DNA of 64,000 bases from Chthoniobacterales bacterium (GTDB lineage Bacteria > Verrucomicrobiota > Verrucomicrobiia > Chthoniobacterales > JACTMZ01), in contig JBIJDZ010000001.1 in assembly GCA_044343805.1 (NCBI GenBank), forward strand, positions 78,392-142,391, in the 5' to 3' direction. Shown piece after piece: positions 1 to 64,000 of the stretch. A program made the position numbers and the translations under genes. Each line of letters begins with the position of its first letter. Position 1 is the first letter of the stretch. Under the pieces are notes generated by a model that saw only the letters and a program-made list of their open reading frames with translations, did no database searches and had not been told where the DNA came from.

Positions 1-21
1 GTTTGTTTGGATTATGATTGG

Positions 22-564
22 TCAGGCAGACTGTTGTTTGAGAGCTGATGCCATCGAGATGAAGAAAGCACCGGTAAAAATCAAATTGATCCCGAACAGC
101 AGGCCCAATAACCACGCCGCCGAGCCGGGAAAACCGCTATAGATCATCCAAGCAAGCACTAACGACACAACACCGCTCAGAAGCATCATCCAAAAAGTTC
201 CCGTTCCGGAAAATTTGAACGAGGCCACGATGGTCACAATCCCCTGTGCGGCGAAATATGCGCCCAGCAAGACAGTCAAAGTCAGCACACCCGCCGCGAC
301 TTGGAACAAAAGTAGCAATCCTGTCACCAAAGTGAGGATCGACCACAGGCCGGAAACTATCCGCTGGACCGTGCTCTCTTCTTTGCGGCCGATGGCAGAG
401 GCCAAGGCATAGCCACCCGCGATCAAAAGAAAAGCGGCGAAGAGTTGCTCAACAGCCACTGTCGCGAACAGCGGAAAAGTAATTGCCAACGCTCCAAGCA
501 CAACGAGGAGGATTCCCTGGAACAAGGTCCAGCCGGATGATTTTTGCATGGTTGAATTAGTCAT
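22..564 (-). CDS. HdeD/DUF308-family small polytopic membrane protein
   Basis: Repeated hydrophobic helices with G-rich spacing (GILLVVLGALAITFP, FLLIAGGYALASAIG) typical of DUF308. The ORF-track start at 573 is GTG. The first ATG is at 564, with another at 549. Confidence 0.6.
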   Translation of the reverse strand: MTNSTMQKSSGWTLFQGILLVVLGALAITFPLFATVAVEQLFAAFLLIAGGYALASAIGRKEESTVQRIVSGLWSILTLVTGLLLLFQVAAGVLTLTVLLGAYFAAQGIVTIVASFKFSGTGTFWMMLLSGVVSLVLAWMIYSGFPGSAAWLLGLLFGINLIFTGAFFISMASALKQQSA

Positions 565-660
565 AACGCGCACACGCTGTTCCCGAAGCCCTCGCGAGGG
601 AAGTGTATTTTTCAGCGGACGCTTGGCAGATCAGTGTTAAAATATTGCCCAACCCACCTC

Positions 661-2598
661 ATGAGGAAGAAAATACAAGCGCGTCATCCCGCCGCCAAGC
701 GCATCAGCTTGCTTCGCCCGCGGGCCAAGCGACGCCGGGCGCGTCGTCAACGCACCAAGCGACTCGGCCGGCTCATCTTGGCGTGTTTTCTTCTCTGGGG
801 GATCATTGCGGCATTTTACGCAGCATGGGCTTGGACGTTCGACCTGCAGCAAGTCGGTCGTATACCGGAGAGCTCCCTGGTGATTGATCGCAACGGGGAC
901 GTCTACACCAGACTGGCGGGAGAGCATCGGCGCACGGTCCCCTTGGACAAAGTGAGCCCGTGGTTCATCCGGGCGGTAATGGCCCGCGAGGACTCACGTT
1001 TCATGCAGCATTTCGGGGTGGATCCGGTCGGCATCCTGCGTGCGGCCATGAGGAACTTGTCCGCGGGCGGCGTGCGCCAAGGCGGCAGCACCCTCACCCA
1101 ACAGCTGGCCCGCAACAGCTTTCCTCTCGGTGGACAAACCATCCACCGGAAGATTCTTGAAGCGGCCCTTTCCCTGCGGATGGAGTCCGTTCTGACCAAG
1201 GACGAAATCCTCACCCATTACATGAACAGGATTTATTTCGGCGCAGGACTCTTTGGTATAGAAACGGCCAGCCAAGCCTACTTCGCGAAACCGGCGGCAA
1301 ATTTAAATCTTTCTGAAGCTGCCCTGCTGGCGGGAATCATCCGCAGCCCGAACCGGCTCTCGCCCTTCCGGGATCCGCAAGGCGCGCTCGAACAGCGCAA
1401 CATCGTTCTGCGGCAGATGGAAGACCAAGGCTACATCTCGGCGCGGCAAAAAACCGAAGCCCAAGCAGAACCGCTCCTTCTTGCCTCCGAACGGCCCGCG
1501 CCCCCGCAAGAAGATTGGGCCATGGAGCTGCTCTGGCGCGAACTGGAGCGCGTCTTGCCTCAGGACGTTCTCGATGGTGCGGGCTTGAAAGTTTACACCA
1601 CGCTCGACGGCGCCATGCAACGAAGCGCCGTGGAAGCGATCGAAGCCCAACTCGAATCGGTGGAGGCTCGCCCCGGCTACACTCATCCTCGCAAAGCAGA
1701 AACGAGTTTTGTCGATCCGCAAAGCCGCGGCGGCACGCCCTATTTGCAAGCTGCCGCCATGGCGATCGACAACCACAGCGGCGGCATCCGCGTGCTTGCC
1801 GGAGGACGCGACTACACAACCAGCAAATATAACCGTGCATACTTCGCCGAGCGTCAGGTTGGTTCCGCCGTTAAGCCGTTCGTTTACGCCGTGGCTTTCG
1901 CCAGTGGTCTTCATCCTGACACCCCGGTCAGTGACGATCGCATCCGCCCGGGGGAGTTGCCCAAAGCGTTCGGACCATACAATCCGTCAAACAGCGATGA
2001 CACCTACCGCGGCTTGTTGCCGGCCAAAGACGGTTTGGTGCTCTCCCGTAACACCATGAGTGTACGTATCGGAACGATGGCCGGGATAGATCGTGTGAGA
2101 GAATGTATTTTGGCGGCGGAATTAACGAAAGACGCGCCCCGATTCCCCTCAATTTTTCTCGGCGCTTTCAGCGGGACACTGCGATCTCTCACGGTGGCAT
2201 ACGCCGCGTTGGCCAATGATGGGATCGCGCCCAGCCCGCACCTTCTCGACCGGGTTGAAGATCCGCAGGGGCGCGTCATTTACCGATACAAGGGATCGGT
2301 CCGAAGATTTGTGCCGTCTTCAGCTGCCAGGTTGACCTCCGCCATTCTGCAGGAAGCCATGACACGTGGCACCGGGGCAGTAGCCGCAGCCTTTGGCTAC
2401 AAAGGCAGGGCCGCAGGCAAGACCGGCACAACCAACGAATACCGAGATGCGTGGTTTATCGGATTCGATTCCGAGACAACTTGCGGCGTTTGGGTTGGTT
2501 TCGACCAACCAAAGACCATCGTTGATCGAGGGTATGGCGCGACTTTGGCTTTACCCGTCTGGGCTAAAATCATGAGCGCCACCGGAAGCAGTCGCTAA
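661..2598 (+). CDS. Class A penicillin-binding protein (bifunctional glycosyltransferase/transpeptidase, PBP1A family)
   Basis: GT51 motifs are present (AREDSRF, GGSTLTQQLARN, RKILEA). The transpeptidase motifs are QVGSAVKPFVY (SxxK) and KTGTT. The N-terminus is basic with one TM helix. The track start at 634 is GTG and the first ATG is at 661. Confidence 0.85.
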   Translation: MRKKIQARHPAAKRISLLRPRAKRRRARRQRTKRLGRLILACFLLWGIIAAFYAAWAWTFDLQQVGRIPESSLVIDRNGDVYTRLAGEHRRTVPLDKVSPWFIRAVMAREDSRFMQHFGVDPVGILRAAMRNLSAGGVRQGGSTLTQQLARNSFPLGGQTIHRKILEAALSLRMESVLTKDEILTHYMNRIYFGAGLFGIETASQAYFAKPAANLNLSEAALLAGIIRSPNRLSPFRDPQGALEQRNIVLRQMEDQGYISARQKTEAQAEPLLLASERPAPPQEDWAMELLWRELERVLPQDVLDGAGLKVYTTLDGAMQRSAVEAIEAQLESVEARPGYTHPRKAETSFVDPQSRGGTPYLQAAAMAIDNHSGGIRVLAGGRDYTTSKYNRAYFAERQVGSAVKPFVYAVAFASGLHPDTPVSDDRIRPGELPKAFGPYNPSNSDDTYRGLLPAKDGLVLSRNTMSVRIGTMAGIDRVRECILAAELTKDAPRFPSIFLGAFSGTLRSLTVAYAALANDGIAPSPHLLDRVEDPQGRVIYRYKGSVRRFVPSSAARLTSAILQEAMTRGTGAVAAAFGYKGRAAGKTGTTNEYRDAWFIGFDSETTCGVWVGFDQPKTIVDRGYGATLALPVWAKIMSATGSSR

Positions 2599-3635
2599 GA
2601 AGCTTGTGAAGCATGACGCATTTTTTCCAAAACGCGTCGGGCCGCGCCAGAATCGATCGACTCGTTTGCACGCGCCATAGCCTCCTCCCAATCGAGGGCT
2701 AACGCGGCAACCTGCAATGCCGCGGCCGCATTGATCACCACGAGATCCCGCGCCGCTCCACGATGATCCCCCGCAAGTATCCGCTGGAGAATGGTGGCAT
2801 TTTCGGCAGCATCACCCCCGAGCAATTCATCAAGTCGGCCGGCAGGCACACCGAGATCGGACGGATGCAAAGTCGTGGAGGAAGTCGCACCGGCAATCAC
2901 CTCGGCGATAACCGTCGGGCCCAATGTGGATATCTCGTCCATCACTCTCCCTTCACCCGCTTGGCCATGCACAACCCAAGATCGTTCGCGCCCCAAAGAC
3001 GGCAGCACTGAGGCGTAAAGAGCCACAAGGCTCTCGCTGAACACCCCGGCCAACTGATAAGCGGGGCGCGCGGGGTTGAGCAGCGGGCCGAGCATGTTGA
3101 AGATCGAAGCGCGCTTGCGTTCGCCCAAAATCTTACGGGCGGCCACGACCGACTTGAACGCCGGATGAAAACGCGGAGCAAAAAGAAAAACCGCGCCCGC
3201 CTCCTCGATCATTTGTTGCAACCGGTCCTGCGGAGAATCCGGTGAAATGCCGAGAGCTTCCAACACATCCGCCCCACCGCTGCGGGAAGTAATGCCCCGG
3301 TTGCCATGCTTGACCAGACGTGCCCCCGCTCCAGCAGCCACGAACATAACGGCCGTTGACACATTGAACAGGCCAAGCTTGTCACCGCCTGTTCCGCATA
3401 CGTCGAGAACTGGCCCCAGCCCGTCCGCGACCACAAAAGGCTCGGCGCGTTTCATAAAAGCCGAAGCAAATGCCACAATCTCCTCCGGACTTTCTCCACG
3501 CACATGCAGAGCATCGAGAAAGTCCGCTTTCTCCACATCGGAATAAGTAGCCGACAGCAGACCCTCGACGACCGCGTTGACATCTTCGGGTGAAAGAACC
3601 TCGCGTTGACCAACTTTTTCGATCCAACGTTTCAT
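2595..3635 (-). CDS. trpD: Anthranilate phosphoribosyltransferase
   Basis: Contains the motif CGTGGDKLGLFNVSTAVMFVAAGAGARLVKHGNRGITSRSGGADVLEALG. Its length is typical at 346 aa. The ATG overlaps the aroD stop in an ATGA. Confidence 0.9.
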   Translation of the reverse strand: MKRWIEKVGQREVLSPEDVNAVVEGLLSATYSDVEKADFLDALHVRGESPEEIVAFASAFMKRAEPFVVADGLGPVLDVCGTGGDKLGLFNVSTAVMFVAAGAGARLVKHGNRGITSRSGGADVLEALGISPDSPQDRLQQMIEEAGAVFLFAPRFHPAFKSVVAARKILGERKRASIFNMLGPLLNPARPAYQLAGVFSESLVALYASVLPSLGRERSWVVHGQAGEGRVMDEISTLGPTVIAEVIAGATSSTTLHPSDLGVPAGRLDELLGGDAAENATILQRILAGDHRGAARDLVVINAAAALQVAALALDWEEAMARANESIDSGAARRVLEKMRHASQAS

Positions 3636-4327
3636 GGCATGACTTCAGCAAGACGTTCGCGCAATTTTACTGCCAACCATTGGCCTGAGACTTGTGGCCG
3701 GTCGAGATAACCGTAATTGAGTCGCGAACCCGCCACGGCAAGGGCCAAGCGGGAAACGCGCCCCAGAGGCCCCATTCCCATCGTGGACAGTGCCATCGAG
3801 GGATAGAGCGATTGCAACTGGAGAAGCACCGACAAGTCTTTAGGGCTACGCAAAGTTGTGGCAATTTTGACAAAATTCGCCCCGGACCGCCGAGCAGCAC
3901 CTACGGTCTCCCGCAAACGCGCAAGTCCCGGCGTGCCCCGGAAGTCGTGGAATGAGATCACGGTAAAAATCCCGCGCTCGGCAGCCGAAGCCAAGACGGG
4001 TTGCATAGGCCCGACAGATCGCAACTCGACATCAACAGCTGTCGCCAAAGGTAAAAATTCCTCATACAAAGACCGCCGGACGGACGAGGAAAGATTTCCT
4101 GCCCCGCCTTCGACCGGATGACGCGCCGTCAGCAAAAGCGGCGCAGGTATCCTTGAAACCGCCGAGGCAATCGCGTGTCGACTGGCAAGGAGGCAATCCA
4201 AACGAATCTCCACTAAATCAACCGTACCGGGCGGGAGCTTTCCGGCATCCGACAACCCGCGCACCGTATGCGCGGTGGCAACAACCAGCGGCCGTGACGC
4301 GCTCTCGAGCTTTTTCTTAGAATTCAT
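3632..4327 (-). CDS. aroD: Type I 3-dehydroquinate dehydratase
   Basis: Has VEIRLD near the N-terminus, FVKIATT (catalytic Lys context) and STMGMGPLGRVSRL near the C-terminus. It is translationally coupled to trpD. Confidence 0.75.
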   Translation of the reverse strand: MNSKKKLESASRPLVVATAHTVRGLSDAGKLPPGTVDLVEIRLDCLLASRHAIASAVSRIPAPLLLTARHPVEGGAGNLSSSVRRSLYEEFLPLATAVDVELRSVGPMQPVLASAAERGIFTVISFHDFRGTPGLARLRETVGAARRSGANFVKIATTLRSPKDLSVLLQLQSLYPSMALSTMGMGPLGRVSRLALAVAGSRLNYGYLDRPQVSGQWLAVKLRERLAEVMP

Positions 4328-4393
4328 GGAGAAAAGCTGCTTTTATAGAAGTTTCGGCACATGTCCGCCATACGTAACTGAGAGCAACCCAAA

Positions 4394-5785
4394 ATGTTTT
4401 ATCGTAAACACAAATTCGCACTGCAGCTGAATCAAAGCGCGGATGCCATAATCCTGGCCGCATCCCTCTACTTCAGCTACGCCCTGCGCGCCTACAATAT
4501 CGTGAATATCGATATTTTTCCCGACATTCCACCGTTGGCAAACTTTTTATGGCTTTTCATGGTTGTATGCCCTTTCGGCCCTCTCTTCTTGGAACTTCAA
4601 GGCTTTTACCAATACCCCCTCGAAAAAAGTGTTCGCCGCTCGTTGCAGCAAATTGCCTACGCCGGATTTTGGGTTGGGTTCGTCATTGGTGCTTGTGTCA
4701 TTTTTTTAAAACTCAGCATCCCAAGCCGATCCGTCTTCTTGATTTTTCTGGCCATTGCGCCTGCCGGATTGCTGTTACGCGAGGCACTTTTCCGGTCTAT
4801 TTACATGCGCATACTGTTAAAGGGATCGGAAGGCGAAAGCATCATTCTCGCTGGTTCACCGGATAAAATGAACGAATTGGTGCAAGACCTCTCTCCCATC
4901 CAGCAACTGGAGCTTAATGTGGTTGAAAGGGTCGACCTCGACCGTCAGCCGGTCAAAGACTTGGTCGAGTCCATGCACCGGCATAGTGTAAGTCGCGTGG
5001 TGCTTGCCTTCGGACATCATTCCTCCGACTGCTTGCAAGCCTCCATCACGGCGTGCGAAACGGAGGGCGTCGAAGCATGGATCGCGGCCGATTTCGTTAG
5101 GGCATCCATCGCTCGTCCGACCTATGACTCCCTCGGCAAAACGCCGATGCTGGTTTTCCGAGTTACACCAAGCCTTTCCTGGGCCCTCTTGGTAAAAAAC
5201 CTGATCGACCGCCTGGGAGCTCTCCTCGGGTTGCTTTTGCTTTCGCCCTTGTTTTTGGCCGTAGCCCTCGGAATCAAACTCACCTCGCCCGGACCAGTCA
5301 TTTTTGTGCAGAAACGGGCAGGCAAACATGGCCGGCCTTTCAAGATGTATAAGTTCCGCTCAATGCGAAAAGGTGCAGAGAAGGAACAAGACCTACTCAA
5401 AAACCTGAACCAGATGAGCGGGCCCGTTTTCAAAATCGTCGATGATCCCAGAATCACACCTCTGGGCCGATGGATCCGAAGAACAAGCATTGATGAGTTG
5501 CCGCAACTGTTCAATGTGCTGCTTGGACACATGAGCCTGGTCGGACCCCGCCCCCTGCCGCTCTACGAAGTGGAGAACTTCGAACTCACGGCGCATCGGC
5601 GCCGTTTGAGCATGAAGCCCGGCCTGACCTGCCTTTGGCAAATCAGCGGACGCAATAATGTGCGCGAATTCAGCGACTGGGTTAAACTCGATGTCGAATA
5701 CATCGACAACTGGTCACTCTGGCTTGATTTTAAAATTCTCTTGCGGACGGTGCCAGTAGTCCTCCTTGGAACCGGCGCCCGTTGA
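4394..5785 (+). CDS. Polyprenyl-phosphate glycosylphosphotransferase (WbaP/CpsE-type bacterial sugar transferase)
   Basis: N-terminal TM helices are followed by the C-terminal PF02397-like core (SPGPVIFVQKRAGKHGRPFKMYKFRSM, SGPVFKIVDDPRITPLGRWIRRTSIDELPQLFNVLLGHMSLVGPRP). Confidence 0.85.
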   Translation: MFYRKHKFALQLNQSADAIILAASLYFSYALRAYNIVNIDIFPDIPPLANFLWLFMVVCPFGPLFLELQGFYQYPLEKSVRRSLQQIAYAGFWVGFVIGACVIFLKLSIPSRSVFLIFLAIAPAGLLLREALFRSIYMRILLKGSEGESIILAGSPDKMNELVQDLSPIQQLELNVVERVDLDRQPVKDLVESMHRHSVSRVVLAFGHHSSDCLQASITACETEGVEAWIAADFVRASIARPTYDSLGKTPMLVFRVTPSLSWALLVKNLIDRLGALLGLLLLSPLFLAVALGIKLTSPGPVIFVQKRAGKHGRPFKMYKFRSMRKGAEKEQDLLKNLNQMSGPVFKIVDDPRITPLGRWIRRTSIDELPQLFNVLLGHMSLVGPRPLPLYEVENFELTAHRRRLSMKPGLTCLWQISGRNNVREFSDWVKLDVEYIDNWSLWLDFKILLRTVPVVLLGTGAR

Positions 5786-5846
5786 TAAACTGAGGATTAT
5801 CTGGAAATGATCGGCACAGTCTGATAGATACTTACCTCCAATTTTC

Positions 5847-6809
5847 ATGCCCTCAGCATCTTCCAAGCGTGTATCGTTAGTCACCGGCGGCGCCGGTTTC
5901 CTCGGATCTCATTTGTGCGATCGCCTGCTGAACGAAGGACATCACGTAATCGCGGTCGACAACTTGGTTACCGGTAGCGTGGAAAATATCGCCCACTTGG
6001 CCGGAAACCCAAATTTCCGCTACATCAAACAAGACGTCACGCAATACATCTACCTCCCCGACCAGATAGATTACGTCTTCCATATGGCCTCGCCGGCCAG
6101 TCCGATCGACTATCTTGAATTGCCCATTCAGACAATGAAGGTTGGCGCACTCGGCACACACAATGCCTTGGGCTTGGCTAGATCAAAAGGCGCGGCATTT
6201 TTGCTGGCTTCGACTTCGGAATGCTATGGTGACCCACTGGTGCACCCGCAAACCGAAGATTACTGGGGCAACGTCAACCCCATCGGTCCACGCGGTGTTT
6301 ATGACGAAGCCAAACGCTTCGCTGAAGCCCTGACCATGGCTTACCACCGCTACCATCAGGTGGACACCAAGATCGTTCGTATCTTCAATACTTACGGTCC
6401 GCGCATGCGTTTGCGGGACGGTAGGGTCGTTCCGGCTTTCATCGGCCAAGCCCTGACCGGACAACCCATCACTGTCTTCGGAGACGGTTCTCAGACCCGC
6501 AGCTTTTGTTATGTCTCGGATTTGATCGACGGCATCTTTCGTTTGATGATGAGCCGCTTTCACGAACCGGTGAACATCGGCAACCCCCATGAAATGACGA
6601 TCAAACAATTTGCCGAAGCGATCCGTGACCGCATCGCTCCCACGGCCGAAATCGTTTACAAGCCCCTGCCCGTCGACGACCCGAAAGTCCGGCAACCTGA
6701 CATTACCCGTGCTCGCCGTGAGCTCGGCTGGGAGCCGCATGTTGCTTTTGACGCTGGCATTGACAAAACTATTGAGTACTTTCGGGGACGCGTCGCTGCG
6801 ATCATCTGA
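5847..6809 (+). CDS. UDP-glucuronate decarboxylase (UDP-xylose synthase-like SDR)
   Basis: Has a Rossmann motif ([16 protein letters not shown]) and a YDEAKR catalytic YxxxK context. Length and overall pattern match UXS-type extended SDRs. Confidence 0.8.
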
Positions 6810-6842
6810 ACAAACAGTCACCCCATCAGAAATCCTCCCATC

Positions 6843-7463
6843 ATGAAAAGCACACTTCGTATCTTCGCGTTGATCTTCGGCGCGATTTGTGCGACCCACG
6901 CGCAACAGATCAACCCCGATTTCAAAATCAACAAAATCACCCCGGATTTCACCACGACACCGGAGTACAACTTCAGTTATGGCCCCAAGAACAAACGGGT
7001 CACCAAGAACAAAGACTTTCTCGAGGCTGAAGTCAGTTTTGATTGGCAACCGCGAGACAAAAAGCCCGACTTCCTCGACGAGCTTACCTTCAACTACTAC
7101 ATCCTTTTGAACAATAAGAGCAGCGAAAATCCCAAAGGGACCCTCCTCACCGGCACAGTCACCCACATCGCTATTCCCCAAGCTAAAAGCATGAATTCCG
7201 TCATGTACGTCAGCCCGCGCACGCTGGAGCGCTTCTTTGGCGGCAAGACTCCCAACAATATCACCGCTGCGGTGGTCGATGTTGGCGTGACGATTACGAA
7301 ACAAGGCCAACTCGTTGCTGAAGCAAGCTGGCAAGGCCGGGGGCAATGGTGGTTGAATTACCAACAAGTCAGCGGATATGTTTTGAACAAGAGCGAAACC
7401 CCCTTTGCGCCCCTCGCTTGGGACTACTACGAGGCGATCAAAACAAAATCTGGCGGCATGTAA
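6843..7463 (+). CDS. Secreted protein of unknown function; first gene of the pilMNOPQ-like operon (position equivalent to Akkermansia Amuc_1102)
   Basis: Has a Sec signal peptide (MKSTLRIFALIFGAICATHA/QQ) and no recognisable enzymatic motif. It starts 33 nt after the UXS stop and ends 30 nt before pilM. The Amuc_1102 equivalence rests on synteny only. Confidence 0.55.
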   Translation: MKSTLRIFALIFGAICATHAQQINPDFKINKITPDFTTTPEYNFSYGPKNKRVTKNKDFLEAEVSFDWQPRDKKPDFLDELTFNYYILLNNKSSENPKGTLLTGTVTHIAIPQAKSMNSVMYVSPRTLERFFGGKTPNNITAAVVDVGVTITKQGQLVAEASWQGRGQWWLNYQQVSGYVLNKSETPFAPLAWDYYEAIKTKSGGM

Positions 7464-7493
7464 CTGGCTACCGGTAGTATCATTTTTCACTGC

Positions 7494-9227
7494 ATGGCTA
7501 AATCACCCACCCGCGTTGCCTCAGTTAATCTCGGCATGCAGACCGTCACCATGGCGGTGTTTGACGTTGCCGCTGGTGGCGGGCTGACTTTATCCACTTA
7601 CGCGCAAGCCGAGTTGATCGCGGATCCAGCAGCAGACGCGACTCGCGCCGGACAACTTCGTTTGGTGCTGGGGGAGTTACGCGAGAAAACCGGATGGAAA
7701 GGCGCCTCGATTGCTTGCGCCGTCCCATCTCAGGGCGTTTTCACCCGTTTCGTCAAAATCCCTAAAGTCGATGCAGACCAAGTCGGACAGGTGCTTTTTT
7801 TCGAGGCCCAACAGAACGTCCCCTACCCGATCGAGGAGGTTGCCTGGAGCTATCAAGTGCTACCTGAGAGAGACGCCGAAAAGCTCAGCGCGCTGATTCT
7901 TGCCACCAAACTCGAATCCCTCGAGGAATGCGTCGACGCTATCCGCGGAGCCAAGCTGGAGCCTGATTTAATCGAAACTTCGCCCACGGCGCTCTACAAT
8001 GCATTTCGGTTCAACTATCCAGAAATTGCCGGCTGCACACTGTTGATCGATATCGGTTCACGCACAACCAATCTGATTTTTATCGAGGGCAACGAAATAT
8101 TCATCCGCACCTTGCCGATCGGAGGCAACTCCATCACCGGGGCTTTGCACAAACGCTTCGACGCCCGCTCTTTCAACGAGGTCGAGGAGTTAAAACGCAG
8201 CGAGGGCATGATTCCTCCGCCAGGCAATTACAGCGGAGCCAAAAGCGAGGACATCGCCGAGATCGGCAAAATCGCCCGTACTGTGATGACTCGCATTCAT
8301 AACGAAATCACCCGTTCCATCACTTTTTACCGGACCTCACAAAAAGGCTCGGCGCCCGCGATGGTTTTTCTGGCTGGGGGCGGAGCTTCGCTGCCTTACT
8401 CAGTCGAATTCTTCAAAGAAAAACTCTCTTTGCCGGTTGAATACTTTAATCCGCTGCGAAGGGTCGGCGTCGGTTCGGGAGTCGATGTCTCTGTGCTGCC
8501 TAAAATAGCCCACCAACTCGGTGAATGCGTCGGGTTGGGCATCAATCTCTTGCTGGATCATTGTCCCCTTGCCATTTCACTCAAATCTCCAAGTTTAGAG
8601 CGAATCAAGGCAGACAAAAAACGACGCCCGTTTCTTGTGGCCGCGGCGGCTCTAATGGTGGGAGCATTGGTTGTCACCGGTCTTTACTATCAAAAGGCGG
8701 CGGATCTTGTTTCGCAGATCAATCAAGAGCTGCAGGATGAGATTGATCCGCTCCAAAAAATATCGGGCCAAATAGCAAACTTTACCAGAGAGCGTGACCA
8801 AATCCTGAAAGACGGGGCCGATCTGGCAGCCGCCCCCCTGCTCCGATCCGGCTGGTCAGCCATCCTGAACGAACTCAACCGCCACCAACCCGAAAAATAC
8901 CTCTGGATCACAAAGCTTGCCCCGTATCCGGCGGCCCCGGGATTAGGCACCACCAGCAAAAGCCCCGCTCCTTCCCCGAACGCCAACAATACAGGTGCAG
9001 CCAATCATCAGGAACCTGCGGTAACGGCACTTTCCATCGAGGGGCTTTACTTGGAGAACCCCGAGGGTCCGGCTGTGGTGGATAAATTTGTGAACGAATT
9101 GTCGAAGTCGGAACTTTTCGACACCTCCGGCGACAGCATTGTCAAACTTCGCGCCACGCAGAGCGGTAATGCATGGGCTTACGAATTCCAAATCCTGCTA
9201 CCGCTCAAAAATCCGATTCCTCTCTGA
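7494..9227 (+). CDS. PilM-PilN fusion: cytoplasmic actin-like ATPase-fold domain, one TM helix, periplasmic coiled coil and PilN-like domain
   Basis: PilM-like motifs are LLIDIGSRTTNLIFIEGNEIFIRTLPIGGNSITGAL and VFLAGGGASLPYSVEFFKEKLSLPVEYFNPL. The TM helix RRPFLVAAAALMVGALVVTGLYY lies at about nt 8622-8690. After it come a heptad-like stretch, a P/A/S/N-rich linker and a small alpha/beta C-terminus. Confidence 0.75.
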   Translation: MAKSPTRVASVNLGMQTVTMAVFDVAAGGGLTLSTYAQAELIADPAADATRAGQLRLVLGELREKTGWKGASIACAVPSQGVFTRFVKIPKVDADQVGQVLFFEAQQNVPYPIEEVAWSYQVLPERDAEKLSALILATKLESLEECVDAIRGAKLEPDLIETSPTALYNAFRFNYPEIAGCTLLIDIGSRTTNLIFIEGNEIFIRTLPIGGNSITGALHKRFDARSFNEVEELKRSEGMIPPPGNYSGAKSEDIAEIGKIARTVMTRIHNEITRSITFYRTSQKGSAPAMVFLAGGGASLPYSVEFFKEKLSLPVEYFNPLRRVGVGSGVDVSVLPKIAHQLGECVGLGINLLLDHCPLAISLKSPSLERIKADKKRRPFLVAAAALMVGALVVTGLYYQKAADLVSQINQELQDEIDPLQKISGQIANFTRERDQILKDGADLAAAPLLRSGWSAILNELNRHQPEKYLWITKLAPYPAAPGLGTTSKSPAPSPNANNTGAANHQEPAVTALSIEGLYLENPEGPAVVDKFVNELSKSELFDTSGDSIVKLRATQSGNAWAYEFQILLPLKNPIPL

Positions 9228-10105
9228 TGGACTGGTTCAAACAAAATCCATTTCTCGGCAGTTTGGCATTTGCGACAGTGCTCTTTGTCATTGCAAGTGG
9301 CTATTACGCCTACACTACCCACTCGGAGTTTGTTCTGCAGACGGAGGAATATTCCGTGAAGACGTCAGCTGTGGCGCAAGCGCGCGGCACCAAGCCCTTT
9401 CCGAACCAGACCAATTTGGAAGCCGCCCAAGCCGAAAAAGCTGAAGCGGAAAAAATTATCGGCGAGATGAATGCACTGTTGTCCCAGAAATCCGGAAAGG
9501 TAGACCAATCTCTCAATCCTCAGGCTTTTCAAGACCGCTTGAATGCCCAAGTAAGCAAGATCGAAAAAGCCGCCCGATCAGCACAGGTCGAGCTCCCTGA
9601 AAACTTTTACTTGGGCTTCGACGAATATCGCAACCAGCTACCATCTGCCACAGCTGCCCCCCTGCTCGGCCAGCAACTCGATTCCATCTCGAGTGTTATC
9701 ACCATTCTGGTCGAGGCCGGTGTGAAGGCAATCAACGCCGTGAGGCGCCAGCCACTCTCTGTTGAATCGGCCAAACAAGACACCACAGATAAACCCGAAA
9801 AAAATCCTAACAACCTGATTCTGGCACCATTTGAAGTTTCTTTTGTCGCCGACCAGACAAACTTTCGTCTGGCCCTCAATAAGATTGTCACCGCCGACCC
9901 CATAATCTTTGTTCGCTTGGTCAGTGTCGCCAATTCGCAGCAAAGCCCTCCCGCCAAACAGAACGGCATGAACTCCGATCCGCAGAACAACGCTGATCAA
10001 CCCAGTGCCGAAACGTCGATCCCCGTTCTTCTTGGAAAGGAAACTCTCAACGTAGATCTACGTCTGGCCACCATTTCCGCCGACAACACCTCGGACAAAA
10101 AATAG
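9227..10105 (+). CDS. PilO-like bitopic membrane protein with Amuc_1100-like architecture
   Basis: The ATG at 9227 overlaps the pilMN stop (TGATG). The order of elements is an N-terminal TM helix (FLGSLAFATVLFVIASGYYAY), a long helical/coiled segment, FYLGFDEY, a ferredoxin-like segment (LILAPFEVSFVADQTNFRLALNKIV), a low-complexity linker and a terminal beta strand (ETLNVDLRLATIS). The 9173 start in the track is inside pilMN. Confidence 0.6.
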   Translation: MDWFKQNPFLGSLAFATVLFVIASGYYAYTTHSEFVLQTEEYSVKTSAVAQARGTKPFPNQTNLEAAQAEKAEAEKIIGEMNALLSQKSGKVDQSLNPQAFQDRLNAQVSKIEKAARSAQVELPENFYLGFDEYRNQLPSATAAPLLGQQLDSISSVITILVEAGVKAINAVRRQPLSVESAKQDTTDKPEKNPNNLILAPFEVSFVADQTNFRLALNKIVTADPIIFVRLVSVANSQQSPPAKQNGMNSDPQNNADQPSAETSIPVLLGKETLNVDLRLATISADNTSDKK

Positions 10106-10116
10106 CTCCCGGATTC

Positions 10117-11157
10117 ATGGATTATCTCAAAGCCAACTACGACCGGATTCTCTTGGTTGTCGCGTCGCTTGCCCTCGTCGGCGCATCCGCCCACGCCCTG
10201 CTCGGGCTAGGCAATATCCGGGACGAATACGTGAAATCTCCGGCGCCAGCCTCGGGGGTGGCTTTTGAACCGAACCAGGCACTTTCGCGAATTCGCAGCG
10301 AGGTGGATCAACTGGTTGATCCGGCAAAATTCGCCTGGCGCGAGGGCGCCACATTGCTTTTTGCCAGTCGCGTCTACCTCCTGCGCGACAACCAATTGAT
10401 CGATATTTTTGAAAGCGATCTCGATCTTTTTGAGGGTATTCCAAACAAGTGGGTACTCGACAATAAACTCGATTACACTGACACCGGTCTGCCCTCCAGA
10501 GACGCCGATGGCGATGGTTTCACTAATCTTGAAGAGTTCTCGGAAAAAACCGACCCCCGCGACCCTGAATCCAAACCGGGATCCTGGAAAAAATTGCGGA
10601 TGCTGAGCAGCAAAATCGACAAGTTGAGGACCAAATTCGTCTCCCTGCCGACTGGTAGCCTGGACCAAGTTGCCATCAACACCATCAGTGCGGAAAATCC
10701 CACCGCTCTCAGCGGTGGCACCAAGTTCTACAAAAAGGGCGAAACGATCAAGCTGGCGGAGATCCTGCCGAATCGTAAGGAGTCGGAAAAAGAGACCGAC
10801 CTCAAGTTTGTCGATGCCAAGATGATCAAGCGCTTCAATCCATCCATTAATGCTGATGAACAAATCCCCCAAATCACGCTCCGCAACATGGTTGACAATC
10901 GTGAAATAGATCTCCTCATGGGCGAAGTCAAAGATTCCCCTTACTCACTAGCGACACTGCAAGATATCCGACCGGGCGGCCAAAGTTTTGAACTTCGTAC
11001 GGGCGAGAGTTTTTCCATCGACGGCAAATCTTACAAATTAATTGACGTCGACATGGAAAACGCCATTATCTCCGACATCGAATCTGGGGAAAGGCACTCT
11101 ATCCCTCAGCAGACCACGAGTCTTCCCCCGGCTTCTAAACAAAACTCCGATTCATGA
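10117..11157 (+). CDS. Membrane-anchored periplasmic protein in the PilP position (Amuc_1099-position), with a thrombospondin-type-3-like acidic Ca-binding motif
   Basis: Has an N-terminal TM anchor (ILLVVASLALVGASAHALLGL) and the motif DADGDGFTNLEEFSEKTDPRDP at about nt 10501-10566. The C-terminus is beta-rich (GESFSIDGKSYKLIDVDMENAIISDIESGE), reminiscent of PilP/GspC HR domains. The stop overlaps the secretin ATG (ATGA). Confidence 0.5.
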   Translation: MDYLKANYDRILLVVASLALVGASAHALLGLGNIRDEYVKSPAPASGVAFEPNQALSRIRSEVDQLVDPAKFAWREGATLLFASRVYLLRDNQLIDIFESDLDLFEGIPNKWVLDNKLDYTDTGLPSRDADGDGFTNLEEFSEKTDPRDPESKPGSWKKLRMLSSKIDKLRTKFVSLPTGSLDQVAINTISAENPTALSGGTKFYKKGETIKLAEILPNRKESEKETDLKFVDAKMIKRFNPSINADEQIPQITLRNMVDNREIDLLMGEVKDSPYSLATLQDIRPGGQSFELRTGESFSIDGKSYKLIDVDMENAIISDIESGERHSIPQQTTSLPPASKQNSDS

Positions 11158-13574
11158 GCGGTCTCACCCCCTCCATTTCCTATTTTGCTAAGCATACTTG
11201 CCTTTTGCTTTTTGCGACACTTACCACACCCTTGACCCTGCTGGGCGGTGGAACGGGAAATGCTCCCAACGCCGGGGTTGAAGCCCAAGCCGAGCTTGAA
11301 ATCGCCAAACGGATGAAGTTGGCCGAGGAATACGCCCCCCAAGCGATGCAAAGGGGTTCGGTTGCCTTGATGGAGAGGGACTACGAGACCGCCTTCGCCC
11401 AATACAAAGCTGCTGTTGACGCCCTTCCGGATGCGCCCCAAGTAAAAGAACTGCGCACGACGGCGCTGGATGGTTTTTCCAAAGCAGCTATGGGCCTAGC
11501 CGAACAGCGTATTGCCGAAGGACGTTGGGAGGATGCCAAGGAAACCGTGCAAAAGATCCTCGAACCGCAATACAACCCGAACTACAAACCTGCGCAGCGC
11601 CTGCTCGCCCGCTTGGAAGCTCCTGATTATTTCAACAAGACCGTGACGCCGGGCCATGTGGCCAAAGTTGAGGAGGTCAAAAAACTCCTCGTCGAAGCTC
11701 AAGGCCTCTACGACTCCGGACGTTTCGATGAGTCTTTTGCCAAATACGAGGCAGTCATCCGCTTAGATCGCTACAACGTCGCGGCTCGTCGTGGCATGGA
11801 GCAAGTCAACCTGGCCCGCACACGCGTTGCTGATGCAGCCTACAACGAAACGCGAGCCTCTATGATTACCCAAGTCGATAAAGCTTGGGAAACTCCCGTC
11901 CGTCGTGTCGACCTCGGTCCGGCTGCTCTCATTGAACAACCGATGCTGACCACGCGTGGAACGCAGTCGGTCAACCGTAAACTGGACGAAATCATTATAC
12001 CCCGCATCAACTTCACGGAAACCACAGTCCGCGCAGCCATTGAATACCTGAAGACCCGCTCGGAGGCTTTGGACACCGACCCGGCAGATCGAGGAGTCAA
12101 TATCGTCCTGAAAATTGATCCCGCGGCCGAATCGCAAACAGTCACTCTCGATCTCGCCAATCTCCCCCTCCGCGAAGCGCTTGCTTACATTACCAACTTG
12201 GCCAGTTTGAAATTTAAAGTTGAACCTTATGCCGTATTGGTCGTGCCTCTTTCCGAACCCACGGAGACTCTTATCACCAAAGAATACCGCGTACCGCCGG
12301 GCTTCATCACAAACTTGCCATCTACTGGCTCAGCAACGAGCGGTGGATCGGCCGCTCAGAGCGGTGCAAAAGTCTTTCTCGAATCCCAAGGGGTTCAATT
12401 CCCTGCCGGCGCAAGTGCAAATTTCTTGGCCAGCAGCAGCCGCCTGATCGTTCGAAACACTCAGGAAAACCTCGATTTGGTTGACGCCCTTGTTGAAAGC
12501 TCAACCGGCGCAGTCCCCTCACAAGTTGAGATTGAATCGAAGTTTGTCGAAATCTCGCAGAACAACCTCAAAGAACTTGGTTTTGACTGGTTGCTCGGAC
12601 AATTCGCACTACCCGGTGGCTCCGGTGTGTTCGGGAGCGGCGGCACCAGCGGCAATCAATTTAATTCGACCGTCCCCCCATCTGGTGGAACCCCTTACTA
12701 CCCATTTATCGTCCCAGGTACAACAACCCCAGTCGGGCAATATCCTGTCACGGCCGGCAATCGCAGCGGTCAAACAGCTATCACCGGGAACGCCCTAGAT
12801 GGCCTCCTTTTTGGCACTCCCGTAGGGCCTGCGGCCGGCATTCTTTCCTTGGCCGGGGTCTTTACCAACCCGCAATTCCAAGTTGTATTGCGAGCACTCA
12901 ATCAGAAAAAAGGTATCGACGTCCTATCTGCACCAAAAGTCACAACCAAGAGTGGTACATCAGCTACTGTTGAAATCGTCCGCGAATTCCGCTACCCAGC
13001 CGAATATGACCCACCGCAAATCCCCCAAACGACCGGTGTAGGGGTACAGCCAGTAACTCCCGCCACGCCAACAACATTCACCATGAAACCGACCGGGGTT
13101 CGCTTGGAAGCCGAACCTACTGTGGGTTCAGATAACTACACCATTGACCTGCGACTTGTTCCTGAAGTAACCGAATTTGAAGGATTCATAAATTACGGGT
13201 CGCCTATCCTCAACCGTGGTGTTGTGGTGACAGACAACGTCATCAACTACCCGGTTTTCAGCGAAAGAAAGGTAGAGACTTCTGTCAGCATTTACGATGG
13301 GCAAACCGTGGTTCTTGGCGGATTGATGCGGGAGGACGTCCAAAAAGTGAACGATAAAACTCCCTTGATTGGCGACATCCCTTTTGCGGGTGCACTGTTC
13401 CGGTCCCAGTCGGACCAGCACATCAAAAGAAACTTGGTCATCTTTGTCACCGTCAACCTTATGGATCCTGCCGGACAACCGATGGCGCAAATGAAACAAG
13501 AAGCTATGGCCTCCGAGGAGATGGCTATGGATAGTGCCATGATGTCATCTGTGGAGCCCCCCTTACCGCAATAA
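11154..13574 (+). CDS. Secretin (PilQ/GspD superfamily) with an N-terminal TPR-like helical region, paralog 1
   Basis: The C-terminal secretin core is GQTVVLGGLMREDVQKVNDKTPLIGDIPFAGALFRSQSDQHIKRNLVIFVTVNLM. Upstream are N-domain-like segments (IIIPRINFTETTVRAAIEYL, VFLESQGVQFPAGASANFLASSSRLIVRNTQENLDLV). Confidence 0.85.
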   Translation: MSGLTPSISYFAKHTCLLLFATLTTPLTLLGGGTGNAPNAGVEAQAELEIAKRMKLAEEYAPQAMQRGSVALMERDYETAFAQYKAAVDALPDAPQVKELRTTALDGFSKAAMGLAEQRIAEGRWEDAKETVQKILEPQYNPNYKPAQRLLARLEAPDYFNKTVTPGHVAKVEEVKKLLVEAQGLYDSGRFDESFAKYEAVIRLDRYNVAARRGMEQVNLARTRVADAAYNETRASMITQVDKAWETPVRRVDLGPAALIEQPMLTTRGTQSVNRKLDEIIIPRINFTETTVRAAIEYLKTRSEALDTDPADRGVNIVLKIDPAAESQTVTLDLANLPLREALAYITNLASLKFKVEPYAVLVVPLSEPTETLITKEYRVPPGFITNLPSTGSATSGGSAAQSGAKVFLESQGVQFPAGASANFLASSSRLIVRNTQENLDLVDALVESSTGAVPSQVEIESKFVEISQNNLKELGFDWLLGQFALPGGSGVFGSGGTSGNQFNSTVPPSGGTPYYPFIVPGTTTPVGQYPVTAGNRSGQTAITGNALDGLLFGTPVGPAAGILSLAGVFTNPQFQVVLRALNQKKGIDVLSAPKVTTKSGTSATVEIVREFRYPAEYDPPQIPQTTGVGVQPVTPATPTTFTMKPTGVRLEAEPTVGSDNYTIDLRLVPEVTEFEGFINYGSPILNRGVVVTDNVINYPVFSERKVETSVSIYDGQTVVLGGLMREDVQKVNDKTPLIGDIPFAGALFRSQSDQHIKRNLVIFVTVNLMDPAGQPMAQMKQEAMASEEMAMDSAMMSSVEPPLPQ

Positions 13575-16159
13575 TGAAAGCAAAATTTCTGGCATTAGGT
13601 GCCGCAACAAGTCTCCTTTTCTCATTGTCATCGGGACTGGCCGGTTCGGGCGGCCAATCGGACTACAATTCGTTAGATAGCGGCGCGGATCGTGAAATCA
13701 CCCGCCGTCAACAAAACGTTGCACTGGCCGAAGACGCCATACGCCGCGGCGATGCTGCCTTGCAGGCAAACAACCTGGAGGCAGCCTACCTCGCTTACAA
13801 GGAAGCCGTGGATTTGATACCCGATGGCGATGCCACCAAAAGCCTGCATGCCAGGGCGCTCGCGCGCTACTCCTCCACCGCAATCCGTTACTCCGAGTAT
13901 CTTGTGAGTGAGGGCGAATATGCTAAGGCGGAAGCCACCGCACGTGAAGTTATCGAACCGCGCTACAATCCGGATTACAAGCCCGCGGCCGTTTTTCTAT
14001 CGCGTCTGGAGCAACCTGATTACTTCAACAAAACCATCACTCCGCAGTTTGCCATGGACCGCGAGCGGGTCACGGAATTGCTCAACGAGGCCAACGGTTA
14101 CTTTGATTCCGGTCGCTACGATATGGCTTTGAAGCGTTACCAACAAGTTCTCGCCATCGACAAATACAACGCCGCTGCACTTCGCGGAATGGAGCAGGTA
14201 GAAGTAGGTAAGCAGCAATACTACGACAGCGCCTACAATGAGACTCGGTCACGCATGCTTTGGCAGGTCGACAAGGCGTGGGAAAGCCCCAAACGGAAAT
14301 TCGCGGATTCCCGCTCCACAGATTCTGCTTCACTGCAGGAAGAGCGCCGAGGAACGGAAATCATGATTTCCCGCCTCAATAGAATCATTATTCCACGCGT
14401 CGATTTTCGTGACACCACCATTCGTCAAGCTGTCGGTTTTCTTCAACAAAGAAGCCGAGATTTGGACACAACCGAGTCTGATCAGGACCGTCGTGGTGTA
14501 AACATCGTTTTGAAGCTTCCCACCACACCGGCCCCGGCATCAGACACAGAAGGCAGCAATGTAACGCCTACCCCCAGCTCCGACAGCCGTATCACGCTCA
14601 ATTTAACCAATGTCCCTCTTTACGAAGCCTTGCGGTATGTTGCGACTCTCTCTGGTCTCAAAGTCAAGGTTGAGCCCTTCGCCGTCTCCTTGGTTCCTCT
14701 CTCCGAACCGACGGATACACTGGAGCAACGTGAATTCAAAGTGCCGCCAGGGTTTATAGCTGAAACTTCACAAGCCTCCGACCCCCTAGCTGTGGCGGGG
14801 CGCCAGTCCTTGGATAGTAGTGCCCCAAGGCTGTCAGCACGACAGAACGCCAGGGTCTTTCTTGAATCCCAAGGTGTTGAATTTCCCTCTGGAGCTAGTG
14901 CGAATTTCATTCCCGGCAGCAGCCGATTGGTTGTTCGCAACACCGTCTCCAATCTTGACCTGATCGAATCTCTCGTCGATGCCGCCATGGCAGAACAGCC
15001 CACCCAAGTGGAAATTGAGGCTAAATTTGTCGATATATCGCAAAATAACCTTAAGGAGCTTGGCTTTGATTGGGCCTTAGGGCCTTTCGCCTTGCCGGGA
15101 TCGGATGCGATATTCGGCAGCGGAGGCACCACCATACCAGCCGGCCAGGCCGCCAACTGGCCCTTTGTTGATCCTTCAACAGGTCAAATCATTGGTCAAG
15201 ACACGGTGACCCGTGGCCTCCGCAGCGGAAGCGGTGTTGGTCCAAACAGAGGTCTATCCGTCAACAGCCTCAATGCCCTGTTAGCACAAAATGTCGGCGC
15301 TCCGGTGGGAGGCACCGCTCCCGGATTTTTTGCCTTATCCGGTATATTTACCAACCCGCAATTTCAAGTCGTCATCCGCGCACTTAACCAAAAGAAAGGG
15401 GTTGACTTGATGGCGGCTCCGAAAATCACCACTAAAAGCGGACAGCAGGGCACCATTAAGATCAACCGCGAGTTTCCTTACCCCCAGCAATACGACCCAC
15501 CGCAAATACCACAGGCAACGGGTGGTGGCAACAACAACGTTTTAGTTCCTCTTATCAACACTCCTCCTGTCGTAACTCCAAGCTTTCCAACGGATTTTAC
15601 CACCAGAAATCTGGGAGTGACTTTGGAAGTGACCCCGCAGGTCGGCTCGGACGGCTATACTATCGACCTTACTTTGGCTCCCGAGGTTGTTGATTTTGAT
15701 GGTTTTATCAACTACGGCTCCCCCATTTTCACGCCTATTCAAGTTGCCAACGTCAACCCATTGAATCCAGCACTCTTAGTTACTGTTCCCCAGCTTTTGA
15801 CAGATAACGTCATCAATCAGCCGATCTTCAGTGTTCGCAAGGTCACCACAAACGTCAGTATCTGGGACGGCCAAACGGTAGCTCTTGGCGGCTTGATCCG
15901 TGAGGACGTGCAGAAAGTGAATGATAAAGTCCCCATCCTCGGCGATATTCCTTTGGCCGGTGCACTCTTCCGCTCGGATATTGACCAAAAAATTAAACGC
16001 AACCTTATTATCTTTGTCACCGCTCGCTTGATGGATGCCGCCGGACAGCCGTTGCGGCCTGAAGACGATGTTGATCAGGAGGAAATTGTTGAACCCTTGG
16101 GACTTCCGGAAGACCTCAAGAAGCCCAGCATCAGCGCCAAAGGTTTTCGCCAAAAATAA
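13574..16159 (+). CDS. Secretin (PilQ/GspD superfamily) with an N-terminal TPR-like helical region, paralog 2
   Basis: The ATG overlaps the paralog-1 stop (TAATG). It has a signal peptide (MKAKFLALGAATSLLFSLSSGLAG). The secretin core is GQTVALGGLIREDVQKVNDKVPILGDIPLAGALFRSDIDQKIKRNLIIFVTARLM. It is collinear with paralog 1. Confidence 0.85.
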   Translation: MKAKFLALGAATSLLFSLSSGLAGSGGQSDYNSLDSGADREITRRQQNVALAEDAIRRGDAALQANNLEAAYLAYKEAVDLIPDGDATKSLHARALARYSSTAIRYSEYLVSEGEYAKAEATAREVIEPRYNPDYKPAAVFLSRLEQPDYFNKTITPQFAMDRERVTELLNEANGYFDSGRYDMALKRYQQVLAIDKYNAAALRGMEQVEVGKQQYYDSAYNETRSRMLWQVDKAWESPKRKFADSRSTDSASLQEERRGTEIMISRLNRIIIPRVDFRDTTIRQAVGFLQQRSRDLDTTESDQDRRGVNIVLKLPTTPAPASDTEGSNVTPTPSSDSRITLNLTNVPLYEALRYVATLSGLKVKVEPFAVSLVPLSEPTDTLEQREFKVPPGFIAETSQASDPLAVAGRQSLDSSAPRLSARQNARVFLESQGVEFPSGASANFIPGSSRLVVRNTVSNLDLIESLVDAAMAEQPTQVEIEAKFVDISQNNLKELGFDWALGPFALPGSDAIFGSGGTTIPAGQAANWPFVDPSTGQIIGQDTVTRGLRSGSGVGPNRGLSVNSLNALLAQNVGAPVGGTAPGFFALSGIFTNPQFQVVIRALNQKKGVDLMAAPKITTKSGQQGTIKINREFPYPQQYDPPQIPQATGGGNNNVLVPLINTPPVVTPSFPTDFTTRNLGVTLEVTPQVGSDGYTIDLTLAPEVVDFDGFINYGSPIFTPIQVANVNPLNPALLVTVPQLLTDNVINQPIFSVRKVTTNVSIWDGQTVALGGLIREDVQKVNDKVPILGDIPLAGALFRSDIDQKIKRNLIIFVTARLMDAAGQPLRPEDDVDQEEIVEPLGLPEDLKKPSISAKGFRQK

Positions 16160-16212
16160 AAGCCATACGCTGGCTTGATGGTGAGCGCCTAAGTAGTTGA
16201 CAACATCAATAT

Positions 16213-16809
16213 ATGCTACTCGGTGTTACCGGAGGCATTGCCTCAGGCAAGTCGACTTTTCGGCGTCTCCTTACTGCGAAGCATAAGTTTACGGTATTCG
16301 ATGCCGATGAAAGCGTTCACGATCTCCTCGCGAAGGATGAAAGAGTCATCTCGGCAATTCGTACCCACTTCGGAGATTCAGTCCTGAACTTTGATGGCGG
16401 GATTAATCGTCCCGCGCTGCGCGAAGCTGTCTTTACCGACAACAAACTAAGGAAGCAATTGGAAGAGATTATTCACCCTGTTGTCCGGCACCAATGGCAG
16501 TTGCTGCGGCAGTCCTGCATGGCCAAAAATATGGACTTTTTGGCGGAAATCCCCCTTCTATTCGAAACCAGTGCTGAAAATTTTTTTGATGCGACGATTT
16601 TGGTCGCCACATCCACTCCGGTGCAACAAGTTCGCCTGGCGGCACGTGGACTTTCACCACAAATTGCCCAAGCCATGCTTGCCAGCCAATGCCCTATGGG
16701 CGAAAAAGAAAAGCGTGCCACCGTCGTGGTCTGGAACGACGGAAGCCTTATCGGATTGGAGCAGCAAGCTCGCATGCTTATCGAACGACTTTTCCCATCT
16801 CCGACATGA
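16213..16809 (+). CDS. coaE: Dephospho-CoA kinase
   Basis: Has the P-loop MLLGVTGGIASGKST at the extreme N-terminus. Length (198 aa) and pattern are typical. Confidence 0.9.
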   Translation: MLLGVTGGIASGKSTFRRLLTAKHKFTVFDADESVHDLLAKDERVISAIRTHFGDSVLNFDGGINRPALREAVFTDNKLRKQLEEIIHPVVRHQWQLLRQSCMAKNMDFLAEIPLLFETSAENFFDATILVATSTPVQQVRLAARGLSPQIAQAMLASQCPMGEKEKRATVVVWNDGSLIGLEQQARMLIERLFPSPT

Positions 16810-18143
16810 ACAAGTCCTCCGAGGTTTCCATCACCGGGAAAAAGACGGGGCGCGCCACTTTTCCACAGCAATCCTCCGAGGTATCCGGTGCATCATTCTG
16901 GTTGTCTGACCTGCAAGCTCTCACTCATGCCGAACTTGCCGGACTAATCCAACGCTATGAATTGCGTTTGCGCCCCGATGGAACCAAACGCCATTTGATC
17001 TTCGACCTCTGTCGCTTCTTTCTCTCACTCGGTGCTGAAATATACGCCGAAGGAATGGTTGAAGACCTCGGGGATCACGCGATGTTGCGCTGGCCCATCC
17101 ACAACTTTGCCAGCGGACCGGATGACCTTTTTGTATCCATCGGGCTTGTTCGCGAATACGGCTTACAAACGGGCCTGCAAATTTGCGGAACCCTGAAGTC
17201 TCCCGGCGAACGCGATCGATATTGCGGACTGGCCAAGATATCGTCCATTGAAGGCATCCCTCCAGCAGAGTGGAAGCCGTTGATCCCCTTCGACAAACTC
17301 ACCCCGCTGTTCCCGCAGGAGCGTATTATTCTCGAAGCGGTCAAAGATTCCACGCTTAGCACTCGAGCCGTGGATTTGATCGCTCCACTTGGCAAAGGCC
17401 AGCGAGCACTCATCGTCGCGCCGCCCCGCACAGGAAAAACCATCCTCCTGAAACATATCGCACAAGCGATACGCTCGACCTCTCCTGAAGTTCGATTGAT
17501 TTTACTACTCGTTGATGAGCGTCCCGAGGAAGTCACCGACTTGCGGAGGTCGATCGACGCCGATATCTACAGCTCAACTTTCGACGAGTCCCCCCAACGA
17601 CACACCCAACTTTCTGAATTTGTGATCGAGCGGGCCAAGCGCTTGGTCGAACTCGGCCAGGATGTTGTCATTCTTCTCGACAGCATCACCCGCTTGGCCC
17701 GCGGCTATAACAATCTCCAACCGGGCAAGGGCCGCATCATGTCCGGTGGCGTCGACTCCAAAGCGCTCATGAAACCCAAACGTTTCTTCGGGGCCGCACG
17801 TAATACGGAAGAGGGTGGCAGCCTCACCATTGTCGCCACTGCTCTCGTCGAGACCCAAAGCCGCATGGACGATCTGATATTCGAGGAATTCAAAGGCACC
17901 GGCAATATGGAGGTGCACCTCGACCGGACGATTGCCGATCAGCGAATTTTTCCCGCCATTCATGTGACCAAGTCGGCCACACGACGCGAGGAAAACCTTT
18001 ATCATCCGGATGAACTTGCGCGCGTGATTGTGCTACGCAAGCAATTGAACGAACTCCCGGCCGTTGAGGCAATGGAGATGCTCGCGCGCAATCTACAACG
18101 CACCAAAACGAACGCCGAGCTGCTCCTCGGCGGTCTGCGCTGA
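16806..18143 (+). CDS. rho: Transcription termination factor Rho
   Basis: Motifs present are [16 protein letters not shown] (Walker A), [12 protein letters not shown] and [29 protein letters not shown]. The ATG at 16806 overlaps the coaE stop (ATGA). The longer track ORF from 16689 lies inside coaE. Confidence 0.95.
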
Positions 18144-18147
18144 AGAC

Positions 18148-18894
18148 ATGGAAAACTATCCCTTAGCCCATGAACTCAATGCAGCCGATCTGGCTTCCCA
18201 TATGAATCCCTTGGAGCGGCGGATCGGATACAAGTTCCGCAACTCGCTGCTCCTGGCCGAAGCTCTGACTCACCCCAGCCTGTCGTTTGAGCGCAAGACT
18301 TTCCATTTCGACAACCAGCGGCTGGAATTTCTCGGCGATGCCGTTCTTCAGCTTGTCGTTACCCATCATCTTTACCGGCTTTTTCCGTCCTTCAATGAAG
18401 GACAAATGACCAAACTCCGTTCCCGCATCGTTTCGCGAGAGGGTTTGAAAATGCATGCAGTCGCTCTCGGCTTGGGCAATTACTTGATGCTCGGGCGAGG
18501 CGAGGAAGCAAACAACGGCCGGGAGCGGTCATCGACGCTTGCCGACGCCTTTGAAGCCTTGATCGGCGCCATGTATCTCGACAGCGACTTGGAGACAGTG
18601 CGACGCTTCATTCTCCGTGTCGCCGCCGACGAATTATCCGCTTTGGCCTGCGAGCCAGCCGAGCACAACCCCAAAGGCGAGCTGCAGGAAATCATCCAAT
18701 CCATTTCACCGCAAAGTCCCGCTTACGAAGTGGTTTCGGAATCCGGACCTGACCATCAGAAAGAATTCCTTTGCCGGGTTATTTGGGAGGGTCGGGAGCT
18801 GGGACGTGGCAGCGGACAAAGCAAGAAACAGGCGGAAATCAACGCCGCCGCAGACGCCTTGCAAGCACGTGCGTGGGAGCAATCCCCAGTTTGA
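18148..18894 (+). CDS. rnc: Ribonuclease III
   Basis: Has the RNase III signature ERLEFLGDAVLQLVV and a C-terminal dsRBD (GPDHQKEFLCRV...GSGQSKKQAEINAA). The ATG lies 4 nt after the rho stop. Confidence 0.9.
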   Translation: MENYPLAHELNAADLASHMNPLERRIGYKFRNSLLLAEALTHPSLSFERKTFHFDNQRLEFLGDAVLQLVVTHHLYRLFPSFNEGQMTKLRSRIVSREGLKMHAVALGLGNYLMLGRGEEANNGRERSSTLADAFEALIGAMYLDSDLETVRRFILRVAADELSALACEPAEHNPKGELQEIIQSISPQSPAYEVVSESGPDHQKEFLCRVIWEGRELGRGSGQSKKQAEINAAADALQARAWEQSPV

Positions 18895-18895
18895 T

Positions 18896-21800
18896 TTATC
18901 CTTTGTTCTGATATTCTTGGAGGCAGCGAACTTCGTAGCCGCCATCTTTCAGCGCCAGGATCGCCCGCGCACTCATCTTCGCGCCACGCAATGTGGTCAT
19001 GATCGGGATACGACTGGCTACGGCTGCACTGCGTATCACCACTTCGTCGCGACGGGGCACTTTGCCATGAGCTGTATTGATGATAAACTGCATTTCTCCG
19101 TTTTTTATCAGATCGAGCACATTGGGACGACCCTCGGTGAGACGATAGGTCAGAGTAGCCGGCACGCCCGCTTGCTGTAAAACTGACAAGGTTCCCTTGG
19201 TGGCGTAGACGGCAAACCCCGCATCGACAAATTTCTGAGCAATGGGGACCACCTGATTTTTGTCGGAGTCTTTCACGCTGATGAAAACGTTGCCGGAGGT
19301 GGGCAGCGGCGGCTGGGCGGACATTTGTGCTTTGGCGTAGGCAATCCCGAGGTCGGCATCAATCCCCATCACCTCGCCGGTCGAACGCATCTCCGGTCCC
19401 AGCGTGATATCAATCCCCGGAAACTTGATAAAGGGAAAGACCGCTTCTTTCACCGCATAGTGCTGTGGTACGACTTCGTCGAGAAAACCCAAATCTTTCA
19501 ACATATGACCCGCCATGACCTTGGCAGCAAGTTTGGCCAGAGGAACACCGATGGCTTTGCTGACATAGGGAATTGTTCTTGAGGCACGCGGATTCACCTC
19601 AAGGACATAAACCGTCTCGTCTTTCACCGCGAACTGGACGTTCATCAGACCCTTGACTTTAAGCTCTTTGGCCATGGCCTTGGCGGCCGAGCGAAGTTCA
19701 TCGAGAACTTTCTGCGACAGAGAAAAACTGGGAATCACGCACGCGCTATCGCCGCTGTGCACTCCGGCCTCCTCGATATGCTCCATCACTCCGCCGATCA
19801 TCGTGTCCGCGCCATCGCTCAGACAATCAACATCGACCTCGGTGGCATCCTCGAGAAAACGATCAACCAACACCGGGCGATCAGGGCTGGCCTTCACTGC
19901 CGTGCGGATATAGCGACGCAAGTCATCGGGGGTGTAAACGATTTCCATCGCTCGGCCGCCAAGAACAAAGGACGGACGCACCAGCACGGGATATCCGACC
20001 TTGTCGGCAACGGACAGCGCCTCCTCCTCGTTTGTCGCGGTGCCACCTTGGGTTGCCTGCAATCCCAGACGATCAAGCATCGCCGCAAAATGTTTGCGGT
20101 CTTCCGCCATTTCGATGCTGGCCGGAGAGGTTCCGATAATTTTGACACCGTTAGCTTCAAGTTCGGCGGCAAGGTTCAAAGGCGTCTGGCCGCCGAACTG
20201 CACTATCACTGCATCGCACTTTTCCCGTTCGTAGATGTTGAGAACATCCTCCAAGGTGAGCGGTTCGAAGTAGAGCTTGTCGCTCGTGTCGTAGTCGGTG
20301 GAGACTGTTTCCGGGTTTGAATTGACCATCACGGTCTCCCACCCCATCTCACTGAAAGCAAACGCGGCGTGGACGCAGCAGTAATCGAACTCTATCCCCT
20401 GCCCGATTCTGTTGGGACCGCCCCCCAATATCATCACGCGTTTTTTGTCTGTCGGACGGGTTTCGTCCTCATCCCCGTAGGTGGAGTAGTAGTAAGGTGT
20501 GTAAGCTTCGAACTCTGCCGCGCACGTATCGACAAGGCGATAGGTAGGCTCGACTCCGGCAGCCTGGCGCTCCCTCCTTACCAGCACCTCCGATGCTCCG
20601 GTCAGATAGGCAATTTGACGATCGGAGAAACCATGTCGCTTGATCCGTCTCCATGCAACCTTCGACAAATCTTTTGGACACGCTTTCTCCTCCGTCACGA
20701 TGGCCGCCAAGCCCTGTAAAAACCAGGGATCAATGCCGGTGATTTCATGGATTTTCGCCACACTCCAGCCGGCCAGCAAAGCGTGGCGGAGACTGAAAAT
20801 CCGTTCAGCTGTGGGAATGCGGATTTTCTGCTCCAAGGCTTGCTCGTCCAAAGAGCCATCCTCCCTAAGCGGTGGAGCATCCTTGCCGTCTGCCCCGAAT
20901 CCCGCCCGGCCGGTTTCAAGCGAGCGGAGTGCTTTCTGCATCGCTTCCTTGAATGTGCGACCGATGGCCATGGCCTCACCGACGCTTTTCATCTGCGTGG
21001 TCAGCACCGGGTCGGCCTGCGGGAATTTTTCGAAGGTGAAACGCGGTATTTTGACCACACAGTAGTCAATGGTCGGCTCGAAGCATGCCGGGGTTTCCCT
21101 CGTTATATCGTTGCGCAGCTCGTCCAAGGTGTAGCCGACGGCTAACTTCGCCGCAATTTTGGCAATGGGAAATCCGGTCGCTTTGGAAGCGAGCGCCGAT
21201 GAACGCGAAACGCGGGGATTCATCTCGATCACCACCATGCGCCCGGTCTTGGGACAAACGGCGAATTGGATGTTGGACCCGCCCGTTTCGACCCCGATGG
21301 CGCGGATGACAGCGAAAGAAGCATCGCGCATGGCCTGATATTCCTTGTCGGTCAAAGTCTGAATGGGCGCAACCGTGATGGAGTCGCCGGTGTGAACTCC
21401 CATCGGATCGAAGTTTTCGATGGAGCAAATAACGACGCAGTTGTCGGCGCGGTCGCGCATGACTTCTATTTCGAACTCTTTCCAGCCCAGCAGCGACTCT
21501 TCAATCAGCACTTCTTTGACCGGCGAAAGATCCAGGCCTCTGGCTACGATTTCCTCGAATTCTTCACGATTGTAAGCAATACCTCCCCCGCTACCCCCGA
21601 GCGTGTAGGCTGGACGAATGATCAAGGGGTAACTCCCGATTTGTGCCCCGACGGCGCGCGCCTCTTCAAGGTCATGAGCCACCCCGGACTGGGCGACGTC
21701 CAACCCTATATCGAGCATTGTCTGCTTGAAAATCAGGCGGTCCTCGCCGCGCTCGATCGCATCGGCTTTGGCGCCGATCAACTTGGTTCCCAACCTCTCC

Positions 21801-22123
21801 AAGACTCCGCTGCGATGCAACTCCATGGCTGCATTGAGTGCCGTCTGACCGCCGAGCGTCGGCAGAACCGCGTCGGGCTTTTCTCGGGCGATAATTTTTT
21901 CAATTACCTCGGCTGTGATCGGCTCGATGTATGTCCGGTCGGCAAATTCAGGATCCGTCATGATCGTCGCCGGGTTAGAGTTGACGAGCACGACCTCGTA
22001 GCCCTCTTCTCGGAGCGCCTTACAAGCTTGAACACCCGAGTAGTCGAACTCACAGCCTTGGCCGATTACGATGGGCCCCGATCCGATGATGAGAATTTTA
22101 TGCAGCGAGGTGTCTTTGGCCAT
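18896..22123 (-). CDS. carB: Carbamoyl-phosphate synthase large subunit
   Basis: The N-terminus is [22 protein letters not shown] with a second repeat [21 protein letters not shown]. It has a duplicated ATP-grasp architecture of about 1075 aa. The ATG at 22123 fits the canonical N-terminus. Confidence 0.95.
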
Positions 22124-22239
22124 GGCGAGATTGAACGATTTGTTTATCTCCCAAGACGACTTTGTGCAATCCACGGATTGATCACCCCCCACGAATTGAG
22201 CCTTGCGCGAAATGGGCGTCGGGCTGAAGCTATCACTCG

Positions 22240-22503
22240 ATGATTGAAATTGAAGTGTATGCAGCGGGGTTGCGCAGCCCCGATAAGCTCATGGGATTGG
22301 ACCTTGAACTGGGGACAATTTCTGGCCTTCGCTACAAGGTCGACACACTGCACGATGTTATGTTTCTCGAATCGGACGAAACCCTCCCCTCCTTGGAAGA
22401 AATACGCTGTATTTTCAGCAAGTTGGGGCTGCAGGCCCGCTTCGTCGGCCAATCCCTCGGTGCGACACGCTCCACCACGGCTACACGTTTAATCAGACCA
22501 TAG
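22240..22503 (+). CDS. Small hypothetical protein (87 aa) immediately upstream of mlaE
   Basis: Has an ATG start and ends 14 nt before mlaE on the same strand. The predicted beta-alpha-beta-beta-alpha-beta pattern carries no recognisable motif. Coding status is not proven. Confidence 0.35.
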
Positions 22504-22517
22504 GCAAGTAGCGCGAC

Positions 22518-23306
22518 ATGACGTTAGCCCGTTACACTGGCAGCATCATATTCTCCTTCGCCCGCTACTTGGGTGAACTTTTTTTACTGGCCTCCGAAAC
22601 CATTCGAGGCATCGCGCATGGTCAGGTGCGCTACCGCCTCGTTATTCATCAAATCTACGAAATCGGGTACCGCTCGCAACTGGTGGTCTTGATCACCGGC
22701 GCTTTCACTGGCGCGGTGTTTGCCACGCAGACTTTTTTCCAATTCCACCGCCTGCAAATGGATACCGCTGTGGGACCTGTCGTCAGCGTCTCGATGTTTC
22801 GCGAACTTGGACCGGTGCTTTGCGGGCTGATGGTGGCCGGTCGCGTCGGCGCCGCGATGTCGGCCGAGTTGGGCACAATGAAAGTCACCGAGCAACTCGA
22901 TGCCCTGCGCGCCTTGGCAGTTCATCCGGTGGACTACCTCGTCGTGCCGCGGTTCCTCGCCATGCTTGTTTCGATGCCGCTGCTTGTCGCCGAATGCATC
23001 GCGATCGGCATCTTGGCCGCATATGTCGTAACAACGCAGATCCTCGGCGTTTCCGAGGTATACTACCTCCATAATATGCTCCACTTCACCGGCGGAAGGG
23101 ATGTCGCGATGGGCTTGATCAAAGGAATGGTTTTCGGTGTCGTTATCGTGTTCATCAGCTGCCATCAGGGGCTCAACGCCAAGGAAGGAGCAGTGGGCGT
23201 CGGTCGCGCGACGACCGAAGCCGTTGTCATCGGCTCTCTCTTTATTCTCATCGTGAACTTTTTTCTGACGATGACGCTCAACATTTTCTTTCCCGCAGGC
23301 AAATGA
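22518..23306 (+). CDS. mlaE: MlaE-family ABC transporter permease
   Basis: Has the MlaE-like pattern (IYEIGYRSQLVVLITGAFTGAVFATQ, MSAELGTMKVTEQLDAL). It is followed by overlapping mlaF. Confidence 0.85.
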   Translation: MTLARYTGSIIFSFARYLGELFLLASETIRGIAHGQVRYRLVIHQIYEIGYRSQLVVLITGAFTGAVFATQTFFQFHRLQMDTAVGPVVSVSMFRELGPVLCGLMVAGRVGAAMSAELGTMKVTEQLDALRALAVHPVDYLVVPRFLAMLVSMPLLVAECIAIGILAAYVVTTQILGVSEVYYLHNMLHFTGGRDVAMGLIKGMVFGVVIVFISCHQGLNAKEGAVGVGRATTEAVVIGSLFILIVNFFLTMTLNIFFPAGK

Positions 23307-24067
23307 GCCAGCATCACCAACCGCGCGTGGCCATCTCGGTCGAGAACCTGGTTCAGACACTCGGGGGACAAGAAATCCTGCGCGGGTTCAGCCTCAAGGT
23401 TTATGAGGGGGAAACCCTCGTTCTCCTCGGTCGGAGCGGAGGGGGTAAAAGCGTGTTTCTCCGGCACTTGATCGGCCTCATCCAGCCCGTCAGCGGCTCT
23501 ATTACTGTTGACGGTCACAATGTCGCCCAACTCAAGGAAAGAGAACTCACTCCTGTGCGTCGGTGCATGGGCATACTCTTCCAAAACGGCGCGCTCTTCG
23601 ACTCGATGACCGTGGCTGACAACGTAGCCTTCCCCCTCCGTGAGCGAGGGGAAACGGACGAAACTCTTATCGTGGAAAAAGTCAGGAATGCTTTGCAGAT
23701 GGTTGACCTTGACGGCCAGCAATCAAAAATGCCGGTCAACCTCAGCGGGGGCATGCGAAAACGGGTTGCCCTTGCCCGCGCACTCATCAACCAACCTCGC
23801 TGCATGCTTTACGACGAGCCGACAGCAGGACTCGACCCCATCGTGGCCGACAGCATCGACCTCCTTATCCGTCGACTGCAACGCAAACTCGGCGTCACCT
23901 CCATTGTTGTCACCCACGACATGAAAAGCACCCTCACCATTGCTGACCACGTGGCTCTCTTGCACGAAGGACGTTGCTACTTTTACGGCACCTGCGATCA
24001 ATTGCGCGCCTCGACGGATCCGGTCATCCGTGATTTTGTGGAGGGGCGCTCACACGAAGAACCCTGA
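23303..24067 (+). CDS. mlaF: MlaF-family ABC transporter ATP-binding protein
   Basis: Has Walker A (LLGRSGGGKS), the ABC signature (LSGGMRKRVALARAL) and Walker B (MLYDEPTAGLD). Its start overlaps the mlaE stop by 4 nt. Confidence 0.85.
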   Translation: MSQHHQPRVAISVENLVQTLGGQEILRGFSLKVYEGETLVLLGRSGGGKSVFLRHLIGLIQPVSGSITVDGHNVAQLKERELTPVRRCMGILFQNGALFDSMTVADNVAFPLRERGETDETLIVEKVRNALQMVDLDGQQSKMPVNLSGGMRKRVALARALINQPRCMLYDEPTAGLDPIVADSIDLLIRRLQRKLGVTSIVVTHDMKSTLTIADHVALLHEGRCYFYGTCDQLRASTDPVIRDFVEGRSHEEP

Positions 24068-24070
24068 ACC

Positions 24071-24877
24071 ATGTACAACCGCGATTCCCGCATAGAAACC
24101 AAAGTCGGCTTATTTGTACTCCTCGGCCTCGCTGTCGTGGCGATCACCGTCGTTTACTTCGGGCGCCTCGGTCAGGGACTGCAGAAATTTTACGACCTGC
24201 AAGTTGACTTTCCCAACGCCAGCGGATTGCTCGCCGGAGCCGACGTGCTCCTCGGTGGGGCCCGTATCGGCTACGTGTCAAAACAACCCCGCGTGCTTCC
24301 GGCCATGCAGGGCGTGGCGGTGGAATTGAAAATTCAAGATGACGTCGCCCTCCCAGCCGAATCCCGTTTTATTATCGGCAGCTCCGGTTTGCTCGGTAAC
24401 CGTTTTGTCGACGTGCTTGTTGATCCGGATGTCGACTTGGAAAAAAAGTTGGAACCCGGTTCCATTGTTCAAGGCCAGCGAGAGACGGGCATCGAAGATC
24501 TGACCCGCGAAAGCAGCGAGATGCTTGCCGACATCCGCAAAGCGGTCAACACCATCAACACCGCACTGGACCGCCTCAACGAAACAGCCTTGAGCGAGCA
24601 ATCACTGGAAGACCTGCGCGCGTCCATCGCCAATCTCAAGAGCGGCAGCGCAGGCTTCACGGAGATCGGCAAAGCCTCGAAAGATCTCGAAGCAGCCGCG
24701 GCCGATGCCCGCAAGATTCTTTCGGCCGCCCGCACCGGCCCGGGAGTTCTTCCCATGTTGTTGAACGATCGTCAAACAGCCGGCGATTTTCGTGCGATCC
24801 TCTCCAACGTTCGCCGGCATGGCGTGCTTTGGTACAAAGACTCTTACCGTCCCGAATCCGCCGCCCCAGCACGCTGA
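24071..24877 (+). CDS. mlaD: MlaD/MCE-family substrate-binding protein with a C-terminal helical extension
   Basis: Has an N-terminal TM anchor and an MCE-domain pattern (FPNASGLLAGADVLLGGARIGYV). It starts 3 nt after mlaF. Confidence 0.8.
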   Translation: MYNRDSRIETKVGLFVLLGLAVVAITVVYFGRLGQGLQKFYDLQVDFPNASGLLAGADVLLGGARIGYVSKQPRVLPAMQGVAVELKIQDDVALPAESRFIIGSSGLLGNRFVDVLVDPDVDLEKKLEPGSIVQGQRETGIEDLTRESSEMLADIRKAVNTINTALDRLNETALSEQSLEDLRASIANLKSGSAGFTEIGKASKDLEAAAADARKILSAARTGPGVLPMLLNDRQTAGDFRAILSNVRRHGVLWYKDSYRPESAAPAR

Positions 24878-24884
24878 TCACTGA

Positions 24885-25382
24885 TCAGGGAGGCGCCTCC
24901 AACCGTGTGCGCGGCAAAGGACGCACTTCGTCATTTACGTAGTGCACAATTCGCATCTCAGGCGTCTCTCTCAGCACGGCCGAGAAACGGAACAGGTCTT
25001 CAAAGACCGGAAATTTGCGGTCGCCTTCCACTTCGCGCCGCACCTCCGTGAGATACAAATCCCGGCAATACGGCAAAGCGGCCCGGTAAATTTCCGACCC
25101 GCCCACGACAAAAATCTCACCTTGCACCCGGGCCATCGCCAAACCGCTTAAATCCCGGATGACTTGAGCTCCGGGAATTTGCCAGTGCTCTTGTCGACTC
25201 ATCACAATCGTCACCCTTCCGGGCAGCGGTCGCCCGATCGAATCAAACGTAACGCGCCCCATGAGCAAAGTTCCGCCGGTGGTCAGCTCTTTAAACCACC
25301 GCAAGTCCTCGGGAAGATGCCAAGGAATCTGTCCGTCCGCACCAATGACGCGGTTGGCGGACATAGCGGCAACCGCAATCAT
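24885..25382 (-). CDS. folA: Dihydrofolate reductase
   Basis: Contains [45 protein letters not shown]. It overlaps thyA by 4 nt. Confidence 0.9.
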
Positions 25383-26197
25383 ACAGCCACCGGCGCCTTG
25401 ATCGCCGGATGTGGATCGTATCCCTCAAGGGTGAAATCCTCATAAACAAACTCCTCCAAAGCCCGCCGCGCCGGGTTCAGCCTCATACGCGGCAGCGGCC
25501 TCGGCACCCGCGACAGTTGTTCGCGGGCCTGCTGGAGGTGGTTGGAGTAAAGATGCAAGTCCCCGAAAGTATGTACGAACTCGCCCGGCTTCAACCCGCA
25601 GACCTGGGCAATCATCAGCGTAAGCAAGGCATAGGATGCGATATTGAAAGGCACTCCGAGAAACAAATCCGCGCTGCGCTGGTAAAGCTGACAGCTCAAC
25701 TCCTCACCGCAGACATGGAATTGGAACATCGCGTGGCATGGAGGAAGTGCCATCAAGTGCAATTCGCCAGGATTCCACGCGGAAACCATGATTCGCCTGC
25801 TGTCCGGGCTGGTGCGGATCAAACGAACCGCCTCAGCTATTTGATCCACTGTTCTTCCGTCCACCCCCCGCCAACTGCGCCATTGCGCACCATAGACACG
25901 ACCCAAGTCCCCATTGTCATCCGCCCACTCGTCCCAGATAGTCACTCCGTGCTCGTGCAGATAGCGCGTGTTCGTGTCACCACGCAGAAACCATAGCAAC
26001 TCATGAATGATTGACCGCAAGTGCACCTTTTTCGTTGTGACCAGCGGAAATGTCTCCCGCAGGTCGAAACGCGCCTGTGCCCCGAAGACGCCGATGGTTC
26101 CCGTGCCGGTGCGATCGGAGCGGGGGGCACCGTTCTCCAGCACCAGCTTCAGCAAACGATGATACTCTTGCACGGCGGATACATTTACCCGCTGCAC
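25379..26197 (-). CDS. thyA: Thymidylate synthase (ThyA type)
   Basis: Motifs present are [24 protein letters not shown] and DLHLYSNH. Confidence 0.95.
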
Positions 26198-26247
26198 CCT
26201 GTTAGGTGAATCAGGAAAACACGGTAGGTTTGCTCTGGGCCCAGCGC

Positions 26248-27048
26248 ATGGTTAGGATCCGGCCCATCGTGGAACTGATTGTCTTGGGCAGCGGCAGCAA
26301 TGGAAACACGGCCGTCGTGCGCGGGGGTGGCACCACCATTCTTCTCGACGCGGGTTTGAGCGCCCGCAAAACCTTCACGCGTCTGGCTGATGCGGGTATC
26401 GAGCCGGGTGAGGTCGACGCCGTCTTACTGACCCATGAGCACGGTGACCACACAAGCGGTCTCCCCGTCCTGATGCGCTCTCTCCGTTGCCCGATTTACG
26501 CAACCCGTCTTACCGCCGACCACCTGCGCGAACAAGCCCCGCGCAACTTGGTTGCCTCATGGCAGATTTTCTCCACCGGCAGCAGCTTCGTCCTCGGCTC
26601 CATTGAGATTACCGCTTTTTCTGTTCCCCATGATGCCGCCGACCCGGTCGGCTTCACCTTGCGATGTGCGGATGTTGCTCTCGGCGTGCTGACAGACCTC
26701 GGTCATGTGAACCACTCGGTTATCCATCATGTCTCCGGCATCCACTGTCTTTTTGTCGAGGCGAACCATGACGAGCAAATGCTCCATGCCGACACCAAGC
26801 GTCCCTTCTCCATTAAGCAGCGAATTCTTTCCCCGCATGGACATTTGTCCAACAAAGCCGCCGCCGATCTGGCCAGCCGAATTTGCTCGCCCTCTTTGCA
26901 GCACGTTGTGCTTGGACATTTAAGCCGCGACTGCAATGCCCCCGAGCTAGCGGTGGCCGCTGTCTCTGCAGCTCTTGACGGCGCCGAAATACCTGTGAGC
27001 TGCGCCGGCCAAGACACCATTCACCCGTCCATCCGCATCGGAATTTGA
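26248..27048 (+). CDS. MBL-fold metallo-hydrolase
   Basis: Has [13 protein letters not shown] and the HEHGDH metal-binding motif. The start is uncertain: the track start at 26206 lies only 8 nt from the divergent thyA start, and an internal ATG is at 26248. Confidence 0.75.
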
Positions 27049-27109
27049 GGCGGTGACGCAAAAAAACTGGCGGGACGTTCCCGAAGAGCCTACGAAGTCA
27101 CCGGTCCGT

Positions 27110-27469
27110 ATGACCTTTTGTCTGCTTAAATCCAAAATCCACCGTGCCACGGTCACCGGTGCCTCCGTTGACTATGAGGGAAGCCTCACCATTGCCGCCG
27201 ATCTGGCGGAGAGTGTCGGGCTGCGGCGCTACGAAAAAATCCTGGTGGGCAACATGGGCAATGGAGAACGGTTCGAGACTTACGTCATCTATGGGGCTCC
27301 CGGCTCCCGATGCATCGAACTCAATGGTGCGACCGCGCATCTCGGCAAGATCGGGGACCGTCTTACGATCATGTCCTACGCGTGGGTGGATCAGGCACTG
27401 GCCGAAAATTGGAAACCCAGAGTGATCGTTTTGGATGAAGACAACGTCCCCCTAGCAAAGCAAGCCTGA
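27110..27469 (+). CDS. panD: Aspartate 1-decarboxylase
   Basis: Begins MTFCLLKSKIHRATVTGASVDYEGSLTI, where Gly-Ser is the self-processing site. Its length from the ATG at 27110 is typical at about 119 aa. Confidence 0.9.
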   Translation: MTFCLLKSKIHRATVTGASVDYEGSLTIAADLAESVGLRRYEKILVGNMGNGERFETYVIYGAPGSRCIELNGATAHLGKIGDRLTIMSYAWVDQALAENWKPRVIVLDEDNVPLAKQA

Positions 27470-27486
27470 AGCCTTTCGTTTGCCTC

Positions 27487-27906
27487 TCAGGCCTGCCCGC
27501 GCCAGAGCAGGTAGCACCAGTTCGCCAGCAACCCGCCAGCCAAAATCCACCGGCACACTACTGCGGACATCCATGACGGGCGCCAGGGAGACAAGCGAAA
27601 GCTCACCACCAGTGCAGAATAAATGGCGAGCAGCGCAATCACGGCCATCCCGAGCACGGCGCCTGGATTCATTAGGAGCGCATCATGCCATTCGCCGGAT
27701 ATCAGCAATACAAGGGCTCTCGTCCCACCGCAGCCCGAACAGGGAATGCCGGTGCAGCTTTTCCACGCACAGATCCAAAGGGGAAAGCCTGACACGGCAA
27801 AAAAGGCCAGAAACGCAGCCGAGGCCACCAAAGACGCGCTGATAACAAGCATGATACGCTCAAGCTGTGTCTGCGCGGACCAAGGCAATGGCGGAGGCAG
27901 ACTCAT
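27487..27906 (-). CDS. DUF2752-like small membrane protein
   Basis: Has a Cys cluster (CTGIPCSGCGGTRA) between TM helices, as in DUF2752. Its start abuts the stop of the upstream GYF-Yip1 gene. Confidence 0.6.
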   Translation of the reverse strand: MSLPPPLPWSAQTQLERIMLVISASLVASAAFLAFFAVSGFPLWICAWKSCTGIPCSGCGGTRALVLLISGEWHDALLMNPGAVLGMAVIALLAIYSALVVSFRLSPWRPSWMSAVVCRWILAGGLLANWCYLLWRGQA

Positions 27907-28773
27907 TCAGGGCTTGCCCGCAGACTCCATTAGCGCGGCCATTCCCCCGGCCGCCGACACTGCTGCAAAAACGCCGGCGATGAGCAATCCGCAGCAAACA
28001 ATCGTCGGCAAAAGCACAGCCACCGCCGCACGCCCGGCTCCGATGCCGTGAACTCGTGAAAGGCCGATGATCATCAAGACAAGCCCCCAAACCGAGGCCA
28101 GTAGCCCACCGCAGAAAGGAAGCAACTGGAGAACGGATGTCGAACCATGGGCGTAGCAGACAACCCGGAACGTAGCTTCAAAGGGCCGACGGGCTCCGCC
28201 GACAATCATGAGAGCCAAATGGGTGATGCCACTCGAAACAAACGCCATGGCCGCGAGAAACATCGGCATCAGCATGATCACTACCCCGATCCCGATAGTT
28301 GTTCCGAGAAAAGCCGCCGCTGCATTCTCCGAAGCGCCCGATCCGGACTGTATCGAATTGAAAACAACCTGATAAAAAACGCTCACCAGCCCGCATACCG
28401 TTCCGACGATAACGTAGAAAAACAATGGCGCGCCCAATCCTCCGGTCTGGCGCAAGCTGGCGAAACTTTTGCCCGGCTCGAAGAGAATCGCACGGATGGT
28501 TTCGAGCAAAGCCGTGATGAAGCCGGTCTCCGCGCGATGCTCCCAAGCCGGTCCGTTGAGCAAAGCCGGCGGCCTGGCCTCATTCGGTTCGGTGGTCGCG
28601 GGCGCAATTTCATCGATCACTTCCGCCAGCGGACGCCAAATCTCCATGCCGTCTCGCCAAGCCAAATCTGTTCCGGTGAATTTGCCTTCCTGGTAGCCGG
28701 CACGGACTTCCTCCGGGGTGAATTGACCGAGCGATTGGCCTCCGCGATTTAAATGGATTTTCATCCAAGCCAT
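27907..28773 (-). CDS. GYF_2 (DUF4339)-like N-terminal domain fused to a Yip1-like five-TM domain
   Basis: The N-terminus is WMKIHLNRGGQSLGQFTPEEVRAGYQEGKFTGTDLAWRDGMEIWRPLAEV (GYF_2-like). A linker and a Yip1-like polytopic region follow. ATG candidates are at 28773 and 28764. The 28878 start in the track is an upstream extension. Confidence 0.6.
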   Translation of the reverse strand: MAWMKIHLNRGGQSLGQFTPEEVRAGYQEGKFTGTDLAWRDGMEIWRPLAEVIDEIAPATTEPNEARPPALLNGPAWEHRAETGFITALLETIRAILFEPGKSFASLRQTGGLGAPLFFYVIVGTVCGLVSVFYQVVFNSIQSGSGASENAAAAFLGTTIGIGVVIMLMPMFLAAMAFVSSGITHLALMIVGGARRPFEATFRVVCYAHGSTSVLQLLPFCGGLLASVWGLVLMIIGLSRVHGIGAGRAAVAVLLPTIVCCGLLIAGVFAAVSAAGGMAALMESAGKP

Positions 28774-28871
28774 TAGCCACGCACCTCTGGCGAGCGTCAA
28801 CTCCGAACTCTCCCATGTTAGGCCGGAAGCAGAGGTTGATTTTCCTGCGACACCCGCCCAGCATCTTTGCC

Positions 28872-29426
28872 ATGCCAACTCCTTCCAACAATCTGCGTGT
28901 CGGTGAATTCTCGCTGCCGTCTTTTGCTTTGCCCGACGTCGTCACCGGCCAGTCTGTGCAGGCGGAAACCTTCAAAGACGCGAATGCCCTCGTGGTCATT
29001 TTTCTTTGCCGGCACTGTCCTTACGTCGTTCATGTGCTACCCGCTTTGCACAAACTCGCCCTTGAGTATCTGTCCCGAGACGTGGCGTTTGTCGGAATCA
29101 GCGCGAACGACTCGTCAACCTACCCGGAGGATGCCCCCGATAAACTCAAAGAAATGGCGATCGACAAGAATACCCCGTTTCCGATTCTTCACGACGCTTC
29201 GCAGGATGTGGCGAGGTCATTCCAAGCGGCCTGCACTCCCGAGTTTTTTGTCTTCGACGGCCATCGCAAGCTTTTCTATCACGGCCGCATGGATGCCAGC
29301 ACGCCCGGCAACAATCTTCCCTGCACTGGAGACGACCTGCGGCATGCCCTCGAGTGTTTGCTGGCCGGCCAGAACGCTCCTGCCACGCAATACCCCAGCA
29401 TGGGCTGCAGCATCAAATGGAAATAG
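28872..29426 (+). CDS. Thioredoxin-fold protein (AhpC/TSA-like redoxin)
   Basis: Has a CxxC in the typical context (VVIFLCRHCPYVV) and the size of a redoxin fold. The ATG is at 28872. Confidence 0.7.
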   Translation: MPTPSNNLRVGEFSLPSFALPDVVTGQSVQAETFKDANALVVIFLCRHCPYVVHVLPALHKLALEYLSRDVAFVGISANDSSTYPEDAPDKLKEMAIDKNTPFPILHDASQDVARSFQAACTPEFFVFDGHRKLFYHGRMDASTPGNNLPCTGDDLRHALECLLAGQNAPATQYPSMGCSIKWK

Positions 29427-29453
29427 CCGCCCGCGCCAATATCAAGTTGATCC

Positions 29454-31583
29454 ATGGCTGAAGCCCGCCCGCATTACCCGACGCACCACCACGGTGTCTT
29501 CCGTTTGCGCTACGGCCATCCGCTCCCCTTCGGAGCAAGCTTGGTTCCCGGAGGGGTAAACTTTTCCATTTATTCGACCCATGCTACCGGATGCACTCTG
29601 GTGCTTTTTGAAAAAGGCGCCCAACGGCCGTTTGCCGAAATTCCTTTTCCGCCTGAATTTCGTATGGGTGATGTCTACGCGATGACCGTCTTTGACATTG
29701 ATCCCGGAGAAATCGAATACGGTTACCGCATGGATGGCCCTTTCAACCCCCGGGCCGGGCATCGCTTCGATACCCGACACATCCTGCTCGATCCTTTCGC
29801 ACGAGCCGTCAGCAGCAATGTCGGGGTTGCCGACACCCCGAAAGGCCGGGACATCTACCCGCACCGAGGCCGTATTCCCGAGAACGACTTTGATTGGGAA
29901 CACGATCGTCCCCTTGATCTTCCGGTGCCCGAGCTCGTCATCTACGAACTGCATGTGCGAGGCTTCACCCGTCATGCATCGTCCGGTGTCGCCCACCCGG
30001 GCACATTCGACGGGGTGCGTGAAAAAATCCCCTACTTGAAGTCGATCGGCGTCAACTGCGTTGAACTCATGCCTGTCTTCGAGTTCAACGAAAACGAGAA
30101 TTTCCGCAATAATCCCGAAACCGGCGAACGTCTGCACAACTACTGGGGCTACAGCACGCTTGCCTTCCGGGCTCCAAAGCCCGGCTATGCGGCGCGGGGC
30201 CGCGAGAACCGGGAGGTCGATGAACTCAAAGATTTGGTCAAAGCCTTCCACAGCGCCGGCATTCAGGTGGTTCTCGACGTGGTTTTTAACCACACTGCGG
30301 AAGGCGACGCCACTGGCCCCGTCATATCTTTCCGCGGCATCGACAACAAAACCTACTACCTGCTTGCCCCCAACGGTGACTACCTCAACTTCAGCGGTTG
30401 CGGCAACACCCTCGACTGCAACCATCCAGTCGTACGTGATTTTGTCATTGATTGCCTGCGCTACTGGGCTGCCGAATATCACATTGACGGTTTTCGTTTC
30501 GATCTTGCCTCGGTGCTGGGTCGCGACTCGCAAGGCCACCCCCTCCCCAACCCGCCCTTGCTCGAATCGATCGCCCACGATCCCGTGCTGGCGCACTGTG
30601 AGCTTATCGCCGAGGCCTGGGATGCTGGCGGTCTCTACCAAGTGGGAAATTTTCCAAGTTACGGTCGATGGATGGAGTGGAACGGTAAATACCGCGATGC
30701 CGCGCGACGCTTTCTGCGGGGCGATGATGAATCGGTCGGGGAGATGGTGCAGCGCATCATGGGGTCCCCTGACCTTTACCGCCCGAGCGGACGCCGGCCG
30801 GCCGCCTCGGTCAATTTCATTACCTGTCACGACGGATTCACGCTGGCCGATCTATTCTCCTACGAGCACAAGCACAACCTGGAGAACGGAGAGGACAATC
30901 GTGACGGGACCAATGAAAACTATTCATGGAACTGTGGGACAGAGGGGCCGACGAATGATCTGGCCATCCAGGAGTTACGTTTGCGCTGCGCCAAAAACGC
31001 CATGGCTCTCCTGCTGGTGAGCCAAGGCGTACCTATGCTTTCCATGGGCGACGAGTTCGGCCGCACCCAACGGGGCAATAACAACGCATATTGTCACGAC
31101 ACTTCGTGGAACTGGATGGATTGGGACCTAGCGAAAACAAACGCCGGGCTTTTGCGCTTTGTGCAAGCTCTCGTGGCCTTCCGCCATCGGCACACCAGCC
31201 TGCATCGAAGCGATTGGTTTACCGGCTTGGATAACGTCGGCAGCGGTTATCCCGACATCTCCTGGCACGGTGTAAAAGCCGGCGAACCCGATTGGAGTGA
31301 ACACAGCCATTCGCTGGCCTTCATGCTTTGCGGGCAACATAACCATGCTCTAGGCGGCACGGGGGAGTTTTTCTACGCCGCCTTCAATATGCACTCAGAC
31401 ATGCTGAGATTCGAACTCCCCCGCCTGCCGACCGGATGGCACTGGCACCTCTTGGCGGACACCTCGGCGCTATCGCCAAACGACATTTTTGAGCCGGGCA
31501 GTGAACCTCAACTCGATCAGGCTCGCCCGCTCCGTCTTGTCCCGAAAAGTTCCGTCCTGTGCCTCGGGCGTCAAAAACTTTGA
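29454..31583 (+). CDS. glgX: Glycogen debranching enzyme (GlgX-type GH13)
   Basis: GH13 regions are present (VVLDVVFNHT, GFRFDLASVL, EAWD, FITCHDGFTL), along with the N-terminal CBM48-like region typical of GlgX. Confidence 0.9.
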   Translation: MAEARPHYPTHHHGVFRLRYGHPLPFGASLVPGGVNFSIYSTHATGCTLVLFEKGAQRPFAEIPFPPEFRMGDVYAMTVFDIDPGEIEYGYRMDGPFNPRAGHRFDTRHILLDPFARAVSSNVGVADTPKGRDIYPHRGRIPENDFDWEHDRPLDLPVPELVIYELHVRGFTRHASSGVAHPGTFDGVREKIPYLKSIGVNCVELMPVFEFNENENFRNNPETGERLHNYWGYSTLAFRAPKPGYAARGRENREVDELKDLVKAFHSAGIQVVLDVVFNHTAEGDATGPVISFRGIDNKTYYLLAPNGDYLNFSGCGNTLDCNHPVVRDFVIDCLRYWAAEYHIDGFRFDLASVLGRDSQGHPLPNPPLLESIAHDPVLAHCELIAEAWDAGGLYQVGNFPSYGRWMEWNGKYRDAARRFLRGDDESVGEMVQRIMGSPDLYRPSGRRPAASVNFITCHDGFTLADLFSYEHKHNLENGEDNRDGTNENYSWNCGTEGPTNDLAIQELRLRCAKNAMALLLVSQGVPMLSMGDEFGRTQRGNNNAYCHDTSWNWMDWDLAKTNAGLLRFVQALVAFRHRHTSLHRSDWFTGLDNVGSGYPDISWHGVKAGEPDWSEHSHSLAFMLCGQHNHALGGTGEFFYAAFNMHSDMLRFELPRLPTGWHWHLLADTSALSPNDIFEPGSEPQLDQARPLRLVPKSSVLCLGRQKL

Positions 31584-31591
31584 AGCGCGCC

Positions 31592-32041
31592 ATGCCCAAC
31601 TCATCCAACAAAGGCACAAAACGCATATCCGTCATGGCCTGGATTGAAGATGCCTACGGCGGCGTGGTCTTGGTGCGGCAATCCAAAGGTTCGCGCCAAT
31701 GGACTCTCCCCGGCGGGAAAGTCAAAACCGGCGAAGCTCTCATCAATGCGCTGCGTCGTGAGATCCGGGAGGAAATCGGAGCGGAAATCGCCACTGCCGC
31801 ACCGCTCGACATGCTCGACCGTCCCCGCTCGGGATCTCTTACCATGCTTTATCGCGTGCTTCTCAAGCCCGGCGTCCTCCATCCCGGTGAACCCGAAATC
31901 GCCAAAATCGGCATCCGCCGCAAGCTTCCCCGGGGCAGCTCGGAAACCGCCGCCTACTTTTGGCGTCGCGCCCAACAAAGCTTCGAGCCGTTCTCCATGT
32001 TCAGTTTTCCGTCGCCCGGGCGCCACCGCCAAGAGGGTTGA
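31592..32041 (+). CDS. NUDIX hydrolase
   Basis: Has the Nudix box GGKVKTGEALINALRREIREEIGAE. The ATG at 31592 lies 8 nt after the glgX stop. Confidence 0.8.
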   Translation: MPNSSNKGTKRISVMAWIEDAYGGVVLVRQSKGSRQWTLPGGKVKTGEALINALRREIREEIGAEIATAAPLDMLDRPRSGSLTMLYRVLLKPGVLHPGEPEIAKIGIRRKLPRGSSETAAYFWRRAQQSFEPFSMFSFPSPGRHRQEG

Positions 32042-32047
32042 TCAAGC

Positions 32048-33055
32048 ATGCGCCCCGTGGAAATCGTCGGCGGCGGGTTGGCCGGCTTGGGGCTTGGACT
32101 CGGATTGCGGGCCCATGACGTGCCCGTCACGATCTTGGAATCGGGCGACTACCCGAGGCATCGTGTCTGCGGAGAATTCATCACCGGGCTGGATCGCCAG
32201 ACGAGCGAAAGACTGCAAATCAACCCGATATTGGAGAAATCGCTTCCGGCGCACAGCATTACTTGGTTCGAAACCGACGGGCGAGCAACGCGACACAACC
32301 TGCCGGAGGCCGCCCTTTGTTTGAGCCGATATTTGCTCGATGACTCCATGGCTCAACTCTTTACCTTGAAGGGAGGCAAGCTCGTGAGACGATCACGTGC
32401 TGAGACGCTCGCCAAACCCGGGCGCGTTTTGTGCTGTGGACGCCGCCCAGACGCCTCATCTCCATGGATCGGACTCAAGCAGCACTTTCACGACTTGGTC
32501 ATTCACGATGATCTAGAGGTTCATTTCGGAAAGAATGCCTATGTCGGCCTGACACGCGTGGAAAACCAACGCATCAATGTCTGCGGACTTTTCCCCCGCG
32601 GACAACGCTCCCACAGACACTTGAACATTTTGCTCGATCACATCGAAGCCTCCGGATTACGGGACTTGTCCGACAGGCTGGCGAAAGCGACTGCTCTCGA
32701 GGACTCGGCCTGCGCAGTAGCTGGTCTGGATTACGGAACAAACCGGAACCCACCACCAAGTCTCGGCGATAGCCGTGAATTGATCCCGCCTTTCACCGGT
32801 CATGGCATGACCATCGCCTTGCAAAGCGCGGCCTTGGCCACAGAAACCATAAGACGTTGGTCAGCAGGAGAAATCGAGTGGAGTGAGGCTGTCATCAATC
32901 TTGAACATCGAATCGGGCTGCACTTGCATCGCCGCCTTTCAGTGGCGCGGCTTTCCCACCAGTGGTTGCTTGATCCAACCAAACGTAAAATTGTTTTTAT
33001 CTTGAGCCGCTCTGGCTTGCTGCCTTTCACGCTGCTCTACAGGCTGCTCCATTGA
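32048..33055 (+). CDS. FAD-dependent oxidoreductase (geranylgeranyl-reductase/flavin-monooxygenase-like)
   Basis: Has the N-terminal dinucleotide-binding motif VEIVGGGLAGLGLGLGL followed by CGEFI. It ends 6 nt before the type III PKS gene. Confidence 0.7.
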   Translation: MRPVEIVGGGLAGLGLGLGLRAHDVPVTILESGDYPRHRVCGEFITGLDRQTSERLQINPILEKSLPAHSITWFETDGRATRHNLPEAALCLSRYLLDDSMAQLFTLKGGKLVRRSRAETLAKPGRVLCCGRRPDASSPWIGLKQHFHDLVIHDDLEVHFGKNAYVGLTRVENQRINVCGLFPRGQRSHRHLNILLDHIEASGLRDLSDRLAKATALEDSACAVAGLDYGTNRNPPPSLGDSRELIPPFTGHGMTIALQSAALATETIRRWSAGEIEWSEAVINLEHRIGLHLHRRLSVARLSHQWLLDPTKRKIVFILSRSGLLPFTLLYRLLH

Positions 33056-33061
33056 TCTCCC

Positions 33062-34108
33062 ATGTTTCTTCACGCTCTGGCCACGGCAACACCGGAAAGC
33101 TCTTTCACGCAACGCGAGTGCCTTGAATTGGCGCTGGCCTCCCCCGCTCTCACAGGGCGGTTGGATCGGCGTGCCCGCCTGATGTTTGGGGCAATCCTGC
33201 GCGGCGACTCGGGAGTGGACACCCGGCAATTTGCCACCCGCAAATTGGACACGCTCTTCACGAATGGCCCCGACGAGTTGAATGCAGTCTTCCGTCAAGC
33301 TGCACCGGAGTTGGCTGCCAAGGCACTGACAAAAGCCTTGATCAGTGCGGGTATTGCGCCGACTGAACTTGACGCGTTGGTTGTTTGCACCTGCACCGGA
33401 TATCTTTGTCCCGGCGTGAGCAGCTATGTCGCGGAGATGATCGGTCTAAGGTCCGATGCTTGGTTGCAGGATTTGGTCGGTTTGGGCTGCGGGGCGGCCA
33501 TACCAGCCCTTCGTGCAACCTCAGCCATAACCAAAACCAATCCCGATTCCGTGGTGGCTTGCGTCGCGGTGGAGATATGTTCGGCCGCTTTTTACTTGGA
33601 TAACGACCCCGGCGTAATCATCAGCGCCTGCCTTTTTGGGGACGGCGCCGCCGCCTCGATTTGGCGTTCGACACCCGCGAAAGACGCATTGCGCTGTCAC
33701 AGCTTCAACACCATTCATGAACCAGTCCACCGCGACCGCATACGCTTCGAACAACGCGAGGGAAAGTTGAGAAATCTCCTGCACCCATCCGTTCCTGAAC
33801 TGGCTTCACGGGCCGTACACGAACTTTACGAACGAAGTCAGGGCCCGGAATTGCCGCCGATTGATCAGATTATCTCGCATGGCGGAGGCAAAGATGTGAT
33901 GGCCGCGCTGGCTGACACATTTTCACAGTATGACTTCACCGCCGCGAAAACGATCCTGCGACGTCACGGCAACATGAGCAGTCCGTCCGTACTTTTCGCT
34001 TTGCAGGAGGCCCTGCTGACAGCCGCACCGGCAAAAGATGCCGACTGGTGGCTCACATCCTTTGGAGCGGGCTTTAGCGCTCACTCCTGCCGATTAAGCG
34101 CAGTCTAA
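33062..34108 (+). CDS. Type III polyketide synthase (chalcone-synthase superfamily)
   Basis: The Cys-His-Asn triad contexts are GLGCGAAIPALR (about nt 33481-33516), SHGGGKDVMAAL and HGNMSSPSVLFAL. Its length is 348 aa. Confidence 0.85.
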   Translation: MFLHALATATPESSFTQRECLELALASPALTGRLDRRARLMFGAILRGDSGVDTRQFATRKLDTLFTNGPDELNAVFRQAAPELAAKALTKALISAGIAPTELDALVVCTCTGYLCPGVSSYVAEMIGLRSDAWLQDLVGLGCGAAIPALRATSAITKTNPDSVVACVAVEICSAAFYLDNDPGVIISACLFGDGAAASIWRSTPAKDALRCHSFNTIHEPVHRDRIRFEQREGKLRNLLHPSVPELASRAVHELYERSQGPELPPIDQIISHGGGKDVMAALADTFSQYDFTAAKTILRRHGNMSSPSVLFALQEALLTAAPAKDADWWLTSFGAGFSAHSCRLSAV

Positions 34109-36618
34109 AACCGGATCGGCGGCGGGGCCGGGAGCCCCATGTCGATTTGCTCCGATTGCAAGGCGGTCCCGACACCGGCTGCTTCGGCCTTGCGAACTTC
34201 TGGTTGAAGAGGAATCGAGGACGCTCCCGTTGCCTCTTGGGGCAAGACTGCAAGATTCACGGCCACGGCTTCGGCCACAGGCACCTTGCCGCCAAAATCC
34301 ACCATGGCGGCCGGAGAGACCGAGTTGTAGGGGTCGGCAGCACCGACCACGGGAGCGGCCGAAACATCGACCGGCCTCACTTTGCTCAGATCTACGGCAA
34401 CCGCCGCCCGTGGCCATTCCTCCTCGGCAAACTCTCGCACAAAGCTTCGCAAACCGCCCGCATGCACACTGCACTCCACTTTCGGGGCGCGGCCGATACG
34501 GGCATATTCACTGTAGACCGTCGACTCGGTGGATTCTCCGCCGCTGGCCGGTCGAATTTTTTCGATGCACTTGTCGGTGGCCACCTCACCGGAAATACGG
34601 CAAATCTCCACCTGTTCAACCGTGACCGGGGCCTTGAGCGGCGAAGATGGAAAGTCATTCCGCGAGGCGTTCATCACGTCCACCCACACAGGCAGCGCCA
34701 AATCCCCACTGAAGGCTCCGCGATAGATTTGCCTCGGTTGATCATAACCGATCCAGACTCCGCAAGTGATCGCGCTCGAGTAGCCGAGGAACCACACATC
34801 GGTAAAGTTGTAGGCCGTGCCGGTTTTCCCCGCCGAACCGGCCACCGCCAGGCCATAGTCGGTCGTGGCCTTGCTCCCCGTGCCGCGAAAGACTGTATCC
34901 GTCAGCAAACTGTGCACCTGCCAAGCCGTGGCATCCGAAATTACCTTTTTGCGTCGGTTGGCTCTCTCGTAAATCAACTCGCCGTCGGAATCCTCGATTT
35001 TGTCGATGATGTGCGTGCGCTCCGGACGATCCCCGCCGCCGGGGAACATGGTGTAAGCCAAAGTGGTCTCCTCCAGCGTTTGTTCGCTTGACCCCAGGTA
35101 GGTGTTGGCAAACGGGCGCAAGGGGGAGTTGATTCCGGCTTCCTTGGCCAGCTTGCTCACGGCATCCAATCCGGTCTGGAAACCGAAACGGACCACGGCG
35201 GCATTTTTGCCTCGAACCAAAGCATCCCGGGCCGTGACTTCACCCTCGTATTCATTGTCCGCCCGCTCGACTCCCCACTCGCCGAGAATTCCCGCTGTGC
35301 CGCCAAAGCCCACCAACCGGTTATCGAGGGCCCAGTCCTGCAGGACATCGCCGGGGAAGAGACCTTTTTCGAAACCGGCCGCATACAGGAGAGGAACAAA
35401 CGCAGTGCCAACCGGTCGCCGGCCTTGCACCGTACGATTGTACTCGCTGTGGCGAAAATCACGCCCCCCGACCATCACCAGTATTCCCCCATCACGGTTG
35501 TCCAAAGCCAGCACCGCTCCCTGAAGGTAGGCAGGCGGCGTGGTATTCGATTCCCCCGGTTTGAGCGCACTGCTCGCATACAGGTTTTCAAAATCCTGGT
35601 AGGTCTGGTTCGCATAACCCGGACGCCTTTCCACTTCGTCCAGCTTGCGCCCCAAAGCCGTTTGGGCTTCCCGCTGCATGTCGGAATCAATCGTCGTAAA
35701 AATCCGGAATCCACCATTCATCGCGCGGTCATAGCCAAGTGATGCAATGACCTGCTGACGCACATAATCCAGCGCGTAAGATTGTTTCGCTGGTGCAGGG
35801 CGCTCCCGGACTTTCAACGGCTCGGCGACAGCTTGTCCATAGGCCTCGCTGGTCAGGAAGCCGAGATCGCGCATCTGTTTCAGCACATAGTCACGGTTGA
35901 CTTTGGCGGCCTGGAGATTCGACCACGGAGAAAGACTGTTCGGACTTTTGAGCAGCCCGGCCAAAACGGCCGCTTGGGCCGCCGTCATTTGCTCGGCCGG
36001 AACCCCGAAATAGCCTTTGGAGGCAGCCTCTGCACCATACAAACCACCACCGAAATAGACGCGGTTGAGGTACAGCTCCATGATCTTTTCCTTGGAGAGG
36101 TTTTGTTCGATCCGCCGGGCCAGCGCCATTTCGAGAAGTTTACGCCGGTAAGTACGCTCTTTGAGATCATAGGAATTACGCGCCAACTGTTGCGTCACCG
36201 TGCTGGCCCCCTGCCGGATGCGCCCAGCCGACCAGTTTGCATAAGCCGCTCGAGCGATACCCGCGTAATCAATGCCGTTGTGCGTCCAGAAACGATTGTC
36301 TTCTGCTGCAATTACGGCATTGACGAGCACCTGCGGCAATTTTTTGTAGGGCACCGGATTCCGGTTCTGGATAAAAATTTTTCCCATCAGATCGCCTTTG
36401 CGATCATAGATGAGCGAGGCTGATTCCATTTTTTCGAGCCGGCTCAAATCGAACTGTTCCGCCATTTCGGAAAATTCCGCCCGCATGGAAAGAAGGAAGA
36501 CGGCAGCTGCGGCGACCGCGACCAGGAGCAGGATTGAGGGCAAAAGAAAGATCCACCACCAGATGGAACGGCGTCGGCGCTGGGGGGTTTCCTCCCAAGA
36601 GTAACTTTGACGGGACAT
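34105..36618 (-). CDS. Class A penicillin-binding protein (PBP1A family) with a long C-terminal extension
   Basis: GT51 motifs are AAEDNRFWTH, GASTVTQQLARN and RKLLEM. Transpeptidase motifs are PVGTAFVPLLY (SxxK-type position; here TAF) and KTGTA. The ATG at 36618 gives a basic N-terminus plus a TM helix. Confidence 0.8.
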   Translation of the reverse strand: MSRQSYSWEETPQRRRRSIWWWIFLLPSILLLVAVAAAAVFLLSMRAEFSEMAEQFDLSRLEKMESASLIYDRKGDLMGKIFIQNRNPVPYKKLPQVLVNAVIAAEDNRFWTHNGIDYAGIARAAYANWSAGRIRQGASTVTQQLARNSYDLKERTYRRKLLEMALARRIEQNLSKEKIMELYLNRVYFGGGLYGAEAASKGYFGVPAEQMTAAQAAVLAGLLKSPNSLSPWSNLQAAKVNRDYVLKQMRDLGFLTSEAYGQAVAEPLKVRERPAPAKQSYALDYVRQQVIASLGYDRAMNGGFRIFTTIDSDMQREAQTALGRKLDEVERRPGYANQTYQDFENLYASSALKPGESNTTPPAYLQGAVLALDNRDGGILVMVGGRDFRHSEYNRTVQGRRPVGTAFVPLLYAAGFEKGLFPGDVLQDWALDNRLVGFGGTAGILGEWGVERADNEYEGEVTARDALVRGKNAAVVRFGFQTGLDAVSKLAKEAGINSPLRPFANTYLGSSEQTLEETTLAYTMFPGGGDRPERTHIIDKIEDSDGELIYERANRRKKVISDATAWQVHSLLTDTVFRGTGSKATTDYGLAVAGSAGKTGTAYNFTDVWFLGYSSAITCGVWIGYDQPRQIYRGAFSGDLALPVWVDVMNASRNDFPSSPLKAPVTVEQVEICRISGEVATDKCIEKIRPASGGESTESTVYSEYARIGRAPKVECSVHAGGLRSFVREFAEEEWPRAAVAVDLSKVRPVDVSAAPVVGAADPYNSVSPAAMVDFGGKVPVAEAVAVNLAVLPQEATGASSIPLQPEVRKAEAAGVGTALQSEQIDMGLPAPPPIRF

Positions 36619-36727
36619 GCAGGTTGTTTTGTTTTCCACAGATCTACCGCGCTGGCAACGCCAATGCCGCAGCTCCACACGGGAAGAATCGACTTGGAGC
36701 TTACAACATTACAGTCTGAATTCCACT

Positions 36728-38611
36728 ATGAGCATGCATCCGGCCCCCCGCCGCCCCATTCTCTACTGGGACGGCGATTGCGGCTTCTGCCGCATATGGG
36801 TGGATCGCTGGCAGGAATCGTCCGGCGACTCCGTCGAATACCAAACACTCCAGCATGCGCCACCAGAAGTTGTCGAGGCCGCCGGGGGTAATCCCCCGCA
36901 ACAAATCGTACTCGAACAGCCCGACGGCACCTTGCTCACCGGTGCACACGCCGCCCTGACAGCCGTGCAGAAAGGCAGCGTGGGCGCAAAAATTTTCCTG
37001 CGGCTTTACGAGCGCGTGCCGGTATTTCGTGCTTTCACGGAATCGTTTTATCGTTGGATCGCCGATCACCGCGGATTGTGCGGTTCTCTCACCAAATGGC
37101 TCTGGGGCTCTTCCACATTGAAGCCGACCTACGAAATTTCCGGCTGGCTATTCCCACGCTTGATGGGTGCGATTTTCGCCAGCGCCTTTGTTTCGCTGTG
37201 GATCCAAATCGACGGACTCACCGGCTCCCAAGGAATTCTTCCCGTGTCGCCCCACCTGGATGCAGTCCATGCTCACTTCGCGGCAACGGGAGAGCCCGGT
37301 GAGGCTTTCCGGCAAATTCCCTCGCTTCTTTGGTTCGGCGCGAGTGATCGCATGCTGCACTTTTGGCTGGCGGCAGGCACCCTTTCGTCCGTCTTGCTCA
37401 TGCTGGGGATCTGGCCAGCGCTCGCGGCGCTCATTTCATGGGCCTGCTATCTCTCATTCGCTGCAGCTGTGCCGGTTTTTCTCAACTTCCAATGGGACGC
37501 CTTGTTGCTCGAGGCAGGCTTTCTCCTTATTCTTTACGTTCCCTGGGTCTCCCGCCTGCGATATGGAGCATCGGCGCCGGCACGACTCGGACGGCTTCTC
37601 GTCTGGTGGTTGCTCTTCCGGTTGATGTTTGAGTCGGGTGTGGTGAAGCTGTTCGGCTACGACGCAACAGGTTACAATGCATGGCTCGCTGGAACGGCGC
37701 TGGACTTCCACTATTTCACCCAGCCGATTCCCGTCCTCACCAGTTGGTGGTTCGCCCACCTGCCAGGATGGTTCCACCGTTTTTCTTTGGTTTTCGTGTT
37801 TCTTGTCGAACTTCTTCTGCCCTTCGGAATAGCAGGTACCCGGCGCTTGCGCATGACCGCTTTCTGGGGGGTCAGCGTGCTCATGATCTTGATTATTGCC
37901 TCGGGGCACTACGGCTTTTTCAATCTCTTGACGCTGGCGCTTTGTGTGACCCTTATCGACGACCGATCCTGGCCAGACCGTTTGCGCCGGATGGTAAATA
38001 AAGATGAAATACCCGCGCGGGCTCCGAAGATCCCGGAAAGGGTGCATTGTTGGATCATGCTTCCTATGGCCGCGCTGATTCTTTGCCTCACATCGGTGCA
38101 ACTGCTGGCCGTCCTGCGTTTGATCTCACCCGCCTCGGCCCAGACCATCACCGGGCCATTTTCACCATGGCGCAGCACAAACTCCTACGGTCTGTTCAGT
38201 GTAATGACCACAGAACGCCCGGAGATTACTTTGGAATACAGCATAGATGGTCGCCAGTGGCAGCCATATCGCTTCCGTTGGAAAATTTCGTCGGATCGCA
38301 ATGACCTGCCTTTTTTCCTTCCCCATATGCCGCGACTTGACTGGCAAATGTGGTTTGCCGCGCTGGAGTTTCGCACCTCCGGGCGACTACCAGGTTGGTT
38401 CAGCTCTTTACTGGCAAAGTTGGAGAACAAATCGCGCGCAACGCATAATCTGCTGGAGTCTTCCACCGTAGATCAGTTTGGGCCTGTTTACTTTCGGATT
38501 AGCTTGGATCTGCTGGAGTTCACCTCACCGGAAGAACGGCGCAAAACGGGCCGCGTTTGGAACTCACAACCTCTTCCCGAGTACACGATCGAAGGACGTT
38601 TGCAACGATAG
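36728..38611 (+). CDS. Fusion of a DCC-family thiol-disulfide oxidoreductase (DUF393) domain with a lipase-maturation-factor (LMF)-like polytopic membrane domain
   Basis: The N-terminus is PILYWDGDCGFCRIWVDRW (DCC CxxC motif, about nt 36766-36795). About 10 TM helices follow, then a C-terminal soluble region with a W-rich pattern (LPHMPRLDWQMWFAAL) like LMF-family proteins. Confidence 0.65.
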   Translation: MSMHPAPRRPILYWDGDCGFCRIWVDRWQESSGDSVEYQTLQHAPPEVVEAAGGNPPQQIVLEQPDGTLLTGAHAALTAVQKGSVGAKIFLRLYERVPVFRAFTESFYRWIADHRGLCGSLTKWLWGSSTLKPTYEISGWLFPRLMGAIFASAFVSLWIQIDGLTGSQGILPVSPHLDAVHAHFAATGEPGEAFRQIPSLLWFGASDRMLHFWLAAGTLSSVLLMLGIWPALAALISWACYLSFAAAVPVFLNFQWDALLLEAGFLLILYVPWVSRLRYGASAPARLGRLLVWWLLFRLMFESGVVKLFGYDATGYNAWLAGTALDFHYFTQPIPVLTSWWFAHLPGWFHRFSLVFVFLVELLLPFGIAGTRRLRMTAFWGVSVLMILIIASGHYGFFNLLTLALCVTLIDDRSWPDRLRRMVNKDEIPARAPKIPERVHCWIMLPMAALILCLTSVQLLAVLRLISPASAQTITGPFSPWRSTNSYGLFSVMTTERPEITLEYSIDGRQWQPYRFRWKISSDRNDLPFFLPHMPRLDWQMWFAALEFRTSGRLPGWFSSLLAKLENKSRATHNLLESSTVDQFGPVYFRISLDLLEFTSPEERRKTGRVWNSQPLPEYTIEGRLQR

Positions 38612-38698
38612 GGATCATGAAGCAAAAGAAGGCAATCCGCGTAAAGCCCCAGTTATTACTCCTTAACAAACCCGGAATTTCTGACACAAATGTGGGTG

Positions 38699-39292
38699 AT
38701 GTTTACTGGATTAGTTCGAGAAGTCGGCGAGGTCGGCTGGTTGCGACGCACTGATCAAACTGTGCAGATGCTCATCAAGGCCCCCCGCACGGCCAACCGC
38801 GCCAAGATCGGGGAAAGTATTGCGGTCAATGGTTGCTGTCTCACCGTTACTGCACAGCGTGCCGGACAAGTCATGTTCGACCTTTTGGCCGAGAGCCTTG
38901 AACGAACAAACTTCGGGAGCCTTAAACCCGGCAGCCCTGTTAATCTTGAACGGGCTCTGCGTGTGGAGGGCCGCTTGGGCGGTCACTTCGTCCAAGGTCA
39001 TATCGATTGCACGGCCGAGGTTGTGGCGGTGGAGGAGCGCGGATCGGATGTACGCATCGACATCCAACTGCCCGGTGAATTTGCCCGCTACTTAGCCTTT
39101 AAGGGCTCTGTTGCAATCAATGGCGTGAGTCTTACGGTCTCCGCGATTGACGAAAAAATTTTCACCGTCTGGATCATCCCCCATACTTTAGAGAACACTA
39201 ACCTTGGCGACCTTGAGCCGGGCGACCGCGTGAATCTGGAGTTCGACATTCTCGCCAAATACGTCGAGCGACTCATCGACGGGAAAAGATAA
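38699..39292 (+). CDS. ribE: Riboflavin synthase (alpha chain)
   Basis: Has the canonical N-terminus MFTGLVREVGEV and the internal duplicated barrel repeat (INGCCLTV / INGVSLTV). Confidence 0.9.
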   Translation: MFTGLVREVGEVGWLRRTDQTVQMLIKAPRTANRAKIGESIAVNGCCLTVTAQRAGQVMFDLLAESLERTNFGSLKPGSPVNLERALRVEGRLGGHFVQGHIDCTAEVVAVEERGSDVRIDIQLPGEFARYLAFKGSVAINGVSLTVSAIDEKIFTVWIIPHTLENTNLGDLEPGDRVNLEFDILAKYVERLIDGKR

Positions 39293-39391
39293 CCCGATCA
39301 CTTGACTTCTTCTACCCGGTGGATCGTGTGCAGCAAAGCGCTTATGGTAAACTCCGGTAGCAGCCGGACTTGCACTCCTTCAGGCGCATTA

Positions 39392-40834
39392 TTAAATCAC
39401 TCCAACTGGTCGCCCCTCTGGCTCATGACGAGGCTCAGGCTGCTGTCGTGCCAGATGCCAGGAAAACATTTTCATGACAAGTAGGTGGATGGGAGCCTGC
39501 GTGATCCGGTAGAACCACCACGGTAAAGACGGGCGGTAGTTGAAAATGGCCGCGAGCACGCTTCGTCGATCGGGACTCTCGCGAAACTCCAACCGAGCAG
39601 GCGCTCTTCCATCCGCCGCATCTGCCTCTACGGCTAACAAACCTCCGGTGATATAGTAAAGCGGACGATCTGCCGACGAGCGATCCCGCGAGTAGCTGAG
39701 CTCCAAAAGCGGACGCCGCACGCCCGTAAAACGAAAAGCGAGATTCAGGCGCTCATCCACGGTCACTCTCAGAAGTAATTTGAAAAGTGACGGCAACCAC
39801 CGCGCATACTCTTGCGCCACCCAGATGGCATCCCGTCCCGGGGGAAGCGGCAAACGTTGGATAGAGCAAACATAACGTCCCTGCTCGGATTGTTGGCCCC
39901 GACGGGCAAGATGTGCATCCGCTTCAAGGGCCTCAGTCTCGCCGGCGAGCGCCTCGTCCAAGGCTTCCGCAAAGCTTTGCGGGATGACTCCCGCCCGATT
40001 CTGCATCGTCGGGGAATGGGCAACCATCGCATGACGCAGACTTTCGACAAGCGGAGCGACCAATTCTCGGTGCGCCCCTGTGACCAAACGTATTCCCCAT
40101 ACGCTCAACCGCGTGGGCACAAACGGCAGCGTGACAATCCAACGGCGCTTGCCCAAGCGGTTTGCCGTCCGACGCATCAAATCGATATAGGTCATCACCT
40201 CCGGTCCGCCCAAATCGAAAGCACGACCAAACATTTCCTCGCGGCCCAGGCAGAAACGCAAAAGTTTCACCACGTCACGCAGCCCGACTGGCTGCGTCAT
40301 GGATCGGGTCCAGTGCGGACAAACCAGCAAGGGCGACCGCTGGACCAACCGTACCACCATACGAAATGACGATCCACGCGGGCCGACAATCAAGCCCGCT
40401 CGCAAACTCGTCACCGGCACACCACGCGCGGCCAGGACGCGCTCGACTTCTAAGCGACTGGACAGATGACGCGACAACTGCGCGTCGTCGGGAATAATAC
40501 CCCCCAGATAAACAATCTGCTTAACGCCGGCCCGGGCAGCCGAGCGGGCAAAATTGTCAGCCAGGATGAAATCCATGTCTTCGAAACCCGCCTGCGTCAA
40601 CCGCGCCGGCAACATTGAGTGAACGAGATAAATTGCGTAATCAGCTCCGGTCAGAGACCTCTCGGTTTGCAGAAGTGAGAAAAGATCACACCGCTCCCAT
40701 CGTACCCCCGGAATCGAGGCCGAAACACTGCGACTTAAGGCAATGACGTCTAACGTCTCAGCAAGCACTGGCAGCAACGCCGTGCCGACAAAGCCAGATG
40801 CCCCGGCCACTACAACGACCGGCCGTTTCGTCAT
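39392..40834 (-). CDS. NAD(P)-binding SDR-like domain fused to a DUF2867-like C-terminal domain
   Basis: Has the Rossmann motif VVVAGASGFVGTAL. The C-terminal roughly 150 aa resemble DUF2867 architecture proteins. The ATG is at 40834. Confidence 0.6.
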   Translation of the reverse strand: MTKRPVVVVAGASGFVGTALLPVLAETLDVIALSRSVSASIPGVRWERCDLFSLLQTERSLTGADYAIYLVHSMLPARLTQAGFEDMDFILADNFARSAARAGVKQIVYLGGIIPDDAQLSRHLSSRLEVERVLAARGVPVTSLRAGLIVGPRGSSFRMVVRLVQRSPLLVCPHWTRSMTQPVGLRDVVKLLRFCLGREEMFGRAFDLGGPEVMTYIDLMRRTANRLGKRRWIVTLPFVPTRLSVWGIRLVTGAHRELVAPLVESLRHAMVAHSPTMQNRAGVIPQSFAEALDEALAGETEALEADAHLARRGQQSEQGRYVCSIQRLPLPPGRDAIWVAQEYARWLPSLFKLLLRVTVDERLNLAFRFTGVRRPLLELSYSRDRSSADRPLYYITGGLLAVEADAADGRAPARLEFRESPDRRSVLAAIFNYRPSLPWWFYRITQAPIHLLVMKMFSWHLARQQPEPRHEPEGRPVGVI

Positions 40835-40886
40835 CCCCGCCATCCAGCCATGAAACACCTATCTGCAGCAGGCGCAAGCACAGGGA

Positions 40887-41309
40887 TCAACCCGCGCGCT
40901 GTTTCAGCAGGTCGCGAATTTCCACCAAAACTTTTTCCTCGGCGGTTGGTTCGGCAGCCACCTCAGATTTTGCCGCCTCCTGCTTCTTGAGAACATTGAT
41001 TGCCTTGACCAGCATGAAGATGGCCCAAGCAATGATCAGAAACTGTATAACAACCGTAATGAATGCACCGTAATTCAGCGTTGCCGCACCCGCTGCTTGG
41101 GCGGCGGCAAGAGTGTCGTAGGATTGGCCATCGAGACTGATAAAAAGTTGGCTGAAATCCATCCGGCCCAACAACAAACCTATCGGCGGCATGATGAGAT
41201 CGTTGACCAGCGAGTTGACGATTTTTCCAAAGGCGGCACCAATAACGACACCAACGGCGAGGTCAATGACATTGCCACGAGCGATGAAGGTTTTGAATTC
41301 TTGAAGCAT
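40887..41309 (-). CDS. mscL: Large-conductance mechanosensitive channel
   Basis: Begins [44 protein letters not shown], the canonical MscL N-terminus. The 41399 start in the track is an upstream extension. Confidence 0.9.
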
Positions 41310-41390
41310 AGAGCTACCCTTCATGTAGCTTTTCCAGCTGCATGGCCAGCCCAAAACCGAAGATTGACCACTGTGCATGTCCAGCATCCC

Positions 41391-42164
41391 ATGAGACAAA
41401 TGCTTCGCGAAATTCTCTTTTTACTCACATTAACTACGGCCGCATTATGCGCCGAACCGCTCCGGGTCGGGATGGACCTTTCCTATCCGCCGTTTGAAAC
41501 CATAGGAGCTGACGCCAAACCGGCAGGGATCAGCGTGGATCTGGCGGAAGCTTTGGCGAAGGAGATGGGACAGCCGCTGAAAATTGAAAACATCCCGTTC
41601 ACGGGACTGATCCCCTCGCTCAAAACCGGCAAAATCGACTTGATCATTTCATCGATGACGGCCACACCGGAACGCGCCAAGACAGTGGCATTCTCCGACC
41701 CCTACCTCACGACCGGATTGGCCGCTTTGGTTCCCAAAAACAGCACGGCACGAGATCTGGCCGGCTTGGATCAAAGCGGCAACACCGTGGTTGTTCGCCA
41801 GGGAACAACCGGGGAAGTCTTTGCCCGGAGAAACATTCGAAACGCCAAAGTTTTGACGTTGGAAAAAGAAAACACCTGCGTCCTCGAAGTCGTTCAAGGC
41901 AAAGCTGCCGCCTTCATCTACGACCAGATGTCGGTCTTTCAAAACGCCAAACGCAATCCGGGTACTACGAGGGCATTGCTAGCCCCCCTGCAGCAAGAAT
42001 CTTGGGCCATCGCTCTGCGGCCTGAGGACGCTGAGCGACGCAACAAAGTGAACGCCTTTCTCCGGAAATTCCGTGGGGAGGGCGGTTTTGAAGCTCTCGC
42101 CGATCGCTACCTCGCCGAGGAAAAAGCCGCCTTTGCCGAGCAGGATATTCCGTTTTTCTTTTAA
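41391..42164 (+). CDS. Periplasmic substrate-binding protein, family 3 (polar amino acid ABC-type)
   Basis: Has a signal peptide ([13 protein letters not shown]) and the motifs [13 protein letters not shown] and [15 protein letters not shown]. The ATG at 41391 was verified in the sequence. Confidence 0.8.
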
Positions 42165-44149
42165 CTCATGAGGCCTTGGGCTTCCTTGAGCAACGAATCA
42201 ACGCTGATTCCGAGTTTCTTCATCACGGTTCCGCCGGGTGCGCTCAAACCAAAGCGATCAATGGCGATAACACGGCCGGCCAGCCCGACATATTTGAACC
42301 ATGGCTGGCCCACCCCGGCTTCGATCGAGATGCGATTGGCGCAGGCGGGCGGAAGCACTTCATCGCGATATGTCTGCGGCTGACGATCAAATCGTTCGAA
42401 GCAAGGCATGGACACAACTCGCACTGATGGCCCGAGCTTTTCCGCCGCCTGCATGGCCAAGTGCAACTCGCTGCCGGAGCTGAGAAGAATGAGTTTCAAT
42501 GTACCGGATTCATTCCGGGCAACGTATCCGCCACGAAACACGCCGTCTCTGGCCGTTTCCTGCGGGATCTGTCGCAAGGTTGGCAATGCTTGACGTGAAA
42601 GCGCCAGCAAGGTTGGTCCGTCTTGCCTCTCGAAAGCTGCGGCAAACGCACCAGCTGTTTCCGCAGGATCAGCCGGGCGAATCACGTCCAGATTCGGGAT
42701 CGCCCGCAATGCCGCCACGGTTTCAACCGGTTGGTGAGTGGGGCCATCTTCACCCACCCCGACGGAATCGTGTGTGAAAATATAAACCACCGGCAAGTGT
42801 GAAAGAGCAGCGATACGAATAGCGGGGCGACAGTAATCGCTGAAAACAAGGAAGGTTGCTCCGCTGGCATGGAAAATGCCGTCGTAGGCAATACCGTTAA
42901 GGATTCCGCCCATGCCGTGCTCGCGAATACCGAAGCGGATATTGCGACCCAATGGGTTGCGGGCGTCATAGTCGCCGCCGTCTTTGATGTAATTAAGAGT
43001 CGACCCATGCAAATCGGCGCTGCCACTGATCACCAGCGGCAACGCCTTGGCGACGTGCTGCAGCACGTCGCTGCCAGCCTTGCGCGTGGCGATATCCGGT
43101 GCGTCTGCCGGATACTCCGGAATACACTTGAGCAATTCCGGGACTTTTTTCTTCAGGGCGCTTTCCAATTCACCGGCAAGATCCTTGTTCGCTTTGCGCC
43201 ATGAGTCGTAACGCTGATGCCATTCGCGGCAGGCGCCCTCGAGCTCGGCGGCGTGCCCGGCAAAAAACTCACGCACTTCGGGCGAAACGTGAAATTTGTC
43301 TTCCGGAAGTCCCAGTCCGCGGCGGGCGTCCTCGGCATAATGGGCGCCACCCTCACCGTGAGCTTTGCTTGTGCCTGCAACCTCGGGAATTCCTTTGCCG
43401 ATCAGCGTCTTTGCGATGATCAGCTGAGGTTTGCCCGTTGCCGCCTTGGCCTTCTCGTAGGCGCGCAGAAACTCCTCTATGTTTTGCCCGTCAACCTCCT
43501 GCACCTCCCACCCCATTGCACGATATCTCGCCATGGTGTCCTCACTCTGCGTGTAGAGTGCCATGGCATCGAGCGTCACATTGTTGGAGTCGTAAATGAG
43601 GATGAGGTTGTCCAATTGCAAGTGACCGGCAAGCGCGCTCGCTTCGAAAGCCACCCCCTCCTGCAAGCAACCGTCTCCGGCCAGGCAGACCACTTTGTGA
43701 TCAAAAATGCGATGTTCAGCGGTATTGAAGCGCGCTGCCGCCATCTTGCCAGACATCGCCAACCCGACCGCATTGGCCACTCCTTGTCCGAGCGGACCAG
43801 TGGTGCACTCAACCCCGGGTGTTTCGTGAAACTCCGGATGCCCCGGAGTGATACTTCCCAGCTGGCGGAAATTAACGACCTGATCCAAAGAGACATCGAA
43901 GCCGGACAAGTGCAACCAACTGTAAAGAAACATACTGCCGTGACCCGCGGACAACACAAAACGGTCGCGATTAAGCCAGCGTGGTTCCCTCGGGTTGTAG
44001 CGCAGGGCGACACCGAAGAGCACCGCGCCAATTTCAGCGCAGCCAAGCGGAAGCCCCAGATGCCCCGACTTGCAAGCAGCAATAGCATCTAGTGCCAGAC
44101 CCCGCGCGTCCCGCGCGGACAAAGATAGTATTTCGTGGGAAAAATTCAT
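42161..44149 (-). CDS. tkt: Transketolase
   Basis: Motifs present are [37 protein letters not shown] and [11 protein letters not shown]. Its length is 662 aa. Confidence 0.95.
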
Positions 44150-44258
44150 GAGCGCTTACTTTACGCCGCGTGGAAGGGCCGTGGGCAAGCAAACTCTCTG
44201 CCCATAAGCCGATGCGAGCGATTCCGCCAATTGCTTCTTCACCATATTTCCGCCAAAG

Positions 44259-45107
44259 TTGCATCCGATGAACGACAAAGTCACCGTGCGTGTGCCCGCC
44301 ACCAGCGCCAACCTCGGCCCGGGCTTCGACTGCCTCGGCGTCGCCCTCGACTGCTACAACCATGTAACTGTGCTCCGCGGACAAAAATCCGCCGCGGACC
44401 CCATGGTTGATGCTGCCGCCCGGGAGTTTTTTGCCTTTTCGGGCAAGCATTCCTTCGATTTCTCTTGGAAAATCACCGGAGACATTCCCCGCTCACGCGG
44501 CCTCGGCAGCAGTGTAGCCGTACGCTTGGGTATCCTTTATGCGCTGAACACTCTCTGCAAACACCCCCTTTCCCCAGACACGCTTTACCGGATCTGCTCC
44601 CGATTGGAAGGACACCCCGACAATGCTGCCCCTGCAGCTTTCGGCGGCTTTGCCGCCGCGCGACAAGACGGGCTATTTTTTCGCTGCGACATCTCTCCGG
44701 ATCTGCACTTCGTGCTGTTGGTGCCGGAAAAAGAAATCGACACCGACTCATCCCGTATCCAGCTACCCGACACCATCCTCCACACGGATGCGGCGCGGAA
44801 CACCGCGCACGCCGCCTTGGTCACGGCCGCGTTTGCCAGTAGACAATACGAGCTTCTTCGCGGCTCCATGCGCGACTGGTTGCACCAGCCCTACCGCGAA
44901 AAGGGAGTACCCCACCTTCGTCCATCCATCGAAGCCGGCGTCGCTGCGGGCGCTTTGGACGGATATCTGAGTGGCTCGGGATCAGCCGTGGCGTGCATCA
45001 CTTTACGTAATCCCGAACACGTTGCAGCAGCGATGAAGTCTGTCATGCCGTCTGCATGCATCATGATTCTTCATGCCGATAACATCGGCGTTGCGGTCGT
45101 CGCCTGA
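44259..45107 (+). CDS. thrB: Homoserine kinase (GHMP family)
   Basis: Has VRVPATSANLGPGFDCLG and the GHMP motif IPRSRGLGSSVA. An alternative ATG lies at 44268. Confidence 0.85.
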   Translation: MHPMNDKVTVRVPATSANLGPGFDCLGVALDCYNHVTVLRGQKSAADPMVDAAAREFFAFSGKHSFDFSWKITGDIPRSRGLGSSVAVRLGILYALNTLCKHPLSPDTLYRICSRLEGHPDNAAPAAFGGFAAARQDGLFFRCDISPDLHFVLLVPEKEIDTDSSRIQLPDTILHTDAARNTAHAALVTAAFASRQYELLRGSMRDWLHQPYREKGVPHLRPSIEAGVAAGALDGYLSGSGSAVACITLRNPEHVAAAMKSVMPSACIMILHADNIGVAVVA

Positions 45108-45113
45108 TTTTCT

Positions 45114-46274
45114 ATGCGCGTGCTGCTCGAAAGATTTGAACGCTATGCGGTTGACGTGATTTTGGAGCGTCGCGATGGCGGACGCGCAAATGCCCTGAAA
45201 TTTGTCCTGGGCGGGTTTTCCGTTGCATACCGGCGCGCCGTGCAAACACGGCTGGCTCTTTACCGCCGGCGCCTCATGCGGCCGCAGGAATTGGGTTGCA
45301 TGGTGGCCAGCATCGGCAACCTCACGGTCGGCGGGACCGGTAAGACTCCCGTGGCGGAAATGCTTGCCCGCGAGCTGCAAAAACGCGGTCGCCACGTGGC
45401 CATCCTCAGCCGGGGTTACAAAAGCGTGCCCCGCCCCTTCATCCACCGCTTGCGCAACAAAATCTTCAAGCATCTCGAACTCTTCCCTCCCCGCGTAGTT
45501 TCCGATGGCCAAAAAGTTCTGCTCGACTCCCGTCTCGCCGGTGATGAACCCCACATGCTGGCCAAAAACCTTCCCGGGGTTTGCGTGCTGGTGGACAAAG
45601 ACCGGGTGAAAAGCGGTCTCCATGCACTCCGGCATTTCGATAGCGACATTCTGCTCCTCGACGACGGACTGCAATATCAGCGCTTAAGGCATCGGATGGA
45701 CATCGTTTTGGTGGATCGTCAGTCACCTTTCGGCAACGAACACTTATTGCCCCGCGGCACCCTTCGCGAACCTCCCGAAAACCTCCGCCGCGCCTCGTTC
45801 ATCATCATCACCAAAAGTGGCCCGGAGCCGGATCACGCCCTGCTGGCTCGGCTGCGCAGGCTCAATCGCACAGCGCCGATCATCGAGTGCACCCATGCTC
45901 CGCGGCACTGGCAGGATCTGCTCACCGCAAAAAAGTTTCCTCTCGATCACCTTCGAGGGCGGCACGTGGGAGCCATGAGCGGAATCGCCCGTCCGGAAAG
46001 CTTCGAGGAAGGCGTGCGGGCGCTGGGAGTAAACGTCGAGATCACCAAGGCCTTTGCCGACCATCACCGCTTCACCAAAAAAGAAATTCTGCGCTTTCTC
46101 GAGTGGTGCGACCGCCGATCACTCGACGCTCTGGTGACAACGGAGAAGGACGCCGTTCGATTCCCCGAAATCGACCATCCGCCCGTGCCGATGCTCTTCC
46201 TGCGAGTCGAGATTTCAATCATCCGCGGCCAAGAGCATTGGGAGGACTTGCTCAGACGCCTCGGCGGCCCTTGA
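45114..46274 (+). CDS. lpxK: Tetraacyldisaccharide 4'-kinase
   Basis: Has the P-loop context [14 protein letters not shown] followed by LSRGYK. Length is typical. Confidence 0.85.
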
Positions 46275-46284
46275 TTTACCCACG

Positions 46285-47463
46285 CTATCGGCGACTGTGC
46301 CACACGTAACGTTCGAGCAGCACCTTTATCGTGGCCGTCAATGGAACAGCCAGCAGGGCGCCAAGCAACCCGCCCAAGACCAAACTCCAGATCAGGACCG
46401 ACAAGATCACCACAAACGGCCTCAGGCTTACCGACTGTCCCACAATGCGGGGGGCGATGAGAAAACCTTCGAGATTGTTCATGCCGAGGAAAATGGCCGT
46501 AACAATCAGCGGGTGCGTCCAATCACCAAACTGCGCCGCGGCAATCAATACGGCAGGAATCCAGCAAATCAGCATTCCCAGATAAGGAATAAGTCCGAGA
46601 ATACCGACGGCCAAACCGACCAAAAGTCCGAAGTTCAAACCCATCACCAGCAAAGCCGTGCCGATCAAAACACCATCGATCAGGCTGACAACAAATTGTC
46701 CGCGGAAATAACGCACCAAGTAACTGTTTATCTCCTCGAGGAGCGAAGCCACTTCGGTGCGCAGCGGGGACTCCGGCAGCGGGATATAATTCCGCCAATT
46801 ACCGGCTATCTCGCCCGCATCCTTGAGAAAGAAAAAAAGGAAAAGAGGAACGAGCAGCAGGCTCAAAGCAATACCAGCCACACCTAAAAACCCCCCCAAA
46901 CTTCGCTGCAGAAACGCACCGCTGCTCGTCAGGATGGCCGGCAATCGCTCCTGCACCCAAAGCGTCAGATCCTGCACATAAGACCCGGCTAAGGCCCAAA
47001 CCTCGTCGCGCATTGTGCGTTCTGCCCCCTCCGTCAAAGCCGGGTCGAATCGTTGCTGCATACCCCTCACCCAATCGAGGGTCGAAAGCATGAGCTTTTC
47101 CGCCCTGACGGAGTGCTCGGGCAATGTTTTGCCGAACTCGACTGCTTGATGCGATACCGCAGGAGCGACCCACAATACAATTCCGGAGAACATTGAAGCC
47201 AAAAGCAAAAACAACAACAAGACCGCGTTGGTGCGCCTCATTCCCCACGTGCAGAATTTGGCGACTACAGGCTCCAACAGGTAGGCCAGGATCACCGCCA
47301 CAACGATGGGGATGAGCAATGGCTGCAAAAAAGCCAATGCTTTCACCACCAGATAACCGGCCAAAACCGTCAGGGCCGATAGCACGGCCAGAGCTACCGC
47401 TGTCAAAGCAGCATACCACATCCGCTTTTGCCACGGTGTTGGTTGCGATACGTCATCACCCAC
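46285..47463 (-). CDS. AI-2E family transporter (PerM/UPF0118)
   Basis: A polytopic membrane protein with the typical C-terminal pattern (PYLGMLICWIPAVLIA, GGLLGALLAVPL). Confidence 0.8.
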   Translation of the reverse strand: MGDDVSQPTPWQKRMWYAALTAVALAVLSALTVLAGYLVVKALAFLQPLLIPIVVAVILAYLLEPVVAKFCTWGMRRTNAVLLLFLLLASMFSGIVLWVAPAVSHQAVEFGKTLPEHSVRAEKLMLSTLDWVRGMQQRFDPALTEGAERTMRDEVWALAGSYVQDLTLWVQERLPAILTSSGAFLQRSLGGFLGVAGIALSLLLVPLFLFFFLKDAGEIAGNWRNYIPLPESPLRTEVASLLEEINSYLVRYFRGQFVVSLIDGVLIGTALLVMGLNFGLLVGLAVGILGLIPYLGMLICWIPAVLIAAAQFGDWTHPLIVTAIFLGMNNLEGFLIAPRIVGQSVSLRPFVVILSVLIWSLVLGGLLGALLAVPLTATIKVLLERYVWHSRR

Positions 47464-47520
47464 GGCCGTATCCTGCGGAAGGATCAGCCGTGGTGAAATA
47501 CAAAACTTCCTCCACTTCCA

Positions 47521-47540
47521 GATCTCAGTCGATCTCAGTC
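47521..47540. repeat. Perfect 10-bp tandem direct repeat (gatctcagtc x2) spanning the stop codon of the 47535-48227 gene
   Basis: Read directly from the sequence at 47521-47530 and 47531-47540. Confidence 0.9.
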
Positions 47541-48227
47541 TTTGCCGAGAATCTCAAGATAGGAACGCTCCAACGGCCGGGAGGAACTTCCCGGTCCGTA
47601 TTTCTCGATGCGCATCTGCTTGAGCATCCATTGACCATCCATACGCTGCCCGGAAACAACCTCAAATCGACGTAAAAGCTTACCCTGCCAATCGTAACCC
47701 TCGATCCTCAGCAGCGCCCCGGTGTCGGCATCAACCCACGCCCGCACCACGGCAAACTCCGACCCGCGCTTGGCCGGACGCAACTCGATTTTCCAAGCCG
47801 GACGAGTTCTGATGATCTCCTTACCGAGCATCCGGGCATCCGGCCAATACAGAAACCCGAGCGAGAGGTCCTCAACCGTGACCCCGGCACCATTGGCCAC
47901 CGGCTCTTGCATGCCTTTGGACATCGGCACTCCTTTGCCGTCGTAAACACCCGACGAGTCCTCTCCCAGACGCACCTCGTAAATACGTGGGGGATGGTCA
48001 AAACCGAACCACATACGCCCGAAGCTGACTTTCAATGTAAACGGAGTGACCTCCGATCCCGCGCGCAGCTGACCGCGCACGGACGCCTCCTGGCTCGTCG
48101 AGGCCATACGCGCCACGCGCAAGACCTCCTGCGGATCAGGGGCCGCTTCAGACCATGGTCCCGCGGCCAAAAAACACCCAGCAGCGAAAAATGACCAGAT
48201 TACCAATTTTATCCTTCCTTGTCTCAT
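47535..48227 (-). CDS. Secreted LolA-like / outer-membrane lipoprotein-sorting-like protein
   Basis: Has a signal peptide (LVIWSFFAAGCFLAAGPWSEA). The body is beta-rich and ends in a pattern (GQWMLKQMRIEKY) similar to LolA_like-family proteins. The assignment is tentative. Confidence 0.5.
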   Translation of the reverse strand: MRQGRIKLVIWSFFAAGCFLAAGPWSEAAPDPQEVLRVARMASTSQEASVRGQLRAGSEVTPFTLKVSFGRMWFGFDHPPRIYEVRLGEDSSGVYDGKGVPMSKGMQEPVANGAGVTVEDLSLGFLYWPDARMLGKEIIRTRPAWKIELRPAKRGSEFAVVRAWVDADTGALLRIEGYDWQGKLLRRFEVVSGQRMDGQWMLKQMRIEKYGPGSSSRPLERSYLEILGKD

Positions 48228-48230
48228 AGC

Positions 48231-48917
48231 ATGGAACCCCCAACACTATCACATGTGCACCCGACCCTCGACCAACAACTCTTTCTTTTTCTGAATGCCG
48301 ACCGAGGCCTGCCTTGGCTTGATAAATCTTGGGCCATTTTTTCGAGTCTCGACTTCTGGATGCCCTTTCTTGTTCTCGCCGGCGTGCTCGTTGCCTGGCG
48401 GGGCGGGTTCCGGGGCAGAGCCATGCTCGCCTGTCTGCTTGTTTCCATCAGCTTGATGGAAGGCGGCGTTATCAACCCTTTGAAAAAAACATTCGGCCGT
48501 CCCCGCCCCAATAGCGTTTTGTTTGAAGCACGCTCCGTGGATTTGGCGCCGGCCTCACCTCGCCTACTGGCGATCGGTGCACCGGTTCAATCCAAGCCGG
48601 CCGAAGTGATCTCTCCACCGGCCCGAGGAAAGTCGTTCCCGTCCGGCCACACCTCCAACATGTTCTGCTTCGCCACCGTGCTGGCCGTGTTTTATCGCTG
48701 GCGGGGCGCCTTATTTTTTATTCCGGCCACCCTTGTCGGTCTCTCCCGCATTGCCACGGGGTCTCATTGGCCATCGGATGTTCTTTTCAGCGCCATGCTG
48801 TCCATCACATTAACACTGGGCTTGCTGGCTATTTACCGATGGCTTTGGAAAAAATTCGGACCACACCTTTTGCCCTCCGTCGCCTCCCGACACCCGCAAC
48901 TTTTTTCCGCCGCATGA
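48231..48917 (+). CDS. PAP2-family lipid phosphatase
   Basis: All three acid-phosphatase motifs are present: KKTFGRPRP, PSGH and SRIATGSHWPSD. The ATG at 48231 lies 3 nt from the divergent ATG of the LolA-like gene. The track start at 48219 is TTG. Confidence 0.8.
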   Translation: MEPPTLSHVHPTLDQQLFLFLNADRGLPWLDKSWAIFSSLDFWMPFLVLAGVLVAWRGGFRGRAMLACLLVSISLMEGGVINPLKKTFGRPRPNSVLFEARSVDLAPASPRLLAIGAPVQSKPAEVISPPARGKSFPSGHTSNMFCFATVLAVFYRWRGALFFIPATLVGLSRIATGSHWPSDVLFSAMLSITLTLGLLAIYRWLWKKFGPHLLPSVASRHPQLFSAA

Positions 48918-50410
48918 AGTCCGGCATTTTCATTCTGCTGCTCATTGCCGCGTTGACCGTCCTTCGGTGGTTGTGGAACATCCCTCGAGAACTCTCCCCC
49001 GCCGAAGCTTATCTCGCACTGTGTGGCTTCTCACCAGCTATCGCCTATTTCGACGGGCCTCCCGGAACCGCCATCAGCGTCGCATTGGGTATCCGCCTCG
49101 CCGGGGCCAACGGTCTGGGAGCTAGTTTGCTTTGGCCCCTATTCGCCTTCGCTGCCTCGCTGGGACTTTACCAATTGACCGCGCTGATGAACGGCCGTCG
49201 ATCGGCTCTGGCCATTACCGTTCTTCTAAATCTATTGCCCGTGTTCAATGAGGCCGCAGTCAATCCCTCTAGCTTCATGCCGTTGGCCATGTTCGGACTT
49301 GGATTCATGGCCTGCACATGGCGGGCCGTTGAAACAAAGCTCACCCTATGGTGGATAGCCGCCGGGCTATGCGCTGCTGGCGGCTTGCTTTTTGGCTATT
49401 TGGCCTGGTTCTTCCTCCCGGCTGTCAGCCTGGCTTTGCTCGCCTCACATCGTTGGCGCCATTTGCTGATCAGTGCTGGTTTTTGGATAGCTGCGCTTCC
49501 TCCTTTGGCTGTGCTGGCCCTGCTGCTCTGGTGGAATGCTCAAAACGGTTGGGTACATTTTATCGGTGGAACATGGCAAACGGCGCTCACTCTCGACTGG
49601 CCCCGTTTTCCATCGGGAATTGTGCAAGCCTCGATTGCGCTCTCGCCCCTTGTTTTCCTTGCCATCGAAGCTGGCTATGTCCTCGCGCTGAGCGAGATCC
49701 CCCGATCGCCCCGGGCAAAGTTTCTCACGATTCCAGCAGTTGTGGCCCTGCTCATTGCTGCTTACCAGTTGCTGCAAGGCGAATCAGCCTTTGCCTCGGG
49801 TATGCTGGCGGCATGCCTGAGCCTCCCCTTGCTGGCTTGGTTTCCATCAAATTTGGCAGGCATCTCCGGACGGACCGCTCTCTCTAGTGTTTTTGCCACT
49901 GCGGCTCTCTGGACCGGCGCCATCTTCGCTGCGCATATTGCGCCTCAACCGCTCGTCAGTGCTCAGGTAGGTCGCGCATTGGAAAAACTGCGGGCCGATC
50001 AGCAGGCCGAACTTCCGCTTTTTCTCATCGCCCAGAACGCACCTCTGGCCTCGGCATTGGCCCTGCAGCTTGCCGATCTATCTGATGCCCACCCCGGACA
50101 CCCGCCCGTGTATGTGGTGGAGTCTCCATACGCCGACAGCCAGTTTGCACTCTGGCCACGTTACGATCAGTTTGTTGAAACAGCACAGGCAAACGGCGAA
50201 ACCGCCGACGATCCGTTTACGGAGCAAAAAGGGAGCAATCTTTTTCTCGGCCGCACAGCCCTCTACATCACCACGCAGAATGCCAATGAACTCCCGCAGT
50301 CCATCACGGCCGCATTTGCTTCCCACCGACATTTAGCAGAGATAATCACCCCTACAGGAACGATTCTCCACGTTTACCTCTGCTCGAACTACGAGACCCT
50401 CCCATTGTAA
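48914..50410 (+). CDS. GT-C fold membrane glycosyltransferase (ArnT/PMT_2, GT39/83-like)
   Basis: Has an ArnT-like N-terminal loop motif (ELSPAEAYLALCGFSPAIAYFDGPPG), about 10 or more TM helices and a C-terminal soluble domain. The ATG overlaps the PAP2 stop (ATGA). Confidence 0.7.
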   Translation: MKSGIFILLLIAALTVLRWLWNIPRELSPAEAYLALCGFSPAIAYFDGPPGTAISVALGIRLAGANGLGASLLWPLFAFAASLGLYQLTALMNGRRSALAITVLLNLLPVFNEAAVNPSSFMPLAMFGLGFMACTWRAVETKLTLWWIAAGLCAAGGLLFGYLAWFFLPAVSLALLASHRWRHLLISAGFWIAALPPLAVLALLLWWNAQNGWVHFIGGTWQTALTLDWPRFPSGIVQASIALSPLVFLAIEAGYVLALSEIPRSPRAKFLTIPAVVALLIAAYQLLQGESAFASGMLAACLSLPLLAWFPSNLAGISGRTALSSVFATAALWTGAIFAAHIAPQPLVSAQVGRALEKLRADQQAELPLFLIAQNAPLASALALQLADLSDAHPGHPPVYVVESPYADSQFALWPRYDQFVETAQANGETADDPFTEQKGSNLFLGRTALYITTQNANELPQSITAAFASHRHLAEIITPTGTILHVYLCSNYETLPL

Positions 50411-50450
50411 GCGTGACGTTCTGCTTGGGCCTCGCTATTATTTTTAGTCC

Positions 50451-52043
50451 ATGTCCAAGCCCAAAGTTCTTGTTTCTGATCCGATTTCCCAACGTGGCGT
50501 AGACGCTCTGGCCGAGGGAGACCTTCTGGAAGTTTCCTTCAAACCGGGCCTTCCGCACGACGAACTTCTCAAAATCATCCCCGAATACTCCGCATTGGTT
50601 GTTCGCAGTCAGACCAAAGTCGGAGCAGACGTCATTGCCGCTGCTGCCAAATTGAAAGCCATCGGTCGTGCCGGTGTGGGAGTGGACAATGTCGATGTCG
50701 ACGCGGCAACGCAACGCGGCATCGTTGTGATGAACACCCCGGGGGGCAACACCGTATCAACAGCCGAGCACGCTTTTTCTCTTCTCGTTTCGATGTCACG
50801 TAAAATTCCTCAGGCCGATGCCAGCGTTAAATCTGGCAAATGGGATCGCAAAAGCTTCGAGGGCACGGAACTCAATGGCAAAACTCTTGCTGTCCTTGGC
50901 ATGGGACGCATCGGGACAGAAGTTGCCAAACGCGCCCTCGCCTTTGGCATGCGCGTCCTCGCCTATGACCCCTATCTCTCGGAGGCTCGGGCCCGCAGCC
51001 TGCAAGTGGAGCTCGTCGAGAATCTGGATGATGCCATTCCCGAAGCCGACTTTTTCACCATGCACATGCCGCTGACAGACGAAACACGTCACATGCTCAA
51101 TGCGGAGCGTTTGGGCCGCATGAAAAAAGGCGCTCGCATTGTCAACTGCGCCCGCGGCGGATTGGTCGACGAAGCCGCTCTCGCCGAGCACCTTGCCTCG
51201 GGGCACTTGGCCGGAGCCGCCCTTGACGTTTTCGAAACCGAGCCCCCTCCGCCTGATTCTCCTCTTCGCAAACTGCCCAACATCGTTTTCACCCCCCACC
51301 TCGGCGCCTCCACCGCTGAAGCCCAGGAAAGTGTGGGCATCGAAATCGCCCACACCATTCGCGCAGCATTGCTCGACGGCACAATCAACAACGCCGTCAA
51401 CGCCCCGAGCGTGGACGCCAAAACCCTCGCCGCACTTGGCCCCTACCTTCGTCTCGGCGAAAACCTGGGACGCTTTGTCTCCCAGATCGCGCCCAAACGC
51501 TGCGGAACCCTCCGCATTGTATACAGCGGCAAAGCCAAAGACCTCGAAACTTCACCCGTCACCCGGGCTATTCTCAAAGGCTTCCTCGCTCATATCAGCG
51601 GCGAAGAAGTCAACGAAATCAACGCCCCGAGCTTGGCCCAGAATCTCGGACTTCAAATTGTCGAGTCCCGCGTGAGCGACAGTGGCGATTTCACGGACCT
51701 CATTGAGGTTTCGGCGGAAGATTCCTCCGGCGCAGCCTCTGCCGCCGGCACCTTCTTTGGACACAAACCCCGTGTCGTCATCGTCAACGGACGCCACGTC
51801 GAGGCTCAGCCATCGGGGATCCTGCTCCTGCTGGAAAACAAGGATCGTCCCGGCATGGTCGGCCACATCGGGGGCCTGCTCGGCAAACACAAAGTCAACA
51901 TCGCCAGCATGTCCCTCGGTCGCGATCGCGCCGGCGGAACCGCGCTAAATATCCTCAACCTCGACAGCGCGCCAGGCGACGAGGTCATGGCCGAACTCCA
52001 CGGCGATCCGGATATCGTCAGTGCACGCATTCTGAAGCTGTAA
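50451..52043 (+). CDS. serA: D-3-phosphoglycerate dehydrogenase (long form with ASB and ACT domains)
   Basis: Has the NAD motif LGMGRIGTEVAKRA and the catalytic region NCARGGLVDE...TPHLGAST. The C-terminal ACT-like segment is LLLLENKDRPGMVGHIGGLLG. Confidence 0.9.
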   Translation: MSKPKVLVSDPISQRGVDALAEGDLLEVSFKPGLPHDELLKIIPEYSALVVRSQTKVGADVIAAAAKLKAIGRAGVGVDNVDVDAATQRGIVVMNTPGGNTVSTAEHAFSLLVSMSRKIPQADASVKSGKWDRKSFEGTELNGKTLAVLGMGRIGTEVAKRALAFGMRVLAYDPYLSEARARSLQVELVENLDDAIPEADFFTMHMPLTDETRHMLNAERLGRMKKGARIVNCARGGLVDEAALAEHLASGHLAGAALDVFETEPPPPDSPLRKLPNIVFTPHLGASTAEAQESVGIEIAHTIRAALLDGTINNAVNAPSVDAKTLAALGPYLRLGENLGRFVSQIAPKRCGTLRIVYSGKAKDLETSPVTRAILKGFLAHISGEEVNEINAPSLAQNLGLQIVESRVSDSGDFTDLIEVSAEDSSGAASAAGTFFGHKPRVVIVNGRHVEAQPSGILLLLENKDRPGMVGHIGGLLGKHKVNIASMSLGRDRAGGTALNILNLDSAPGDEVMAELHGDPDIVSARILKL

Positions 52044-52118
52044 ATTCGACCAGCCTCCGGCTTTGGTGGGCGTCCGTTCATGCCGCGGGTCTCAACGGCA
52101 AAACACTATTTGCTGCGA

Positions 52119-52745
52119 CTACACCGTCGCCACAACCATCACGTAGCCTTTCGGAGCATCAACGCGATGCAGATGGACAAGCCGTCCACCGACATCAGCC
52201 TTTCCTCGTGCCAAGTTCATGAACATTGGGTCCACACGTGTTAAGGACAGACCCTTGGCCAAGCCAAATCCGAGGCATTTCATGGCCGCCTCGCGTGCCG
52301 CCCAGAGCACAAAAAAAGCCTCCTTGCGGAGGCCTTCAGCCAAGGCGTTCCATGCCCTGCTTTCGTCTGGATGAAAATACCGGAGAACCAAAGAGGCCAT
52401 CTCCCGGACTTCCCGCATCAACTCCAAGTCAATTCCTACACTCCCACGTCGCACGGCCAGAGCGACATAATCGCCAGCGTGCGAAATATTGAAGTCCCAC
52501 CCGTTTGCCCCCGCCAACCGCGGCTTGCAACCATCTTGAGCGATGAACGAAAGTTGCTCGATTGATTGCCCCGTGAGCTTCGATAAAACTTTCCTACGTA
52601 ACCCCCGCGTAACAATAAACCTCTGAAGCTGGAGCGAGTTATGCATTTTATCAGCCTCCAGCACTTCCAAGGGAGCAAGCATCGAATGCCAACGATCAAC
52701 AGAGGCGACGCGCTCGACATGCAAATCGAATCCTTCGCCGTTCAT
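52119..52745 (-). CDS. 4'-phosphopantetheinyl transferase (Sfp type)
   Basis: Motifs present are GCKPRL, FNISHAGDYVALAV and LWAAREAAMKCLG. Confidence 0.7.
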   Translation of the reverse strand: MNGEGFDLHVERVASVDRWHSMLAPLEVLEADKMHNSLQLQRFIVTRGLRRKVLSKLTGQSIEQLSFIAQDGCKPRLAGANGWDFNISHAGDYVALAVRRGSVGIDLELMREVREMASLVLRYFHPDESRAWNALAEGLRKEAFFVLWAAREAAMKCLGFGLAKGLSLTRVDPMFMNLARGKADVGGRLVHLHRVDAPKGYVMVVATV

Positions 52746-53215
52746 AAAAACAGCAGCGACTTGTGGATTTTTACCACAGCTTTATGGATGAAGCGGTCCG
52801 ATCCGTTAGAAATCATCGGACGATGCGCATCGGCAGGAAAAAACAATACAAACAGCCCCTCGACCATCGGTAAGGCGACATCCGCAGGCGCGGTCGTATA
52901 GAACTGAACGTCCTTCTCGCCATCGTAAGTACCGAACGCTGCCAACTTTGCTGCGGGCGTCCAGTCAATCACCTCCCCGCCACATATAATGTATTGCAGA
53001 TCCACATACTCGCGGTGCGTCTCCCATCGAGCAGCCTCCCGCTTTACGGACTCCAAACGCAGAATCGTCGCAAAAAGTTTGTTCCCCGCAAATTCATGAC
53101 GGGTGTCCGGCGGAAGATCCCGGCAAGCCCGCAGCCATGAGAACACCCCCTCAGCCCCGGTCCTACGAAATAAAGACGCGTAGCGCGGCAGATTGTCGTG
53201 CGTGTCTAAAATCAT
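52742..53215 (-). CDS. YhcH/YjgK/YiaL (DUF386) family protein
   Basis: Has the pattern WETHREYVDLQYIICGGEVIDW and a C-terminal FFPADAHRP typical of this cupin-like family. Confidence 0.7.
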   Translation of the reverse strand: MILDTHDNLPRYASLFRRTGAEGVFSWLRACRDLPPDTRHEFAGNKLFATILRLESVKREAARWETHREYVDLQYIICGGEVIDWTPAAKLAAFGTYDGEKDVQFYTTAPADVALPMVEGLFVLFFPADAHRPMISNGSDRFIHKAVVKIHKSLLFL

Positions 53216-53222
53216 ACTCCGC

Positions 53223-54098
53223 CTATTCGCCTGCCAGCCGTCTCAAGTATTGACCGTAACTTGATTTGCCGAGAGTTGCCGCTCTCGCTTGCAACTGCTC
53301 TTTGGTGAGCCAGCCTTGGTAAAAGGCAATTTCTTCCAGACACGCGATCATCAGACCTTGGCGCGATTGGATGGCATGAACAAACGATGCCGCGTCGAGC
53401 AAAGACTCCGAAGTTCCGGTATCGAGCCACGCCGTCCCTCGGCCGAACTTTTCAGCCCTGAGCGCCCCCTCCTCCAAATAACGTCGAGCCAAATCCAGAA
53501 TTTCCGTCTCGCCCCGCGGTGATGCTTTGAGCGTCGCGGCAAACATCGGCGCCCGCTCATCGAAAAAATATATACCCGGCACGGCGTAACCCGAGCGGGG
53601 CTGCGGCGGCTTCTCCTCCAAGGATATCACATGGTTATTTTCCCCAAGCTCGATCACTCCGTAAGCCCTCACATCGGCCACGTGGTAAGCGAAAAGTGTC
53701 GCCCCCGTCGCCTTCGCCGCCGACCGGATCGTCTCCCCCAAGCGCGCGCCGTAAAACAAGTTGTCACCGAGCACAAGACATGAGGGCGAACCGGCCAGAA
53801 ACTCTTCACCGATTGTAAAGGCTTGGGGCAACCCCTCCGGCTTTGCCTGCTCGGCATAGCTGAACTCGACACCGAAAGCCGATCCATCACCCAGCAACTC
53901 TTGGAACCTCGGCAAATCACGCGGCGTGGAAATGATGAGAATCTCCCGCATCCCGCCAAGCATCAGCACGCTCAGCGGGTAGTAAATCATCGGTTTGTCG
54001 AAAACAGGGAGCAACTGTTTCGAAATGGACGATGTGCAAGGGTGCAAACGCGTCCCGCTACCCCCCGCAAGAACAATTCCTTTACGCATTTTGGTCAT
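53223..54098 (-). CDS. rfbA: Glucose-1-phosphate thymidylyltransferase
   Basis: Begins KGIVLAGGSGTRLHPCT...KQLLPVFDKPMIYYPLS. Its length is 291 aa. Confidence 0.9.
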   Translation of the reverse strand: MTKMRKGIVLAGGSGTRLHPCTSSISKQLLPVFDKPMIYYPLSVLMLGGMREILIISTPRDLPRFQELLGDGSAFGVEFSYAEQAKPEGLPQAFTIGEEFLAGSPSCLVLGDNLFYGARLGETIRSAAKATGATLFAYHVADVRAYGVIELGENNHVISLEEKPPQPRSGYAVPGIYFFDERAPMFAATLKASPRGETEILDLARRYLEEGALRAEKFGRGTAWLDTGTSESLLDAASFVHAIQSRQGLMIACLEEIAFYQGWLTKEQLQARAATLGKSSYGQYLRRLAGE

Positions 54099-54101
54099 AA
54101 T

Positions 54102-54647
54102 TTACAGGTAATCGGCAAATTCGTAGAGGGTCGGATCACGGCGCGGCGGCAAGCGGCGACGCAACGCTCCGGCTGGACCTTTCTCACCCTCGCCTTTGCC
54201 GGTCATCCCGAAATCACCCATCGAATCGTCATCGAGCACGTCGCCATATTCCGCCTCGAGCTTTTCCGGATCTTCGCCTTTTTCCATCCGGGCCAACATC
54301 TCGAGCATAGGCTCCGGCATCTTCTCGCCCGTGATATCCATCATTCGACGCATGAGGCGTCCGAGTTGGCGAGGATCGGGATTCTCCTCATCCATTCCGG
54401 ACATCTCCCCCGCCAGCTTCATCATTTCCGCCTCCTGACGTGGGTCGAGATCAGCTGTCCCCTCGCCACCCAGCTCGTCCGACTTTTCTTTAGCGCGGCC
54501 GGTGATGGCGAACGGCGACAGCATACGCTCCATCTTTTTGCCCGTGCCGTCCGGACATTTGGGCACAACATCTGGCCCGACCAGCTTGCGGGCGTAGAAA
54601 CTGTAAATCTTGTGCGTATCAGCTGAGTAGTATTCGTAGATAGGCAT
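54102..54647 (-). CDS. Acidic, Met-rich protein with a degenerate FmdB-like zinc-ribbon N-terminus
   Basis: The N-terminus MPIYEYYSADTHKIYSF...VPKCPDGTG resembles the FmdB MPxYEYxCxxCG...CPxCG pattern but keeps only one Cys. It is wedged between rfbB (43 nt away) and rfbA (3 nt away). Confidence 0.45.
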   Translation of the reverse strand: MPIYEYYSADTHKIYSFYARKLVGPDVVPKCPDGTGKKMERMLSPFAITGRAKEKSDELGGEGTADLDPRQEAEMMKLAGEMSGMDEENPDPRQLGRLMRRMMDITGEKMPEPMLEMLARMEKGEDPEKLEAEYGDVLDDDSMGDFGMTGKGEGEKGPAGALRRRLPPRRDPTLYEFADYL

Positions 54648-54690
54648 GGTGATGAGTCAGCGACCAGTGTCTGGCGTGAATGAGAGGTGG

Positions 54691-55755
54691 TTACTTGGAC
54701 AGGCCAAGACGTTCCCGCCCGTAGCTGCGCTTCTCGACCGCTTCACACCACAGAGAGTTTTTCAAATACCACTGTACCGTGCGGCGGATGCCGGATTCAA
54801 AGGATTCCGACGGTTTCCAGCCCAGCTCGCGTGTCAGTTTGGAGAAATCCATGGCATAACGCAGATCATGGCCCGGACGATCGGTGACAAACGTCTTCAA
54901 CCGAGCATGTGGACCAGCCGGATCAGGACGCATCTCGTCCAGCAAAGCGCAAATCGTATCGACCACATCGATGTTCATCATCTCCGCTGCCCCGCCGATG
55001 TTGTAGGTCTCACCGAGCCGCCCTCCTTGCAAGACCGTCCAGATGGCGCGGCAGTGATCCTCCACAAAAAGCCAGTCGCGGATATTTTCGCCTTTGCCGT
55101 AGATCGGAAGTGACTTTCCTTCGATCGCGTTACGGATGATCAGAGGGATTAACTTTTCGGGGAATTGATAGGGCCCGTAGTTGTTCGAGCAGTTGGTTGT
55201 CAGCACCGGCATCTTGTGCGTGTGGAAGGCGGCCCGAACGAGAAAGTCGCTGGCTGCCTTGCTCGCCGCATAGGGACTGTTCGGTGCGTAGGGCGTCAAC
55301 TCGGTGAAGGCCGCATCCCCCGCCTGAAGGGTTCCGTAAACCTCGTCCGTGGAAACATGGAGGAACCGGAACTTGGCCTTTCGTTCGCCCTCCAGTTCTT
55401 TCCAGTAGCCGCGCACCGCATCGAGCAAACTCTGTGTTCCAAGAACATTCGTGGTGATGAATGGCTCTGGGGTGTCAATCGACCGGTCCACATGTGACTC
55501 GGCGGCGAAGTTCAAGACGGCGTCGATCTGATGCTCCCGCAATAGTTTGGCCACGAGTGCGGCATCCCCAATATCGCCCTCGACAAAGACATGCCGCGAT
55601 TCCCCATCGAGATCATCCAGAGAACCTCGGTAGCCGGCATAGGTGAGCAGGTCGAGATTGACCAACTTACCGACCTTCCAATCGGGCGATTGCAGAGCCA
55701 GACGGACAAAGTTGCCGCCGATAAATCCGGCACCGCCGGTGACGAGGAGGTTCAT
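54691..55755 (-). CDS. rfbB: dTDP-glucose 4,6-dehydratase
   Basis: Motifs present are [26 protein letters not shown] and YAASKAASD. Confidence 0.95.
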   Translation of the reverse strand: MNLLVTGGAGFIGGNFVRLALQSPDWKVGKLVNLDLLTYAGYRGSLDDLDGESRHVFVEGDIGDAALVAKLLREHQIDAVLNFAAESHVDRSIDTPEPFITTNVLGTQSLLDAVRGYWKELEGERKAKFRFLHVSTDEVYGTLQAGDAAFTELTPYAPNSPYAASKAASDFLVRAAFHTHKMPVLTTNCSNNYGPYQFPEKLIPLIIRNAIEGKSLPIYGKGENIRDWLFVEDHCRAIWTVLQGGRLGETYNIGGAAEMMNIDVVDTICALLDEMRPDPAGPHARLKTFVTDRPGHDLRYAMDFSKLTRELGWKPSESFESGIRRTVQWYLKNSLWCEAVEKRSYGRERLGLSK

Positions 55756-55842
55756 AGGAAATGACTAAAAACATGAAATCTGAAATTTGAGCAACTATTC
55801 GGGCAACTCAACAACTTTTAGCGTAGCCTCTTTTGCCCTAGC

Positions 55843-56523
55843 TTAGGGTACATAAATTACAATAACTGCTTGTATCATTAAATCAAAAGGTGTTATATTA
55901 TAATTAATCATTTTCAAACCTGCAGCAGTTATTTTTTCTTCGATTTCAGATTTTGAACGTATTAAATTTATCTCTGGTGGATGAAGCTCAACAGCCGACT
56001 TAGCGCAACGATTTAGCATGGAGTGCCAAAGAGCAAGAAACTTGACACTCGGGGCGTTAGCTAGAGGCCAGAATAAAACCAATCGCCCCCCCGGTTTCAC
56101 GACCTTAGATAAATTGCATAAAATAGTGACTATTTCCGGGCTTTCGAAATGTTCCATAACACCAAGGTTGTACGCCCCATCGAAGGTTCTGCCACTAAAT
56201 TCAAGACTTAGAAGGTCCGCGTGTATCGTATCCACAACATGAGCGTTGTGTTTTTTGTAGAGATGCAAAGCATTAGGCGAGATATCCAAAGCGGTGATTT
56301 TATATTTTTTGGCGATGAGCACATCAACTTCTCCTCCGCCGCATCCCGCGTGGAGCAGTCTGCTACCTGTTGGGAAGTTTCGCCCTAGCCAGTAGGCAAG
56401 CCGGCCACTGATGAATATCCGGCGATAAAAGCTCGCTAGCACAGCATACAACCGATGTGCCCCCTGAGCGTCGGTCGACCAGTAGGCGTCCCAGCCTTCG
56501 TGCTTTGGTCGAGAGTCACTCAT
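55843..56523 (-). CDS. Class I SAM-dependent methyltransferase
   Basis: Has SAM motif I (LLHAGCGGGEVDV) and a post-I acidic residue. Its size is 226 aa. Confidence 0.75.
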   Translation of the reverse strand: MSDSRPKHEGWDAYWSTDAQGAHRLYAVLASFYRRIFISGRLAYWLGRNFPTGSRLLHAGCGGGEVDVLIAKKYKITALDISPNALHLYKKHNAHVVDTIHADLLSLEFSGRTFDGAYNLGVMEHFESPEIVTILCNLSKVVKPGGRLVLFWPLANAPSVKFLALWHSMLNRCAKSAVELHPPEINLIRSKSEIEEKITAAGLKMINYNITPFDLMIQAVIVIYVP

Positions 56524-57248
56524 GATTTATTTTTGCCACGCACCACAGCCAGGCGCTTTCCAGCAAGCCATAGAAGCATGTTGCAGCTTCGCAGCAATTC
56601 AACGACAGACATTTTAGAACTGCCATAGGTTCTTTTCGGCAAAACGATGGGAATCTCCTGAATATCTGCATTTCTGGCGTTTAGAACCATAAGACTCTCG
56701 AAAAAAAAGGCATAGCCATCGCTTGTAACATCCTTGAGCCATTCAATACCCAGTCTATCTAATGAATATCGGCGAAGTGCGCCGGTGGCATCGTAGGGCA
56801 TACCAAGGAGAAGGCAGGTCGCCAAATGCCCAGCTTTAGTAATATATTTGCGTATTAGATTCCAATCCGCCAATGAAGCAGTCGTCATAAACCTAGTCCC
56901 AACAACAACATCACCTCTGGCATGTGTGACAAAACGTACGCAGTCTCTCGGTTGGTGGGTAAGATCACAGTCGAGAGTCAATAGTTTGCGATAGCCCAAC
57001 TCGAAAGCTCGATGGATTCCGAATCGGTGCGCTGAACCTATTCCCATCTTTGCTGACCTTTTAACGACGTCGATATTGCCAAACTCTTTCGCTAAGTCGT
57101 TAAGCAGCTCACTAGTTCCGTCCGGCGAGTTGTCGTCGCAAAACAAGATCGGAACAGCCGGCAGATTGAAGCGCAGACCCTCAATAATCAGCCGCACATT
57201 TTCTTTCTCGTTATAAGTAGGAATGAAAATCAGAAGATCTTTGTCCAT
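56520..57248 (-). CDS. GT2 polyprenyl-phosphate sugar synthase (Dpm1/ArnC/CsbB-like)
   Basis: Begins LLIFIPTYNEKENV...ILFCDDNSPDGT, followed by DCDLTH (DxD-type). It is a soluble GT-A core of 242 aa. Confidence 0.8.
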   Translation of the reverse strand: MDKDLLIFIPTYNEKENVRLIIEGLRFNLPAVPILFCDDNSPDGTSELLNDLAKEFGNIDVVKRSAKMGIGSAHRFGIHRAFELGYRKLLTLDCDLTHQPRDCVRFVTHARGDVVVGTRFMTTASLADWNLIRKYITKAGHLATCLLLGMPYDATGALRRYSLDRLGIEWLKDVTSDGYAFFFESLMVLNARNADIQEIPIVLPKRTYGSSKMSVVELLRSCNMLLWLAGKRLAVVRGKNKS

Positions 57249-58185
57249 TTTTCTTTTCTATTTCAGTGCGACGGACTAGGTCTTGTACCATATCTGAAAA
57301 ATTATGATTTGGACGCCATGTTGATTTGCATTTAAGACGCGAAGCATCTCCCCGTAACTTCCAATCTCGGCTGAACGATGGCAACCCTCGTGATTTGACA
57401 TGATTCCGCCAGTCGAGTCCAACCACATTGAAGCATTCCTCGGCAAAATCACCAACCGACCGTAACTCTCCGCTTGCTAGCACGAAATCATCCGGTTGCT
57501 CGGCATCGAGCATAGCTGTCATGCCTTGGCAGTAATCTCGGGCGGACCCCCAATCGGCCACAGCATCAAGCGACCCGACAGAGACAGAATGCGATCGATC
57601 GACTTTTGCCCGTAGCGCAGCCAAGGCCAATTTTTTTGAGATAAAGTTGGAGGAACGCAACTCGGATTCATGATTGAACAGTATTGCTGAAGCAACAAAA
57701 AGCCCGTGATCGTCACGGAACATTCTTGCGGCCCCCATGCCAGCAGCCTTGGAGATACCGTAAGCACACTCGGGAACATGAGTCGAACTCTCATCGAGCA
57801 GCCTCCCATCTCCTTTACCGAAGATTCGACACGAAGAAGCATAAACCGTTCGTGAGTTAGGACAACGTCTGCGGAGTGCTCCTAAGGTTTCTGCAAATGA
57901 AACGGCATTGATCGCAAGACTACCCAACAAATCGTCGGCCGGATCCGGGATATTGTCCTCTGACGAACGGTGGTAGGCTGCCAAAAAATAGATGCGGTCG
58001 GGAGTATATTTTTCAATTAACATAGTCGCTACCCCGATCGCTGAAATATCGACGACCTCACTCAAAACTGCTTGCAATGGCGACCTTTGCCGCGATGCGG
58101 AAATAACTTCGTAGCCTTTCGACAGGAGTTGTGCGGAAACCAGAATCCCGTCTTGACCGGAGCCACCTATAACAAGCGCACGCAT
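57211..58185 (-). CDS. NDP-sugar 4,6-dehydratase-like SDR (GDP-mannose 4,6-dehydratase family pattern)
   Basis: Has VIGGSGQDGILVSAQLLSKGYEV (the GxxGQDG pattern typical of GMD), YGISKAAG (YxxxK) and LFNHESELR. The ATG at 58185 overlaps the upstream stop by 1 nt. Confidence 0.7.
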   Translation of the reverse strand: MRALVIGGSGQDGILVSAQLLSKGYEVISASRQRSPLQAVLSEVVDISAIGVATMLIEKYTPDRIYFLAAYHRSSEDNIPDPADDLLGSLAINAVSFAETLGALRRRCPNSRTVYASSCRIFGKGDGRLLDESSTHVPECAYGISKAAGMGAARMFRDDHGLFVASAILFNHESELRSSNFISKKLALAALRAKVDRSHSVSVGSLDAVADWGSARDYCQGMTAMLDAEQPDDFVLASGELRSVGDFAEECFNVVGLDWRNHVKSRGLPSFSRDWKLRGDASRLKCKSTWRPNHNFSDMVQDLVRRTEIEKKNGQRSSDFHSYL

Positions 58186-59462
58186 CAAAAGCCGACAATC
58201 TCGATTTCTGGAAGAGGAAAGATTAACCTCCCTCCCCCCTCCAAAAAAGCACGCTCGCGTTGCAGAATACCGTCTTTGAAGTGCCACGGAAGAACCAGCA
58301 TGTAATCCGGTTTCATAGTATGAACATCAGCTTCAGATGCAATGGGGATACCCGTGCCAGGAGTGAATTTACCCCATTTGTCTTCGTTCACGTCAGAGAT
58401 TGCCATGAGGTCCTCAGGACCCAAACCGCAGAACTGCAATATCACATTACCCTTGGTGGAGGCCCCGCAACCAGCAATACGGGCCCCGCTTTGGCGAAGC
58501 ATGTGTATCAAGCTACGCAACTCTGCACGGTGCTCGTATACACGCTCCTCAAAGTCACGGTAGATGCCGGGCCTCTCCAGCCCAAGATGCTTTTCGCGTT
58601 CGACAACCCATTTTTCCAGAGCCTGCGCTTCCCGATAGGACGATTTTTGATGTGCTGCCGTAATAGCAAAACTGCCACCATTGACAGCATTCATCCACAC
58701 GTCAACAACCTTGAGTCCCGCTGCGTGCAACATTTCACGCACCACAGAAAAAGAGTAGTATTCAATATGCTCGTGACAGATGGTATCATATGAATTTAAT
58801 CGAAGCATAGAAGGCATATAACTCTGCTCGAAATGCCACAATCCATCCTCCGACAGTGTATCGGCAATGTCTTTGATAAACTGTCGCGGCGATTCAAGGT
58901 CGTAAAGCATAGCGATGGACGTGATAAGTGACGCCTTGGTATCTTCGCCCAGTTCCCCAACAACCGTCTCACGCGAGAAGAAATCGACGATCAGACAACT
59001 GTCTTCATCATAAAATCTTCTGAACTTTCCTGCTGTCGGGTCAATGCCAACCTTCTGCAGCTCCCGTGTTTGATAGGCGCTTAGAAAAGTCCCATCGTTG
59101 CTTCCGATATCAAGAACGAGATCTCCGGACTTCAATTTCGCCATTTTTTCGAGCGAATGACACTTGTCTCTGAGGTGTCGCACCATCGACTGGTTCAAGC
59201 CGGAACGATACCCGTAATTTTCTCCATACATTTCGCGGGAATCATAAGTTACATCTAGCTGAATCAAGTTGCATTGCTTGCAGAGCACCAACCGCAACGG
59301 GCCTTTAGTGACATCACCATCAGCACTTGCTGGGAAAACACCGGTAAGAGAGTGGACTCCCAAATCAACAACAACAAGAAGATCCGGACAGCCACATACG
59401 CGGCACGAGGATAGTTTCACTGGTTGTTGATGAGATAAAGAATGTGTGGTTGTTATCAACAC
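58185..59462 (-). CDS. NDP-hexose C-methyltransferase-like protein (Zn-ribbon + SAM MTase + C-methyltransferase C-terminal domain)
   Basis: Has an N-terminal CRVCGCPDL...LCKQCNLIQL Zn-binding pair and a SAM motif (VLDIGSNDGTFL). The C-terminal domain pattern matches TylCIII/Methyltransf_14-type enzymes. No in-frame ATG precedes the CxxC. Start candidates are GTG at 59462 and TTG at 59531. Confidence 0.65.
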   Translation of the reverse strand: MLITTTHSLSHQQPVKLSSCRVCGCPDLLVVVDLGVHSLTGVFPASADGDVTKGPLRLVLCKQCNLIQLDVTYDSREMYGENYGYRSGLNQSMVRHLRDKCHSLEKMAKLKSGDLVLDIGSNDGTFLSAYQTRELQKVGIDPTAGKFRRFYDEDSCLIVDFFSRETVVGELGEDTKASLITSIAMLYDLESPRQFIKDIADTLSEDGLWHFEQSYMPSMLRLNSYDTICHEHIEYYSFSVVREMLHAAGLKVVDVWMNAVNGGSFAITAAHQKSSYREAQALEKWVVEREKHLGLERPGIYRDFEERVYEHRAELRSLIHMLRQSGARIAGCGASTKGNVILQFCGLGPEDLMAISDVNEDKWGKFTPGTGIPIASEADVHTMKPDYMLVLPWHFKDGILQRERAFLEGGGRLIFPLPEIEIVGF

Positions 59463-59473
59463 GTTGAAAATAA

Positions 59474-60967
59474 TCAGGAACCTTGTCCGTAGCGCGGATT
59501 CATACAAATAATATAATACTCTTGCTTCCAAACAATCTGCCAGCCTTGTTGCTGCATTTGATCAACAATTTTAATGATGTTGGGTTGACCCAAGGTCCAT
59601 CGCTGGTCTATGTCGGCAAGAATAATAAACTTAGCATCATCGATCTTCGCGGGGTAAATGAAACGGTCCTGTTTTAGTGGTCGCTCGAATGTGAATGTGG
59701 GCAATCCCGAATAGGTCGCCACTTGCATTAGATCCGCCGTGCGCGCACGAAGAAGCCAGCCGATGTTTTGATGGCATATTACCAGATCAGACTCCGTTGT
59801 ATGGCTATTAACGAAGTCAGCGGCAGACTCCACTTCTTTCCACTTTTGTGTTACCCAATAATAGTTTCGAGGGGAAAAATCACCACTTAACGAAGCGGGA
59901 ATATTACGAATAAACATGAATGCCGGAAACACAAATGCTGCAATCACGACTAATCTCGCCTTAGAACCAAGGCTGAGCCGAAGTCTCGCTGAGAGCAAGC
60001 TCAGTGCACCTGCGTAGCAAACGGCTAAAATTGGCAAGAATACAACTGCCTGATAGTAGAACACCGGAAGATTTTGCCGATTTTGTAAGAGCAAGGAAGA
60101 TACAACTGCTGCAAGTATCGCTGCAGCATAATATTTTCTTATAGCGCAAATGCATATGCAAATTACTGCAACTACGTGAAACACATCTTGTGAGTAAAAC
60201 TTATAAGTGTTTAACAACCACTGAAACGCACTTCCATGCTCTCTACTGAATGAAGCATAAAATTCAGCAAGGAGACCGATATCCTCCAGCACCCATAGGT
60301 TTGGCATGGTGCGTAACAGCGTCAAACCAACCGTTGCTAGAACAACAATCAGGGGGGGCAGGATGAGGAATGGCCACGCAGCAGGCCTCTTCAATCGGCA
60401 CAACAAAGCTCCTAGGCAGCCGTGAGCGAAAAGTGGGTGACACAAAGCTGCAACGGCAAGCCCGCACCCCGCTACAGTGTTAGCGCGTGGCGAGCTTCTA
60501 CGAACTAGAGCCAATAGCGCTATCACAAATCCAAGCGCCACACCGTTGTGCGAGTATATCCAGCGGAAATGAATAATGGTTTGCTCGTAGGTCAAAAAAA
60601 CCAGCGAACCGAAAATCGCAGGCAGATACCCTAAGACACCCTGTCCCATTACAAGAATACTCAGCGCGATGGTGAGAGCCAAAACAGCGTTGAGTAAACG
60701 CCCCCCCCAAATGTCCCCGTTAACAAAATTACTAAAAAATCCAACCACCCATGCGTACGCCGGCTGATATGCGTAACTTGGATGCCAAAATGTCACATGA
60801 ATCGCCCTGTCGCTAAGTTGATTTTGGAAAAATGAGTTGCCAATCATTAAGGTCAGCGTTTCATCGCCGTACCACCCCGGGCTCGTCCGCAGGTACGGAA
60901 GGTATAAAAGAGCCCAGACACCAGCAATAATTAACGCGGCAATTATAGTTCTGCGATACTTGGCCAC
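59474..60967 (-). CDS. Polytopic GT-C-like membrane glycosyltransferase (ArnT/PMT_2-like)
   Basis: Has about 11-12 TM helices, an N-terminal loop with an acidic pair (GWYGDETLTLMIGN) and a C-terminal soluble domain. It has a GTG start. Confidence 0.55.
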   Translation of the reverse strand: MAKYRRTIIAALIIAGVWALLYLPYLRTSPGWYGDETLTLMIGNSFFQNQLSDRAIHVTFWHPSYAYQPAYAWVVGFFSNFVNGDIWGGRLLNAVLALTIALSILVMGQGVLGYLPAIFGSLVFLTYEQTIIHFRWIYSHNGVALGFVIALLALVRRSSPRANTVAGCGLAVAALCHPLFAHGCLGALLCRLKRPAAWPFLILPPLIVVLATVGLTLLRTMPNLWVLEDIGLLAEFYASFSREHGSAFQWLLNTYKFYSQDVFHVVAVICICICAIRKYYAAAILAAVVSSLLLQNRQNLPVFYYQAVVFLPILAVCYAGALSLLSARLRLSLGSKARLVVIAAFVFPAFMFIRNIPASLSGDFSPRNYYWVTQKWKEVESAADFVNSHTTESDLVICHQNIGWLLRARTADLMQVATYSGLPTFTFERPLKQDRFIYPAKIDDAKFIILADIDQRWTLGQPNIIKIVDQMQQQGWQIVWKQEYYIICMNPRYGQGS

Positions 60968-60997
60968 AACGCTTGTAAAAATATGTATTGTTGAATA

Positions 60998-63900
60998 TTA
61001 ACTTGTCGCAGCTAAGCACAACACTCGCCACGCAGCTTCAAGCGAGATGGCGGTGGACATTTTACTGTCACCCTCCCGTCTCTCGGTAAAAACAATCGGC
61101 ACCTCTTTTATCGTGTAGCCCTGCTTCCAAGCTGTGTGATGCAACTCAATCTGAAAGGCATATCCCTCAGCTTGTACCCTGTTCCAAGCCAAATTCCGCA
61201 GAACTTCCGAGCGGATCACTTTGAAGCCGCTCGTCGGATCGGTCATCGGCAAAGCCGTTAAGGTTCTGACATAAAAGCCCCCGAACGTGCTGATAAACAG
61301 TCGGCTCTGCGGCCAATTCAAAACGGAAATGCCGCCAAGATACCGCGAACCGACCGCAATGTGTGCCCCACTCTCTAAGGCCTCCAACAGCTTTGGGATA
61401 TCCGCCGGATCATGCGAAAGATCCGCGTCCATCTCGACGACCGCCTCATAGCCGTTCTTGATTGCCCACTGAAAACCACGTCGGTAGGCCGTGCCAAGAC
61501 CTGCCTTTACTTTGCCTTCGAGCAAAAAAACATGTTTGTTGAACTCGGTTCGCGCTCGCACCACATCGGCCGTGCCATCGGGCGAACCGTCATCTACGAC
61601 CAGCACATCGATTTCGCGGGGTAGATTAAGGACCAACTCGAGAGCTTTGTTGATCGATTCGCGTTCGTTGTAGGTCGGAATGACCACCACCGCCTTGCCG
61701 ATCGGCGTCACGGGAGCCGTAATTGAAGGTGCTCTCTTGTTTGCCCCGGTCCACCAATCCTTCCAGCGCTGCGGCACGACAGGCAGGGGCATAATGAGAA
61801 GCATTCCGAGCACACCCACCCAGGAGAGACCTGAGACCCACACACACAAACTATACCAAATTGGCGCTGAAAAGAGGAGTTCGATCGGTCCGTTGGTACG
61901 ACCGAGAGGCACGGCCATCAAGCCACCGAACGCCTTGTAAACTGGAATTTCAGCTCCATCGGAAAAAGCTCGCCAATCGGGGTGCCAAGCTTCGGTAATA
62001 ACAAGCCAGCCCTCTCTCGAGCCAAATGGGTCAAAAACCATTTGCGACGACTCAGTTCTAGCCAGCGAAAAAGGAACTCGCTGGAATGCAGCACCGGCTG
62101 AATTTGAGTAATGAGGGGATATTTTAATTCCATTCTGGCCCGAACCGGTGCCCGCAAGAAATGGGATCGTGCGCTCGTTCGGTGCGAGTTCAACCGGAAC
62201 CGCATTGATCCGTCCGGCGGCATCGAGGAAAGCCGGCGCCAGCGCCTCCGTGCCGGGATCCATGGCGATGTATTCCCGAGCGATAAAGGCCGGCGCGAGC
62301 GAATCCTTGTTCTCCAGCACGCGAATGTATTCCGAATCGAAGCCCGTCGGATAAACCTGCGCGAAGCGGTGCTGGATTTCCTGCGGCGTGAAAGGGTCCT
62401 TTTTGTCGAGCAAAATATGTGAAATACCACCCACTCTCATGTAAGTATGCATGGCCCCAAGCGAAGAGTTGGCTCCGGCAATCAACGCCCGCACGCCCCG
62501 CATTTGGAAGTGGCTCCAGATCGCTTCACTGTTGAGGCCTCGCCCAGACTCCATCGGCGTGCGCAGATAAAAATAACGGCCGGAGAGCGGATAAACACGC
62601 CCCTCAGTCGCTGAGTTTGCGAGATATTTTTGACCCCTGCGAAAATCTTCAAACGTTGCCGCGGGGAGTCCGGGGTGGAAAAAATTGCTGAGGTAAATGG
62701 AGGAATCGAGCAAGAGAATGGCACTCAACAAAACTCCAGCCCAGAACCTGTCACGCCGTTCCACGGATTTCGTAAACAGATGATGAAGCGCGAGCGCGGC
62801 GGCAATTGGAACAACAAAGAAGCCGACTTCCCAGAATCCCCAAGGTGCACGAATGTCCCGGTAGAGGGGCAAATGCTCCAAAATCACAAACCCTGGGACG
62901 AACAAGTAGACCAAAGCAAAGAAAGCCGTCCACCAACCTCGGCTCCTGTTGGCCGGCAGAATTACGTAGATAAAAAAGAGTGGCAGCAAAGTTGCCAACC
63001 AAACCAGCGCGGCAATCCAGTCGGGTGCTTGGCTGGAGCTTTTCAAAAACTCTTGCAATCCGGTAAAGGCCGAAAACGGCCCTTGCGCCAACCATAAGGA
63101 AAACAGCCCCAAACCGACAAATAAGCGGAACAGGCCGCCATTGCGCGAGGCGAGCCAAACTGATGATTTGTCGCGGACGCGCCAGAAAACCCCGCCGATC
63201 ACTAAGATGGCGATCAGCCCCAGGTAAAACTGCCCTCGATCTGCCGTGAAATGGGGCGGCATACCACTCATCAGTCCGTTGCCTCGATCGAAGACCGAGA
63301 GAAAGCTTTTGATCGAGAAGGACCGTTGCCAGCCCTCGAAATTATCGAAGCTGAAGACAGCGGCCCACTGATACTCGCGCGCTAATGGCAGCAACAGCGG
63401 CACAGCTAGTAAAAAGACCAAGAGAAGCGCAATCAATGTCCCGCGCACCAAAGCTACGCGTTGCTCCCGGCGGTCAAGGAGCAACCAGACATAAAATACC
63501 GACGCCAAAGGTAAAAACATCAATGTCAGCTTTGCGTAAGAAAGCATCATACCGGACCAACAAGCCGCCAAAACAAACGATGAGCGCAACGATCCCTCCT
63601 CCGCCACTTTGAGGAACGAGAGAAGAATGAATGGCGCAAAAGCCACGCAAACCACGCTGTTGAAGTGCTCAAAACTCGCCACTCGCAGCAACATCTGAGC
63701 ATTCACCGCACACAAAACACCGGCTAACAGACCCACCCAACGCTGACTGGTCAGTTTTGCAACCAGCAAATAAGTTCCTACCGAGACCGCGGCAATACTG
63801 GCCAGCATGACAATTTTGAGACCGGCTTCATCCCCGAAAATTGCGGCAGACAAAAGCCCGAACATCGATGGCAGAACAAACATGAGGCAAGCTGCCGAGG

Positions 63901-64000
63901 ACCCTCCGCTGAGAAAGGCGGGACTCCACCACGAGATTCCCCCGGCGGAGAACATCGCTTTTAACTCGTGGAGATACCTACCCACATCGCCATACAGCTC
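60998..64000 (-). CDS. 5'-partial fusion protein: N-terminal YfhO/GT-C-like polytopic membrane domain with a large extracytoplasmic region, a final TM helix, and a C-terminal Dpm1-like GT2 polyprenyl-phosphate sugar synthase
   Basis: The C-terminal roughly 245 aa contain VVVIPTYNERESI...VLVVDDGSPDGT...EMDADLSHDP (GT2 Dpm1-like). Upstream is the helix WYSLCVWVSGLSWVGVLGMLLIMPL, preceded by a roughly 230-aa soluble region and many TM helices. The frame stays open from the GTG at 63985 to the window edge (..ELYGDV..), so the true start probably lies beyond 64000. Confidence 0.65.
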   Translation of the reverse strand, partial: ELYGDVGRYLHELKAMFSAGGISWWSPAFLSGGSSAACLMFVLPSMFGLLSAAIFGDEAGLKIVMLASIAAVSVGTYLLVAKLTSQRWVGLLAGVLCAVNAQMLLRVASFEHFNSVVCVAFAPFILLSFLKVAEEGSLRSSFVLAACWSGMMLSYAKLTLMFLPLASVFYVWLLLDRREQRVALVRGTLIALLLVFLLAVPLLLPLAREYQWAAVFSFDNFEGWQRSFSIKSFLSVFDRGNGLMSGMPPHFTADRGQFYLGLIAILVIGGVFWRVRDKSSVWLASRNGGLFRLFVGLGLFSLWLAQGPFSAFTGLQEFLKSSSQAPDWIAALVWLATLLPLFFIYVILPANRSRGWWTAFFALVYLFVPGFVILEHLPLYRDIRAPWGFWEVGFFVVPIAAALALHHLFTKSVERRDRFWAGVLLSAILLLDSSIYLSNFFHPGLPAATFEDFRRGQKYLANSATEGRVYPLSGRYFYLRTPMESGRGLNSEAIWSHFQMRGVRALIAGANSSLGAMHTYMRVGGISHILLDKKDPFTPQEIQHRFAQVYPTGFDSEYIRVLENKDSLAPAFIAREYIAMDPGTEALAPAFLDAAGRINAVPVELAPNERTIPFLAGTGSGQNGIKISPHYSNSAGAAFQRVPFSLARTESSQMVFDPFGSREGWLVITEAWHPDWRAFSDGAEIPVYKAFGGLMAVPLGRTNGPIELLFSAPIWYSLCVWVSGLSWVGVLGMLLIMPLPVVPQRWKDWWTGANKRAPSITAPVTPIGKAVVVIPTYNERESINKALELVLNLPREIDVLVVDDGSPDGTADVVRARTEFNKHVFLLEGKVKAGLGTAYRRGFQWAIKNGYEAVVEMDADLSHDPADIPKLLEALESGAHIAVGSRYLGGISVLNWPQSRLFISTFGGFYVRTLTALPMTDPTSGFKVIRSEVLRNLAWNRVQAEGYAFQIELHHTAWKQGYTIKEVPIVFTERREGDSKMSTAISLEAAWRVLCLAATS

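Follow-up and report, generated by a model that had tools for sequence, protein, structure and literature searches.

A conserved six-gene cluster

The 64-kb stretch of Chthoniobacterales DNA analysed here (the window) carries six plus-strand genes between positions 6843 and 16159, which encode a secreted protein, three single-span membrane proteins and two secretins (Table 1). ORF calling gives spacers of exactly 30, -1, 11, -4 and -1 nt, in agreement with an earlier interpretation made from the DNA alone (the sequence-only reading), which had described six same-strand genes with this spacing. The same reading had placed the cluster with the Amuc_1098-1102 locus of Akkermansia, and this placement is borne out by matches to the NCBIfam models of all five Akkermansia families as well as to the sequences of the Amuc_1100 and Amuc_1102 crystal structures. 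The start of gene 3 was set at 9227, as homologues begin MDWFKQNPF; the mechanical ORF start is 9173.

Table 1. Features of the cluster and its flanks (window coordinates)
Feature	Size (aa)	Position	Strand	Match or remark
AroD, 3-dehydroquinate dehydratase		3632-4327	-	PF01487, E=4e-31; upstream synteny marker
Sugar transferase (Bac_transf)		4394-5785	+	Pfam; initiating type; upstream neighbour
NAD-dependent sugar epimerase/dehydratase		5847-6809	+	Pfam; ends 33 nt before gene 1
Gene 1, Amuc_1102-family (MUL2A-like) secreted protein	206	6843-7463	+	NF042424, 7dsz, PF28178
Gene 2, Amuc_1101-family (MUL2B-like) PilM-PilN fusion	577	7494-9227	+	PF11104, TIGR01175, NF045709
PilN-like C-terminal part of gene 2		8541-9227	+	Profile match to 3jc8_Na; AF2 model
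Gene 3, Amuc_1100-family bitopic protein	292	9227-10105	+	6kny/6lad, NF038287, PF28028
Gene 4, Amuc_1099-family bitopic protein	346	10117-11157	+	NF042425; AF2 model
Gene 5, secretin A, Amuc_1098 family	806	11154-13574	+	NF042912, PF00263
Gene 6, secretin B, tandem paralogue of gene 5	861	13574-16159	+	NF042912, secretin domain
CoaE, dephospho-CoA kinase		16213-16809	+	Pfam; downstream neighbour
Rho		about 16806-18143	+	Pfam; downstream neighbour

The gene arrangement is not a chance one: 54 genome loci, and several contigs from metagenomes as well, have the same six genes in the same order. Together with its flanks (AroD, sugar transferase and epimerase; CoaE-Rho) the cluster is found again in over 50 genomes of Verrucomicrobiota, the majority of them from Chthoniobacterales, and the sugar transferase-epimerase pair lies upstream in many of the Chthoniobacterales loci. 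The co-directional run in the window is longer than six genes, with the sugar transferase and epimerase before the cluster and CoaE, Rho and RNase III after it, so the operon may reach beyond the six genes.

Domain architecture of the encoded proteins

Gene 1 opens with a Sec-type signal peptide (MKSTLRIFALIFGAICATHA, with cleavage before QQ). The protein scores 112.4 bits against NF042424 (Amuc_1102_rel; cut-off 55) and matches the Amuc_1102 structure (PDB 7dsz) with E=2.4e-8, and an identical protein carries a precomputed assignment to the newer Pfam family PF28178.

Gene 2 combines an actin-like cytoplasmic PilM domain (aa 13-349), a transmembrane helix (aa 380-398) and a periplasmic PilN/PilO-like region (aa ~400-577). 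It matches PilM_2 (PF11104) with E=5e-28, passes the TIGR01175 pilM cut-off (134.6 against 133 bits) and aligns with NF045709 (Amuc_1101_fam) from residues 1 to 576 on model positions 1-606 of 608 (E=4.9e-165). This last match, which at 551 bits lies below the NCBI equivalog cut-off of 650, indicates at the level of sequence that gene 2 is homologous to the Amuc_1101 family and has a common architecture with it. In the C-terminal part, a segment that aligns with the N-terminal INLLP region of PilN is followed by the transmembrane helix, then by a coiled coil and finally by an alpha-beta-beta-alpha-beta-beta domain. A profile built from this part of 40 orthologues reaches Myxococcus xanthus PilN (3jc8_Na) with E=9.7e-7 over residues 4-122, and a Pfam scan of gene 2 gave no PilN match. 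The AF2 model of the PilN-like part is of low confidence (pLDDT 55.7), with an order of secondary-structure elements that fits PilN; its best Foldseek matches are PilO (3jc8_Oa, 2rjz, 5uvr) and Amuc_1100 (6lad), all of them weak (E>0.001).

Gene 3, in the PilO position of the cluster, consists of a transmembrane helix (aa 9-27) followed by a periplasmic domain. It matches Amuc_1100 (PDB 6kny/6lad) with E=1e-11 as a single sequence and 5e-32 as a family profile, scores 178 bits against NF038287, just below the equivalog cut-off of 180, and PF28028 is present on 104/104 of its homologues. A PilO/PilN-like fold has been asserted in the literature for the Amuc_1100 crystal structure; when gene 3 was compared with the PilN-like profile (hhalign), the transmembrane region only was aligned, with a probability of 47%.

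Gene 4 has a transmembrane helix (aa 11-29) and a beta-rich C-terminal region (aa 160-331). Between them, a loop of the form DxDxDG...E (aa 129-140), made up of invariant alignment columns, resembles calcium-binding loops. The protein scores 143.5 bits against NF042425 (cut-off 50), and a homologue is named 'Amuc_1099 family pilus-like system protein' by NCBI. A search of the PDB with its AF2 model (pLDDT 78) using Foldseek gave nothing at E<=0.001 (best 4.7e-3, TM-scores around 0.1), and neither PilP nor GspC was among the matches. The data do not support gene 4 as PilP, a lipoprotein whose beta-sandwich binds the secretin N0 domain, as the protein is anchored by its transmembrane helix, has no lipobox, has no Pfam PilP match at E<=0.1 and shows no PilP/GspC fold match.

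The products of genes 5 and 6 are 50% identical over their full length (413/820 identities, BLASTP) and are the slowest-evolving proteins of the cluster. Both exceed the NF042912 cut-off of 750 bits (838.7 for gene 5, 860.5 for gene 6), match the Pfam Secretin domain (PF00263; E=3e-32 and 1e-33) and have TPRs in their N-terminal part; in gene 5 a signal peptide, a TPR region (TPR_19), a weak STN/N0 match and the secretin domain can be distinguished, and no Pfam AMIN match is listed for either protein. GspD (TIGR02517; 132 and 129 bits, far below the cut-off of 351) is the best generic NCBIfam secretin, slightly ahead of PilQ (TIGR02515; 105 and 119 bits, cut-off 284). In the secretin tree, genes 5 and 6 fall into separate orthologue clades, with the same set of about 20 genomes in each.

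Several functional labels had been given to these proteins before. The PilM-PilN fusion is upheld by the PilM_2 and TIGR01175 matches and by the profile that reaches M. xanthus PilN, and the two secretins by the Secretin domain in both. The PilO-like label for gene 3 agrees with its position and with its membership of the Amuc_1100 family, and the Pfam scan recovered no PilO match; gene 4 occupies the PilP position, with no PilP fold or lipobox recovered.

A probable trans-envelope scaffold and its possible energy source

The present discovery is an incremental one, since earlier publications and curated Pfam and NCBIfam entries already cover this family, its synteny and its occurrence in Chthoniobacterales. 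A survey of the system, known as MUL2, across Verrucomicrobiales and Chthoniobacterales appeared in 2026. Beyond the published work that we found are the PilN assignment, which rests on sequence-profile evidence, the Sec leader in place of a prepilin leader on the only 'pilin-like' protein, and the tandem secretin duplication, which is old and of which both copies have been retained.

As Davey (2023) is cited in PMC13174399 and PMC12418764, A. muciniphila needs MUL2 to acquire mucin into internal compartments, a genetic phenotype known from this species only. For mucin products to build up inside such compartments, MUL genes 'encoding pili and periplasmic protein complexes' are necessary (PMC12418764), a 'mucinosome' has been described (PMC13524802), and synteny of MUL2 has been reported together with fucoidan uptake in aquatic Akkermansiaceae (PMC13174399). 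The view that it had not been established what such a machine does is partly out of date, since a role of MUL2 in mucin acquisition is published; it still applies to the filament or cargo and to the source of energy.

We consider it probable, at roughly 60%, that the locus represents, in Chthoniobacterales, the 'pilus-like' Amuc_1098-1102/MUL2 system of Akkermansia, a scaffold that spans the envelope and descends from the type IV filament superfamily, and we infer for it an alignment ring, an unlinked motor and a function in glycan uptake. The single transmembrane helix predicted in each of genes 2, 3 and 4 and the signal peptides of genes 1, 5 and 6 suit an alignment complex with an outer-membrane channel. 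By sequence, the PilM-type cytoplasmic domain of gene 2 is joined through a PilN-like docking segment and the transmembrane helix to a PilN-like domain in the periplasm. Bitopic inner-membrane proteins are encoded by genes 3 and 4, one Amuc_1100-like and in the PilO position, the other Amuc_1099-like, and paralogous outer-membrane secretins with a fused pilotin-like TPR region by genes 5 and 6. The three inner-membrane proteins may form a ring by which the secretin channel is brought into line with an inner-membrane platform. Such a machine could be energised, as in model type IV pili, by a PilB/GspE-type ATPase, platform, peptidase and (pseudo)pilins encoded elsewhere in the genome, and, if the MUL2 mutants of A. 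muciniphila are a guide, it might capture large glycans or glycoproteins and bring them through the outer membrane to the periplasm ('selfish' uptake). In that case, the Amuc_1102-like protein would be a periplasmic or surface accessory and not a true type IV pilin. Against glycan uptake stand the distance to the characterised relative, which belongs to another Verrucomicrobiota order and whose proteins are ~25-38% identical where measurable (Amuc_1100/Amuc_1102 PDB alignments, Akkermansiaceae locus L048), and the lack of a CAZyme adjacent to the cluster. Against the reading as a whole stands gene 1, the sole 'pilin-like' product, which has a Sec leader and lacks a hydrophobic alpha-1 helix, so that no filament subunit is identified in the cluster. 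The lack of a PilP or GspC fold match for gene 4 and the scores of genes 2 and 3 below the equivalog cut-offs also count against it.

What, then, would drive the machine? Pfam scans of ~47 other ORFs of the window recovered only housekeeping and glycan-synthesis genes, with no T2SSE, T2SSF, peptidase A24 or N_methyl domain, and no class III prepilin leader (six-frame regex) or G.TGSGK[ST] Walker A motif occurs in the window. The earlier observation that these 64 kb are devoid of a motor, platform, peptidase or prepilin gene is thus confirmed by all of these searches. PilB/T, PilC, PilD and prepilin genes were likewise not found in ~1.04 Mb of 61 related stretches, so that an unlinked motor is purely a matter of inference. 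The label 'orphan', which the sequence-only reading had attached to the cluster, does not follow, because type IV pilus operons of model organisms are scattered round the chromosome: 64 kb without pilB, pilC, pilD or pilT is how canonical pilMNOPQ operons look, and in Acinetobacter baylyi the type IV pilus genes occupy eleven scattered operons (PMC5542475).

A truly motor-less derivative, which would act as a passive or proton-motive-force-coupled gated conduit or as an export site where a Sec-delivered Amuc_1102-like protein forms a surface structure, seems unlikely to us. It would agree with the lack of linked motor, platform, peptidase and prepilin genes in the window and in ~60 related stretches, and with the Sec leaders found on all of about 30 gene 1 orthologues, none of which has a class III leader. 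However, gene 2 has kept a well conserved PilM domain (85% identity to locus L002, about 40% to distant loci), and in known systems this domain couples to cytoplasmic ATPases and the platform. Published descriptions name no dedicated ATPase, and neither an ATPase nor PilB or PilT is mentioned in the supplements of PMC13174399; yet in model organisms the motor genes are as a rule unlinked (PMC5542475), further pilus and pseudopilus genes are reported elsewhere in A. muciniphila, and Akkermansia is reported to express other type IV and type II pilus or pseudopilus proteins (bioRxiv 10.64898/2025.12.30.696933).

It is similarly doubtful that the cluster encodes a type II secretion-like exporter for folded proteins of the periplasm, for instance enzymes that degrade glycans or the Amuc_1102-like protein, with gene 2 as GspL, gene 3 as GspM, gene 4 as GspC and genes 5 and 6 as GspD, in which case the nutrient-uptake defects of mutants would be indirect. 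The cytoplasmic-transmembrane-periplasmic architecture of gene 2 is the GspL arrangement, the slightly higher GspD scores of the secretins point the same way, the Sec-dependent gene 1 product would suit a type II substrate, and MUL2 has been called 'similar to a secretion system' (PMC13174399). Nevertheless, the cytoplasmic domain of gene 2 scores as PilM, with no GspL family at the thresholds used, the GspD scores lie far below the cut-off, gene 4 has no GspC HR or PDZ fold, no GspE/F/G-K is adjacent in any locus, and the Akkermansia phenotype is a failure to accumulate mucin products inside cells (PMC12418764). Of the type II traits the cluster has the GspL-like architecture only, with no adjacent T2SSE Walker A motif or pseudopilin leader.

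A bolder reading, which we hold to be quite improbable, makes the MUL2-type module a stand-alone inward-transport machine of type IV filament ancestry that has no PilB-type motor or true pilins, is fed or capped by the Sec-exported Amuc_1102-like protein and, in this Chthoniobacterales clade, is gated at the outer membrane by two obligately co-retained secretin paralogues, either as a hetero-oligomer or as paired import and export channels. To our knowledge, neither a hetero-oligomeric secretin nor a motor-less system containing PilM has been described. [quoted passage not shown]

Comparison with known systems

Akkermansia depends on the Amuc_1098-1102 cluster for foraging on mucin, and one of the encoded proteins, Amuc_1100, has been studied intensively for its activity on the host. 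A divergent copy from a free-living organism shows the core of the system, namely the PilM-PilN fusion, the Amuc_1100, Amuc_1099 and Amuc_1102 proteins, the TPR-secretin and the CoaE-Rho flank, next to the lineage-specific secretin duplication and sugar-transferase neighbours. It also sharpens testable questions: are an unlinked motor and filament present, and why are two adjacent secretins kept?

Compared with the type II GspC-GspL-GspM and GspD proteins, the cluster has a GspL-like fused protein, two more bitopic partners, a secretin and a Sec-dependent periplasmic protein that could be a substrate; it differs in a cytoplasmic domain of the PilM and not the GspL family, in its sub-threshold GspD score and in having no gspE/F/G-K or gspO adjacent. 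The likeness to type IVa PilMNOPQ (Pseudomonas aeruginosa, M. xanthus; PDB 3JC8) extends to the PilM domain, the PilN-like segment with transmembrane helix and coiled coil, the bitopic protein in the PilO position, the secretin at the operon end and a cluster that lies apart from motor genes. In contrast to that system, PilM and PilN are fused here, sequence comparison does not reveal the proteins in the PilO and PilP positions as PilO or PilP, gene 4 is a transmembrane-anchored protein with a predicted novel beta-rich fold instead of a PilP lipoprotein, the secretins have an N-terminal TPR region and no listed AMIN domain, and an extra Sec-exported protein leads the operon.

With A. muciniphila Amuc_1098-1102/MUL2, where Amuc_1102 is MUL2A and Amuc_1101 is MUL2B, the differences are of another kind. 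Where Akkermansia has a single Amuc_1098 of 907 aa (PMC4960237), the present cluster has a tandem pair of secretins that are 50% identical. Amuc_1100 and Amuc_1102 are matched at only ~25-30% identity as read from PDB alignments, genes 2 and 3 score below the NCBI equivalog cut-offs, and the cluster is directly preceded by the sugar transferase and the epimerase. Its host is a free-living, freshwater-type member of the Chthoniobacterales, and mucin is therefore not the substrate. Common to both are all five protein families, the gene order 1102-1101-1100-1099-1098, the TPR-secretin architecture, the Sec signal peptide on the Amuc_1102 protein, a GC content of the locus below that of its surroundings, and the flanks published for MUL2, with CoaE-Rho downstream beside the secretin and AroD nearby (PMC13174399).

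Family identity and layout of the cluster

The six plus-strand genes and the spacers between them (30, -1, 11, -4 and -1 nt from gene 1 to gene 6) lie exactly where the sequence-only reading had placed them in our ORF calls; the mechanical ORF of gene 3 begins at 9173, and its true start is set at 9227 because the N-terminus MDWFKQNPF is conserved among homologues. Curated NCBIfam equivalog models exist for all five Akkermansia proteins Amuc_1098-1102, and every one of the six cluster proteins matches them, gene 2 over its full length (see the table). In addition, the sequence of the Amuc_1100 crystal structure (6kny/6lad) matches gene 3 with E=1e-11 as a single sequence and 5e-32 with the family profile, the Amuc_1102 structure 7dsz matches gene 1 (E=2.4e-8), and the newer Pfam families PF28028 ("Amuc_1100") and PF28178 ("Amuc_1102") are precomputed on identical proteins in metagenome contigs; with our local Pfam copy, none of genes 1, 3 and 4 had a match that passed the threshold. 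Since these sources agree, the locus was correctly read as being of the Amuc_1098-1102 type and, judged by these matches, is a further member of a known, curated family.

Features of the cluster, its flanks and the remainder of the window (bit scores, with model cut-offs in brackets)
Feature	Position	Strand	Length (aa)	Model or source	Score (cut-off)
Class A penicillin-binding protein	634-2598
AroD, upstream flank	3632-4327
Initiating sugar transferase (Bac_transf)	4394-5785	+		Pfam
Sugar epimerase/dehydratase, 33 nt upstream of gene 1	5847-6809	+		Pfam
Gene 1, Amuc_1102-like	6843-7463	+	206	Amuc_1102_rel	112 (55)
Stem-loop with T-rich tail	7463-7475
Gene 2, PilM-PilN fusion	7494-9227	+	577	Amuc_1101_fam	551 (650)
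Gene 3, Amuc_1100-like	9227-10105	+	292	Amuc_1100_fam	178 (180)
Gene 4, Amuc_1099-like	10117-11157	+	346	Amuc_1099_fam	143.5 (50)
Calcium-binding-like loop, gene 4 aa 129-140	10501-10536
Gene 5, secretin A	11154-13574	+	806	Amuc_1098_fam	839 (750)
Gene 6, secretin B	13574-16159	+	861	Amuc_1098_fam	861 (750)
CoaE, downstream flank, directly after the secretins	16213-16809	+
MlaE-MlaF-MlaD-type lipid-asymmetry ABC transporter operon	22518-24877
Class A penicillin-binding protein	34105-36678
DCC1-like/LMF1 protein	36617-38611		664
Low-GC segment	55800-64000	-

The same-strand run exceeds six genes and extends on both sides, with CoaE, Rho and RNase III following gene 6. Promoter-like sites show no excess (6 found against 7.6 expected from shuffled sequence) and a terminator scan returned nothing convincing at either cluster edge; such simple scans leave the operon ends undefined. 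The upstream sugar transferase and epimerase are co-directional with the cluster and are kept there in many Chthoniobacterales loci. This pair might be co-transcribed with the cluster and could tie the machine to a glycan, protein glycosylation and EPS being two conceivable routes. In the spacer after gene 1 a short stem-loop runs into a T-rich tail, a weak match that might attenuate read-through and so leave the Amuc_1102-like protein in excess over the machine parts.

Pilus-type parts and the tandem secretins

By hydropathy, the products of genes 2 (aa 380-398), 3 (aa 9-27) and 4 (aa 11-29) have one transmembrane helix apiece, and those of genes 1, 5 and 6 start with Sec-type signal peptides. 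The proposed PilM-PilN fusion is borne out for gene 2: PilM_2 covers residues 13-349 (E=5e-28), TIGR01175 (PilM) reaches 134.6 bits (cut-off 133), and a profile of 40 orthologues, built from their C-terminal ~230 residues, matches M. xanthus PilN (3jc8_Na, from the T4aP machine model) with E=9.7e-7. The alignment spans residues 4-122, running from the N-terminal INLLP region through the transmembrane helix into the coiled coil, and PilN is thus recovered, now with the backing of a sequence profile, as a fusion to PilM. An AlphaFold2 model of the gene 2 C-terminus (11 sequences) is of low confidence (pLDDT 55.7) and was used for secondary-structure order only, which is helix, beta-beta, helix, beta-beta; its best Foldseek matches, all weak, are PilO (3jc8_Oa, 2rjz, 5uvr) and Amuc_1100.

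Profile searches for the remaining alignment proteins recovered neither PilO by sequence nor PilP. The description of gene 3 as PilO-like draws on position and literature, the Amuc_1100 crystal structure being cited as PilO/PilN-like (preprint, bioRxiv 10.64898/2025.12.30.696933), and sequence comparison gave no link to PilN or PilO: the PDB profile search returned Amuc_1100 alone and no PilO, and hhalign against a PilN-like profile aligned only the transmembrane helix. Gene 4, placed where PilP would stand, yielded no PilP or GspC by Pfam (E<=0.1), PDB profile search or Foldseek, where its AlphaFold2 model (pLDDT 78) gave small beta-barrel noise and no significant PDB fold match. Going by sequence and model, its product is membrane-anchored through a transmembrane helix, where PilP of type IV pili is a lipoprotein, and is beta-rich in its C-terminal half; an analogy between Amuc_1099 and PilP finds no support. 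Across 36 Amuc_1099-family sequences a D-x-D-x-D-G...E loop is invariant (D129, D131, D133 and E140), with a weak TSP3 or EF-hand-like match, suggestive of a calcium site conserved within the protein's periplasmic portion.

Gene 1, the sole "pilin-like" product, was considered as a type IV pilin and rejected. Around 30 orthologues of the Amuc_1102 family have leaders of the ordinary Sec kind, the site being of AxA|Q type, and none has a class III leader. Judged by leader, the family falls outside the type IV pilins as far as processing and assembly are concerned.

Both proposed secretins carry the Pfam Secretin domain (gene 5, E=3e-32; gene 6, E=1e-33) and N-terminal TPRs, exceed the Amuc_1098_fam cut-off and share 50% identity over their full length. 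In a neighbour-joining tree they fall into two clades containing the same ~20 genomes; the duplication is old, with both copies retained. A single secretin is encoded in other Chthoniobacterales and in one locus each of Akkermansiaceae and Verrucomicrobiales. As the best-conserved proteins of the cluster (90% and 85% identity to related locus L002, 56% and 55% to the related locus L019), at a level comparable to Rho, secretins A and B are both under purifying selection. These tandem, conserved secretins are the one noteworthy lineage-specific variant of the known family. The distant "bacterium WB5_1B_140" has tandem secretins of its own (L057:2406-7279) beside an Amuc_1100/1099-like pair, and their branching together indicates an independent duplication. 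The fastest-evolving cluster gene is the Amuc_1100-like gene 3 (70% to L002, 32% to L019), which places the protein that is host-active in Akkermansia among the machine components under least constraint.

Motor genes and the proposed machine

Among the ~47 other ORFs of the window, Pfam found no T2SSE, T2SSF, peptidase A24 or N_methyl domain. They are housekeeping or glycan-synthesis genes, including PBP1-type enzymes, TrpD, AroD, CarB, MlaEFD, DHFR/ThyA, isoamylase, transketolase, LpxK and rhamnose or O-antigen-type genes. One 664-aa protein joins a DCC1-like thiol-disulfide oxidoreductase domain to N- and C-terminal LMF1 (lipase maturation factor) domains. The low-GC segment at the window's end (GC 0.48-0.51, against 0.55-0.60 elsewhere) holds genes of a glycan or O-antigen type, which encode an RmlA-like nucleotidyltransferase, two sugar dehydratases, a C-methyltransferase, SAM methyltransferases, GT2s including a 995-aa protein, and a 497-aa ORF without Pfam match. 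This segment may represent a surface-glycan island gained by horizontal transfer.

A six-frame motif scan for prepilin leaders, the T2SSE Walker A and the PilD GGGD[x]K motif covered the window and 60 related loci with 10-kb flanks. No prepilin leader occurs in the window, and the 61 related stretches (~1.04 Mb) hold no G.TGSGK[ST] Walker A; the only matches are antisense noise in L027 and a plausible class III prepilin-type N-terminus in L031 (…GLTLIETVVIVAILGILASLL…, plus strand near 18751), which lies within a few kb of the secretins on their downstream side and is the sole such candidate near any related locus. The module is therefore never motor-linked within ~5-10 kb. In P. aeruginosa, type IV pilus genes are spread, with the alignment operon apart from the motor operons. 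Those of A. baylyi likewise occupy eleven operons across the chromosome, and comMNOLQ, followed by aroK/aroB, stands apart from the PilB, PilC, PilT and PilU operons (PMC5542475). Motor, platform, peptidase and prepilin genes are absent from the 64 kb; the claim that the cluster is an orphan is unproven, as 64 kb permit no conclusion on the genome. Other pilus and pseudopilus proteins of A. muciniphila are encoded elsewhere in its genome (Amuc_1523-24, Amuc_1583, Amuc_0394 and Amuc_0745; 2025 preprint, bioRxiv 10.64898/2025.12.30.696933). A literature search for a PilB/PilT inventory of Akkermansia or Chthoniobacter yielded nothing usable, and the supplements of PMC13174399 mention no ATPase.

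What machine do these parts build? The co-conserved set comprises the PilM-PilN fusion, two more bitopic inner-membrane proteins, two TPR-secretins and a Sec-exported accessory protein. We propose that this set would supply a type IV filament-type machine with its alignment ring and its channel through the outer membrane, with ATPase, platform, peptidase and (pseudo)pilins encoded elsewhere in the genome, and that this machine may, by analogy with MUL2, assist the passage of large glycans across that membrane. A conduit that truly lacks a motor, or a site exporting the Amuc_1102-like protein, seems improbable to us. A type II-like exporter has to be weighed because the architecture of gene 2 equals that of GspL of type II secretion and generic secretin scores slightly favour GspD; we likewise give it little credence. 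A competence or twitching pilus is unlikely.

Distribution and comparison with MUL2

When one genome per GTDB species was scanned with an Amuc_1100-like alignment, 54 loci emerged. Almost all belong to MAGs of Chthoniobacterales or other Verrucomicrobiae, and the closest comes from a Lake Mendota Chthoniobacterales bin (77% identity in gene 3, 92% in gene 2). The recurrent order is [AroD, sugar transferase, epimerase]-1102-PilMN-1100-1099-secretin(s)-CoaE-Rho. An aro gene upstream and coaE directly after the secretins echo A. baylyi, whose type IV pilus operons include the essential genes aroB/aroK and coaE and whose comMNOLQ operon has two essential downstream genes (PMC5542475); this could be ancient synteny or coincidence.

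The view that the function of such clusters is unknown is partly out of date. In 2016-2017 the cluster was taken for a putative type IV pilus locus, and it has since been published as MUL2; Davey et al. 2023, as cited in PMC13174399 and PMC12418764, are reported to have found it necessary in A. muciniphila for acquiring mucin into internal compartments. MUL2 is syntenic across Akkermansiaceae and other Verrucomicrobiales and present in 97/235 Chthoniobacterales genomes (2026 ISME J, PMC13174399). The same study reports a signal peptide on Amuc_1102 homologues, a lower GC of the locus, and flanks comprising a secretion channel protein, CoaE, Rho and AroD (PMC13174399). The window cluster has these same flanks and the same lowered GC, 0.52-0.54 against 0.56-0.60.

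Follow-up and report, generated by a model that had tools for sequence, protein, structure and literature searches.

[quoted passage not shown] The fusion of TPRs to a secretin, together with its likeness to pilotins, was published for this protein in 2016 (Ottman 2016, PMC4960237); the fusion is already known, and the whole-length architecture is built into the NCBIfam family NF042912. The gene belongs to the Amuc_1098-1102 cluster, in which a single secretin gene has been described and which also includes the immunomodulatory Amuc_1100 (PMC4960237, PMC5332112). The 2026 paper on Amuc_1098 mentions none of the terms secretin, TPR, tetratricopeptide, PilQ, AlphaFold and domain, and a PilO-like description of Amuc_1100 was not found in the literature, where all phrase matches were false. 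The PilMNOP systems of Pseudomonas, Myxococcus and Vibrio have the same operon logic as the window described below, with a PilM-like gene, membrane and periplasmic partners and then the secretin.

In the window analysed here, the whole stretch of 64,000 nucleotides from a Chthoniobacterales genome, the same partners as in Akkermansia are present, and the genes run in the order Amuc_1102-like, PilM/PilN-like (Amuc_1101), Amuc_1100-like, Amuc_1099-like, secretin A and secretin B (Table 1). The genes belong to a type IV pilus-like envelope operon of verrucomicrobial type, of which the region is the distal end, with both secretins last. While the Akkermansia cluster and the PilQ systems have one secretin gene, two diverged tandem copies are found in this genome and across a large Chthoniobacterales/Terrimicrobiaceae clade.

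Table 1. Features of the operon and of the two secretins, in window coordinates.
Feature	Position	Strand	Basis
Amuc_1102-family pilus-like protein gene, first in operon	6843..7463	+	NCBIfam NF042424, 112.4 bits (cut-off 55)
Amuc_1101-family gene	7494..9227	+	Pfam PilM_2, E 5.4e-28, residues 13-349
Amuc_1100-family pilus-like protein gene	9173..10105	+	NF038287, 177.6 bits (cut-off 180)
Amuc_1099-family gene	10117..11157	+	NF042425, 143.5 bits (cut-off 50)
Secretin A, 806 aa, ATG start, Amuc_1098 family, first-position paralogue	11154..13574	+	NF042912, 838.7 bits
TPR module of A, residues 42-245, eight helices	11277..11888	+	AF2 pLDDT >90, TPR_19
N0-like (residues 265-379) and N1-like (405-451) domains of A	11946..12506	+	AF2 alpha/beta elements
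Secretin beta-barrel core of A, residues 457-770	12522..13463	+	PF00263, AF2 strands
TAATG junction, 1-base overlap of A stop with B start	13572..13576	+	Read from sequence
Secretin B, 861 aa, ATG start, Amuc_1098 family, second-position paralogue	13574..16159	+	NF042912, 860.5 bits
TPR module of B, residues 35-236, eight helices	13676..14281	+	AF2 pLDDT >90, TPR_2, TPR_11
N0-like (residues 252-389) and N1-like (426-473) domains of B	14327..14992	+	AF2
Secretin beta-barrel core of B, residues 478-820	15005..16033	+	PF00263, AF2 strands

Among the upstream genes, the Amuc_1099 and Amuc_1102 homologues pass their equivalog cut-offs, whereas the Amuc_1100 and Amuc_1101 homologues fall just below theirs but are matched over their full length. 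The Amuc_1102-like gene keeps the same position across related loci. The Amuc_1101-like protein scores 134.6 against TIGR01175 (pilM, cut-off 133) and 550.8 against NF045709 (cut-off 650); its PilM domain is followed by a transmembrane segment, FLVAAAALMVGALVVTGLYY, and then by a C-terminal domain, and the protein is a PilM-PilN-like fusion with a PilM-like ATPase-fold domain and a putative PilN part. The Amuc_1100-like protein matches the Amuc_1100 crystal structures 6KNY and 6LAD by phmmer (E 1e-11); the NF038287 match begins at residue 19 of its open reading frame, and the true start probably lies downstream of 9227. A scan for promoters and terminators between 5700 and 16900 gave counts no higher than those in shuffled sequence and is, therefore, uninformative.

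Secretins A and B are almost certainly paralogues of the Amuc_1098 ('PilQ') family; both exceed the curated equivalog cut-off of 750 for NF042912, and the match covers model positions 5-804 of 805. The preliminary description had read two full-length secretins joined by TAATG, and both reading frames were found intact at the positions in Table 1, with the A stop TAA at 13572-13574 and the B start ATG at 13574-13576; the stop of the Amuc_1099-like gene in turn overlaps the start of A (ATGA). Its view of the pair as collinear throughout agrees with a single BLASTP alignment of 820 columns (50% identity, E = 0), and the gap-free segment of 116 residues that it had put at about 55% identity is 55.2% identical (A137-252 against B128-243). 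The nucleotide sequences have diverged, as it had also claimed: DNA identity over the aligned codons is only 57%, with saturation at synonymous sites (pS 0.77), despite 70% protein identity in the secretin core. The C-terminal tails are 14% identical. The 57% identity in DNA, and the reappearance of the pair in dozens of assemblies made independently, ruled out an assembly artefact or a recent duplicate.

A and B share one domain order, namely a Sec signal peptide, the TPR module, N0-like and N1-like domains and the secretin core, and the same order was recovered in the AF2 models (pLDDT 86.4 for A and 85.0 for B). PF00263 was matched at residues 581-770 of A (112 bits, E 3e-32) and 603-820 of B (116.3 bits, E 1.4e-33) against a Pfam gathering cut-off of 27.5, and a weak STN match was found at residues 327-365 of A. 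By Foldseek, the top match of model A was PilQ of the Vibrio competence pilus, a type IVa pilus secretin (6w6m, E 1e-20), which shares the secretin fold; PilQ, GspD, BfpB and RcpA were matched at E 1e-20 to 1e-15, the secretin matches spanned E 1e-20 to 3e-10 once InvG and pIV are included, and further matches fell on the N0-N1 domains of MxiD and XcpQ. Both proteins nevertheless miss the cut-offs for PilQ (TIGR02515, 284.35; 104.9 for A and 118.6 for B) and GspD (TIGR02517, 351.35; 132 and 129.1). No AMIN domain was matched by Pfam at E <= 0.1 in A or B, and the TPR module stands where the AMIN domains of PilQ would be. The two copies also differ in their loops: a barrel loop of A has a fixed length of 22 residues against about 35, which makes it some 13 residues shorter than its counterpart in B and in the single-copy and outgroup proteins, while the N0 domain of B carries a long disordered insert at about 314-338, where the loop of A is short. 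Judging from their domains, their signal peptides and their homology with secretins of solved structure, A and B would each form outer-membrane channel subunits, and the TPR module would extend into the periplasm together with the N0-like and N1-like domains.

The N-terminal region had been described as about 250 aa of TPR-like hairpins; the TPR fold proved genuine by Pfam, profile, AF2 and Foldseek evidence, but the module measures about 200 aa. Pfam matches just exceed the gathering scores (TPR_19 in A, 26.5 against 25; TPR_2 in B, 27.3 against 27; TPR_11 in B, 27.2 against 26.8), the family N-terminal profile matched consensus TPR proteins among PDB sequences at E 1e-33 to 1e-19, and Foldseek matched the TPR domains of FKBP52, FKBP51, FKBP38 and Hop. 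The module consists of roughly three TPR motifs and a long capping helix, is collinear and 47% identical between A and B, has a strikingly constant length, about 202 aa, throughout the family and contains a D-x-x-N-x-x-A-R-R-G motif that hardly varies. The pilotins PilF, PilW, Tgl and TadD have the TPR fold and the association with secretins in common with these modules, but they are separate lipidated outer-membrane proteins, whereas here the TPRs are fused to the secretin N-terminus. A similarity specific to pilotins was rejected, as PilF, PilW, Tgl, TadD and BamD were absent from the best 60 PDB profile matches, all of which were generic or designed TPR proteins. The liposecretin HxcQ of Pseudomonas aeruginosa is self-piloting through N-terminal lipidation. 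The idea of a secretin working without a pilotin of its own links it to A and B, but the lipid anchor of HxcQ is absent from A, B and their orthologues: lipobox matches were at chance level (4/57 A and 5/57 B orthologues), which ruled out a lipoprotein or liposecretin, and A and B are thus not lipidated like PilF, Tgl and HxcQ. The signal peptides, which end ..AG|(S/P)GG, suggest Sec export with no lipid anchor.

The two secretins go back to a single ancient tandem duplication, since which each has stayed intact. The preliminary description had called the duplication old and maintained, and both points were borne out. Both copies were found in synteny in nearly all of 80 related loci, and in a tree of about 57 complete pairs the first- and second-position copies formed two separate clades (bootstrap 97-100% for A and 100% for B). 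The junction is overlapping or at most 30 nt in 56/69 related loci (15 overlaps, 41 gaps of 0-30 nt; median gap about 10 nt). Strong purifying selection acts on both genes (dN/dS 0.044 for A and 0.061 for B), and these values of 0.04-0.06, with the intact reading frames, ruled out a pseudogene. The lineages L081 and L082, which are more distant, have pairs as well, and the first copy of each shows the A-specific deletion of 13 loop residues; in L081, about 125 residues of the TPR region are missing from the second copy, whereas the first keeps the full TPR. More distant members of the Amuc_1098 family have one copy. What appears to be new is the pair itself; tandem copies kept throughout an entire group of freshwater and soil Verrucomicrobia had not been described before.

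The preliminary description had raised hetero-oligomeric or stacked channels. Hetero-oligomeric channels are plausible on indirect evidence, and the tandem retention hints at two different subunits in one pore. The reading favoured here over separate homomeric channels, with a probability of roughly 0.4, is that A and B form mixed rings in one pilus-like machine. The translationally coupled genes would make the subunits together, and these would co-assemble into the rings of one machine rather than into two independent pores. Co-expressed paralogues of duplicated homomers whose interfaces are intact form heteromers by default. Across the A and B clades, 189 conserved positions have the same residue in both, against only 11 clade-fixed differences, of which 5 fall within the 200-residue core that is 70% identical; with nearly all conserved positions shared and translation coupled, we would expect co-production and co-assembly. 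Within a mixed ring the roles might be divided, A contributing the shortened barrel loop and B, in L081, having lost most of its TPRs; one subunit type could, for example, serve in TPR docking or assembly while the other provides a different barrel loop. It is rather unlikely, in our estimate, that A and B are obligate partners with divided roles in a hetero-oligomeric ring fixed throughout the history of a family-level Verrucomicrobiota clade. Solved secretins are homo-oligomers, with 13 to 15 chains in each entry and an often odd symmetry, which would fit poorly with a strict alternation of A and B. To our knowledge, no secretin has been demonstrated to be a heteromer of paralogous subunits, and literature phrase searches found nothing relevant on heteromeric, mixed or two-secretin systems. 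RhcC1 and RhcC2 of the rhizobial T3SS are a single secretin split in two parts, whereas A and B are two full-length paralogues. What that system has in common with this locus is that secretin function comes from two genes (PMC4311626). A tandem position is the default after duplication and is not in itself proof that A and B function together.

A serious contender, though one we would hold at less than even odds, is that A and B form separate homo-oligomeric channels that divide the ancestral job, for example between pilus extrusion and protein secretion or DNA uptake, or between different sites of the envelope; the two might share one PilM/N-O-P-like inner-membrane complex as their docking site or dock on a second machine encoded elsewhere. 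All solved secretins being homo-oligomeric agrees with this, as do the stable clade features (the A barrel loop, the B N0 loop and the divergent tails) and the evolution of B at about 1.3x the rate of A in 5/5 comparisons. Moreover, no PilB, PilC, PilT or pilin genes were found within the window, so that other machinery must lie elsewhere in the genome. Yet the operon holds a single set of PilM/N-O-P-like genes, A and B were never seen apart in about 69 genomes despite their deep divergence, and the clade-fixed differences are very few to insulate two sets of interfaces. Should A and B be two ordinary homomeric pores, the pair would amount to a modest comparative-genomics note.

Compared with mixed rings, it is improbable that one copy has ceased to act mainly as a channel and instead helps the other to assemble or scaffolds it, for example as a built-in 'pilotin' or, through its TPRs, as a periplasmic and peptidoglycan tether. 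The genuine TPR module with its constant length and near-invariant motif, the published likeness to pilotins and the L081 pair, in which only one copy has the full TPR, would suit such a role, but the entire secretin core is kept in both under equal constraint (mean conservation 0.82 in A and 0.84 in B), neither protein is a lipoprotein and the profile matches include no pilotin. Moreover, the TPRs are N-terminal, and the secretin N-terminus is the end farthest from the outer membrane in known structures. Such a factor would be the self-piloting idea of the preliminary description applied in trans. A redundant duplicate, kept for gene dosage because the outer-membrane protein is very abundant, or else drifting towards loss, is far less probable. 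Single copies do occur in some related lineages (L068, L070, L076, L077 and L078), but A and B are only half identical with saturated synonymous sites, both are under strong purifying selection, and no pair-clade locus that extends far enough downstream has lost either of them; split second-copy reading frames occur only in L022, L024, L036, L039 and L058, where they are read as putative assembly frameshifts. The stacked coaxial arrangement, one secretin above the other, scarcely deserves credence: nothing beyond the presence of two secretins speaks for it, A and B share the complete domain order and barrel core, and no feature places either at a different level of the envelope.

If the hetero-oligomeric reading is true, this would be, as far as we know, the first secretin channel of two different full-length subunits. 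As a conserved, co-translated pair of diverged full-length secretins, A and B offer a natural test case for heteromeric giant rings and for how duplicated ring subunits divide roles.

In the mirror-tree comparison, the A and B distance matrices were correlated at r = 0.970, the highest of 15 operon-protein pairs, with the second-highest partial correlation (0.64); paralogues with one fold in one operon covary anyway, so this covariation, though in the expected direction, is weak evidence. Relative to the single-copy lineages, A and B were sisters in only 28/100 neighbour-joining bootstrap replicates, and polarised shared-derived sites numbered 1-6 for each of the three duplication-order topologies.

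Secretins A and B, named for their first and second position, are the last genes of an operon that also encodes homologues of Amuc_1102, Amuc_1101, Amuc_1100 and Amuc_1099. Both proteins have a C-terminal Secretin domain in Pfam (PF00263; E 3e-32 in A and 1.4e-33 in B) and score 838.7 (A) and 860.5 bits (B) against the NCBIfam model NF042912, "Amuc_1098 family type IV pilus outer membrane protein", for which the curated equivalog cut-off is 750 bits. As the match runs over model positions 5-804 of 805, the family definition includes the TPR front end. The preliminary description had proposed two full-length, collinear secretins joined by TAATG, about 55% identical over 116 N-terminal residues and diverged in nucleotide sequence, and each of these points was borne out. 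Both ORFs are intact, have the same orientation and overlap, the A stop codon TAA (13572-13574) sharing its final base with the B ATG; a single BLASTP alignment, which in A begins near residue 30 and ends near residue 780, covers 820 columns at 50% identity (E = 0); the gap-free segment A137-252 against B128-243 is 55.2% identical; and aligned codons have 57% DNA identity, with synonymous sites saturated (pS 0.77). Protein identity between A and B is 47% in the TPR module, 59% in the N0-like domain, 64% in the N1-like domain and 70% in the secretin core, and falls to 12% in the linker after the TPR and 14% in the C-terminal tail.

Features of the secretin pair and of the operon genes upstream of it
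Feature	Window position	Strand	Residues in A	Residues in B	Remark
Amuc_1102 homologue	6843-7463				above NCBIfam cut-off
Amuc_1101 homologue, PilM-like	7494-9227				PilM subfamily TIGR01175 passes; NF045709 below cut-off
Amuc_1100 homologue	9173-10105				177.6 vs cut-off 180
Amuc_1099 homologue	10117-11157				above NCBIfam cut-off
Secretin A	11154..13574	+			806 aa ORF
Secretin B	13574..16159	+			861 aa ORF
Low-confidence N-terminus incl. signal peptide			before 42	before 35	AlphaFold2
Eight helices (TPR module)			42-245	35-236	AlphaFold2
Last TPR and capping helix	~11766-11888 (A)		205-245	196-236	best-conserved N-terminal motif, 136 family members
Disordered linker			~250-265	~241-251	AlphaFold2
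N0-like alpha/beta domain			265-379	252-389	AlphaFold2
N1-like domain			405-451	426-473	AlphaFold2
Beta-barrel secretin core			457-770	478-820	AlphaFold2
YPxEYDPPxIPQ motif region	~12993-13070 (A)		614-639	636-672	near-invariant, secretin domain, whole family

The closest genomes are Chthoniobacterales MAGs of lake and soil origin, the top match being 93% identical. Among the operon neighbours, the Amuc_1100 homologue matches the Amuc_1100 crystal structures (E 1e-11); its mechanically called ORF overlaps the upstream gene by 55 nt, and since the family HMM matches only from residue 19, the true start probably lies close to 9227. In the Amuc_1101 homologue the PilM domain (13-349) is followed in turn by a basic stretch, the transmembrane segment FLVAAAALMVGALVVTGLYY and a ~170-aa C-terminal domain. 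With a membrane segment and a further domain after PilM, the protein looks like a PilM-PilN fusion with a putative PilN part; if so, the cluster described as "pili-like" in Akkermansia would amount to a compact pilMN-O-P-Q operon. The pair is followed downstream by three housekeeping genes, coaE, rho and rnc, and no PilB, PilC, PilT or pilin gene was found within the 64-kb window. The Rho ORF (16689-18143) begins 121 nt inside coaE, and Rho family models match from residue 72 only, so that it either carries an N-terminal extension or truly starts further downstream.

AlphaFold2 models of the two proteins, built from an alignment of 136 diverse family members, have mean pLDDT values of 86.4 (A) and 85.0 (B) and an identical layout. 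In a Foldseek search against the PDB, the top match is the competence-pilus PilQ of Vibrio cholerae (6w6m, E 1e-20), followed by GspD, BfpB, InvG, RcpA, Pseudomonas PilQ and phage pIV. Ranked below these are TPR domains from FKBP52, FKBP51, FKBP38 and Hop (E 2e-3 to 8e-3), along with N0-N1 domains from MxiD and XcpQ. N-terminal TPR matches in A and B narrowly exceed the Pfam gathering scores, and a profile of the first 220 residues of 23 family members matches consensus and engineered TPR proteins (E 9e-33 to 1e-19) as well as OGT, Hop, PP5 and FKBPs. With Pfam, profile, Foldseek and helical models in agreement, the TPR assignment is solid for both copies; the TPR-like front end of the preliminary description thus stands as a helical module in each protein, at a length of ~200 aa rather than the ~250 aa given there.

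The module comprises about three TPR motifs, a short inserted helix and a long capping helix, and its length is constant at ~202 residues in each family subgroup. Its best-conserved part reads I-D-x-Y-N-x-A-A-R-R-G ... V-D-x-x-W-E, of which the shorter form D-x-x-N-x-x-A-R-R-G plus W is near-invariant, as are D205, N208, A211, R234 and W245 of A across the 136 family members. This constancy of length and motif suggests that the module may have a specific, conserved binding partner, and it could serve in docking to the Amuc_1099 or Amuc_1100 partners or to peptidoglycan, replacing the AMIN domains of classical PilQ.

Much of this architecture has been reported before. The Akkermansia secretin Amuc_1098 was named PilQ and placed in the outer membrane by immunogold labelling, and its N-terminal domain was described as three TPRs "resembling the pilotin proteins" ahead of a C-terminal secretin domain, in a structure called "unique but conserved" in Verrucomicrobia (Ottman et al. 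2016, PMC4960237). When cluster representatives were searched exhaustively with HMMER, 1,484 matched at E 1e-30 or better, and most of the best 150 of these align from the TPR region onward, which indicates that the architecture is widespread. On both grounds, the TPR fusion and the suggestion of "self-piloting" made in the preliminary description are a rediscovery of published work. The Amuc_1098-1102 cluster of Akkermansia, however, contains one secretin (Ottman et al. 2017, PMC5332112), whereas the present operon contains two. No description of a conserved tandem secretin paralogue pair was found in the searched literature, and within a known, named family this pair is apparently the new part.

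Distribution of the pair was followed in one genome per GTDB species, where 387 loci matched and the best 80 were examined. Of those among the 80 that extend far enough downstream, almost all carry two secretin ORFs in unchanged order within the operon, while in five Chthoniobacteraceae-type MAGs (L068, L070, L076, L077 and L078) one secretin is present and coaE-rho comes immediately after it. The pair is also present in "Spartobacteria bacterium LR76" (record QAYZ01, locus L028), an entry that carries no MAG label; locus L034 comes from a Terrimicrobium sp. MAG. At 69 loci the gap between the two genes has a median of ~10 nt: the genes overlap at 15 loci and lie 0-30 nt apart at 41, start calls being approximate. 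In neighbour-joining trees, first-position copies form one clade and second-position copies another (bootstrap 50/50 each; 97/100 for clade A and 100/100 for clade B in a broader taxon set), and these position-specific clades indicate one duplication, after which no gene conversion can be detected. Compared with the closest orthologues (locus L001), A has a dN/dS of 0.044 and B one of 0.061, and non-synonymous change is ~1.3 times greater in B than in A in 5/5 comparisons. Separate clades, presence of the pair at nearly all of these loci, low dN/dS and saturated synonymous sites all agree with the earlier proposal that the duplication is old and maintained, both copies having been kept over the long term under purifying selection. 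Secretin genes are split into several ORFs in five MAG contigs (L022, L024, L036, L039 and L058), all but L058 being "MFD" MAGs; assembly frameshift errors seem more likely here than pseudogenes.

Two distant, AT-rich lineages also carry the pair, L081 with proteins of 789 and 670 aa followed by coaE-rho and L082 with proteins of 780 and 718 aa, and two still more distant family members (L084 and L085) are single-copy. Structurally, A and B differ most clearly in the length of two loops. The loop directly after YPxEYDPPxIPQ has a fixed 22 residues in A and ~35 in B, single-copy and outgroup proteins, a fixed 13-residue deletion of the A lineage in a variable loop, and since the first copies of L081 and L082 share the short barrel loop they belong to that lineage. 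The N0 loop measures ~17 residues in A and ~38 in B, compared with ~49 in single-copy and ~20 in outgroup proteins. The two C-terminal tails are unrelated: that of A is rich in Met and has a predicted helix (777-789), that of B is acidic and disordered. In L081 the alignment of the second copy (10387-12399) with B does not begin until B residue 169, with 44 residues ahead of that point, so that this copy has lost ~125 residues, most of the TPR, which the first copy keeps in full; the second copy of L082 (2858-5014) is also shorter than its partner.

From homology to solved secretins, we infer that A and B are Sec-exported, non-lipidated outer-membrane channel subunits and work in a type IV pilus-like machine, the alignment complex of which would be encoded upstream. 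A, B and their orthologues begin with ordinary Sec signal peptides, which end in ..AG↓(S/P)GG and lack a conserved lipobox cysteine, and on this ground a lipoprotein identity of A or B was ruled out. A piloting or accessory role for one copy is improbable. Self-piloting by the TPR in a pilotin-like mode is opposed by the missing lipid anchor, by the lack of pilotin-specific similarity among the best 60 profile matches listed, and by the position of the module at the protein end farthest from the outer membrane, as the secretin N-terminus is in known structures. Simple redundancy of the two copies is less probable still, and an arrangement as stacked channels hardly credible.

The reading favoured here, at a probability of about 0.4, is that A and B co-assemble into mixed rings. 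The subunits would be co-translated from one mRNA, the two genes are never apart in ~69 genomes, and the ancestral ring interfaces should still be compatible, because nearly all conserved positions are common to both proteins (189 conserved and identical, 11 fixed differently between the clades). After duplication of a homomer, paralogues form heteromers by default unless their interfaces diverge. Evolutionary rates of A and B covary most closely of the 15 operon protein pairs (raw r 0.970; partial r 0.64, second of 15), which counts only weakly for mixed rings since paralogues are expected to covary in any case. Nearly as probable is the main rival, in which each protein forms its own homomeric channel and the functions are divided between the two: every solved secretin is a homomer, loops and tails are stable within each clade and differ between the clades, and the genome must encode further pilus or secretion genes elsewhere. 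A heteromeric mixed ring, if demonstrated, would make the pair of much greater interest.

Elsewhere in the window, a minus-strand stretch at 53223-63985 has a G+C content of 0.48-0.51 against ~0.56-0.58 in the remainder, and encodes a nucleotidyl transferase, two 4,6-dehydratase/epimerase-family proteins, SAM and C-methyltransferases, GT2 glycosyltransferases including one of 995 aa, and a 497-aa ORF without a Pfam match; the stretch has the look of a variable island for surface polysaccharide. Two class A penicillin-binding proteins with transglycosylase and transpeptidase domains are encoded at 634-2598 (+) and 34105-36678 (-), a MlaE/MlaF/MlaD-like operon lies at 22518-24877, and a lipase-maturation-factor-like protein at 36617-38611 is fused to a DCC1-like thiol-disulfide oxidoreductase domain.
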